Shown: one piece after another, positions 1 through 64,000 of the stretch
Position numbering within the stretch: position 1 is the stretch's first letter
Layout of the letters: the number at the start of each line of letters is the position of its first letter
Source of the DNA: Pseudomonadota bacterium
GTDB lineage: Bacteria; Pseudomonadota; Gammaproteobacteria; Ga0077536
Length of the DNA stretch: 64,000 nt
Assembly: GCA_027618655.1 (NCBI GenBank)
Contig: JAQCEL010000001.1
Span: forward strand, 2,238 to 66,237
Reading direction: 5' to 3'
Translations under genes and position numbers: made by a program
Notes under the pieces: generated by a model
What the model saw: the letters and a program-made list of their open reading frames with translations, nothing else
Databases searched by the model: none
What the model was told of the DNA's origin: nothing

Positions 1-1245
1 CCGCAATTACGTCGCTTGGTCGGGACAATCGCGAGTCGCTTTTTCGGCGATCCCTCGCAGCATCTCGACGTCATTGCCGTTACTGGCACTAACGGAAAAA
101 CGACCATCGCTCAATTATGCGCACAGGCGCTTAAACGGATCCGTGGCGATGCGGCCTACGTGGGAACCTTGGGTTATGGGCTTATCGATGAGCTGCAGAG
201 TACAAAAAATACAACGCCGGATCCCATTACGCTGCAGCGATTTTTCAGAAAACTACGCGATAATCGTTGCAGCTCGGTTGCGATTGAAGTGTCGTCACAC
301 GCGATCGTTCAATCACGAGTCGTTGGCACGGCGATAAAAGTCGCGGTATTTTCGAATCTAGGTCACGATCATCTCGATTACCATCGCGACCTTGCCGCGT
401 ACGCCCAGGCGAAGAAATCGCTGTTTGAATATCCGGGTATCCAACACGCGGTCCTTAATATCGACGATCCCATCGGCCGCGAATTACTCAGCCGTCGGCA
501 TTCAAAAATAAGCTATTGGACGTACGGACTAACCAATCACGCAGCCGACGCTGCCATTGATCGACATTTTCAAGTCGCAAAGCGTGTCGCTGATGGGCGT
601 AACGAGCGACTGACGATTGCGACTCCACAAGGTGACGTGGAAATTGTCACTTCACTACTCGGTGACTTTAACGCACTCAATTTAACCGCGGCACTTGCCG
701 CGCTCATGGCGCTCGGCATAAATGCGCAGGATGCTGCCTCAGGATTGACAGAATTACCTGGTGTAATTGGTCGGATGCAACGTCTCGACACAAGTGGCGC
801 TCAGAGTCCAATGATCGTGATTGACTACGCGCACACCCCGGAAGGGCTGGCCCGCGTACTTGACGTTTTGCGTGAAAAAACCGCTGGCGAACTCATTTGC
901 GTGTTCGGTTGTGGCGGCGACCGCGATCCGACAAAACGCGCACTGATGGGACGCGCAGCGGAAGAAGGTGCGGACCGAGTGATCATCACGAGTGACAATC
1001 CCCGCAGCGAGCGCAATGAAGACATTGCTGCCGCCATCCTCGCAGGCATGCAGCACACCGATGCGATCGAAGTGATTCATGATCGTGGCTCTGCTATCGA
1101 ACGCGCCATTGAGCTTGCGGAAGCCGCAGACACCGTTTTGATCGCGGGCAAAGGTCACGAATTATCTCAAGAAATTCACGGCACGCTTCACTCTTTCTCC
1201 GACGCATGCGTTGCGCGGCAAGCATTGCGGGAGAGATTCGCGTGA
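1..1245 (+). CDS. murE: UDP-N-acetylmuramoyl-L-alanyl-D-glutamate--2,6-diaminopimelate ligase MurE (5' partial, runs off window start)
   Basis: Reading frame is open from base 1. The translation carries Mur ligase motifs (VTGTNGKTT, DNPRSE) and sits at the head of the dcw gene order. Confidence 0.9.
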   Translation, partial: PQLRRLVGTIASRFFGDPSQHLDVIAVTGTNGKTTIAQLCAQALKRIRGDAAYVGTLGYGLIDELQSTKNTTPDPITLQRFFRKLRDNRCSSVAIEVSSHAIVQSRVVGTAIKVAVFSNLGHDHLDYHRDLAAYAQAKKSLFEYPGIQHAVLNIDDPIGRELLSRRHSKISYWTYGLTNHAADAAIDRHFQVAKRVADGRNERLTIATPQGDVEIVTSLLGDFNALNLTAALAALMALGINAQDAASGLTELPGVIGRMQRLDTSGAQSPMIVIDYAHTPEGLARVLDVLREKTAGELICVFGCGGDRDPTKRALMGRAAEEGADRVIITSDNPRSERNEDIAAAILAGMQHTDAIEVIHDRGSAIERAIELAEAADTVLIAGKGHELSQEIHGTLHSFSDACVARQALRERFA

Positions 1246-1250
1246 TTCGC

Positions 1251-2603
1251 ATGTTACTGAGTGATGCAGCGCGCGAACTCGCGGTCACGCTGGCTGGCCA
1301 GGATCGATGGTTCGAAGGCGTGTCGACGGATTCGCGCACAATTCAAAACGACGAGCTCTACTGCGCGCTACGCGGAGCAACGTTTAACGGACACGATTTT
1401 TGTCAGGATGTGCAACAAAACGGTGCCGCCGGCGCGCTAGTGGATTGCGCGGTCGACGCAAATCTTGCGACGGTGACGGTTGCTAATACGAAACTAGCGC
1501 TAGGCCAACTTGCTAGTGCTTGGCGGCGTAACTTCAGCATTCCGCTTGTTGGAGTTACTGGCAGTAACGGTAAGACGACGGTTAAGGAAATGATCACGTC
1601 GATATTGCAAGTTAACCACACGGTACTTGCAACACAGGGTAATTTAAATAACGAAATCGGTGTGCCGCAGACTCTCTTTCGCCTGAGCAACAAGCATGAC
1701 TTCGCAGTCCTCGAAATGGGTGCGAGTCACGTCGGCGATATTGAATACTTGAGCGGCCTTGTGCGCCCACAGGTTGCCGTTGTGACTTTATGCGCGCCAG
1801 CGCATCTTGAGGGTTTTGGATCGATTGAACAGGTCGCTCAAGCAAAAGGAGAGATTTATAGCGGCCTCAGCGCCACTGGCGCAGCGGTTATTAACGCCGA
1901 CGATAACTTTGCGCAATACTGGCAAGGTATCGCAGGTGAGCGCACGCTACTGCGGTTCGGTGTTAATCAGCCTGCCGACGTCATAGCCCGCAATATTGCG
2001 ATTCGCGGTATTGCCAAAGGCGTTCAATTCTCGCTCACATTGCCGAGCGGGCAATGTGACATCAGGCTTCCGTTCGATGGTATGCACAACGTCTCGAACG
2101 CCTTGGCAGCAGCGGCCGTCGCCTTCGCGCTAAATATTCCCATTGATGCAATCAAGGCAGGCTTAGAAACAGCAAGCAAAGTCGCCGGGCGATTATGCAT
2201 CGTTAATGGGCAGCATGGAGAGCGCATCATTGATGACACCTACAACGCGAATCCTGCCTCCCTTGCAGCCGCGGTTGATCTCTTGGCCGCTGAACGCGGG
2301 CAACGGTGGCTAGTGCTCGGTGATATGGGCGAACTCGGCCGTGACACCGAGCAATTGCATCGCGACGCCGGAACGCTGGTTCGGGCCGCCGGTATCGATC
2401 GCTTGTTCACGTTCGGTGATCTCGCTGCCGAGGCGGGGGTCAGCTTCGGACACGCAGCACAACATTATGACGAAATTGACGCGCTAATTAAGGATTTGAT
2501 TGCCGTGTCCAAGCATGACGCGACGATTCTTGTCAAAGGTTCGCGGGCCATGCGAATGGAGCGGGTGGTGCATGCATTGGCCGGAGTTGATTCGCCATGT
2601 TGA
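1251..2603 (+). CDS. murF: UDP-MurNAc-pentapeptide synthetase MurF
   Basis: 465-aa ORF with [11 protein letters not shown]-loop and Mur ligase C-terminal domain. The ATG at 1251 gives an [11 protein letters not shown]-terminus right after the murE stop. A GTG at 1242 overlapping the stop is an alternative start. Confidence 0.85.
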
Positions 2604-3679
2604 TGTATCTCGCCGAATATTTATCGACCTTCCATTCCGGATTCAATGTTTTCCAGTACATCACCTTACGTACGATTCTCGGGGTACTAACGGCACTGTT
2701 TATTGCGCTTTTGATCGGGCCGGTCATGATCCGGCGTTTGAGCTTTTTACAAATCGGCCAGACCGTTCGTAGTGACGGACCGCAGAGTCATTTATCAAAG
2801 GCGGGCACGCCAACGATGGGTGGGCTGTTGATCTTAATTTCGATCGCGGCGAGTACCTTATTGTGGGCTAACTTGAGCAACCGATTCATATGGGTTGTGC
2901 TGATTACGACGGCGGCGTTTGGCGTTATTGGATGGGTAGATGATTATCTAAAATTGACCCAGCGTAATTCCAAAGGTCTCAGTGCGCGCAAGAAATACGG
3001 TTGGCAATCGCTCGCCGCGTTAGTGGCCGCATTGTTTCTATTCTTAACGGCGAAAACGCCGGTCGAGACTGAACTCATCGTTCCGTTTTTTAAGAACGTC
3101 GCACTAAGTCTCGGATGGTTTTACGTAATACTCACCTACTTTGTGGTTGTCGGAACGAGTAACGCGGTTAATCTGACCGACGGTTTAGATGGTCTCGCGA
3201 TTCTGCCGGCGGTTTTAGTTGCTGGCGCGCTGATCGTGTTTGCTTATGTTGGCGGGCACGTTAAATTTTCTGGCTACCTCGGCGTTCCTTACATCGCGGG
3301 GGTTGGCGAAGTCTGCGTGTTTTGTGGATCGATCGTCGGGGCTGGCCTAGGCTTTCTGTGGTTCAACACCTACCCAGCGCAAGTTTTTATGGGTGACATC
3401 GGCGCATTGGCGCTCGGCGCGGCCCTTGCTATCGTCGCGGTAATTGTCCGTCAGGAACTCGTGCTGTTCATAATGGGTGGCGTCTTCGTAATTGAGACGG
3501 TATCTGTGATCCTTCAGGTTGTGTCTTTCAAGCTGACCGGCAAACGGATTTTTCGCATGGCCCCGTTGCATCATCATTACGAACTGAAAGGGTGGCCCGA
3601 GCCAAGGGTCATCGTGCGATTTTGGATCATCACGGTCATCCTGGTCTTAGTCGCGTTAGCGACTTTGAAGATTCGATAA
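2597..3679 (+). CDS. mraY: phospho-N-acetylmuramoyl-pentapeptide transferase MraY
   Basis: 360-aa polytopic membrane protein with the MraY motifs [13 protein letters not shown] and MAPLHHHYE. Its start overlaps the murF stop. Confidence 0.92.
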
Positions 3680-3680
3680 C

Positions 3681-5066
3681 ATGGGCTTTGCTAACACCGC
3701 CACAGTTGGTGATTTTATGAGCGAGCAACCGATCGACACTGAATGCGTTGTATTCGGCCTAGGCAAGACGGGATTATCCTGTGCCAATTTTCTAAGCGAA
3801 CAAGGTATCGCATGTACTGTTGTTGACACACGTTACGATCCCCCAGGCCGCGATGCGCTGCGTCGGTCGCACCCTAACATCAGGCTGATCGCGGGTTCGC
3901 TTTCAGCGGATCTATTAGGAACCTGCAAACAGATTATTCTGAGTCCGGGCGTATCGCGGGCGCATCCTTTCGTTAGCTATGCGTTGGAATGTGGCGTCGA
4001 AGTGATCGGCGATATTGAATTATTCGCACGCAACGTCAATGCGCCGGTAATCGCGGTTACTGGCTCGAACGGGAAGAGCACGGTCGTCACGCTGGTCTCG
4101 GATATATTAGCGGCGGCCGGGTTCATGGTTCGCTGCGGCGGAAATATCGGAACTCCGGCGCTCGAATTGCTGCAAGAGGCGAGCCCAGTCGACTGCTACG
4201 TTCTCGAATTATCGAGCTTCCAACTTGAATCGACCTATTCGTTAGCACCGGAGGTGGCTTGCATTCTAAATGTGTCGCCCGATCACATGGATCGCTATGC
4301 CGACTTCGCCGGCTATGTCGCGGCAAAAACTCGCATTCTGACGAGCGCGAAATTCGCGGTACTTAACGCGGACAATCCAGAGTTGGCGAAACTCAAACCC
4401 GATTGCACAACGCGATACTTCGGTATCTCCGCGTCTGGATCGGAGTCCTACTGCAGCGCTGAGATCAACGGCGTCTCATGGTTGATTACGGATCACCAGC
4501 CACTAATACCTGTGAAGGAACTCGGCGTTCAAGGCGAACACAATTACTTAAATGCACTCGCTGCCGTCGCCATAACGGATCGACTATGCGTCGCACGCGA
4601 TGTGCAAAAGCGGGTTTTGTCTGCGTTTCAAGGGCTAGTACATCGTTGTCAAACGATCGCAATTCGACAAGGTGTCGATTGGATCGATGATTCGAAGGGC
4701 ACGAACGTCGGTGCGAGTTGCGCGGCGATTGCTGGCGTGTTCGCAGCACGAAATGGAATTCTCATAGCCGGAGGGCAGGGCAAGGATGCAGAATTTTCGG
4801 GGCTTGGCTCGGTTATCAAACAACACGTTCGTGCTGTGGTGCTGATCGGTGAGGACGCGAAATTAATTGCTGAGGTTTTGGACGAGAGTGTCGATGTTTA
4901 TTTCGCGCTTGATATGGATGCTGCGGTATCGATTGCTGCGACCTTAGCCGTATCAGGCGACGCAGTTCTACTATCTCCTGCCTGTGCAAGCTTCGACATG
5001 TTTGCAAATTTTGAAGCGCGTGGCGACGCGTTCGCAACGGCAGTCAATCGCTTGGATCTAACATGA
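3681..5066 (+). CDS. murD: UDP-N-acetylmuramoylalanine--D-glutamate ligase MurD
   Basis: Mur ligase motifs (VTGSNGKST). A more likely start is the ATG near 3714 (MSEQPID...), which is preceded by a GGTGA Shine-Dalgarno sequence. Confidence 0.88.
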   Translation: MGFANTATVGDFMSEQPIDTECVVFGLGKTGLSCANFLSEQGIACTVVDTRYDPPGRDALRRSHPNIRLIAGSLSADLLGTCKQIILSPGVSRAHPFVSYALECGVEVIGDIELFARNVNAPVIAVTGSNGKSTVVTLVSDILAAAGFMVRCGGNIGTPALELLQEASPVDCYVLELSSFQLESTYSLAPEVACILNVSPDHMDRYADFAGYVAAKTRILTSAKFAVLNADNPELAKLKPDCTTRYFGISASGSESYCSAEINGVSWLITDHQPLIPVKELGVQGEHNYLNALAAVAITDRLCVARDVQKRVLSAFQGLVHRCQTIAIRQGVDWIDDSKGTNVGASCAAIAGVFAARNGILIAGGQGKDAEFSGLGSVIKQHVRAVVLIGEDAKLIAEVLDESVDVYFALDMDAAVSIAATLAVSGDAVLLSPACASFDMFANFEARGDAFATAVNRLDLT

Positions 5067-6232
5067 GTCAGGCTATAGCCCACGACGAAACAGAACCGCG
5101 TACTGGCCACGAGGATGGCGAATACGATCCGTGGTTCCTAGGTGTGATCGGCCTAATACTGGGACTCGGATTAGTGATGGTCGCGTCCGCGTCGATTCCG
5201 CTCGCGAGCAAGAACGGTTTCATTGAACTCTATTATTTTTGGCGTCAGGTAGGCGCGCTTTCGCTAGGAATAGGGATTGGTACGATCGTCGCGTATACGC
5301 CGTTAGCGGTTTTAGATCGGCTAAGTGCCGTGTTTCTTCTGGCCGGTATCGCGTTGTTAACGCTTATCCTGATACCTGGGATCGGTCACGAGGTAAATGG
5401 TAGTTTGCGATGGCTTAAAGTCGGCCCGTTGACGGTCCAGGCGTCGGAACCAATGAAAATCGTGGTTATCGTTTATGTGTCCTCATATCTCGTGCGGCAT
5501 AAATTGCATGTTCAAACGGATTTTATTGGTTTCATTAAACCGATTGGTGTAATGACAGTGGTCGCTGGATTGCTGTTGCTAGAACCGGACTTCGGAGCGA
5601 CCGTCGTGATCTTCGCAACAACATTAGGGATGTTGTTTCTTGGCCGCGTCCCGTTCGTGCGCTTTTTTTCATGGGGTCTCGTCGCGCTTGCTACGCTCGC
5701 ATCACTCGCGATGCTAGCGCCATATCGAATGCGGCGCTTGATGACTTTTATGGACCCTTGGTCGGACCCCTACGACACAGGCTTTCAGCTGACTCAAGCC
5801 TTGATCGCATTCGGGCGCGGCGAGTGGCTTGGTGTCGGTCTCGGTAACAGCATCCAAAAATTGTTTTATCTACCCGAAGTGCACACGGACTTCTTATTTG
5901 CAGTCGTTGCTGAAGAACTCGGCATGATCGGGACACTCTTCGTGATCACACTGTTTCTGTTTCTTGTTTGGCGGATCATGTTTATCGGGAGCCTCGCGCA
6001 TCGCCGCGGTCTCGAATTCGCCGCTTATCTGTCGTACGGCATCGCGTTAATTATTGGCATGGAAGCGTTTATCAACATCGGAGTAAACATGGGATTACTG
6101 CCGACCAAGGGCTTGACGCTTCCTCTAATGAGTTACGGGAGTAACAGCATAGTCACCGTGTGCGTGATGTTGGCACTGGTGTGGCGGGTCGTAAAAGAAA
6201 CGCGCGCGGTAACCAGAGAGCTGAAATCATGA
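5063..6232 (+). CDS. ftsW: peptidoglycan glycosyltransferase / lipid II flippase FtsW (SEDS family)
   Basis: 389-aa polytopic membrane protein with SEDS motifs (PSEPMK, KGLTLPLMSYGGSS-like). Position between murD and murG. Confidence 0.9.
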   Translation: MSQAIAHDETEPRTGHEDGEYDPWFLGVIGLILGLGLVMVASASIPLASKNGFIELYYFWRQVGALSLGIGIGTIVAYTPLAVLDRLSAVFLLAGIALLTLILIPGIGHEVNGSLRWLKVGPLTVQASEPMKIVVIVYVSSYLVRHKLHVQTDFIGFIKPIGVMTVVAGLLLLEPDFGATVVIFATTLGMLFLGRVPFVRFFSWGLVALATLASLAMLAPYRMRRLMTFMDPWSDPYDTGFQLTQALIAFGRGEWLGVGLGNSIQKLFYLPEVHTDFLFAVVAEELGMIGTLFVITLFLFLVWRIMFIGSLAHRRGLEFAAYLSYGIALIIGMEAFINIGVNMGLLPTKGLTLPLMSYGSNSIVTVCVMLALVWRVVKETRAVTRELKS

Positions 6233-7311
6233 AACAGCTAACTCGAACAATAATGATTGTTGCCGGCGGAACGGGCGGGCATATATTCCCTGGACTTGCA
6301 GTCGCAGAATGTCTCAAAGAGCATGGTATTCGAACAGTCTGGCTTGGTTCAAAGCGCGGATTAGAAACGCGAATCGTACCGCAAGCTGGGCTTCGACTGG
6401 TCCAAATCGCGATCTCCGGATTGCGGGGTAGCGGTCCATGGCGTTGGCTTTTGGCTCCCTTAACCTTAACGATCGCGGTTGCTCAGGCAATCTCGGCGGT
6501 CGTACGCGTACGTCCAAATGTCGTGCTAGGTATGGGTGGCTTCGCGAGTGGACCAGGTGGTGTCGCGGCTTGGATCTGCCGTCGGCCACTCATTATTCAC
6601 GAACAAAACTCGATACCCGGCCTGACAAATTTACTATTGAGTCGACTTGCCACCAAGGTACTACAGGGCTTTCCCGGCGCGTTTCCGGAGCGCAGACAGC
6701 CAATTACTGTCGGTAACCCGATCCGAAAGTCAATTGCAGCGACGACGACCCCGCGTGAACGTGAACTCGAATCTGGTGCGTTTAAAATTTTAGTCGTCGG
6801 CGGCAGTCGTGGCGCGCGCGCTTTGAACGAGGGACTGCCAAGCGCGCTCGCAAAAATAAAAATGGAACACGTCGAAGTCTTACACCAATGTGGTCGCGGA
6901 AATCGCGCACAGACCGAACAAGGCTACGCGGACTTCGATGGCGTCGTCACAGTCACAGAGTTCATAGACGACGTTGGTGCAGCATACCGTTGGGCCACGC
7001 TCGTTATCTGTCGCGCCGGCGCGCTGACGATCGCGGAGTTAGCAGCTGCTGGCGTCGCAGCGATCCTTGTGCCTTTTCCACACGCGGTTGACGACCACCA
7101 AACAGCAAACGCTAAGTTTTTGCTGAATTCGAATGCAGCCTTGATGGTGACCGAAGGTGCAAACTTTGAGCAACGCTTGGCGGATTCCATCGCCGAGCTT
7201 TATAAGGATCGCCCTCAGATCACTTTACTTGCTGAACGCGCGGGCAAACTTGCAACGCTCGACGCCGCAAATGTCGTTGCAGCTCATTGCCGGGAGTTGT
7301 TGGATGCATGA
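6229..7311 (+). CDS. murG: UDP-GlcNAc:undecaprenyl-PP-MurNAc-pentapeptide GlcNAc transferase MurG
   Basis: The ORF contains MKQLTRTIMIVAGGTGGHIFPGLAVA, a typical MurG N-terminus. ATGA start overlaps the ftsW stop. The longer ORF from 6160 is probably read-through of the overlap. Confidence 0.88.
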   Translation: MKQLTRTIMIVAGGTGGHIFPGLAVAECLKEHGIRTVWLGSKRGLETRIVPQAGLRLVQIAISGLRGSGPWRWLLAPLTLTIAVAQAISAVVRVRPNVVLGMGGFASGPGGVAAWICRRPLIIHEQNSIPGLTNLLLSRLATKVLQGFPGAFPERRQPITVGNPIRKSIAATTTPRERELESGAFKILVVGGSRGARALNEGLPSALAKIKMEHVEVLHQCGRGNRAQTEQGYADFDGVVTVTEFIDDVGAAYRWATLVICRAGALTIAELAAAGVAAILVPFPHAVDDHQTANAKFLLNSNAALMVTEGANFEQRLADSIAELYKDRPQITLLAERAGKLATLDAANVVAAHCRELLDA

Positions 7312-8749
7312 GTCAGTCGACCTTCCTATGCATCATGTTCGACGGATCCACTTCGTCGGGATCGGTGGAGCGGGCATGAGTGGCATCGCAGAGGTGCTAA
7401 ATAACTTGGGCTACGACGTATCGGGTTCAGATCGCAATGCGAATCGAATGACCAGGCATCTGCAGTCAATTGGGGTTTCGGTGTTTGATCATCACGACGC
7501 AGAAAATATTATCGGCGCAAACGTCGTCGTGTACTCAAGCGCGATCCCGGATTCCAACGTCGAACTCCGCGCCGCGCGAAAGCAGCGGGTTCCGACGATT
7601 CCGCGAGCCGAGATGCTTGCAGAATTGATGCGATTTCGCCGCGGGATAGCGGTTGCAGGGACGCACGGAAAGACCACGACAACGAGTTTGATTGCTGCCA
7701 TATTGGCCGAAGCCGGACTAGATCCGACGTATGTAATTGGCGGCTTAGTTAACGCGATAGATTCCCACGCCCGGCTCGGGACAGGCGACTACTTAGTTGC
7801 GGAAGCGGACGAAAGTGATGCCTCATTTTTGCTACTCAATCCGTTAATCGCGGTGCTGACGAATATCGATGCTGATCACATGGGCACTTATGACGGCGAC
7901 TTCTCGAAGTTACGCATGAGTTTTGTCGAGTTTTTTAAACGCCTGCCTTTTTATGGCATCGCCGTCGTTTGCATTGACGATCCCGAAGTCAAAACCATTT
8001 TGCCTGAGTTACGCACCAAGGTAGTGACTTACGGGACTTCCGATCAGGCTGATGTGCGAGGATTTGATTTCCACCAAAATGGGGCGCGTTCGCAATTCAA
8101 AGTTGCATTTCCGAATTCCAGCGACATTTTGTCGGTAAGCTTGAATATGCCTGGCGAGCACAACATGCTGAATTCGCTTGCCGCCATTGCAATCGCGAGC
8201 GAATTGCGCGTCAAAAATGAGGCAATTACAACGGCCTTGCAGTCATTCCAGGGCATCGGCCGGCGTTGCCAATGGATGGGTGACACGCAAATTGGAACTG
8301 AGCGCATATCGGTGATTGATGATTATGGGCATCATCCGAGTGAGATCCGCGTGACGATCAAAGCCGTGCGCGATGGCTGGCCTGGCCACCGGTTGCTGGT
8401 CGCATTCCAGCCACATCGATTCACTCGAACTCGAGATTTATTCGAAGATTTCGCAGACGTGCTAAGCAGTACAGACAAGCTCGTCATTATGGAAGTTTAC
8501 GCCGCAGGCGAGGCTGCCATTAGTGGTGCGGATGGCCGGGCTCTGTGCCGCGCAGTGCGGGCAAGGGGCAAAGTCGATCCGATCTTCGTGCAAGGTCCGG
8601 AGCAGCTTATCGAAGCTTTGGACGGCATTGTCGAAACCGGCGATATCTTGTTATTGCTTGGGGCAGGAAGCATCGGCCGGACAACTGAATATCTGAAATT
8701 TGAGCGCTCACCCGCGCGCGCTGAGGTTGGTCGCAACCATGCAGTTTAG
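7304..8749 (+). CDS. murC: UDP-N-acetylmuramate--L-alanine ligase MurC
   Basis: MHESVD...IHFVGIGGAGMSGIAEVL is a typical MurC N-terminus. GTHGKTTTTS P-loop. Start chosen inside the longer track ORF, just after the murG stop; coordinate accurate to +/- a few bases. Confidence 0.85.
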   Translation: MHESVDLPMHHVRRIHFVGIGGAGMSGIAEVLNNLGYDVSGSDRNANRMTRHLQSIGVSVFDHHDAENIIGANVVVYSSAIPDSNVELRAARKQRVPTIPRAEMLAELMRFRRGIAVAGTHGKTTTTSLIAAILAEAGLDPTYVIGGLVNAIDSHARLGTGDYLVAEADESDASFLLLNPLIAVLTNIDADHMGTYDGDFSKLRMSFVEFFKRLPFYGIAVVCIDDPEVKTILPELRTKVVTYGTSDQADVRGFDFHQNGARSQFKVAFPNSSDILSVSLNMPGEHNMLNSLAAIAIASELRVKNEAITTALQSFQGIGRRCQWMGDTQIGTERISVIDDYGHHPSEIRVTIKAVRDGWPGHRLLVAFQPHRFTRTRDLFEDFADVLSSTDKLVIMEVYAAGEAAISGADGRALCRAVRARGKVDPIFVQGPEQLIEALDGIVETGDILLLLGAGSIGRTTEYLKFERSPARAEVGRNHAV

Positions 8750-9644
8750 CGTGCGCGGAAAATTGACTACCGACGAGCCAATGTCTCGACATTGTTCGTG
8801 GCGTACAGGAGGCACGGCGGAGCGTTATTTTGAACCTGCTGATCGTGATGATCTCATCGCTTACTTAAAACAAACACCTGACGATGAGGCGCTTACCTGG
8901 ATCGGACTCGGCAGCAACCTATTAGTTCGAGATGGAGGATTAACCGGTACGGTCATCTCGACCTCAAAGACCTTAAACGGGTATGAATGGATCAACGCGA
9001 ATCAGCTATACGTGGAATGCGGCACACCGTGCGCCAAAGTCGCCAAAGAGGCTGCAAAGATGTCTGTCGGCGGAGGCGGTTTTCTTGCCGGAATTCCGGG
9101 TACGGTCGGTGGTGCGCTGGCAATGAATGCGGGGGCTTTTGGCCGTGAAATCTGGATGCTGGTTGAAAGCGTCGAGCTACTGCGGCGCGACGGTGTCAGC
9201 CGTCAATGCGCGGGATCCGAATTCTCTATTTCTTATCGACACGTCGAGGTGCCCGCTGGGCATTGGTTCATCAGTACGGTATTACATTTCACCGACGACC
9301 CGAGCGAGGACGCAGATAATGAAATATCGACGCTATTAGCTAAGCGTAGTGCTTCTCAACCAACCGGACAGGCGAGTTGTGGTTCGGTATTCAAGAATCC
9401 CGCAGGCGATTTCGCTGGGCGGCTGATTGAGAGTGCCGGACTAAAGGGTCTTCGAGTCGGCGGGTGTTGCGTATCGAACAAGCACGCGAATTTCATCATT
9501 AACGACCAAGATGCAAGCGCTTCAGATCTTGAATCGTTAATCGTAAACGTACAACGCACTGTCGCTAAAATATTCGGAGTAACATTGGAACCCGAAGTCA
9601 GAATCGTCGGTCGTCCACCTAGCCATGAGCATAGGGCGGGCTAA
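8739..9644 (+). CDS. murB: UDP-N-acetylenolpyruvoylglucosamine reductase MurB
   Basis: FAD-binding PCMH-type domain motifs (GLGSNLL, GGGGFLAGIPGTVGGA). Start at the internal Met (MQFSVRGKL) overlapping the murC end. Confidence 0.8.
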   Translation: MQFSVRGKLTTDEPMSRHCSWRTGGTAERYFEPADRDDLIAYLKQTPDDEALTWIGLGSNLLVRDGGLTGTVISTSKTLNGYEWINANQLYVECGTPCAKVAKEAAKMSVGGGGFLAGIPGTVGGALAMNAGAFGREIWMLVESVELLRRDGVSRQCAGSEFSISYRHVEVPAGHWFISTVLHFTDDPSEDADNEISTLLAKRSASQPTGQASCGSVFKNPAGDFAGRLIESAGLKGLRVGGCCVSNKHANFIINDQDASASDLESLIVNVQRTVAKIFGVTLEPEVRIVGRPPSHEHRAG

Positions 9645-9647
9645 TCA

Positions 9648-10601
9648 ATGGAATTGGGGCGGCCACTTAGGAATGAAGAAATCGTTGCAACAGCAGGTAG
9701 AGTTGCTGTGTTGATGGGCGGCCCGTCGGCTGAGCGCGAAATTTCTTTGAAGAGCGGGCGGGCCGTTGCCGAGGCGCTGTTGCGAGTTGGTGTAGATGCT
9801 CGCGAGATTGTGTGGGACGGTGACTTGGTAGGCCAATTGATCGATTGCGCGCCTGATCGCGCTTTCATTGCGCTGCACGGGCGTGGCGGTGAAGATGGCA
9901 GCGTGCAAGGACTGCTCGAAGTAATGCAGATCCCCTATACAGGTAGCGATGTACTGGGCAGTGCATTGTGCATGGACAAAGTTCGTTCAAAGCAAGTTTG
10001 GCGTAATGCCGGTCTCCCGACACCAGATTTTGTGGTTTATTGTCGTGGCGAGGAGATTCAGCAGCGCGCCGAGGCCGTAAGCTATCCGGCGATTGTAAAG
10101 CCTGCGCGCGAAGGTTCCAGTTTAGGGGTTTCAAGGGTCGACTCGAGTTCTGAATTAGTGCCAGCGCTCGAAAAGGCATTACGTTACGACGACGTCGTGT
10201 TAATCGAAAACTGGGTAACAGGATCCGAGTACACACTCGGGATCGTCGCGGGTGTCGCGTTGCCGATCATTAAACTTGAAACCCCTAACAAGTTTTACGA
10301 TTTCGATGCCAAGTACGTCGCCAACACGACTCGTTATTTGTGTCCCTGCGGACTGTCTGAGGATGCGTTGGCACAATATTCAGCCATGGGTTTAAGCGCA
10401 TTCGCGGCGCTTGGGGCGAAGGGTTGGGGACGGGTCGACTTCATGCTCGACGCTCAATCGCAACCCTGGCTTATCGAATTAAACACGGTTCCTGGCATGA
10501 CTGATCACTCGTTAGTACCGATGGCGGCGCAAGCGTGCGGGATCGACTTTGACGAACTCGTCGTGAAGATTCTTGGCTCAAGTTTCGGTGAGGTCGAATG
10601 A
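9648..10601 (+). CDS. ddl: D-alanine--D-alanine ligase
   Basis: 317-aa ATP-grasp enzyme (VAVLMGGPSAEREISL, ...ELNTVPGMT). Position between murB and ftsQ. Confidence 0.9.
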   Translation: MELGRPLRNEEIVATAGRVAVLMGGPSAEREISLKSGRAVAEALLRVGVDAREIVWDGDLVGQLIDCAPDRAFIALHGRGGEDGSVQGLLEVMQIPYTGSDVLGSALCMDKVRSKQVWRNAGLPTPDFVVYCRGEEIQQRAEAVSYPAIVKPAREGSSLGVSRVDSSSELVPALEKALRYDDVVLIENWVTGSEYTLGIVAGVALPIIKLETPNKFYDFDAKYVANTTRYLCPCGLSEDALAQYSAMGLSAFAALGAKGWGRVDFMLDAQSQPWLIELNTVPGMTDHSLVPMAAQACGIDFDELVVKILGSSFGEVE

Positions 10602-11371
10602 TTTTTAACGCGCACACTAAGGCCCAGGCGAAACGTACCGTGCTGTCCGACGAACCGCGACGCCGACCACCATTGTTTTATGCCGTCAGCTTCTTAGCCT
10701 TCCTTATGTTTGCGTACGGCGGCTACCTTACCCAAAAGATATTTGATCCAGAGGCGTTTCCGATCCGAAAAATTGCGGTCGACGGCGAATTTCAACAAAT
10801 CACCCCGGAGGAAGTTCAGACATTCGTTTCGAACGCGATCCATGGCAGCTTTTTTGACGTTGACGTCGCGCACATCCGCACCCAAATCTTGGATCATCCG
10901 TGGATATTCGATGCTTCAGTACGCAGAGTTTGGCCAGACACGATTCGAGTTAGCATTCATGAACAGATTGCCATTGCACGCTGGGGTGAATACGGATTGT
11001 TAAACCGGCAAGCAGATATCTTTGTCCCTGATGCCGACTCACTGCCGCCCGATTTAGTTGTTCTCGACGGCCCGATAGGCTCAGAAGCAGAATTGTTAGC
11101 ACGGTATAATTCCGCGCAAGAGCGCCTCGCACACGTTGGCCTAACCATCTCGCACATGAGTTTGTCGGATAGGCGCGCATGGGTCCTGAAGATATCGCAC
11201 GGCGCGACCCTAGTGGTTGGACGTAACTCGTTGGATAGTCGTCTCGATCGATTCGGGCGGGCGTTCGAACGCGTGCTCAAGGATAATTGGATGAAGGTTG
11301 AGTCGATCGATCTCCGCTACACGAACGGCTTTGCGATTCGTGAGAAAAAATCGGATCCCAGCAATGGTTAA
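10598..11371 (+). CDS. ftsQ: cell division protein FtsQ
   Basis: 257 aa, with a single N-terminal TM segment followed by POTRA-like and FtsQ beta domains. Position between ddl and ftsA. Confidence 0.85.
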   Translation: MIFNAHTKAQAKRTVLSDEPRRRPPLFYAVSFLAFLMFAYGGYLTQKIFDPEAFPIRKIAVDGEFQQITPEEVQTFVSNAIHGSFFDVDVAHIRTQILDHPWIFDASVRRVWPDTIRVSIHEQIAIARWGEYGLLNRQADIFVPDADSLPPDLVVLDGPIGSEAELLARYNSAQERLAHVGLTISHMSLSDRRAWVLKISHGATLVVGRNSLDSRLDRFGRAFERVLKDNWMKVESIDLRYTNGFAIREKKSDPSNG

Positions 11372-11419
11372 AGCCAGCCATCCACCCCACAGCTTTGCGA
11401 ACCGGAGTTTCGTAAACCG

Positions 11420-12649
11420 ATGAGAAAGCCAGACAAAAACCTAATTGTTGGATTAGACATCGGTACGTCGAAAGTCGTGGCTATTGTGGGTGAAATTTCG
11501 ACGAGCGGTGAAATAGAAGTGGTCGGTATCGGATCGCACGCATCGCGGGGTTTAAAGAAAGGTGTCGTGGTCAACATTGAATCTACGGTGCAATCCATTC
11601 AACGTGCGGTTGAAGAAGCTGAGCTGATGGCAGGCTGCGAGATTCATTCAGTCTATGCGGGGATCGCAGGGAGCCACATTCGCAGTCTGAATTCCCATGG
11701 AATAGTTGCGATTCGTGACGGCGAGGTTAACGCATCCGACGTTGAGCGAGTTATCGACGCGGCGCGTGCGGTTGCAATCCCTGCGGATCAAAGGATTCTG
11801 CATATTCTTCCGCAAGAATTCATCATCGATGGCCAGGAAGGGATCCGCGAGCCGATCGGCATGTCGGGCGTGCGTCTGGAATCTCGCGTTCACATGGTAA
11901 CTGGGGCCGTGAGTGCGGCACAAAACATTGTAAAGTGCGTGCGTCGTTGCGGACTGGAAGTCGATGACGTTATTTTGCAGCAGCTCGCATCCTCTTATTC
12001 AGTATTAACTGATGACGAAAAAGACCTTGGGGTATGTTTATGTGACATCGGTGGTGGCACAACCGACATCGCAATTTTCGTCAATGGAGCGATTCATCAC
12101 TCAGCTGTGATACCCATCGCCGGTGATCAGGTAACGAATGACATCGCGATAGCCTTGCGCACACCAACCCACCACGCGGAGGACATAAAGATCAAATACG
12201 CCTGCGCGCTCACGCAGCTTGCTAATAAACAAGAAACTATTGAAGTACCGAGTGTCGGAGATCGCCCGCCGCGACGGCTCGAACGCCAAACCTTGGCCGA
12301 GGTAGTTGAGCCGCGTTACGAAGAACTTTTTGGGTTGGTACAAAACGAATTGAAGCGTAGTGGTTTCGAAGAAATGGTTGTCGCTGGTGTTGTGCTAACC
12401 GGCGGCGCCTCGAAAATGGAAGGTGCAATCGATCTCGCAGAGGAAGTTTTCCATATGCCGGTGCGTCTTGGTTCTCCTCAATACGTTTCGGGGCTTGTGG
12501 ATGTCGTGCGTAATCCGATTTATTCGACTGGCGTGGGCTTACTGTTGTTCGGCAATCAAGCAGTTGATTCTGCTGCACAAAGCGCGCGATTCGAAACTCA
12601 AGGAAGTCCATTGGAACGTATGAAGAATTGGTTCCATGGAAATTTTTAA
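11420..12649 (+). CDS. ftsA: cell division protein FtsA
   Basis: 409-aa actin-like ATPase with LIVGLDIGTSKV and DIGGGTTDIAIF motifs. Confidence 0.93.
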   Translation: MRKPDKNLIVGLDIGTSKVVAIVGEISTSGEIEVVGIGSHASRGLKKGVVVNIESTVQSIQRAVEEAELMAGCEIHSVYAGIAGSHIRSLNSHGIVAIRDGEVNASDVERVIDAARAVAIPADQRILHILPQEFIIDGQEGIREPIGMSGVRLESRVHMVTGAVSAAQNIVKCVRRCGLEVDDVILQQLASSYSVLTDDEKDLGVCLCDIGGGTTDIAIFVNGAIHHSAVIPIAGDQVTNDIAIALRTPTHHAEDIKIKYACALTQLANKQETIEVPSVGDRPPRRLERQTLAEVVEPRYEELFGLVQNELKRSGFEEMVVAGVVLTGGASKMEGAIDLAEEVFHMPVRLGSPQYVSGLVDVVRNPIYSTGVGLLLFGNQAVDSAAQSARFETQGSPLERMKNWFHGNF

Positions 12650-12840
12650 ATGCTCGGAAATAAAAGCACAGAAAGTTTCATTGGAATTTATGTGCAGGTA
12701 ATAGAAGTAAAAAAGAGTGTCGAGATCTAAGTCGGTTGAATGCCGTCTTGATCCGACGAAATTGTAGCTGGAATATTTTAAATACTGCGCATTTCTTAAT
12801 GCGCGGATAATGCCTAGCAGGCGAACGCGGAGGGGCTTAT

Positions 12841-13989
12841 ATGTTTGAACTTGTAGATGCCTACAGTCAGAACGCTGTAATTAAGGTAATTGGTGTCGGT
12901 GGGGGCGGCGGGAATGCTGTGCAACATATGCTTGGCGCCGCCATTGAGGGTGTAGATTTCGTATGTGCGAATACTGACGCTCAGGCGCTCAAGAATTCGT
13001 CGGCGAAAACCGCACTGCAACTCGGTAGTGACATAACAAAAGGCCTAGGCGCGGGCGCAAATCCCGAAATAGGTCGACAGGCGGCCTTAGAAGATCGCGA
13101 TCGGATCAGTGACGTTCTAGAAGGTTCCGATATGGTTTTCATCACAGCCGGTATGGGCGGTGGTACCGGAACAGGTGCAGCGCCAGTGGTCGCCCAAATC
13201 GCAAAAGAAATGGGCATACTCACTGTTGCAGTTGTGACAAAACCCTTTTCGTTCGAAGGGCGAAAACGGACCGAGACGGCAAATGACGGGATCCGAGAAT
13301 TGAGTCAATTTGTCGATTCGTTAATCACCATCCCGAACGAAAAGTTGCTAAGCGTGCTCGGGCGAGATATCAGTCTACTCGACGCCTTTAAAGCCGCTAA
13401 CGACGTGCTGCTTGGCGCCGTACAGGGAATTGCCGAGTTGATTACCTGTCCTGGGCTAATCAATGTTGATTTTGCCGATGTGCGAACTGTCATGTCAGAA
13501 ATGGGCATGGCAATGATGGGTTCTGGAAGCGGCCGCGGAGCCGATCGTGCTCGGGATGCAGCCGAAGCTGCGATATCGAGTCCGCTATTGGAGGACATCA
13601 ATCTCGCGGGTGCTAAAGGGATCCTGGTCAACATTACGTCGGGCCTTGATTTAACCATGGGTGAATTCGAAGAAGTTGGCAACACCGTTAAATCGTTTGC
13701 CTCGGACAATGCGACGGTCGTCGTAGGGACCGTGATTGACCAGAATATGGAAGATAAAATCCGAGTTACGGTTGTTGCGACCGGGATCGGCAGTAGCTCC
13801 GATACGCGCATGAAGGAAGAAGTACCCAAGCTCAACGCGAAAGTTGCGGACCCGGATCTTGACTACAAGACGCTGGAGCGTCCCACCGTAATTCGTAAGC
13901 ATCCGGAAAGTATCGAGTATGGGGAAGCGAAAATGAGCAACCCTGATTACCTCGACATTCCGGCATTTTTGCGGCGCCAAGCGGATTAG
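12841..13989 (+). CDS. ftsZ: cell division GTPase FtsZ
   Basis: Tubulin signature [13 protein letters not shown] and the [13 protein letters not shown] motif. Confidence 0.95.
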
Positions 13990-14160
13990 CTAGTTTGTGC
14001 CGATGATTGACAATTATTATTTTCTTGGCGCGACATAGCTGTTGAATGGCACAAGCTGGCCGCAAAACCTAGCAAATTGAGTTGCGAAGGTTTATCGGCG
14101 TGTCCGAAGGTGTGGTAACATCGCATGCAACATGCTCTGGATAAAGGGCAGTGGGGAATC

Positions 14161-15072
14161 ATGATTAAACAACGAACGTTGAAAAACGTCATCCGCGCGA
14201 CAGGTGTCGGTTTGCACACCGGGAAAAAGGTCTACCTAACCTTGCGGCCCGCGGCACCCGATACCGGAATTGTCTTTCGAAGAACGGACTTAAACCCGCC
14301 GCTGGAAATTCCTGCGCGGGCAGAATTTGTCGGGGACACGAGTTTATCAACTAGCCTCGCGCGTGATGGGAAGCGCATTGCAACGGTGGAGCATCTGCTC
14401 TCGGCGTTTGCCGGACTCGGGATAGACAATGCCTGCGTCGACGTCAGTGCCTCCGAAGTCCCGATAATGGACGGGAGTGCGGGTCCGTTCGTATTTCTAA
14501 TCCAATCCGCCGGATTCGAAGAACAATGCGCGGCGAAGAAATTCATTCGAATAAAACGAGTGCTTGAAGTCGAAGATGGAGACAAGCGTGCTCGATTCGA
14601 ACCGTTTGACGGATTTAAGGTTTCGTTTGCGATCGAATTCGACCACCCGTTTTTTCAACAAAGTAGCAAGCATTCAGAAATTGATTTTTCCACAACCTCA
14701 TTCGTCAAGGAAGTGAGTCGGGCCCGTACATTCGGATTTATGCGAGATGTGGAATTATTGCGCGAGAGAAACCTTGCTCTCGGCGGCAGCCTCGACAACG
14801 CCGTCGTTGTTGATGACTATCGAGTACTAAACGAGGACGGGCTGCGCTACGAAGACGAATTCGTGAAGCACAAAATTCTGGATGCTATAGGCGATTTATA
14901 CTTGTTGGGCCATAGCCTCATTGGTTCATTTCACGGCCATAAATCAGGGCACGAGTTAAACAACCGATTACTGCGGGAATTACTAGCAAACAAAAAAGCG
15001 TGGGAACTTGTCACATTTAAAAATGAGGAAGTTGCGCCTATCTCATTTATGCAACCCATGCCTGCAAGTTAA
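14161..15072 (+). CDS. lpxC: UDP-3-O-acyl-N-acetylglucosamine deacetylase LpxC
   Basis: MIKQRTLKN...[10 protein letters not shown] is a typical LpxC N-terminus, and the HKxLD and GHxxxH zinc motifs are present. The track ORF from 14125 likely includes upstream read-through. Confidence 0.9.
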
Positions 15073-15139
15073 AACAGTAACGCTTATCTGCACTGTCTCC
15101 AGCGTTTTATCAAAAACCTTTCTGCGTCGTTTTTTGATC

Positions 15140-15604
15140 CTAATGCTTATGTCTCTTGAGACGTCTCAAGATCAGCTGCAGCGCGGGATCAGAGACCTGA
15201 CCTGCGCAGGATTCTAAACTAGCCATGTCGGAGGCGCTCAGAGCCGGCATCCTTCGTGGCTTTTGCTCCGTCTCTGAACCCTTACGCGAGGCAATCTTTA
15301 CGCGAATCGAGTCAACATCAGGACAATCCTGATCGGATTTATACACGCTGTGAAGCTCCGGGATCTTATATCGAAGTTTCGTGGCCCAGGCTGCCGATTC
15401 AACAATGAGCGTAAGTTTCCGGTCGCGCCACAATGCAACCTGAATATGGTCGCGCAACGGAGCATCGATTAGCCGCATGAATCGTTGTTCAATTTCGGCG
15501 TACTGTGCGGCTTCCTGTACTAATTGCCGTAGGGTTGAGTTTCGGGCGACAATAGCGCCTAGTTTTGTGGGGGACGACATCGTAGGCAACCTTCGATTCA
15601 TCAA
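15140..15604 (-). CDS. DUF721 (DciA-like) domain protein
   Basis: 154-aa ORF on minus strand between lpxC and the M23 peptidase. This is the position that DUF721 proteins hold in Pseudomonas-type lpxC to secA regions. The family call is from context and weak pattern recall. Start uncertain. Confidence 0.55.
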   Translation of the reverse strand: MMNRRLPTMSSPTKLGAIVARNSTLRQLVQEAAQYAEIEQRFMRLIDAPLRDHIQVALWRDRKLTLIVESAAWATKLRYKIPELHSVYKSDQDCPDVDSIRVKIASRKGSETEQKPRRMPALSASDMASLESCAGQVSDPALQLILRRLKRHKH

Positions 15605-15649
15605 GTGCCCAGTCTAACCTGGTGGCCTGCCAACCGAAATCAAAAATCA

Positions 15650-16588
15650 ATGGAACTCGTACTAATTTCTAATTCAAAGGGCGCGTTCGCAAGAGTCCGC
15701 TTCGGAATTTGGCGGTCAATGACCGCAATGTTGATCGTATCCGCTCTGGTTTTCGGCACCGGTTACAGCGGATTTAAGCGTGGCGAGGATTCAATGGCGA
15801 ATGCCATCCGCACTGACCCAGCGTTCGCTAGAACAATTTGGCAAGAAGAATTGGTCGCGCAGCGCCAATTGCTACGCGATATGCGCATCGGTTCGCAATC
15901 CGAGTTAACCACGCTAGCCGCTCGAACAGGTATCTTACAAGCCCATGTAACACGGCTAGATGCACTTGCCGAACGTCTTGTGTCGGTCGCGGACTTAGAC
16001 CCCAAAGAATTCGGGTTTACTGATGTGCCGGGTTTAGGTGGGCCCGATCCCGAACGTTCGGTCACGCCAAAATGGGCATCTTTGCTCGCGAATTTAGACT
16101 CTTTAAGTACGGATATCAAGGTTAGAGAAGACAGATTGGACGCATTAGAAGCGCAGATTTTCGATCGCCGCTTGCACGACGATATGCATCCCGCAGGACG
16201 GCCGATCGAACACGGTTGGATTTCCTCGCAATTCGGTTACCGAACCCATCCAGTTAGCGGGTCACGCGAGTTCCACAGCGGAATAGATTTCGCTGGTAAG
16301 GCGGGTTTAGATGTATTGTCCGTCGGTTCAGGAATCGTGACTTGGTCCGGCGAACGTTGGGGATACGGCAACATGGTTGAGATAAATCACGGTAACGACT
16401 ACGTAACCCGTTACGCGCACAACAAGAAGAATCTGGTGAAAATTGGCGACACGGTGGCAAAAGACGCGCCAATCGCACTACTTGGGTCAACCGGCAGCTC
16501 GACTGGCCCACACGTCCATTTCGAAGTGTTGCACAATGGGAAAGTCGTTAATCCGCGCGACTTCATAAAGCAAGCTGCTGCTAATTAA
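15650..16588 (+). CDS. M23 family metallopeptidase (LytM domain) with N-terminal TM anchor and coiled-coil
   Basis: C-terminal HSGIDFAG...HVHFEV M23 motifs. Has a membrane anchor. Start may be 15605, 15650 or 15719; real divergent promoters with the upstream minus-strand gene argue against 15605. Confidence 0.75.
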   Translation: MELVLISNSKGAFARVRFGIWRSMTAMLIVSALVFGTGYSGFKRGEDSMANAIRTDPAFARTIWQEELVAQRQLLRDMRIGSQSELTTLAARTGILQAHVTRLDALAERLVSVADLDPKEFGFTDVPGLGGPDPERSVTPKWASLLANLDSLSTDIKVREDRLDALEAQIFDRRLHDDMHPAGRPIEHGWISSQFGYRTHPVSGSREFHSGIDFAGKAGLDVLSVGSGIVTWSGERWGYGNMVEINHGNDYVTRYAHNKKNLVKIGDTVAKDAPIALLGSTGSSTGPHVHFEVLHNGKVVNPRDFIKQAAAN

Positions 16589-16819
16589 ATTCACTGGGAT
16601 CCCTGCCAGATGGCGGTACTACTTTGCTACAATGCCGACACTTCGAGCGTGGGCGCTCGCAACGCCGATTGATAACAAAAAGCGGGCACTCATGGCGATG
16701 CAGTCTCTGACCTGAGTAACGATCACACCTGTAAGCGACGAAAAGTCACTTGATTTAGCCTTACAGAATGAGGCGCACGCGTGACTCATTCCAATGAAAA
16801 CCAGATTGACGAGATCCGT

Positions 16820-19567
16820 ATGAGCCTAAATCCTCTCAAGTTTCCGCAAAAAATAATCCAGTCAGTTTTCGGGACTCGTAACGACCGATATCTGAAAAAA
16901 CTGAGCAAACCGATCGCGGAAATTAACTCACTCGAGGAACAATTCGAGGCCCTCAGCGATGATCAGCTACGCGATAAAACCGGCGAATTTAAGACCTTAT
17001 TGGCCGACGGGAAAACCCTTGACGACATCTTACCGGCGGCATTTGCACTTGTTCGAGAAGCCGCTAAAAGAGTCTTGGACATGCGCCATTTCGACGTGCA
17101 ATTGCTGGGTTCAATGGTCTTGCACCAAGGGAAAATCGCCGAAATGCGGACCGGCGAAGGTAAGACTCTCGTCGCCACCTTGGCAACTTATTTGAATGCG
17201 TTGTCTGGTCGCGGCGTTCATGTCATCACGGTCAACGATTATTTAGCGAAACGCGATGCCGAATGGATGGGGCGGATCCATTCGTTCCTAGGCATGAGTG
17301 TTGGCGTCGTCCTATCCGGAATGGACGCAAACGACCGAAAAGCTGCCTATGGTGCTGATATTACCTACGGTACGAACAATGAATTCGGGTTCGATTATCT
17401 TCGCGACAATATGGCCTTTTCGATCGAGCAGCGCGTGCAACGTGAATTGGTCTATGCGGTTGTCGACGAAGTTGATTCAATTTTAATTGATGAAGCTCGA
17501 ACCCCGCTCATAATTTCTGGCCCCACTGATGACCGGAGCGATATCTACGCCAAGATTGATCAAATTGTTCCTAAGCTGGCGCGTCAGCAAGGCTTGGTAG
17601 AGGACGGCGAAGAAGGCGATGGGGATTACTCGGTCGATGAAAAATCACGTCAAGTCTCGCTCACGGAACAAGGCCATGAACGGGTAGAAATACTGTTAAC
17701 CGAGAACGGCCTACTTGCGGCCGGCGAAAGTTTATACAGCACCGTGAATATTTCTCTGATGGCGCACGTTAACGCGGCATTGCGTGCTCATGCCTTGTTC
17801 AAGCGCGACGTCGATTACGTTGTCCAGAACGGCGAAATTGTGATCGTCGACGAGTTCACGGGTCGGACAATGGCCGGCAGGCGCTGGTCCGAGGGACTAC
17901 ACCAGGCTGTGGAGGCGAAAGAAGGGGTCTCGATACAACAAGAAAACCAGACATTGGCATCGATAACGTATCAAAATTATTTTCGCTTATATGAAAAGCT
18001 GTCCGGAATGACGGGTACGGCGGACACAGAAGCCTACGAGTTTCAGCAGATTTATGGTCTCGAGGTTGTCGTCGTCCCAACGCACAGGGACATGATTCGC
18101 GCTGACCTCGGCGACGTAATTTTCCTGACGGCAAAAGAAAAATACGCCGCGATTATCGAAGACATTCGTGAGTGTATAGAAACCGGACAACCCGTATTAG
18201 TCGGAACCGCATCGATCGATAGTTCCGAGTATCTGTCTAAATTATTAGATAAAGAAAAAATAAACCATCAAGTGCTGAACGCAAAATTTCATGAACGCGA
18301 AGCACAAATTATCGCTGACGCGGGGCGCCCCGGTACGGTTACCGTGGCGACAAACATGGCCGGTCGAGGAACGGATATCGTACTCGGCGGCGGACTCGAA
18401 TCAGAGTTGGCGAAGCTCGAGAATCCGAGCGAAGAAGAAGTCGCTGCTTTAAAAATGGATTGGCAAGAACGGCACGATAAAGTCCTAGCGTCGGGCGGGC
18501 TGCATATTATTGGAACCGAGCGGCACGAATCGCGCCGCATCGATAACCAATTGCGCGGTCGATCTGGTCGTCAAGGCGATCCTGGTTCCAGTCGTTTCTA
18601 TTTGTCGCTTGAAGACAATCTGATGCGGATCTTCGCTTCAGAGAGGGTCGCAAGCCTTATGCAGAAACTAGGCATGGAAGAGGGTGAGGCGATTGAACAT
18701 CCGTGGGTTACAAAGGCGATCGAGAACGCACAAAGAAAAGTTGAAGGTCGAAATTTTGATATCCGCAAGCAATTACTTGAATTTGATGATGTTGCGAATG
18801 ATCAACGTAAACACGTTTACGAACAACGTCGGGAACTTATGGAGGCAGATGACGTTTCCGAGAATATTAAGGGTATTCGACATGACGTCGTTAGCGAATT
18901 CATTGATCGATTCATTCCTCCGAAAAGCTTCGACGAATCGTGGGACGTCGCCGGCCTTACGCGCGCCTTAGAATCCGAATTTGCACAACGTTGCGATCTT
19001 GCAGCTTGGTTGGAATCCGACGAGCAATTGGACGAAGCGGGCTTGCGCAGCCGGATACTCGAAAGTATCGAGAGTACGTACAATGATAAGGACGAGCGCG
19101 TTGGACCAGAAGTGATGCGTCAATTCGAAAAGGCGATCATGCTGCAGATCTTGGACAGTCATTGGAAAGACCATCTGGCAGCGATGGATTACCTTCGCCA
19201 AGGAATCCATCTACGCGGCTTTGCGCAAAAGAATCCCAAGCAGGAATATAAACGCGAGGCATTCGAAATGTTCTCGCGGATGCTTGGTGAGATCATGCAC
19301 CAAGTGATTTCCGTGCTATCGAAGGTCGAGGTGAAGGAGCGAGAAGACGTCGCCGCTGTCGAAGAGCAACGCCGGCAAAAGGTTGCCGAAATGGAATTCC
19401 AGCACAAAACGCCCGAAAATTCGCTCGCTATGAATGTCAGCGCCAGTAACGCGGAACCACCGGACAACTCGCCATTCGTCCGCAAAGGACAAAAAATCGG
19501 GAGAAACGAACCCTGTCCATGCGGCTCGGGCAAGAAATATAAACAGTGTCACGGAAAGCTCGTTTAA
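16820..19567 (+). CDS. secA: preprotein translocase ATPase SecA
   Basis: The SecA DEAD motor is present ([39 protein letters not shown]). C-terminal zinc-binding tail [14 protein letters not shown]. The track ORF begins at an upstream GTG (16781); ATG at 16820 gives a typical N-terminus. Confidence 0.93.
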
Positions 19568-19881
19568 GCGCTGAGATCATAAAACGCGGCTGGTGGGATC
19601 CTGAACCAAATTATCCGAATGGTGAGCCGCCATGGATATCTGCTTAGATCAGTCTGACGGTTCTTGTAACTTCATGCTGAAGCAAATATTCAAGTGGCAA
19701 TCGGTCGAAAATGCTAATCAGAGCGAATCGGGAGCCCCGTTCGAGCACGGAATTAAGCCTGCACGCGAGCGTGGCGCTAGTGGCGGCAAATTCTAAAGTT
19801 CTCACATGATTCTTACGTTCCGTCATCACATCGCTCAGCGCCACAAATGCGCTTGGGAGTGCGCGAAATAGGATCCAGACT

Positions 19882-20907
19882 ATGGCAGTCGTCTCAAATC
19901 CGATAGTTGACGTCGTCGCGGGTGTTATTCGCCGCGCTGATGGAAAAATGCTATTAGCACTGCGACACAAGGACGCACACCAAGGCGGACTTTGGGAATT
20001 TCCAGGCGGGAAACGAGAACCAAACGAAAATCGCTTTGCGGCGCTCAAACGAGAACTTCGCGAAGAGTTAGGGATAACTATCTGTAGCGCGACGCCGCTC
20101 CTGCGGCTTCAATATGCGTATCCAACGAAGACAGTCGATCTCGACGCGTGGGAAGTATTACAGTGGGATGGGACAGAGCGTGGCTGCGAAGGCCAGCAGA
20201 TCGCCTGGGTCGCACCTTCGGAATTGACTAACTATCGCTTTCCCGCTGCGAACGAACCGATTATTCGGGCCGCCTTTTTGCCGAGGATATTACTCACGCT
20301 TGCGCTATCAGCGACGCTCGAACGATTTCCTGTCGAACAATTTAAATCCGCAATTGCAGCGGGGCTGGGAAACATCTTGCATTTTCCGGCAGGTTTCCCT
20401 GCTAGTTTGCGCGACTTTCGAATGCGCGAGCTTATTCGATTTTGCGGCCAAGTCGGCACCAAGCTCCTGATTATCGATGATGCGCTTAGCGAGCGAGGCT
20501 TTAATTCAAAAGCACACGCACTAAGTTCCAATGGGCTTGGCGACTACAGCCGCAATATTTTCGTTGGCGTCGTTTGTAACGCGCCCGAGGAACTCGCGCA
20601 CGCCGAGCTCAATGGCGCCGATTTTGCTGTTTTGCGTGCGCAAATATTCGAGAATCTACGAGCCGGTCTTTCCCCCGTAGCGTGGACCGAGCTTGCAGCG
20701 CTAGTTCTGCGAAGCAGTATGCCAGTCTATATCGAAGGCGATTTCGGTGAACCCGATCTAGCGCGCGCTATTAATGCGGGATGCCAAGGTATCGCCTTGA
20801 ACCGAAGCTTTCGCCCGACCGACTCGGCGATGATTACGCAAGCTGCAAAAATTGCTGAAGTTCGCGATTCAACTAATCAGACAGCGACATACCAAGACGC
20901 GAGATGA
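19882..20907 (+). CDS. mutT: Nudix hydrolase MutT (8-oxo-dGTP diphosphatase) fused to a TenI/ThiE-like (thiamine-phosphate synthase fold) domain
   Basis: N-terminal Nudix box GGKREPNENRFAALKRELREELGI. The C-terminal ~190 aa look like a TIM-barrel ThiE/TenI domain. The same fusion is found downstream of secA in Pseudomonas. Confidence 0.8.
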   Translation: MAVVSNPIVDVVAGVIRRADGKMLLALRHKDAHQGGLWEFPGGKREPNENRFAALKRELREELGITICSATPLLRLQYAYPTKTVDLDAWEVLQWDGTERGCEGQQIAWVAPSELTNYRFPAANEPIIRAAFLPRILLTLALSATLERFPVEQFKSAIAAGLGNILHFPAGFPASLRDFRMRELIRFCGQVGTKLLIIDDALSERGFNSKAHALSSNGLGDYSRNIFVGVVCNAPEELAHAELNGADFAVLRAQIFENLRAGLSPVAWTELAALVLRSSMPVYIEGDFGEPDLARAINAGCQGIALNRSFRPTDSAMITQAAKIAEVRDSTNQTATYQDAR

Positions 20908-20917
20908 TCTGATTTAG

Positions 20918-21730
20918 TTAGATCGCGCAACACTGCAGATTGAATTTAACGACTTCGCGCGCTTGAACAGGCCGACCTTTAGTGTCGGGTTGGCGAAAAA
21001 ATCGCACCACGAATCGATGCTTACCACCGCTAATTTCTGGGAAAATGTCCAGAGTATTATCGATCGTTAGTCGAATCAGTTGGTACTGCAAGGCGGGATC
21101 GAGCTGTTGTTGATAAAGGCCGTCTTCGACCGATAACGAGCGACCTGACGAGCTCTCACGAAGCATTTTTAGCACTTTAGACACGGCTCGCTCAATGATC
21201 ACTAAATCAGATAGCCAATTCTTAAGGTGCGCGGAGCGCACGGCCAACGGCTTACAGAGCCAGTGATGAAACGCAGGTAGATCGAAATTACACGTCCCGC
21301 CAGGAATGGCTATACGTTGTTTTACCTGGGTGATCAATTCGTCGGCGCGCATAGTCGCACCAGGGTGGCAAGCAGTTGATTTTAAGTTGCTAACCAGCGG
21401 GACAACGTCAGCAAGAATCCCCTCAAGTGTTGCTTGGTCGACGTCGGGATTGTTCCGTAACGTAGTGATTTTTGCGACGTGGCGTTCCAATTCTTTGATC
21501 AACTCACCCTTTATATCCGTGCGAGTGAGTAAATCGCATACTTCTAGTGTACTGACTATGCCGGCTCTCGCGTGCCATTCAGTTTCACCATCCAGCCCGT
21601 CGCGGATCGCCGAAAAAAGATGCTCGAGTCGCAAGCAGTTTCGTATTCGCTCGCTGAGCGGTTGCTCGAACACGGTGACGATATCAGCCTCCGGGAATAG
21701 TGTGCTTTGGGCTCCGATTTCGGTGCTCAT
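20918..21730 (-). CDS. zapD: cell division protein ZapD
   Basis: 270-aa ORF with VFEQPLSERIRNCLRLEHLF, which matches the ZapD/YacF N-terminal pattern. Convergent with mutT. Start is uncertain: as drawn it overlaps the coaE 3' end by ~47 bp. Confidence 0.7.
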   Translation of the reverse strand: MSTEIGAQSTLFPEADIVTVFEQPLSERIRNCLRLEHLFSAIRDGLDGETEWHARAGIVSTLEVCDLLTRTDIKGELIKELERHVAKITTLRNNPDVDQATLEGILADVVPLVSNLKSTACHPGATMRADELITQVKQRIAIPGGTCNFDLPAFHHWLCKPLAVRSAHLKNWLSDLVIIERAVSKVLKMLRESSSGRSLSVEDGLYQQQLDPALQYQLIRLTIDNTLDIFPEISGGKHRFVVRFFRQPDTKGRPVQAREVVKFNLQCCAI

Positions 21731-22357
21731 TTGTTTTGCGCTCTAGCATTAGTTGTTCCGCGATCATCAGATATTTTGTGTGTAAGGCTTCAACCGGATC
21801 GCGGAGCGAATCAAGTCCTGCTGCATTTTCGACGATGTCGTCGGCTAAGCGCAACCGCTGTTCACGCGATGCTTGGGTTTGCATAATCGACTCCACTTGT
21901 GCTCGGGACAAACTATCTCGGGCCATAACGCGAGCTATCTGAACTTCGACAGGGCAATCGATAACTAATATCCGGTCAATATTCTCATAGACGCGTCTTT
22001 CGACGAGCAGCGGTACACACAAGATGCAATAAGGAGACCGAACTTCACTGAGCTGAGTTCTTATTCGCTCGCGGATCAGGGGATGCAGGATCGATTCTAG
22101 CGTTTTCCGCTTGCTTTCATCTTCGAAAATCAATTGGCGCATCTTCGCACGATCGATAGTGCCTTCGTCGTTCAATACCTCGGAACCAAAGGCCCGAACG
22201 ACGGCTAGCAATCCTGTAGTCCCAGGTGCGACGACTTCACGGGACACAATATCGGCATCCACTATTGGAACATCGAAGCGCTCGAACTCCCGGCACACTG
22301 CCGACTTGCCGGAGCCTATTCCACCTGTTAGGCCGACTACGAAAGTTTGACTCATAG
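21684..22357 (-). CDS. coaE: dephospho-CoA kinase
   Basis: The internal Met gives MSQTFVVGLTGGIGSGKS, a P-loop typical of CoaE. Its start abuts the pilD stop. The longer track ORF is read-through into pilD. Confidence 0.88.
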
Positions 22358-23221
22358 TGCACCGGTCCCAAATAAATAGCGTTGCGTAATTTCGTCGCCC
22401 CAGATCAGCGCGATCCACCCGGCTGTCGCGAGATAGGGGCCAAAGGGGATCGGTTTTGATCTGTCGTGGGCGGCGAATAGCATCATCGATACGCCGACGC
22501 ACGCGCCGACAACCGAGGAGACAACAATGACAACGGGAAGAACGTGCCATCCCAACCAGGCACCCAGTACGGCTAGCAGCTTAAAGTCACCATACCCCAT
22601 TCCATCCTTGCCGGTCGCCAACTTGAATCCCCAAAACACGGTCCATAGGGACAAGTAGCCGAAGATAGCCCCGAGTATGGATTCCTCAAGACTGACAAAC
22701 ACACCAAAGTAGTTCACGATTATCCCTGACCAGAGGAGTGGTAGCGTGATTGCGTCGGGTAACAATTGCGTATCGATGTCGATTGCGGCGAGCGAAATAA
22801 GACACCACGACAACGCTAACGCACTGATACCAGCAGCGCTGAATCCGAAGTGGATCGATACCACGATCGCGACTATTGCACTCGTCACTTCAATGACTGG
22901 GTAGCGGACCGAGATTGGCGCTTTGCATCCCTTACATTTCCCCCCCAATAAAACGTAACTGATGACCGGAATATTCTCCAAGGCGCTGATTTCATGATTG
23001 CATGATGGGCAACGTGAACGTGGTGTCATTAGATTGAACGGCTCTAGCTCGTGCGATATTGAATCGTTATTTAGTAAAGACGCACATTCCCCGCGCCACT
23101 CCCGTTCCATCATCAGTGGCAAGCGATGAATGACTACATTGAGGAAGCTTCCGACCAGTAGGCCTAAGGTGCCCGCAACAATGACGAACAATGTCGGGTT
23201 TAGTTGAAGCAGCTCGATCAC
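22352..23221 (-). CDS. pilD: prepilin peptidase / N-methyltransferase PilD
   Basis: 289 aa with a tetra-Cys motif (CPSCNHEI...CKGCKAP) and the A24 peptidase membrane domain (DGMGYGDFKLLA). Confidence 0.92.
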   Translation of the reverse strand: MIELLQLNPTLFVIVAGTLGLLVGSFLNVVIHRLPLMMEREWRGECASLLNNDSISHELEPFNLMTPRSRCPSCNHEISALENIPVISYVLLGGKCKGCKAPISVRYPVIEVTSAIVAIVVSIHFGFSAAGISALALSWCLISLAAIDIDTQLLPDAITLPLLWSGIIVNYFGVFVSLEESILGAIFGYLSLWTVFWGFKLATGKDGMGYGDFKLLAVLGAWLGWHVLPVVIVVSSVVGACVGVSMMLFAAHDRSKPIPFGPYLATAGWIALIWGDEITQRYLFGTGAL

Positions 23222-23455
23222 AATTACGGCTCACCCATTTTGCAGAGAATGAAGTTAATTAGCCGCGTTTCGCGACGAGGTATACATCGATGAATTCGCA
23301 CACGGGGATGCAGGAACGAGGTCCATCAATTGTGCGATCTTGGCTAGTCGAAACGACACCTTGCCGCTTCAACTAGCCGGGGTTTTGCCAACCTGAGGGC
23401 GGAGCACTTCCAGACAGAGAATTGCGTTCACTACGAGCTTTATTCGCGAATTGTG

Positions 23456-24673
23456 CTAAACGACTTGACCCATCTTGAAAATTGGCAAGTACATAGCAAT
23501 TACGAGTCCACCAATAATGACCCCAAGCACCGCCATGATGATGGGTTCTAAAAGGCTCGTTAACGCATCGACGGCGTCGTCGACCTCTTGCTCATACCAG
23601 TCGGCGACCTTACTGAGCATCGCGTCAAGCGCGCCCGATTCTTCACCAATCGCCACCATTTGCACGACCATGTTGGGGAAAAGATCGATGTCCCGCATAC
23701 TCACTTGGAGTTGCGTTCCAGTAGCAATCTCGTCCCGCATCTTCAGCGTGCCCTCATAAAACACGATATTGCCGCATGCACCCGCAACAGAGCTCATCGC
23801 TTCTACCAATGGCGTTCCGGCCGCGAACATGGTCGATAAAGTACGTGCGAACCGTGCAATGGCTGATTTCTCTAGAATATCGCCGATCACTGGAAGTTTT
23901 AACGAAATTCGATCCACGAAATGTGCGAATTTTTTAGATCTCTGTTTTAACTTCATTAATCCAACTACCGCACCAATGATCCCGCCGATTAATACCCACC
24001 AGAATTCTTGGAACCATTTCGACATGTTGATCACGACCTGCGTTAGCGCAGGGAGATCAGCTCCGAAGCCGGAAAACAATTCTTGGAACTGGGGGATCAC
24101 GAAGATCATTAAAATGCAGGTAATGACAAAGGCCACGACGACAACGGCGATGGGGTAAAACAATGCGCCTTTGATCTTGGATTTCAGGGCCTCGGTTTTC
24201 TCCATGTATGTCGCTAGTTTATGGAGGATTTCTTCTAAGATACCGGCGTGTTCACCTGCGGTTACAAGATTTACATACAATTCGTCGAATTGCAGAGGGT
24301 GCTTGCCAAGCGCTTCATTCAATTGGGTGCCCGATTCGACGTCGCCTTTAATCGCTAAAATGAGCTCTTGCATAGCCTTGTTTTCATGACCACGGCCAAC
24401 GATTTCGAACGACTGAACGAGCGGGACACCGGATGACATCATTGTCGCTAACTGGCGTGAGAACACCGTAATGTCCTTGGTCGTGATTTTGCCTCCGGCC
24501 GCGAACAGTGATTTTGGCTTTTTCTTTACCTTTAGTGGGTTGACGCCTTGGCGGCGCAGCGTCGCTTTAATCAAAGCGTCGCTGCGGCCCGACATCTCGC
24601 CTTTCACACGCTTGCCGTGGCGATCGACGCCCTCCCAGACGAACATGTCTGATTTTACTGCTGCTTCCGCCAT
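23456..24673 (-). CDS. pilC: type IV pilus inner-membrane platform protein PilC
   Basis: 405-aa GspF/PilC family protein with two repeated domains. Confidence 0.9.
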   Translation of the reverse strand: MAEAAVKSDMFVWEGVDRHGKRVKGEMSGRSDALIKATLRRQGVNPLKVKKKPKSLFAAGGKITTKDITVFSRQLATMMSSGVPLVQSFEIVGRGHENKAMQELILAIKGDVESGTQLNEALGKHPLQFDELYVNLVTAGEHAGILEEILHKLATYMEKTEALKSKIKGALFYPIAVVVVAFVITCILMIFVIPQFQELFSGFGADLPALTQVVINMSKWFQEFWWVLIGGIIGAVVGLMKLKQRSKKFAHFVDRISLKLPVIGDILEKSAIARFARTLSTMFAAGTPLVEAMSSVAGACGNIVFYEGTLKMRDEIATGTQLQVSMRDIDLFPNMVVQMVAIGEESGALDAMLSKVADWYEQEVDDAVDALTSLLEPIIMAVLGVIIGGLVIAMYLPIFKMGQVV

Positions 24674-24676
24674 GAT

Positions 24677-26395
24677 TTACTCCACTGTTACGCGGTTGAT
24701 TTCCGCGAGGCTCGTAATAGCGGCTCTTGCCTTGGCGAGACCCGATTTCCGAATATCCCAAATCCCTTCCGCGGCCGCTTGGTCGGCGAGATGCACGGCG
24801 TTCGCCCCTTCAATAATCAGGCGCTTCATCGCATCGGAAATCGGCATCACTTGGTAAATACCACAACGGCCTTTGTAGCCACTCGGGCAATCGGCCCCGC
24901 CGTTTCCCGGCGCAAACAGTTTCACGCCAGCGTCGATTTCTTCTTGAGTGAAACCTTCGTCGAGTAGTGCTTCGGGAGGAATATCAAGTGGAACTCGGTA
25001 ATCTGGATGTAAGCGGCGCGCCAGACGTTGTCCGGTAATTAGATTAATAGTCGTTGCGACGGCAAACGGTTGTATGCCCATATCCTGCAGACGCGTTAGG
25101 GTCTGCGGTCCATCGTTCGTATGCAGCGTAGACATAACCATGTGGCCGGTCTGGGCGGCCTTAACACCGATGGATGCTGTTTCTAAGTCGCGGATCTCAC
25201 CGACTAAAATGATATCCGGGTCTTGACGCAGGAATGCTTTTAGCGCCTTCGGGAAAGTCATTCCAGTGCGTTCGTCAACTTGCACCTGATTGACACCTGC
25301 AAGATTGATTTCAACGGGATCTTCGGCCGTCGAAATATTGATGTCCTCTTGATTTAGGATATTTATCCCAGTGTACAGCGAAACCGTTTTGCCACTACCG
25401 GTTGGACCCGTCACGAGAAACATGCCGTAGGGTTTATGTAAATTCTTCAGGAACAAGTCCTTCTGAAAATCTTCATAGCCGAGTTGGTCAATCTGTAATT
25501 TTGCGGCATCCGAATCGAGGATACGCATTACCGTTTTTTCGCCGAATAAGGTTGGGCAGGTACTCACACGAAAATCGATCGATTTCGTTTTAGATAACTT
25601 AAGTTTGATACGCCCATCTTGTGGGACACGTCGCTCTGAAACGTCAAGTCGCGACATCACCTTAATGCGCGCAGCAATTTTGCTTGCTAAGGCCAACGGG
25701 GGTTTGGCGATTTCCTCGAGCACACCATCGATACGAAATCTAACCCGGTAAAATTTTTCGTAAGGTTCAAAATGTAAGTCCGATGCGCCTTTCTTGATTG
25801 CATCTAGCAGCACTTTGTTTACAAAGCGTACCACCGGAGCATCATCAATTTCTGATTCTTCTTCTTTTTCCGCCGGACCACCGCCGACTTCGAGATCGTC
25901 GAGGCTGTCGAAACCGTCGTCGTCCATGTCGCCGAGTCCACTGTCGGCTGCTTCGATTGCGCGCTCGATGGCTTTCGCAAGTTTATCTTCTTCAATGACG
26001 ATGGCTTCGGTGTTTGCACCGATATGAAACTTAATTTCATCGAGCGCCTGTAAGTTCGTCGGATCAGACACGCCAATGTAGACGCGGTTACCGCGTCGAA
26101 ATAATGGGACGGCGTGGTGTTTCCTGATTAATTCTTCACTAACCAGCTTCAGGACGTCAGGGTCGAGGTCCATAGCCTCAATATCGAGTAGCGGCACACC
26201 AAATTCCTGTGACGCAGCGTCAGCGATAATTTTCGCGGTGCTGATTTTATTGTCGACAAGGAATTTAACGAACGGGAGTTTGTTGTCTAGCGCTGCGCGG
26301 TACGCGTCTTGGGCGGACGTCTCATCAAGCAGACCGTCCGCTACGAGTTTTCTGGCGAGGCCGCTCAATGGTACCCGATTAGTGGATACTGCCAT
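24677..26395 (-). CDS. pilB: type IV pilus assembly ATPase PilB
   Basis: 572-aa GspE-family ATPase with GPTGSGKT Walker A and a tetracysteine CPSGYKGRCG motif. Confidence 0.93.
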   Translation of the reverse strand: MAVSTNRVPLSGLARKLVADGLLDETSAQDAYRAALDNKLPFVKFLVDNKISTAKIIADAASQEFGVPLLDIEAMDLDPDVLKLVSEELIRKHHAVPLFRRGNRVYIGVSDPTNLQALDEIKFHIGANTEAIVIEEDKLAKAIERAIEAADSGLGDMDDDGFDSLDDLEVGGGPAEKEEESEIDDAPVVRFVNKVLLDAIKKGASDLHFEPYEKFYRVRFRIDGVLEEIAKPPLALASKIAARIKVMSRLDVSERRVPQDGRIKLKLSKTKSIDFRVSTCPTLFGEKTVMRILDSDAAKLQIDQLGYEDFQKDLFLKNLHKPYGMFLVTGPTGSGKTVSLYTGINILNQEDINISTAEDPVEINLAGVNQVQVDERTGMTFPKALKAFLRQDPDIILVGEIRDLETASIGVKAAQTGHMVMSTLHTNDGPQTLTRLQDMGIQPFAVATTINLITGQRLARRLHPDYRVPLDIPPEALLDEGFTQEEIDAGVKLFAPGNGGADCPSGYKGRCGIYQVMPISDAMKRLIIEGANAVHLADQAAAEGIWDIRKSGLAKARAAITSLAEINRVTVE

Positions 26396-26791
26396 GCTCT
26401 AGGTGCCTTTAATTTTAGTGGGCATATGAGCCAAAATGGTAGATGAAAAGCCGGTAAATAGCTACTGCGTCGACAAATTTCCGCGCAGTTTGAGACTTTG
26501 CGCACGGCCTAATTCCATGCGATTTAGGCGACAGCTGCCGTTAATTAAGATGCTGCTCGAGTGCCCCATCTCGGTGCTCGAATGGCAGTACACATGACCT
26601 GCTGATCGGATCCGTTCGTTCCCTGACTCGGTAAGCTCGAACACGTGTTTTCAAGGCGATCTCCCCCGTCGACAGACAAGGTCAATTTTGGGACTACTTC
26701 CAGCAAAACTAACGATATGCCGTTGTCTCAGCAGCGCAGTAGATTGTTCCTAAGTCCGACAGGCTGCTAGCGCGGCTGGAATGAGGATGTC

Positions 26792-27124
26792 TCACTCGAG
26801 TTCGAGAGCTGCAAGACCGTTGGTCTGGAATTTCGCATGCGGATACCCGGTTACTCCGCCAGTTTCCACGACGTGCGCGCGCACCGATTCGACTGACAAG
26901 CCGTGCGCGTCTATCAGTGCGCCGTCGTGCTCAATGATGGCGATAATTTTAGCGCCATCTTCTTCTTGAAGAATTTTCGACGCATAGTAGCCGACGTTAC
27001 CGAGGCCTTGAACGATGATGCGTTTGCCGTACAAGCTTCTGAACAATCCGGTCAATGACACATCATTCGGATGCCGAAAGAATTCTCGGAGCGCATACGC
27101 GACGCCTCTACCTGTTGCTGCCAC
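26792..27124 (-). pseudogene. glutamate (Glu/Leu/Phe/Val) dehydrogenase remnant, internal fragment only
   Basis: The 110-aa ORF contains the NAD(P)-binding Rossmann motif GKRIIVQGLGNVGYYA, typical of GDH. A full enzyme is about 420 aa. No N-terminal catalytic domain or C-terminus is encoded nearby. Confidence 0.5.
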
Positions 27125-27364
27125 TCTCCCGCGAATGCCGCCACGCGCGCGACACTTTCACTGAAAGACCACTGGCCCTCTATCGACATTCGAATTCTCC
27201 TGTAATCTGCTGGAAATGATATCGGTATTCCATCCGCCGCTCCTAAAAACCGAGCGAGTTTGCAAACAGGTACTTTTGCGGAGCCTCCGCAGAGATCATC
27301 AACGCGCTCGGAATATGCCGATGCAATGTTTCAATCGATGGGATTTCTGCGCTAATGTGCCGTG

Positions 27365-28102
27365 TCAGGGGTCTTGCAGCCACGCAAAAGTCGCCATGCG
27401 TCCTGTCACACCGTCCCGTCGGTAAGAAAAGAATTGCTTTCGGTCGCCGTATGTACAGCCCTGATAGCGACTCAAATTCCGCACCCCCAGTGCATAAAGT
27501 TGCGATTGCGCAAGTGAATACAAATCCGCATGCCACGTGCCGAGTGTGTGTCGAAAGGCCGATCCATAAGCCTCGTTGCGACTCATAAACCGATCGCGAA
27601 AGTCACTATCGACGACGTAGGCGTCGATGCTAATGCCTGGACCGATCCAAGCGATTAGGCGTGCAGCCGGCGCGCGAAAGTGATCTATCGCTGATGGCAC
27701 GATACCTTCCATGAGGCCTTTCCAACCTGCATGGATGCACGCAATTTCCTGCCCCAGATCGTCGGAGATGATAATTGGCAGGCAGTCCGCGCTCATGATC
27801 GCACAGACGACGTCAACCTGATCAGTGTAGGAGCCATCCGCGTTAGGTACTTCGGAGCGCGAAATCTCGTGCGCGTTCATTACGCGGGTCCCGTGAACTT
27901 GGTTCAACCAACGTGGCGCGCCAGGGAGGTGCGCGGCTTCTGTCACGATACGGCGATTTTCGCTAACGGAGGCGACATCGTCGCCCACGTGCATTGCTAG
28001 GTTAAGGCCGCTGAATTTGCCTCGACTGGCCCCCCCTATGCGCGTTGTTGTAAACGCCCGGACCGTTCTTGGAAACGCAACATCAGGCGATATTGTTATC
28101 AC
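27365..28102 (-). CDS. pgeF: peptidoglycan editing factor PgeF (YfiH, DUF152 laccase-domain protein)
   Basis: 245 aa with TTRIGGAS and NQVHG motifs, followed by conserved His/Cys residues. Canonical pgeF-rluD / bamD arrangement. Confidence 0.85.
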   Translation of the reverse strand: MITISPDVAFPRTVRAFTTTRIGGASRGKFSGLNLAMHVGDDVASVSENRRIVTEAAHLPGAPRWLNQVHGTRVMNAHEISRSEVPNADGSYTDQVDVVCAIMSADCLPIIISDDLGQEIACIHAGWKGLMEGIVPSAIDHFRAPAARLIAWIGPGISIDAYVVDSDFRDRFMSRNEAYGSAFRHTLGTWHADLYSLAQSQLYALGVRNLSRYQGCTYGDRKQFFSYRRDGVTGRMATFAWLQDP

Positions 28103-28105
28103 AAA

Positions 28106-29068
28106 TCAATCACTTAAAGAAGATAAATCGATCGCTAACGCGCCAAGCAGCTGCCGCATATCACCAGGCATTGGGCTTTCGACGCAGAGACTATGCGAAT
28201 TTATTGGATGCTCGAATTCTAGCTGTCGCGCATGGAGCGCCTGACGTGGGAAGTAGCGAAGATAATTTTCGAGTTCGACATGCGGTTGTGGGGGTAGAAG
28301 CAAGCGACCGCCATAGCGACCGTCACCTACGACCGGATGACCAATATGCGCCAAATGGACCCGGATCTGGTGCGTTCGGCCTGTTTCTAATTCGACTTCC
28401 AGATGCGTATGCATCCGAAATTTAGCACCAATTCGATAATGCGTCACGGCGCGGCGCCCACCCTCGCGGACCGTCATGCGCGTTCGATTAGCGGGGTCCC
28501 GTCCAATTGCCGCGTCAACAGTGCCACCCGAGATGAACTTTCCGTTTACAACCGTATCGTAAATTCTTTTGATTCCACGCGCCGCCATTTGTTTGATAAG
28601 CAACTGATACGCATTACTGTTTCGGGCCACAATCAGCAGACCGGAGGTATTTTTGTCGAGACGATGGATGAGACCAGCGCGCGGTAGTGCCGCGAGTTCC
28701 GGAAAAATCTGGATAAGACCGTTTGCCAGCGTGTTCCGAGCATTTCCGGCGCCCGGGTGGACCACGCAACCTGCAGGCTTGTTGACGACGATACAATCCT
28801 CGTCAGCATGCACGACCTCGAAGTCCACGACGTCCGGTTGCAGGTCTTTACTTGCTTCAAGGATCGCTGTTAATTGAACTACGTCGCCGGTCCTCACTGC
28901 GTAGCGCGGGCGACAAATTTGAGCATTCACGGTGACGTGACCAGATTCGATCCACAACTTGATTGACGAGCGCGAATATTCGGAAAACAGTTTAGCCAGC
29001 GCCTGATCAAGCCGCATGCCCGCCTCCGCTGCACCGAATTCGGCGTTATGATGTCGGACTTCGCTCAT
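28106..29068 (-). CDS. rluD: 23S rRNA pseudouridine(1911/1915/1917) synthase RluD
   Basis: S4 domain followed by RluA-family catalytic motif HRLDKNTSGLLIVARN. Confidence 0.9.
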   Translation of the reverse strand: MSEVRHHNAEFGAAEAGMRLDQALAKLFSEYSRSSIKLWIESGHVTVNAQICRPRYAVRTGDVVQLTAILEASKDLQPDVVDFEVVHADEDCIVVNKPAGCVVHPGAGNARNTLANGLIQIFPELAALPRAGLIHRLDKNTSGLLIVARNSNAYQLLIKQMAARGIKRIYDTVVNGKFISGGTVDAAIGRDPANRTRMTVREGGRRAVTHYRIGAKFRMHTHLEVELETGRTHQIRVHLAHIGHPVVGDGRYGGRLLLPPQPHVELENYLRYFPRQALHARQLEFEHPINSHSLCVESPMPGDMRQLLGALAIDLSSLSD

Positions 29069-29157
29069 AGGATTCGCTCTAACGTGCTGGGATAGTGTTG
29101 TGTGGTGCGGATAAATACTTAGTCATACAATAGCGCGAAACGCATCGCCAGGACCTT

Positions 29158-29997
29158 ATGAACGAATTATCTCCTCACATGAAGTTGCGACCAAATACTA
29201 TCGTCACGATAGTGCGCCCCGTGTTGCTGAGTTGCCTAATCGCGGCATTACTTAGCACGCTCGGCTGTAGCCTGTTCGGCGAGAAATCGGAGGATGATTC
29301 GCCCGATAACTGGCCCGAGCAGAAGCTTTATCTCGCAGCCAAGGATTCGCTCGATACCGGACAATGCGGGGGCGCAATCGAAAATTACCAACGCTTGCAG
29401 TCTCGTTACCCATTCGGTCCGTACTCGGCGCAAGCGATGCTTGAGCTTGCGTACTGCTATTATAAGTCCGAGAACTCGGCCGATGCGTTAGGTCAGATCG
29501 ATCGATTTCTGCAACTCAATCCCACGCATCCACACACTGATTATGCTTATTACCTGCGCGGACTGATCAATTTCAACATCGGTCGGGGATTGACATCGCG
29601 AATCATTGCGCGCGATCCTTCGCAGCGTGATCCTGGCGCAGCATTGCGTTCGTTTAAGGATTTTTCTGGCTTGATTCAGGAGTTTCCTAAGAGTCGCTAC
29701 GTCGAAGATTCCGAACTACGTATGCGCCATTTGCGCAATATCCTGGCGCAGCACGAAGTTAACGTCGCGAATTTCTACATGCGCCGTGGCGCGTTCGTCG
29801 CAGCCGCAAATAGAGCGCGCAACGTTGTCGAAAATTTTCAGCAGACTCCCGCCATGCCAGAGGCTTTGGTGCTGTTAGCAAAATCCTATAAGGTTCTTGA
29901 GATGAACGATTTGTCTAACGACGCCCTTAGAGTCCTTGAACTTAATTATCCGAACCATCCCGGCATAACGGAAGTCAACAAAACGGCAGTTCGCTGA
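29158..29997 (+). CDS. bamD: outer membrane protein assembly factor BamD (lipoprotein)
   Basis: Lipoprotein signal peptide ending in LGC, followed by TPR-like repeats. Divergent from rluD, as in many gammaproteobacteria. Confidence 0.88.
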   Translation: MNELSPHMKLRPNTIVTIVRPVLLSCLIAALLSTLGCSLFGEKSEDDSPDNWPEQKLYLAAKDSLDTGQCGGAIENYQRLQSRYPFGPYSAQAMLELAYCYYKSENSADALGQIDRFLQLNPTHPHTDYAYYLRGLINFNIGRGLTSRIIARDPSQRDPGAALRSFKDFSGLIQEFPKSRYVEDSELRMRHLRNILAQHEVNVANFYMRRGAFVAAANRARNVVENFQQTPAMPEALVLLAKSYKVLEMNDLSNDALRVLELNYPNHPGITEVNKTAVR

Positions 29998-30008
29998 TGC
30001 GCGACGTT

Positions 30009-31664
30009 CTAGCCACCGACTGAAGAGGGTGGGATAGGCACCTGCTCGCTGTAGCGCGAGGTTATTGGAAAGCGTCGGTCACGCCCAAACGCGCGTTTCG
30101 ATATCCGTTTTCGGTCTTTGTCACAACGCCTTTTATACTCATTGCGGTCGACCATTTTTGTTACTCGCAGGACGGCCTCGAGGTCGAAGCCTTTTTCCGA
30201 TATCTGCAATGGCGTTAAATCGTTCTCAATATAGTCTTCGAGGATCGGATCAAGAATATCGTACGGCGGTAGGCTATCGGTGTCAGCCTGGTCAGGTGCC
30301 AGCTCAGCCGTCGGTGGCCGTTCTATCACCCGTTCCGGAATAACCATTGATTGACTGTTACGCCACTTCGATAGCTCATAGACCAAGGTTTTCGGCACGT
30401 CCTTCAGTGGCGCAAACCCGCCGGCCATATCGCCGTATAAGGTTGCATAACCAACGGACATTTCGCTCTTATTGCCGGTTGCCAAGACCATCTGCCCGAA
30501 CTTGTTTGAAATAGCCATTAATATGACGCCGCGGCACCGTGCCTGCATATTTTCTTCCGTGACGTCGGCTTCGCTATCAGCAAACAGATCGTGAAGGACG
30601 TCGTTGAATGCGCCGAATGGTTTTTCGATCGGGATCACGTGGCACTCACAGCCCTGACGTTGAGCCTGCTCTAAGGCGTCATCGATACTCATCTGGGCGG
30701 TATATCGAGAAGGCATCGAAACCGCGCGGACGCGTTCTGCGCCGATTGCGTCGACGGCGATGGCTAAGGTTAAGGCCGAATCGATCCCCCCCGACAAACC
30801 CAGTACCGCGCCGGGGAAATTGTTCTTCGCGATGTAATCTCTGACACCCAGCACTAACGCTGCATAGACGTTTTCAAGACGATCCATGTAGCGATCATCC
30901 GGACCGTCAAACACGAGCTGATTATTCGATCGCGTGATCTCAACCACTGCGACCGTCTCTTCAAACTCTTTCACGTTCACGACGACTTCACCGGATCCGT
31001 CTACAATTAATGAACCGCCGTCGAACACGAGTTCGTCCTGCCCGCCAACTAAATTAATGTAGACGATAGGCAGCCCTGATACTGCCGTGGCGGCTCGCAA
31101 CGCCTTCAATCTCGCGCTACGTTTCTCGATCCGGTAGGGCGATGCATTGATGTTGAGGATTAATTCGGCGCCCGCTGAAAGTGCTGCGGCAGCCGTTTGC
31201 GGCTCCCAAATATCTTCGCAAATGTTAATAGACAGGCGAATACCGGCGACTTCAACAACGCACGTTTCGGTTCCTGCAGTGAAATAACGCTTCTCATCGA
31301 ACACGGCGTAGTTTGGCAGCTGGTGCTTTTGGTAGCGCGCGATTAACGCCCCATCGCGAATAACCGAGCAGCTATTGAAAATATCCTTACCCGCTTGTTC
31401 AGGATGCCCCAGCACAACCGTTATTCCGCGCGTGGCGCGCGAAATTAATGCAATAGCGCGCTCGACTCTGCGATGTAGATCAGGACGAAACAACAGATCT
31501 TCTGGCGGGTAACCCGTGATCGCGAGTTCAGGAAATGCGATTAAATCGATCTGCGATCGATCGCGCGCGTGGGCGATCGTCTCGATGATCTTCGACGTAT
31601 TACCCTCGATATCACCCACGCAAAAATTTAGCTGGGCTAGACCCAGCCTAAGACGTCCGCTCAT
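30009..31664 (-). CDS. nadE: glutamine-dependent NAD+ synthetase NadE
   Basis: 551 aa with an N-terminal CN-hydrolase (nitrilase) domain and a C-terminal NAD synthetase domain (SGGIDSA). Confidence 0.9.
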   Translation of the reverse strand: MSGRLRLGLAQLNFCVGDIEGNTSKIIETIAHARDRSQIDLIAFPELAITGYPPEDLLFRPDLHRRVERAIALISRATRGITVVLGHPEQAGKDIFNSCSVIRDGALIARYQKHQLPNYAVFDEKRYFTAGTETCVVEVAGIRLSINICEDIWEPQTAAAALSAGAELILNINASPYRIEKRSARLKALRAATAVSGLPIVYINLVGGQDELVFDGGSLIVDGSGEVVVNVKEFEETVAVVEITRSNNQLVFDGPDDRYMDRLENVYAALVLGVRDYIAKNNFPGAVLGLSGGIDSALTLAIAVDAIGAERVRAVSMPSRYTAQMSIDDALEQAQRQGCECHVIPIEKPFGAFNDVLHDLFADSEADVTEENMQARCRGVILMAISNKFGQMVLATGNKSEMSVGYATLYGDMAGGFAPLKDVPKTLVYELSKWRNSQSMVIPERVIERPPTAELAPDQADTDSLPPYDILDPILEDYIENDLTPLQISEKGFDLEAVLRVTKMVDRNEYKRRCDKDRKRISKRAFGRDRRFPITSRYSEQVPIPPSSVGG

Positions 31665-31721
31665 GGCCTTGTTTCAGAATCAAAGTAGTTGGCGGCAACA
31701 TTAGCTATTGCCGCCAATAAG

Positions 31722-32597
31722 TTACGATTGCAGCGCGGCCTTCATCGCTGAACCGAGTTCGGCAGGCGATCGCACCGTATACACACCGGCTGATTCGAGC
31801 GCGGCGAACTTGTCGTCTGCTGTGCCCTTGCCGCCCGAGATTATGGCCCCCGCATGTCCCATCCGTTTGCCGGCCGGCGCAGTGACACCAGCGATATATC
31901 CAACGACAGGCTTAGTCACATTGGATGAGATGAATTCGGCCGCTTCTTCTTCTGCGGACCCGCCAATTTCTCCAACCATGATGATCCCTTTAGTTGCGTC
32001 ATCGGCTTGGAACAGCCTGAGGCAATCGATGAAATTCATACCTTGAATAGGGTCGCCGCCGATCCCAACGCAAGTTGTCTGCCCGAGACCAGCCTGGGTT
32101 GTCTGATGAACCGCTTCGTAGGTGAGCGTTCCTGAGCGCGAGACGATGCCAATCTTACCGGGCAGGTGTATTGCGCCAGGCATAATTCCCATCTTGCATT
32201 CTCCGGGTGTGATAACCCCAGGACAGTTTGGACCAATTAGATAAATGTCTGGCCGATTCATTAAGCTCGCTTTTACGCGCAACATGTCGAGCACGGGTAT
32301 GCCTTCCGTAATACAAGCAATCACTTGGATGCCCGCATCAGCTGCCTCAACAATCGCATCCGCAGCGAACGGTGGCGGTACGAATATCATCGTGGCAGTC
32401 GCACCCGTAGCTGCAACCGCTGCGTGCACGGTATCGTAGACTGGCAAGCCGAGATGTAACTCTCCGCTGCGCCCAGGTGTCACGCCACCGACAACTTTCG
32501 TACCGTAAGCAAGCGCTTGCTCAGCGTGAAAGGTGCCTTGTTTGCCAGTAAAACCTTGGACCAGCACCTGGGTCGTTTTATCAACGAGTATAGACAT
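31722..32597 (-). CDS. sucD: succinyl-CoA synthetase alpha subunit
   Basis: CoA-binding and ligase-CoA domains ([19 protein letters not shown], active-site His region GHAGAII). Confidence 0.95.
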
Positions 32598-32599
32598 GG

Positions 32600-33766
32600 T
32601 TATTTTCCTCCTACCGCAGCAACGACTTTCGCGGCCGCATCGGCGAGATTCTCGGCGCTTGTAATTGCCAGATCACTTTCGGCTAGTAATTTCTTGCCTT
32701 CTTCGACTTTCGTACCTTCCAGACGTACGACAACGGGCACGTTTACCCCAACTTCTTTTACGGCTTGAATGATACCTTCAGCAATTAGGTCGCAGCGCAC
32801 GATTCCGCCGAAGATATTGACTAAAATGGCCTCTACCTTCGGGTCAGAAACAATAATTTTAAACGCTTCTGCAACTCGCTGCGCCGTGGCACCGCCGCCG
32901 ACGTCTAAGAAATTGGCGGGTTCCCCGCCGCTCAATTTAATGATGTCCATGGTGGCCATTGCGAGCCCTGCGCCATTGACCATGCAGGCGATATTGCCGT
33001 TTAGAGTCACGTAGTTCAGGTCAAATTCCTGCGCCTTGCGCTCCTTTTCGTCTTCCTGGCTAGGGTCGCGCCAGGCGGCAATGCCGCTTTGTCGGTAGAG
33101 CGCGCTGTCATCGACATTAATCTTCCCGTCGAGGGCGGCAAGGCTGCCATCTTTTAAAATCGCCAGCGGATTTATCTCGACAAGACTTAAATCCTTGTCG
33201 ATGAATAGTCGATAGAGACCTTTTAGAAATGTACTCAGCTGTTTGCGCTGATCGGAATTGAGCTCCAGCGCAAAGCCAACGAGTCGACATTGGTAGTCCT
33301 GAACACCGAGGACCGGGTCGATCCCAATTGTAATGATCTTTTCGGGGGTTGTTGCCGCGACCTCCTCAATATCCATACCCCCAGCCCGCGAAGCCATAAA
33401 CGTTACCCGGCGCGAGCCGCGATCAACGACGGCGCCCAGGTACAACTCGTGCGCGATATCCGCCGCCGAGTCGACCAACACAATATTTACCGGTTGTCCG
33501 TCCGGGCCGGACTGGTGCGTGATTAACTGAGTGCCAAGGAGCGCGCGCGCCGCAGTTTCTACTTCATCGATGCTTTTAGTGAACTTTACGCCGCCTGCCT
33601 TGCCGCGTCCGCCGGCGTGCACTTGTGCTTTAACCAACCACGCATTGCCGCCCAAGGCCTTCGCGTTCGCCGCAGCCTCTGCCGGGGTGCTAGCTGGTTT
33701 ACCCGGCAGGATTGCGATGCCGTAGTCCTGAAAAAGCGATTTCGCTTGGTATTCATGGAGATTCAT
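32600..33766 (-). CDS. sucC: succinyl-CoA synthetase beta subunit
   Basis: MNLHEYQAK is a typical SucC N-terminus. ATP-grasp domain present. Confidence 0.95.
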
Positions 33767-34140
33767 TTATTCACCTAAAACCTGTCATGCGGAGGTTGAT
33801 AGTTGTAATTTTGGTTGCTACAAAGTGGCGACATGGCTCGCGGTTGGCTCTTTCTATCCCGAGCCGCACTTTTCCCAGGCAGCTAGGCTCTTTTCGAAAA
33901 TTTCAATGAGGCGCCACGTCGACGTCATGTTCGAGCGGTGAGACTATAGCGAATTACCTGGTGTTATTGAACGGCGATCGGGTATTTGATTCATCGATTA
34001 CGGTGGAACTGGCCGGCTTACTATAACAAAGACGCAATTTTGGCTTTAGATTAGCCGAATGAAATGGTTAAGCAACGCTCGAACCCGGACCTACTACGTT
34101 GTTGGGACTGTGCTAATCCTCGTCGGGTTCTTCAGCATCG

Positions 34141-34476
34141 TTGAACTGGTCACTCGATCGTAACGACGTATATCGCCTTATGACCGCGAGCACGCAACAA
34201 GCAGTGTATGGGCGATTACATTTCGCCAAGGGACTGACTCTGAAAGGGATATTCGACGGATTCCAACGTTACAATGAAATATTGAATGAGATTGCGAAAG
34301 TCGAAGGAACGGTGTGGCCGGATAATTCGAACCAGGTTGGGCATCTATACGAGAACTTCGTCGACCGATTACATTTTTCGAGGTTGGGATCCGAAGCAAT
34401 GGCAATGAACTTTTTACTGGCAGTGCTTGGGAAAATTGAGCCGCAGCCCGCCGGACCCCAGCAAGGTGCTCAGTAA
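34141..34476 (+). CDS. hypothetical protein
   Basis: 111-aa ORF with no recognisable motifs. The ATG at ~34180 (MTASTQQ) is a plausible true start. Confidence 0.3.
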   Translation: MNWSLDRNDVYRLMTASTQQAVYGRLHFAKGLTLKGIFDGFQRYNEILNEIAKVEGTVWPDNSNQVGHLYENFVDRLHFSRLGSEAMAMNFLLAVLGKIEPQPAGPQQGAQ

Positions 34477-44384: not shown

Positions 44385-45301
44385 CTACAGCTTCAAACAT
44401 TTCCTGTCCGTGTTGCAAAGCGACTGATTCGCAGTGGCTGGGCGACTTGCCCGGCATCGATAGATTCGCTGGCGAACGCTTAGCGCGTGAGCTTGTTGGC
44501 GGCAAGCTATATCGGTGTCGTAATTGCCAGCTAAAATTCCGGTATCCATTGCTCGATGCTGCGCAATATGACCAGATGTACGCGACGGGCGACAACGCGA
44601 TTTGGACAGGCGCTATTCTTCGGCCTGACTGGGATTTGGTGATCAATCAAATTAAGCGAGCAGGCTCTACTCGGCGATCGGTCCTTGATTTTGGTTGTCA
44701 TACCGGCGAACTACTTTCGCGATTGGATCCACAATACCGGCGCTTCGGCGTAGAGATTAATCGAACTGCGGCCCAGGTTGCGTCCGAGCGACATCACGTG
44801 AAGATTTGGTCTAGCTTGGACGAGATACCAGGCGATCTTCGGTTCGATGTTATCGTTGCCGTCGACGTAGTTGAACATATGCGCAACCCAAAAGATTTGA
44901 TCGACCGACTGAGTAATTTGTTGAGCGAGTCCGGGATCTTGATTGTGACAACGGGTGATGCGGAAAATCATTTCTGGAATCGATTCGGCGCCAATTGGTG
45001 GTACTGCATCAATCCGGAACACATTGCTTTTCTCTCCGAACCTTGGTTGAGTTATTTAACTCGGCAAAGTGAACTGAGTGTCGCGCAATGTCATCGGTTT
45101 CGCCACCGCAGTCTCGGAGCTTTCCGGCTATTTATCCACGCGCTATTTATGTTTTTCTATGGACTCTTTCCCGTCACGTATGTGCGCATCAGTAAAATGA
45201 TAAAGAAAATACGCTCACGTCATACCGAAGATCGAGTGCTCGGAAATGGAGTTAGTGCCGACCATTTGTTCATTGTGCTGACGAAAAATTTCGAACTATG
45301 A
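44381..45301 (+). CDS. class I SAM-dependent methyltransferase with N-terminal zinc ribbon
   Basis: The N-terminus carries a zinc ribbon (CPCC...CRNC), followed by a methyltransferase motif I-like region (VLDFGCHTGEL) and an acidic post-I motif. Start overlaps the flippase stop. Confidence 0.65.
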   Translation: MTTASNISCPCCKATDSQWLGDLPGIDRFAGERLARELVGGKLYRCRNCQLKFRYPLLDAAQYDQMYATGDNAIWTGAILRPDWDLVINQIKRAGSTRRSVLDFGCHTGELLSRLDPQYRRFGVEINRTAAQVASERHHVKIWSSLDEIPGDLRFDVIVAVDVVEHMRNPKDLIDRLSNLLSESGILIVTTGDAENHFWNRFGANWWYCINPEHIAFLSEPWLSYLTRQSELSVAQCHRFRHRSLGAFRLFIHALFMFFYGLFPVTYVRISKMIKKIRSRHTEDRVLGNGVSADHLFIVLTKNFEL

Positions 45302-45418
45302 ATAACTCCAACCATGGAGTTCAAAGGGAATTCGTGTGTTAGTTACTGAGAATCACCTGGCGGGCTGTAGTTACGTCTCGTACGTAATTACTGATCGCTA
45401 TAATCAACATGGTTCGTA

Positions 45419-46201
45419 GTGGACTTACCGGTGTCTGACATAAAATTCTCGGTGATCACGGTGTCACTCAACTCTGAAAATGATATCGAGAAAACCATTA
45501 TCAGTGTGGCGAGCCAAAACTACCCAAACAAAGAACACATAGTTATTGATGGCGGATCCGTCGACGCTACTGTAGATATCATTCGAAAATACGATGATAA
45601 AATTTCGTTTTGGGTTTCCGAACCGGATAGCGGAATAGCGGATGCGATGAATAAGGGGATCTCGTACGCAACTGGAGATTACCTGTTGTTCATTAATTCC
45701 GACGATTATCTAATCAACGAGAATGTATTGAAAAACATCTTCGAATCAGTTCAGGAAAGGCTTGATTACTATATTTTCAAAGTGCACTCGGTTTATCCTG
45801 ATAACAAAACAAGACTTTTGCCGAACAATGATTTTAGTTTCGCTACAAATTTTAAAATGAGGTCCTGTCATCAAGGGCACGTGATATCGAGGAAATTATT
45901 CAAACACTACGGCGGCTACGATTGTTCGTTCAGAATAGGGATGGACTATGAGTTTGTTTTACGCGTACTGCGACAGGGGATAAAGTCACGGTCTGTCGAC
46001 TTGGTTATTTCCGGCATGGGGCAAGCAGGCATCAGTTCTCGGAAAGACTGGGCTGGTCTTGAACAGAGGTTTATGGACGAACGCAAAGCCCAGACAAAGA
46101 ACTGTCCGAATATCGTGTTTGCGGCGCTTTATCTCATATATTGGCATCTGTACATTGCATATAGAAAAATTTCACACGTTTTCCAAAAAGATCATATTTA
46201 G
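45419..46201 (+). CDS. family 2 glycosyltransferase (GT-A fold)
   Basis: FSVITVSLNSEN...IVIDGGSVDAT and a later DxD-like NSDDY motif. Confidence 0.7.
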   Translation: MDLPVSDIKFSVITVSLNSENDIEKTIISVASQNYPNKEHIVIDGGSVDATVDIIRKYDDKISFWVSEPDSGIADAMNKGISYATGDYLLFINSDDYLINENVLKNIFESVQERLDYYIFKVHSVYPDNKTRLLPNNDFSFATNFKMRSCHQGHVISRKLFKHYGGYDCSFRIGMDYEFVLRVLRQGIKSRSVDLVISGMGQAGISSRKDWAGLEQRFMDERKAQTKNCPNIVFAALYLIYWHLYIAYRKISHVFQKDHI

Positions 46202-46399
46202 ATCTACAAATTTTGAGTTTAAAGATTTTGATACTGTCGTTAACTGGCGTGACAGATACCCGGTTTCGCGAGTCATGCGGGCTTCCCTTGGCGTTCGCAT
46301 TAGTGGAAATCAGGAAAGTATGTACGATCAAAGCAAATCCCTGTCGTGACTGAGACTCGTTCGATAATTACTTCGAGCCCCTCGTCATAGAATTTCTGT

Positions 46400-47533
46400 A
46401 TGGCTAAGGTCACACTGATTACTCGCAATTTCCCGCCGTTAACGGGCGGCATGGAACGACTACTGCAACAAGTTTATTGGGGATTGAAAGACCATCACAA
46501 TTGTGACCTGGTTGGGCCAAATGGGTGCCGAGATTATGCCGATCATGACGACGTAATCTCCGAGACTTCCGTTTCGCCGACACCGCTGTTTTTGCTGTTC
46601 AGTTTTGTAAAAAGCATCTATCGGTTTTCAATCACCGGAAAGCCTGATCTCGTCGTTGGCGGTAGTGGGCTTGTCGGTCCGGTTGTGGTGCTGCTCGCCC
46701 GCATATTTAGGGTCAAATCAGTTCTTTTGGTTCACGGGCTAGATATCGTCGTTGCGTCGCGCATCTACCAGTTTCTGTTTGTCCCGTTTTTGCGCCGTGC
46801 CGACTTGGTTATTTGCAACAGCAACAATACCCGCGAATTAGCGATCCGAAGCGGTGTGCGGGCTGATCGGATAGAAATAATTCGCCCGGGTGTTGCGATC
46901 CCCACTAGCCCTTTATCACAGGTACAGGCGAGCGAACTGTTAGGCTTACATGACAAGACGATGCTGTTGTCCGTAGGACGCCTGATCCCGCGCAAGGGGA
47001 TTGCTGAGTTCATCACCAATTCGTTCGTTGAATTGGCCTCAAAAAACCCAAACCTTGAGCTGTGGATAGCTGGAAGTGAACCGCAAAGCGCTTTGAATAA
47101 ACACCACGGCTCCGTTCTGGAGTCGATTAATGAGGCTGTCCGTCTGCACGGACTTGAGTCCCGAATTAGACTTCTTGGACGGGTCGATGACGCAAAACTT
47201 GAACAATTATATGCCGCCGCCGATGTTTTCATTTTTCCTCTAATCGATACTCCGGGCGACGTGGAAGGGTTTGGCATGGTTGCGATCGAGGCAGCGGTCT
47301 ACGGAACACCGACAGTTGCATTCGATTGCGGGGGTGTCAGTGATGCGGTGGAGAATGGGAAAAATGGTTACCTCGTTGAACCGGGTGATTATCCTGAGTT
47401 CGCCAACTGTGTTATGCGCGCGATAGTCACACATCGTCGCGAACAGGCGATGGAATACGCGAAGACTTTTTCTCGGGCGAATTACTCTCGTCAATTGAAC
47501 AACGCAATCGATCACGTTCTACGGTCGCGTTAG
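46400..47533 (+). CDS. family 4 (GT-B fold) glycosyltransferase
   Basis: C-terminal motif EGFGMVAIEAAVYGTPTVAFDCGGVSDAV...GYLVEPGD (EX7E-type retaining GT4). Confidence 0.75.
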   Translation: MAKVTLITRNFPPLTGGMERLLQQVYWGLKDHHNCDLVGPNGCRDYADHDDVISETSVSPTPLFLLFSFVKSIYRFSITGKPDLVVGGSGLVGPVVVLLARIFRVKSVLLVHGLDIVVASRIYQFLFVPFLRRADLVICNSNNTRELAIRSGVRADRIEIIRPGVAIPTSPLSQVQASELLGLHDKTMLLSVGRLIPRKGIAEFITNSFVELASKNPNLELWIAGSEPQSALNKHHGSVLESINEAVRLHGLESRIRLLGRVDDAKLEQLYAAADVFIFPLIDTPGDVEGFGMVAIEAAVYGTPTVAFDCGGVSDAVENGKNGYLVEPGDYPEFANCVMRAIVTHRREQAMEYAKTFSRANYSRQLNNAIDHVLRSR

Positions 47534-47711
47534 AGAGTGTGAGCGTGTTTGACTTCAGCGCGAGAGATATGGACCCAGAGATTGGCGCATAGTGGCTAAG
47601 TGCATATTTCACAAGTTACGAATGTGAACGCGGCGAAATTACCTTTGATGCTCGGATTCGTATTGTGTCCGCAAGTGGCCGTTGCGTTGAATTGATTTAG
47701 GTGAAGCTCAC

Positions 47712-48827
47712 ATGAGAATCGCGCTAATTTGCAAACGACACTACACCAACAAGGACCTCATCTCAGAGAAGTTTGGCCGTCTTTATCACTTTCCTTACCA
47801 CTGGGTTAAAGGGGGCCACGACGTTTACGTAAATGCCACCCACTACAGCGCCCTCTCAGTTCATAACTACGTCTATGACGGAATTATGGTAGATAGCGTG
47901 CCTATCTGGAATCCGCTTCGCTGGTACCAAAGATTGGTGCGTGATCCAATCGAAGCATTCCGTCCCGACATCGTTGTGGCGAGTGGAGATAGCCACTTCG
48001 GCATGCTCGGCCACCGGATAGCTCGACAACTCGGCGTAGCATTTGCATTCGATGTCTATGACGATTATTCAAAATTCGGCACTAATAGGCTTCCGTTTAT
48101 CGGAAAAATGTTCGAGAAAACGATTCGTGCGGCCGATTTGGTGGTTTGTGCAAGCGAACCGCTAAGCGAGAGAATTGCGCACCTATCGCGTTCAATCGTA
48201 GTGGCCGAGCAGGGTTCAGATTTCGATTTATTTAAGCCGATCGATCAGAACCTTTGTAGAGCACGCTATAAGTTACCGACGACTGTGACACTCCTAGGCT
48301 TTTGCGGATCTATCGATAGCCGCTTCGATTTACCGTTACTGCTACAAAGCCTGGAAACTCTGAACGAGAAACATGGACCTACGAAGCTTGTCGTTTGCGG
48401 GCCAAATGTCGAACGACTAGATCTAAGCGATCAACACATTATTTACCTCGGCCCAAAACCACAAAAAGAAGTTCCATTCATTATTGGTGCATGCGATTTA
48501 ATGTTGATGCCCTATAGAAAAACCGCACTTTCAGAAACGTGCAATCCGTGCAAACTGTCGGAATATATCGGGTGCGAAAAGCCGATTGTTTCGTCGAACG
48601 TGTCGAATGTGGCCGACTACATGCGTGGAAGTGAAAAGGGCCTCTACGAGCCTGGAACAGTTGAAAGCTTTTTGACTGCTGTAGGCGAACAGCTTTCGGA
48701 CCCGCAGCTTGTCGAGAAGACGAACGCTCTTGAATGGAGCGTGATAGCGGATCGGTACAGTATTTTCTTGAGCACGGCCATCGAATCCCGGGCAAATGCA
48801 CAACGAGCCAATGGTGCGCGATCCTAA
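47712..48827 (+). CDS. GT-B fold glycosyltransferase (GT4-like)
   Basis: 371 aa. N-terminal domain MRIALICKRHY.... C-terminal sugar-donor-binding-like region ...MPYRKTALSETCNPCKLSEYIGCEKPIV. Confidence 0.6.
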   Translation: MRIALICKRHYTNKDLISEKFGRLYHFPYHWVKGGHDVYVNATHYSALSVHNYVYDGIMVDSVPIWNPLRWYQRLVRDPIEAFRPDIVVASGDSHFGMLGHRIARQLGVAFAFDVYDDYSKFGTNRLPFIGKMFEKTIRAADLVVCASEPLSERIAHLSRSIVVAEQGSDFDLFKPIDQNLCRARYKLPTTVTLLGFCGSIDSRFDLPLLLQSLETLNEKHGPTKLVVCGPNVERLDLSDQHIIYLGPKPQKEVPFIIGACDLMLMPYRKTALSETCNPCKLSEYIGCEKPIVSSNVSNVADYMRGSEKGLYEPGTVESFLTAVGEQLSDPQLVEKTNALEWSVIADRYSIFLSTAIESRANAQRANGARS

Positions 48828-49246
48828 TGCGCTCTGAAGAATCGATTGGTACTTCCGCCTTAGTCCCTCTGCGTACATTGAGTCTCCAATCGCCTCGAGG
48901 GCACGCACACCGGGGATCCGTTCTACTCATTTTATCGGCGACTGCGCTTATGAATGGGTCTGCGTAACCACGTAGCGGGGTGCTTGGAATGGTACTAGTC
49001 GGCTGCAAGCTTGCGGCTGGCTTAACTGCTACCAATAATTTCTGGGCAGCCAACAATGCGATCCGGCGCAGTTGAAACCATCGCCTGAAGCCTTACTCAA
49101 ATTTTTCAGATCGTAGCGATGTGTCTAGCTAGCAAGTTGATGAGCAAATATGCGACAGTGTCATGGAAAGTACATAGCAGTTTTATGTATATGTGGTTTA
49201 AGCGAACTTCACGAATTTACTGCGGCAGGCAAATATCGATTCCATA

Positions 49247-49975
49247 TTGTTAGAGGTATATATGACAGATAACAACAAAGCACTGGAAGAGATGAAGTCG
49301 TTTTACGACGATGTTTACTACGCGAACGCGGATAAACCATTGCAAAATTTCCGACACTTATCCGGGCTCGCGACGAAATTAAAGATAGCGTCATCGGATT
49401 CTGTTCTCGATATTGCCTGCGGTCTGGGCGAATGGTTAAAGGTCTGCGATTCGCGCGGTGCAAATGTTCACGGAATCGATCTATCACAGCGAGCCATCGA
49501 CTATTGCAAAAAACAAATACCGAGCGGTGAATTCTTCGCGCAAGCTGCCGAAGTGTTACCTTTCGATAACGAAAGCTTTGATTACGTGACATGCCTTGGT
49601 TCTCTCGAACACTTTGTGGATCCAGTGATCGCACTGAAAGAGATGGCGAGAGTATCTAAACGCGGAGCACGATTCGTCATCTTGGTGCCGAATGCCGATT
49701 TTCTCACTCGCAAACTGAAACTTTATTACGGTACGAACCAGAAAGACGCAAAGGAAGTTGTCAGGACGCTTGATGAATGGGAACGATTGTTCAACGAGGC
49801 TGGATTAACGGTCACCAGCAAATGGAAAGATCTCCACGTATTATCGTGGGCTTGGATTTCAATGAACGGCTGGACGCACGCGCCAATTAGGGGCCTGCAA
49901 GCGCTTGCTTTAGCGCTGTGGCCATTAAAGTGGCAATACCAGGTATACCATCTTTGTGAAAAATCGAAGGCGTGA
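49247..49975 (+). CDS. class I SAM-dependent methyltransferase
   Basis: Motif I VLDIACGLGEW, post-I GIDLS, and a Methyltransf_11-like layout. Confidence 0.7.
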   Translation: MLEVYMTDNNKALEEMKSFYDDVYYANADKPLQNFRHLSGLATKLKIASSDSVLDIACGLGEWLKVCDSRGANVHGIDLSQRAIDYCKKQIPSGEFFAQAAEVLPFDNESFDYVTCLGSLEHFVDPVIALKEMARVSKRGARFVILVPNADFLTRKLKLYYGTNQKDAKEVVRTLDEWERLFNEAGLTVTSKWKDLHVLSWAWISMNGWTHAPIRGLQALALALWPLKWQYQVYHLCEKSKA

Positions 49976-50604
49976 ATTATCTTACCCATCGACATGCGAC
50001 AACGAGCGTTTTGACTTTCAACCTGTTTTGTTTTTTGTTCGTGAAGCTGAACAAGGAGACGAACGCTTAGAAGCGTGCACTGGCTACGAGAATGCTACGG
50101 CGATCGGTAGTTATATCGATATCACGAATTTTCAATAGTTGTACGGTACGAAGAAACGAGCGGTATACGTAAAATTCTAAATACGACTTGGCTTCGCTTG
50201 GAGTCACGTGCGGATTCGCAAATAGAAGCCTGACGGTCACAGTTTCGCTTAGCGTAATCGTGTTCGTGCTCTATCGACGGTTCCGAGGGCTGGCCAGCTA
50301 ACATTGCTTCAGTTTTGACCCTAAGAACCGATATGCTTTCGTACGACATAGAATCTTCTCGCGATCGAAAATTCGCATTTAAAGTCGATTTAGGGGCAAC
50401 TCGAATGTACCCGGCGTAATTTTCCATTGCTGGGTTCGCTGCGGGGCCATACCCGGTATTTTATGATATCGTCGGGGAAACAAAAGCAACTAAAGGTACC
50501 CGACCAGCTGCAAGCCGGGCTTACGCTCGCGCTGCATGTAGATAACACCAGAAACTACTGCCCGACGTAGTATCGTAAATGTCTAGCCATAGAAGATTAA
50601 TGCC

Positions 50605-51294
50605 GTGAATAAAATTGAATCCTTTGAGCAATTTCTTGCGACCCAAAGTGTCCAGCTACCACTAGTAAATTTTTGCTTCAATCTACTTTTGGCTGCAGCG
50701 CTCGGGTATGTGGTCGGTCGAGTTTATGTGAAATATGGATATTCCATTTCGAACAGAAAGAGTTTTTCCCGTAATCTATTATTAATTGCGATGACCACGA
50801 TGGTCGTCATCAGTATAGTGAAGAGTTCATTAGCCTTGTCCCTTGGTTTAGTTGGCGCGCTGTCTATTGTTCGGTTCCGAACTGCGATAAAAGAACCAGA
50901 GGAACTGGCTTATTTATTTATCGCAATAACAATCGGCCTAGGTCTTGGGGCGGATCAATTCGTCCCGACAGTTATCGCGGTTTTGCTGATAACAGCAGTC
51001 ATTGTTATTGCCCGATCTAGGGATCAATCAAGTTCAAGCGAATCCAACCTGTACATAACGATTTCAAGTAACAACAGCAAAGCCGTTTCGCTTGAAAACA
51101 TTACGGAAATTATTAAACCGTCATGTGTGGAACTATCATTAAAACGCTTTGACCAAAGTGGCAGTGGAATAGAAGTTGTGTTCCATGCTCTATTCAATGA
51201 TATTTCGAATTTTTCCACCGCCAAAGCTGGATTGCTGAATTTGTCAGATGACGTGACCGTATCGTTAATCGATCAACAAGGCATCGTTAGGTGA
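50605..51294 (+). CDS. DUF4956 domain membrane protein
   Basis: Multi-pass membrane protein with the GLVGALSIVRFRTAIKEP signature, which I recognise from DUF4956. Its stop overlaps the CotH gene start. Confidence 0.6.
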   Translation: MNKIESFEQFLATQSVQLPLVNFCFNLLLAAALGYVVGRVYVKYGYSISNRKSFSRNLLLIAMTTMVVISIVKSSLALSLGLVGALSIVRFRTAIKEPEELAYLFIAITIGLGLGADQFVPTVIAVLLITAVIVIARSRDQSSSSESNLYITISSNNSKAVSLENITEIIKPSCVELSLKRFDQSGSGIEVVFHALFNDISNFSTAKAGLLNLSDDVTVSLIDQQGIVR

Positions 51295-53906
51295 AGATTA
51301 AGTCAATCTCTGCGTCCGGGAAGGTTCAAAAAGCATCAAATCTTAATAGCAAAGTAGGCGCAAGCCGTCTTAATAGGCTGTACCAAATAGTATTTTTTCT
51401 AAACGTAATAGTTTTGGCACTAGCCGCCTACCTTTCTACTCAACACTATTGGCTTATCGTTAAGGCTGCTGACAAGTTGGATGCCACTTTTGGGATTTAC
51501 GACGTTAAGCACATTGGTGCGTTCGTCAATCAACGCTTACAAGGTTTCTTGGTTAAACCTGAAGTGTTGCAAATCGATATTAAGCATATCAACGTGCAAA
51601 ATTTGGAATATCAGCGTGACACTGCGCTGAATGGCGTTACAGAATTTACGTACGTGCCGGCGGATCTTATTTACGAAGGGAAAAAATTTAAATCTAAGTT
51701 GAGGCTGAAAGGCGATAGAGATATTCATTTTGACCATCTGGATACGGCATCCTATCGAGTGAAGATACGTGGCAATCAATCTCTGTGGGGTATGAAGTTC
51801 TTCTCACTTCATAAACCTCGTGCCAGAAACTATATTCACGAATGGATTTTCCTCGAGATGATGAATAAGGAAGGAGTTATCAGTCCACGATATAAATTCG
51901 TAAAGGTCGTGGTGAACGGCAAAGACAATGGTGTGTATGCGGTAGAAGAACACTACACGAAACTACTACTCGAGAACCGTCAGAGTAGAGAGGGTCCGAT
52001 TTTACGGTTCGACGAAAGCACCGGAACAAATTACGTAACTTCGACTATTACTCCGTACGAACAGTCGAAATGGCTGTCAAAAGAAAATCTTCCTGTTGCG
52101 CAAATTGCCATTCAGCTTCTCGAAGGATACCGCCGTGGGGAGTTGGCTTTTCCGGAGGTTTTTGACGTAAAAAAATGGGCTATTTTTTTCGCCGTTAGTG
52201 ACATGACGTCGAGCATGCACGCGCAAATATCGAAAAGCCTGCGTATCTATTACAACCCGATCACTTCACGATTGGAACCAATTCCTTTTGATGGACATTA
52301 CGGGACGTGTGATAAACGGTCGCCATTTATTGCCGCAGAGCTAGGTATCACGGAAGAAAAAAATTGGACTTATGCGACAGACAGAGATTGGTTTTACGGT
52401 CTATTTAATGACCCGAAGTCATCCAATCAGGAATTTCTCGCGGCCTATATTGCTGAACTTGAAAAACTGAGTAACGTCGATTATCTGGACAAGTTTTTTG
52501 CCACGGCTAGAGCTGATCTGGATCACAATCTTGCAATTATCAATAGTGAAACTAATTGGCATGACAATATCTTTTCGTTTGGGCCGATCCCATACGTATA
52601 CAAAGAATCCGATTACTACGATATCGCTAAGTATGTGCGCGGTTTGCTGATCCCAAGATTAGATGCTTTCGTCGTTGAGCATACAGAGAACGAAATCGTA
52701 GTTGAAATCATAAATCGGCATAAGGCACTGCCAGTTCTAATTCTGGGGGCAGGTTGCGGATCCTCGGTATTTAGAGCGAAGGATCCGATAAAGGTAAATG
52801 CTAGAACTGCCTCTAATAGAGAAGCTGAGCCTGTAAAGGTTGTCCTGGAGAAAATGGGGGTTGGTGACACGGCGAACGAGTGTCTACAGTTATTCGTGAA
52901 ACTGCCCGGTCTCGATTCGGTCCAACCAGTACCATTGCGGCCTTGGCGACCGTCCGATTCACAGGTACGGAAAAGCGACGTCGCGCGAAAACCGGGCAAT
53001 TATCAAAACTATGATTTCTTCGAACTGCGTGACGGTAAAAAATTGGTCATGTCTCAAGGACAACACACATTAGATGAGACGGTCGTCGTCGATGGTGTCG
53101 AAGAACTTCAAATCCATCCCGGGACAAATTTGACATTAACGAACAACGCGTCATTGATCGTGCGGGCGTCGGCGCAACTCCACGGGACATCGGAATTCCC
53201 AATTGTAATCCATGGCGACAATGGGGGCGGGTTTGCGGTGATCGGCGCGAAGGGCGAATCGAAAATCGAAAACGTCGTATTCGATAAATTGTCGAATCCG
53301 CAAGACGGGGCTTGGGCGTTAACTGGCGCAGTTACGTTTTATGAATCACCGGTGTCCATTCGAAGCACGCAATTCCTCAACAACAGTTCTGAAGACGCTT
53401 TTAACGGAATCCGTTCTAAAATCGAGATGGTGGATTCGACGTTCAAAAATGTCCTACGCGATGCGGTCGACGTCGACTTTGGAAATATCAAAATCCGAGA
53501 GCTCGTCTTTGAAGATGTCGGGAACGACGCGATCGATGTATCTGGTACTACGGCTGAGGTTGAATCAGTTTCGATTCGAAGGACTGGAGACAAAGGGATC
53601 AGTGTCGGCGAACGAAGTTCGCTCTATGGTAAGAATATAGACATAGCTAACGTAAAAATTGGTGTGGCTGGTAAGGATGGTTCGAAAGCGATATTTGACG
53701 GTTTGCGAATCGATCGTGCCAATATTGGATACGCGGTTTTTCAAAAAAAGCCAGAGCATGGTCCTGGGTTAATTGAGTCGCGTGGCACAGAGCACCACGG
53801 AGTTGGCGAGCTTGCGGTCGTTGAAATGGGCTCATCGTTGATGATCAACGGCATGATCTACGAAGGAAACTTAGCAGACATCCGCGAGCGCCTATACGAA
53901 GAATAG
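51291..53906 (+). CDS. CotH-family (atypical protein kinase fold) protein with N-terminal membrane anchor and C-terminal right-handed parallel beta-helix domain
   Basis: The N-terminus has a hydrophobic anchor (IVFFLNVIVLALAAYL). The central part has a CotH-like core (VVNGKDNGVYAVEEHYTKLLLENR...). The C-terminal ~300 aa hold repeated ~22-residue beta-helix coils (NNASLIVRAS..., DAIDVSGTTAEV..., GDKGISVGERSSL..., IDIANVKIGVAGKDG...). Confidence 0.6.
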   Translation: MKIKSISASGKVQKASNLNSKVGASRLNRLYQIVFFLNVIVLALAAYLSTQHYWLIVKAADKLDATFGIYDVKHIGAFVNQRLQGFLVKPEVLQIDIKHINVQNLEYQRDTALNGVTEFTYVPADLIYEGKKFKSKLRLKGDRDIHFDHLDTASYRVKIRGNQSLWGMKFFSLHKPRARNYIHEWIFLEMMNKEGVISPRYKFVKVVVNGKDNGVYAVEEHYTKLLLENRQSREGPILRFDESTGTNYVTSTITPYEQSKWLSKENLPVAQIAIQLLEGYRRGELAFPEVFDVKKWAIFFAVSDMTSSMHAQISKSLRIYYNPITSRLEPIPFDGHYGTCDKRSPFIAAELGITEEKNWTYATDRDWFYGLFNDPKSSNQEFLAAYIAELEKLSNVDYLDKFFATARADLDHNLAIINSETNWHDNIFSFGPIPYVYKESDYYDIAKYVRGLLIPRLDAFVVEHTENEIVVEIINRHKALPVLILGAGCGSSVFRAKDPIKVNARTASNREAEPVKVVLEKMGVGDTANECLQLFVKLPGLDSVQPVPLRPWRPSDSQVRKSDVARKPGNYQNYDFFELRDGKKLVMSQGQHTLDETVVVDGVEELQIHPGTNLTLTNNASLIVRASAQLHGTSEFPIVIHGDNGGGFAVIGAKGESKIENVVFDKLSNPQDGAWALTGAVTFYESPVSIRSTQFLNNSSEDAFNGIRSKIEMVDSTFKNVLRDAVDVDFGNIKIRELVFEDVGNDAIDVSGTTAEVESVSIRRTGDKGISVGERSSLYGKNIDIANVKIGVAGKDGSKAIFDGLRIDRANIGYAVFQKKPEHGPGLIESRGTEHHGVGELAVVEMGSSLMINGMIYEGNLADIRERLYEE

Positions 53907-53908
53907 TT

Positions 53909-54601
53909 GTGTTTCAAATGTCCTCCGATTGTTCTTACCGATACGAACGAAAGTTCCACACGACGTCTTTATTTCGCGAAGATGTCGTAAATATTATTAA
54001 GCTACATCCTGCGAACTTTGCGCTCGCGTATCCGGACCGATACGTCAATAATATTTACTTGGATACGGCGGAGTTCAATTGTTTCAACGATAACGTAGAT
54101 GGCGTTGCGTCTCGACGTAAATACCGAATACGCTGGTATGGAAACACCTTGGGTTTGGTTACAGCGCCGGTTCTTGAGGTAAAAGCGAAAGAAAATCTTG
54201 TCGGAACAAAGGCATCCTTTCCTCTTCCGACATTCAATGTGGATGAGGAATTCACCACAGATTCGCTGCGTAGGATATTCTCGAAAGCACAATTACCAGA
54301 ATTGATCCGCGTTACGCTCGGCGAATATTACCCGGTGTTACTCAATGGTTATCGACGCAAATATTTTGTTTCTTTCGATAATAAAGATGTCACGCATCTT
54401 GACGATAAAATGCACTATCGCGCGATCAAAGGTTGCGGAAATTACTATCTTGGTAAGGCGGTTGATGCGGAATCTGTGATTGTCGAACTAAAATATGGTC
54501 TTGATGGCACGGAAGAGCATAACTCGATCGCGAATTATTTGAACGTTCGAATGACGAAAAGCTCAAAATACGTTTCGGGGATTTTCGAAATCTATGGATG
54601 A
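53909..54601 (+). CDS. VTC-domain (polyphosphate polymerase-like / CYTH triphosphate tunnel) protein
   Basis: 230 aa starting ...YRYERKF, with charged beta-strand repeats. Follows DUF4956 and CotH, as in the recurrent three-gene module. Confidence 0.55.
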   Translation: MFQMSSDCSYRYERKFHTTSLFREDVVNIIKLHPANFALAYPDRYVNNIYLDTAEFNCFNDNVDGVASRRKYRIRWYGNTLGLVTAPVLEVKAKENLVGTKASFPLPTFNVDEEFTTDSLRRIFSKAQLPELIRVTLGEYYPVLLNGYRRKYFVSFDNKDVTHLDDKMHYRAIKGCGNYYLGKAVDAESVIVELKYGLDGTEEHNSIANYLNVRMTKSSKYVSGIFEIYG

Positions 54602-54707
54602 CAGCTCAGCTCGCACAGGCGCGTAGCAATCGCTGCTGTCTGGCAGTGCCAGTTGTCGCTCTTCTAGTCGATCTTTGACAATATTCAAATGTCCGGTGCG
54701 GTTATTT

Positions 54708-64000: not shown

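Follow-up and report, generated by a model that had tools for sequence, protein, structure and literature searches.

A DUF4956, CotH-like and VTC-domain gene trio with a proposed role in phosphate chemistry at the cell surface

Gene content and organization of the locus

We analyzed a stretch of 64,000 nucleotides (hereafter the window) from a Gram-negative Proteobacteria MAG, in which three adjacent ORFs encode a DUF4956 membrane protein, a CotH-like protein fused to a beta-helix and a VTC-domain protein (Table 1), with the same limits as in an earlier reading made from the sequence alone. The tight packing described in that reading was seen in the raw sequence, where the DUF4956 gene ends and the CotH gene begins within the same GTGA (4-nt overlap) and the CotH stop TAG is followed after 2 nt by the GTG start of the VTC gene. 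An alternative VTC start is the ATG 9 nt beyond this GTG, which is the called start in the relative L165 (97% identical). For the CotH protein, NCBI annotates a shorter product (MDA0820834.1, 830 aa), whose start lies 41 codons downstream so that part of the anchor is lost; we favoured the long form (871 aa) because of homologs with 100% coverage and an independent 871-aa gene call. The gap upstream of the module, together with a convergent gene downstream, suggests that the trio has its own transcription unit; a scan of this gap for consensus promoters yielded nothing above chance.

Table 1. Features of the three-gene module, in positions of the window
Feature	Position	Strand	Remarks
629-bp gap upstream of the module, presumed promoter region	49976..50604	+	between methyltransferase ORF (end 49975) and DUF4956 start
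DUF4956 gene	50605..51294	+	229 aa
DUF4956 invariant core K73-Q118	50821..50958	+	VKSSLALSLGLVGALSIVRFRxAIKEPEEL...GLGLGADQ, incl. basic cluster R90, R92, K96
DUF4956 C-terminal beta-alpha-beta-beta-alpha-beta (ACT-like) domain, residues 148-223	51046..51273	+	predicted cytoplasmic
CotH-like / beta-helix gene	51291..53906	+	871 aa
CotH signal-anchor helix, residues 30-48	51378..51434	+	hydropathy; preceding basic tail 7 K/R, 0 D/E
CotH kinase-like domain, about residues 90-455	51558..52655	+	profile aligns to 5jd9
His310, at the catalytic-Asp position of CotH	52218-52220	+	alignment columns
Metal-binding Asp334 of CotH, conserved	52290-52292	+	alignment columns
Beta-sandwich linker, about residues 457-560 of the CotH protein	52659..52970	+	all-beta secondary structure in model
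Right-handed parallel beta-helix, about residues 577-860 of the CotH protein	53019..53870	+	invariant columns; Foldseek
VTC-domain gene	53909..54601	+	230 aa

Protein families, conserved residues and predicted topology

Profile searches against Pfam matched all three proteins above the gathering score, in agreement with the families first assigned by eye: DUF4956 (PF16316, E=1.8e-17), CotH (E=1.5e-12, residues 150-395, spanning only profile positions 11-265 of 322) and VTC (PF09359, E=1.8e-19). The VTC profile also matches the catalytic domains of Vtc2 and Vtc4 in the PDB, and Vtc4 residues R196, K200, R264, R266, E279 and K281 correspond to R11, K15, R73, R75, E90 and K92 here, so that the suggested relationship to the yeast enzyme holds. 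The alignment to Vtc4 stops short of E426, whose counterpart is probably E193. R11, K15, R73, R75, E90, K92, E193, K195 and K220 of the tunnel are invariant in alignment A3, and K217 is conserved in at least 90% of it. The substitutions R264A/R266A/E426N inactivate yeast VTC (PMC9911596). None of 33 VTC homologs has a hydrophobic segment, and the VTC protein is predicted to be soluble and cytoplasmic.

Of the three genes, DUF4956 shows the strongest conservation, with 50-55% identity across phyla, and its product was polytopic by hydropathy in all 62 homologs. Its AlphaFold model (pLDDT 76) comprises a helical membrane domain followed by a C-terminal ACT-like domain of generic fold, with residues 51-94 drawn at low confidence as a single long helix. 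The columns of the core motif between K73 and Q118 do not vary in alignment A4 (62 sequences). Among the top 150 representatives of the family, about 14 carry a signal peptide and a ConA-like lectin domain fused to DUF4956, from which the N-terminus is predicted to be outside; given the basic first loop, the ACT-like domain and the RFR..K motif would then lie on the inner side. We found no match of the membrane domain to solved structures, including the Vtc1/3/4 channel.

The AlphaFold model of the CotH protein (pLDDT 88) combines a CotH fold with a long parallel beta-helix. Foldseek aligned the model to Bacillus cereus CotH (5jd9, E=8.8e-13, TM-score 0.65 on the target) and the beta-helix to a GH87 glucanase, PL6 alginate lyases, AlgG, polygalacturonases, phage tailspikes and WceF; the Pfam Beta_helix match (E=4.7e-6, residues 731-815) scores 26.8 bits against a cut-off of 25.9. 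A ladder of Asp and Lys residues (D702, D724, D727, D729, D749, K768, D796, K820) is invariant along the helix in the 40-sequence alignment A2. A single N-terminal hydrophobic segment after a basic tail (N-in signal anchor) was present in 37/40 homologs, and the protein is predicted to be membrane-anchored and outward-facing. Hydropathy, AlphaFold and Foldseek thus bear out the description of a CotH protein that is anchored in the membrane and continues into a parallel beta-helix like those of carbohydrate enzymes.

In the kinase-like domain Asp304 is conserved, as are His310 (113/117 sequences), Asn322 (117/117) and Asp334 (113/117). In the beta-helix-fused subfamily an invariant His replaces the canonical catalytic Asp, whereas the canonical CotH subfamilies of the same module, which carry signal peptides or T9SS tails, keep the normal ATP-type Asp and the full catalytic set. 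Family and fold agree with the earlier naming of a kinase, but the swap of Asp for His makes that label uncertain.

Topology was predicted from hydropathy, charge bias and fusions, with VTC inside, DUF4956 polytopic and CotH outside. We counted this split in favour of a two-sided phosphate pathway, and the extracytoplasmic phosphate or polyphosphate chemistry proposed in the earlier reading would fit it.

Occurrence and genomic neighborhood of the trio

Gene-neighborhood surveys confirmed the earlier statement that the trio recurs across distant bacteria. All three genes were present in 53 of 64 loci with full flanks (83%), which came from Proteobacteria, Bacteroidota, Chloroflexota, Planctomycetota, Verrucomicrobiota, Myxococcota, Gemmatimonadota and some archaea. 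Of 50 genome loci anchored on DUF4956 and flanked by at least 4.5 kb on either side, 47 had VTC, 45 CotH and 43 the complete trio, and DUF4956 was found in 25/25 VTC-anchored metagenome loci with upstream room. In these 47 and 25 loci the two genes are adjacent: DUF4956 and VTC are almost obligate partners, and the co-conservation goes well beyond what chance would give. A secreted metallophosphoesterase (Metallophos), bearing a signal peptide or a T9SS tail, is a fourth partner in 19/64 loci (about 30%). Synteny is common to closely related genomes, and chance adjacency or an inherited local gene order could on that ground be invoked instead of a functional link; this is refuted by the trio's several gene orders (DCV, CDV, DVC), its three CotH subfamilies and its spread over many phyla with unrelated flanks, and we give it practically no credence.

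In the window the trio lies in a block of low GC that contains flippase, methyltransferase and GT2/GT4 genes and adjoins pilS, pilR and pilA. It does lie within the glycosylation island, as first described, but it has no obligate tie to it, since neighbors elsewhere differ widely: 129 immediate neighbors yielded 160 Pfam families, and just 6 of these neighbors carried GT2 and 5 Wzy_C. Because the neighboring genes vary so much, we regard the trio as an autonomous cassette. Glycan genes are the commonest theme among the neighbors, still a minority.

A tailoring unit of the island, phosphorylating a pilin glycan or an O-antigen-like glycan made by the neighboring genes, would agree with this position and with a 45%-identical relative (L001) in which the trio again has a pilin gene, Wzy_C, a flippase and a sugar transferase as neighbors. 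We consider it very unlikely: in a 63%-identical relative the trio lies between an oxidoreductase gene and metH with no glycan genes nearby, the neighbors are as heterogeneous as counted above, and the upstream gap and convergent downstream gene suggest separate transcription. The label "pilin glycosylation genes" is moreover itself inferred, as the two large membrane proteins adjoining pilA match no family and no solved structure. The island context is therefore weak evidence for the substrate.

Comparison with known systems

Genes for cotH, a polyphosphate polymerase and DUF4956 have been described as accessory genes of Gram-positive pel loci (Whitfield et al. 2020, PMC7112168), and the genes of the trio were deleted in S. 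intermedius (SIR_1592-1594; mBio 2025, PMC12345266), where Pel-dependent aggregation was altered and no mechanism was proposed. Without the DUF4956 or CotH homolog, cells in artificial sputum medium aggregated >50% less and their Pel levels changed, whereas deletion of the VTC homolog SIR_1593 had no significant phenotype (PMC12345266). The 2025 paper did not find the synteny outside pel loci (PMC12345266); in our surveys it is widespread without pel. We found no mechanistic study of the trio in the literature, in line with the earlier remark that it has no assigned function.

The module shares with the Gram-positive trio (PMC7112168, PMC12345266) the three adjacent families, a secreted CotH, the build of DUF4956 (helical membrane domain, then ACT-like domain) and an association with surface polysaccharide. 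Unlike that trio it lacks pel genes and a separate DUF4832 glycoside hydrolase, and its CotH belongs to another subfamily, membrane-anchored, with a beta-helix instead of FN3 and His for the catalytic Asp. The locus is a variant of a known, uncharacterised module. Of the novelty first claimed for its context, the Gram-negative pilA-adjacent setting stands; the link to surface polysaccharide does not, because the trio was already described at pel loci and its genes deleted in S. intermedius.

With the eukaryotic VTC complex (Vtc4 and the Vtc1/2/3 channel of yeast vacuoles and acidocalcisomes) the module has in common the Pfam family, the tunnel Lys/Arg/Glu residues, obligate pairing with a membrane protein and, at some of the loci, a metallophosphatase across the membrane. 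In contrast, the bacterial enzyme is a stand-alone protein of 230 aa with no SPX domain, no transmembrane segment of its own and a putative polymerase activity, DUF4956 resembles the Vtc transmembrane domains neither in sequence nor in fold, and the outward-facing CotH-like enzyme has no counterpart in yeast.

The spore-coat Ser/Thr kinase CotH of Bacillus (5jd9/5jda; a Fam20 relative) shares the Pfam family, the fold, the metal-binding Asp and several core columns with the protein studied here. It differs in its catalytic Asp (D228 in B. subtilis, His here) and in acting in the mother-cell cytoplasm, whereas the present protein is extracytoplasmic and anchored and continues into a beta-sandwich and then a beta-helix. 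The latter shares its fold (Foldseek E 2e-6 to 1e-3) and stacked conserved acidic residues with parallel beta-helix enzymes (PL6, AlgG epimerase, GH28, GH87, phage tailspikes, WceF), but at an identity of only about 10% and with no family-specific catalytic motif found.

Proposed pathway and alternatives

The trio probably carries phosphate chemistry to the cell surface. We tentatively propose, as the leading explanation and a serious possibility, that the genes form a bacterial analogue of the eukaryotic VTC complex, in which polyphosphate would be made inside, passed through DUF4956 and used outside. The trio would then be one self-contained, horizontally mobile envelope module whose phosphate-polymer pathway is split across the cytoplasmic membrane, similar to the VTC complex in logic but with a different membrane part. 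In the first step, suggested by the conserved catalytic residues, the cytoplasmic VTC enzyme would convert ATP into polyphosphate, or at least handle triphosphate or polyphosphate in its tunnel. DUF4956, the proposed conduit and regulator, would dock this enzyme and pass the product across the membrane, as its obligate linkage and topology suggest; its N-terminus would face outward and its invariant basic RFRxAIKEPEE motif and ACT-like domain the cytoplasm, the latter possibly as a regulatory sensor. Outside, where there is no ATP, the anchored CotH-like enzyme may take the exported polymer as substrate or phosphoryl donor, possibly via the subfamily-specific His310, and the fused beta-helix may bind or cut a surface polysaccharide. 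The beta-helix fold, the lectin fusions, the separate glycoside hydrolase of Gram-positive loci and the minority of glycan neighbors argue for this glycan link.

In yeast, synthesis by VTC in the cytoplasm is coupled to passage of the polymer through a channel with a basic lining (PMC9911596), and on the luminal side the metallophosphatase Ppn2 processes it further (PMC7381174), a parallel to the secreted Metallophos partner. Against the proposal we counted the lack of a match between the DUF4956 membrane domain and any solved structure, the Vtc1/3/4 channel included, and the finding of no VTC-DUF4956, VTC-CotH or DUF4956-CotH fusions in 163 loci. Against a strictly linear pathway is the silent SIR_1593 deletion, unless another polyphosphate source compensates. 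The ATP-type Asp kept by canonical CotH subfamilies of the module counts against the polyphosphate-donor step, and we know of no kinase-fold enzyme with polyphosphate as donor.

Exported polyphosphate might instead be the product itself, an anionic matrix or capsule polymer made and exported by VTC and DUF4956, with the CotH/beta-helix protein organising, anchoring or remodelling glycan or polymer, not using a phosphoryl donor, and possibly a pseudokinase. The canonical catalytic Asp is indeed missing in this CotH subfamily, and the beta-helix resembles enzymes acting on polyanionic polymers (alginate, pectate). Pel is cationic. In S. intermedius, aggregation of the DUF4956 mutant is reduced although it makes more Pel (PMC12345266). 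A missing crosslinker would account for this better than missing polysaccharide. We nevertheless hold this to be unlikely, as His310, Asn322 and Asp334 are too conserved for a dead site, canonical subfamilies keep their full catalytic set and VTC deletion had no phenotype in S. intermedius (PMC12345266).

Quite unlikely, in our view, is an arrangement with no export, in which VTC would make or hydrolyse a phosphate compound at the inner membrane face, DUF4956 would be an MgtC-like anchor and regulator tying phosphate or energy status to a surface polymer, and CotH would act separately outside. ACT domains are typically ligand sensors, JGI labels some DUF4956 members YhiD/MgtC-like, and the S. 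intermedius authors call the protein MgtC plus ACT and propose a role in phosphate metabolism (PMC12345266). DUF4956 does match the MgtC family weakly (profile positions 1-116 of 121, Pfam E=0.19), but far below threshold and with an hhalign probability of 1% against E. coli YhiD; the similarity to MgtC/YhiD/SapB is not significant, the invariant core motif is specific to DUF4956 and the ACT-like fold is generic. Such an arrangement would also leave unexplained the tight co-inheritance of an outward-facing enzyme with a cytoplasmic triphosphate-tunnel enzyme, and the joining of the module by secreted phosphoesterases and lectin domains.

The proposed two-sided pathway would end in a surface glycan or glycoprotein that is phosphorylated, polyphosphorylated or crosslinked by polyphosphate. 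The most likely target in this genome would be the glycan from the surrounding island next to pilA, with the module itself independent of the island, and in the loci that have the secreted metallophosphoesterase this enzyme may trim the polymer.

Gene layout and family assignment of the trio

We placed the DUF4956, CotH/beta-helix and VTC genes on the forward strand of the window (see table), and the raw sequence confirmed the three ORFs and the tight packing that the sequence-only reading had described: the DUF4956 and CotH genes overlap at GTGA, and 2 nt separate the CotH stop from the VTC start. The VTC gene could also begin at an ATG 9 nt downstream, where it starts in the gene call of a 97%-identical relative (L165; L-numbers denote surveyed loci in other genomes or metagenomes, P-numbers homologous protein records). 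All three proteins matched the families proposed for them above the Pfam gathering score, namely PF16316 for DUF4956 (E=1.8e-17, 64 bits versus a cut-off of 30.6), PF08757 for CotH (E=1.5e-12, 48.1 bits versus 23.8) and PF09359 for VTC (E=1.8e-19, 70.7 bits versus 23), and the CotH protein also matched Beta_helix above the gathering score (E=4.7e-6). There was no NCBIfam model for any of the three proteins, and searches with the anti-phage defence models of PADLOC yielded zero matches for all of them.

The trio is represented in NCBI by accessions MDA0820833.1 and MDA0820834.1, the latter being the CotH protein. That record (830 aa) starts 41 codons downstream of the homolog-supported start, leaving out window positions 51291-51413, and thereby drops the basic tail along with some of the membrane anchor, with the effect that the protein would be mis-predicted as soluble. 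The 871 aa form is backed by full-coverage homologs of 869-871 aa and by an independent gene call. Because a 629-bp gap lies upstream and the next gene downstream is convergent, the trio looks like its own transcription unit; scans for consensus promoters and terminators at the trio performed no better than on shuffled sequence.

Coordinates of the trio, of two paralogous membrane proteins in the window and of partner proteins in surveyed loci and protein records
Feature	Position	Strand	Length	Remark
DUF4956 gene	50605-51294	+	229 aa	window ORF
CotH/beta-helix gene	51291-53906	+	871 aa	window ORF
VTC gene	53909-54601	+	230 aa	window ORF
Polytopic membrane protein 1	38900-40885		661 aa	window, directly after pilA
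Polytopic membrane protein 2	41052-42860		602 aa	window, paralog of the 661-aa protein
Metallophosphoesterase example	L002 12630-13748			
Metallophosphoesterase example	L051 3728-4930			
Metallophosphoesterase example	L163 766-1635			
Lectin-DUF4956 fusion representatives				P0387, P0389, P0393, P0402, P0410, P0449, P0463

Relation to the accessory genes of pel loci

Whitfield et al. (2020) reported that Gram-positive pel operons are accompanied by a group of accessory genes: cotH, DUF4956, DUF4832 and one for a polyphosphate polymerase (PMC7112168). In the NELoc-2 locus of C. perfringens, VTC and CotH genes adjoin a chitin-synthase-like gene, and the membrane proteins annotated as 'tubulin/FtsZ' that are encoded between VTC and CotH may be DUF4956 proteins. 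When S. intermedius lost either its DUF4956 or its CotH homolog, aggregation in artificial sputum medium dropped by more than 50%, with the Pel level going up in the former case and down in the latter, and deletion of the VTC homolog had no significant effect; the authors left the mechanism open and reported that they had found no such synteny outside pel loci (mBio 2025, PMC12345266). In reviews of polyphosphate biology, VTC counts as a eukaryotic enzyme, and synthesis in bacteria is assigned to PPK1 and PPK2. In the literature searched, no paper gave a mechanism for the trio or tested a bacterial VTC-domain enzyme, in keeping with the earlier remark that the trio had no assigned function.

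Like the Gram-positive pel accessory module, the window trio encodes all three families side by side, but that module is contiguous with pelDEADAFG and with a DUF4832 glycoside hydrolase, and the window trio has neither. In the annotated 34-64 kb of the window we found no pel genes (the best PelF score, 32.7 bits versus a cut-off of 100, came from a generic GT4) and no DUF4832 match. The sequence-only reading was correct as an observation and partly supported as an interpretation: the trio had already been described at Gram-positive pel loci, with the mechanism left blank, but its Gram-negative, pilA-adjacent and pel-less setting is new. The window trio is a variant whose CotH protein belongs to a distinctive subfamily, recognisable by its fusion to a beta-helix and by an Asp-to-His replacement. 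Relative to the literature searched, three further points are new, namely that the trio is autonomous and found well beyond pel loci, that the catalytic Asp is replaced by His in the largest CotH subfamily of the module, and that secreted metallophosphoesterases and lectin domains join it.

Co-conservation of the trio across genomes

To survey gene neighbourhoods we used two anchors, DUF4956 in one genome per species (best 80 of at least 597 loci) and VTC in metagenomes (best 80 of at least 581 loci). HMMs built from the window CotH subfamily only detected CotH in 62% of loci, which is an underestimate: clustering of the neighbouring ORFs yielded two canonical CotH subfamilies (those with Asp at the catalytic column; Pfam E=8e-59 and 3e-46), precisely where CotH had been counted as absent, and a recount that included them brought CotH to 90% of DUF4956-anchored loci. 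Among the best 80 of at least 597 DUF4956-anchored loci, 50 had at least 4.5 kb on both sides, with VTC in 47, CotH in 45 and all three genes in 43. Among the best 80 of at least 581 VTC-anchored loci, DUF4956 was present in 14/14 of those with at least 4.5 kb on both sides (CotH in 10) and in 25/25 of those with at least 4 kb upstream. The trio occurs in many bacterial phyla and a few archaea and in varying gene order (DUF4956-CotH-VTC, CotH-DUF4956-VTC, DUF4956-VTC-CotH). Its recurrence across distant bacteria, as put forward in the sequence-only reading, is supported by these surveys, and against these counts an adjacency by chance is scarcely conceivable.

The immediate neighbours of the trio comprised 160 Pfam families among 129 proteins, led by GT2 (6), Wzy_C (5) and methyltransferases (5). 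In L001 (CotH 45% identical) the trio adjoins polysaccharide genes and one for pilin; it lies within an O-antigen-type locus in the close relative L002, and it is flanked by an oxidoreductase gene and metH in L003 (63% identical). Searches of plasmids and phages found no copies of the trio. With such heterogeneous neighbours and no plasmid or phage copies, the trio is an autonomous chromosomal cassette, whose landing in glycan loci is frequent, not obligatory. The beta-helix-fused CotH type with the Asp-to-His replacement is the largest CotH subfamily (81 of the 163 surveyed loci), and we found no fusions between components of the module in any of the 163.

In L001, the type IV pilin and PilS-like genes (16671-17165 and 17538-18407) lie a few kb from the trio, with Wzy_C and sulfatase genes in between. 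L013, from a Kordiimonadaceae MAG, carries two full trios (7219-11258 and 12451-16536) back to back on opposite strands, and additional CotH/beta-helix paralogs adjoin the module in L007 and L078. Archaeal close homologs of the VTC and DUF4956 proteins were found in a Woesearchaeota MAG (L029), in Nanoarchaeota (P0062) and in Methanogenium marinum (P0093), a cultured methanogen, so the module crosses the domain boundary.

Properties of the VTC and DUF4956 proteins

None of 33 VTC homologs has a hydrophobic segment, from which we predict that the enzyme is cytoplasmic. Searches of PDB sequences with single trio proteins gave marginal matches only and profiles were required; a profile from the 33 homologs matched Vtc2 (E=6e-7) and Vtc4 (E=1.5e-4). 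In the profile alignment Vtc4 R196, K200, R264, R266, E279 and K281 correspond to window R11, K15, R73, R75, E90 and K92. These six tunnel residues do not vary within the bacterial family and, with the PF09359 and PDB matches, they bear out the relationship to Vtc4 that had been suggested. The alignment stops short of E426, the likely counterpart of which is the invariant E193 in the VELKY strand; R264A/R266A/E426N is a published inactive yeast VTC (PMC9911596). Whereas the eukaryotic complex has an SPX domain and three-helix Vtc transmembrane domains that form a channel, the window VTC protein has neither SPX nor a transmembrane segment, and DUF4956 did not match the Vtc chains by sequence or fold, with 8i6v in the library searched.

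The DUF4956 family (PF16316) comprises 6,061 representative clusters at 50% identity. Fusions to a lectin domain that carry a signal peptide place the N-terminus outside the cell and the first loop is strongly basic, so a topology with the N-terminus out, five helices and the C-terminus in is the most consistent one; in this orientation both the ACT-like domain and the invariant RFRxAIKEPEE motif would be cytoplasmic. Residues 51-94 form one long low-confidence helix in the AlphaFold model.

JGI labels and a sub-threshold Pfam match hint at MgtC, and the S. intermedius authors also suggest such a link for their DUF4956 homolog (PMC12345266). We rejected membership in MgtC/YhiD: PF02308 scored 12.6 bits (E=0.19) versus a cut-off of 31.4, and hhalign against E. 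coli YhiD gave a non-significant similarity with a probability of 1%. The likeness is taken as a resemblance only; the two families have just a generic ACT-like C-terminal fold in common. The reading in which nothing is exported and DUF4956 acts as an MgtC-like regulator is, on balance, quite unlikely.

The CotH/beta-helix protein and its catalytic position

The CotH protein consists of a signal anchor, a CotH fold (Foldseek to 5jd9, E=8.8e-13), a beta-sandwich and a parallel beta-helix. An N-in signal anchor is predicted in 37 of 40 homologs, and together with the Foldseek and Beta_helix matches this upholds the description of a membrane-anchored CotH fused to a parallel beta-helix. The helix resembles GH87, PL6 lyases, AlgG, polygalacturonases, phage tailspikes and WceF. 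Its turns repeat an acidic motif (SEDAxN, RDAVDVD, NDAIDVS, GDKGIS, GKDGS, QKKPE; window 53394-53750, residues 701-822), and its ladder of Asp and Lys is invariant, so that it looks like an active-site or cation-binding groove rather than a passive scaffold.

B. subtilis CotH loses activity with D228Q or D251A. We placed the catalytic Asp column using this published spacing and the sequence of B. cereus CotH, in which the sole Asp pair at 23-residue spacing is NFDG...PWDYD, in an alignment of B. cereus CotH with the three module-associated CotH subfamilies. B. cereus CotH and both canonical subfamilies (7/7 and 6/6) have Asp in this column, and the beta-helix-fused subfamily has His (8/8); in a larger alignment of the latter, His310 was found in 113/117 members and Asp never. 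The CotH assignment of the sequence-only reading is sustained by the PF08757 profile, the 5jd9 fold and the metal-binding Asp, but with His310 in place of the catalytic Asp it is uncertain whether the protein is a kinase. D334, the metal-binding residue, which aligns with B. cereus D247 and is the equivalent of B. subtilis D251, is kept in 113/117, Asn322 in 117/117, and conservation extends to R/K156, E184 and E220, the remaining core columns that are shared. Six residues before His310, D304 (window 52200-52202) is Asp or Glu in 112/117 and is conserved only in the His-bearing subfamily, not in canonical CotH; together with His310 it may make up a His-Asp pair. These retained residues and the subfamily-specific D304 point to an active site that is altered but live, not dead. 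The reading in which polyphosphate is a matrix polymer and CotH has a non-transferase role is doubtful.

Additional partners of the module

In 19 of the 64 fully flanked loci, and in 36/163 overall, the module comes with a calcineurin-like metallophosphoesterase. This protein has a signal peptide, to which a T9SS sorting tail is added in Bacteroidota; its gene is inserted between CotH and VTC in L002. No copy was found in the window. Of the top 150 DUF4956 representatives, about 14 are around 450 aa long; in these, DUF4956 is preceded by a signal peptide and by a lectin/glucanase domain of the concanavalin-like type (PF06439, Laminin_G_3). Similarly long DUF4956 frames, read from stop to stop and hence putative as fusions, occur in the Anaerolineae loci L019, L028, L034, L038, L057 and L070, which also have a PKD-CotH protein.

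A putative route for polyphosphate export and use

A cytoplasmic VTC with intact catalytic residues, an obligate membrane partner and outward-facing enzymes are best explained, in our tentative view, by a vectorial process in which polyphosphate is made, exported and then used or processed on the cell surface. From the linkage of the genes, their predicted topology and the conserved residues we infer the activity, the export and the substrate: the VTC triphosphate-tunnel enzyme would make polyphosphate in the cytoplasm, the polymer would be exported with DUF4956 as the obligate membrane partner, which has a sensor-like domain and a basic motif predicted to be cytoplasmic, and outside the polymer would be used or processed by the CotH-like and beta-helix domains and sometimes by the metallophosphoesterase or lectin domain. 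No ATP is available outside the membrane. ATP is therefore an unlikely donor for a CotH protein predicted to face outward, and a co-exported phosphate polymer becomes an attractive donor or substrate for it; the invariant His310 could carry a phospho-enzyme intermediate.

The yeast VTC complex follows a parallel logic, coupling cytoplasmic synthesis to passage via a channel lined with basic residues (PMC9911596), after which luminal metallophosphatases process the polyphosphate (PMC7381174), although the membrane component of the bacterial module is unrelated. The main counter-evidence to the export chain is that deletion of the streptococcal VTC gene had no phenotype and that nothing in DUF4956 points to a pore. 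Also counting against it, we know of no precedent for a polyphosphate-dependent kinase fold. A more specific form of the export chain is improbable as it stands: a widespread bacterial and in some cases archaeal machine in which VTC makes polyphosphate, a DUF4956 channel passes it and CotH takes it as phosphoryl donor, with a phospho-histidine intermediate at His310 in the beta-helix-fused subfamily passing phosphate or polyphosphate onto a surface glycan. If CotH did use this donor, that would solve how kinase-fold enzymes work without ATP.

If true, the export chain would give prokaryotes a second route to polyphosphate, a vectorial one, and would explain the source of surface or extracellular polyphosphate, the phosphoryl donor of secreted kinase-fold enzymes outside the cell and the role of the pel accessory genes in streptococci and clostridia, where these genes affect aggregation, a virulence-linked trait. 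Its main value is as a concrete, testable hypothesis of a VTC-like system for polyphosphate export and utilisation in prokaryotes. Homologs exist in tractable organisms, namely B. thetaiotaomicron (BT3498), S. mutans (SMU_1946) and S. intermedius.

Genomic surroundings of the trio in the window

Upstream, the trio is preceded by pilS and pilR, by a gene for a type IVa pilin (38312-38740) and then by the two large paralogous polytopic membrane proteins, in each of which an F(V)FDD motif at the N-terminus is combined with a C-terminal part that is long and soluble. They had no match in Pfam, NCBIfam or PDB and are candidate periplasmic (GT-C-like) glycosyltransferases acting on pilin. Between them and the trio are genes for two methyltransferases, a Wzx-like flippase and three glycosyltransferases (one GT2, two GT4). 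On the downstream side, a GT2 encoded on the opposite strand is similar to polyprenyl-phosphate sugar synthases, at scores under the curated cut-offs, and beyond it are the housekeeping genes suhB, trmJ, purM and hda. The GC content of the block at about 38900-55600 is 0.473, versus 0.52-0.54 in its flanks, and is lowest in the trio (0.443), which suggests that the low-GC block between pilA and suhB is a horizontally acquired island at the pilin locus. By gene content and low GC, a glycosylation island does adjoin pilA as proposed, but pilin is its presumed target. Set between this gene content on the one hand and the varied neighbours of the surveyed trios on the other, a tailoring unit dedicated to the glycan of the window island is very unlikely. 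The right-hand island junction is the same in the 97%-identical relative L165 as in the window.
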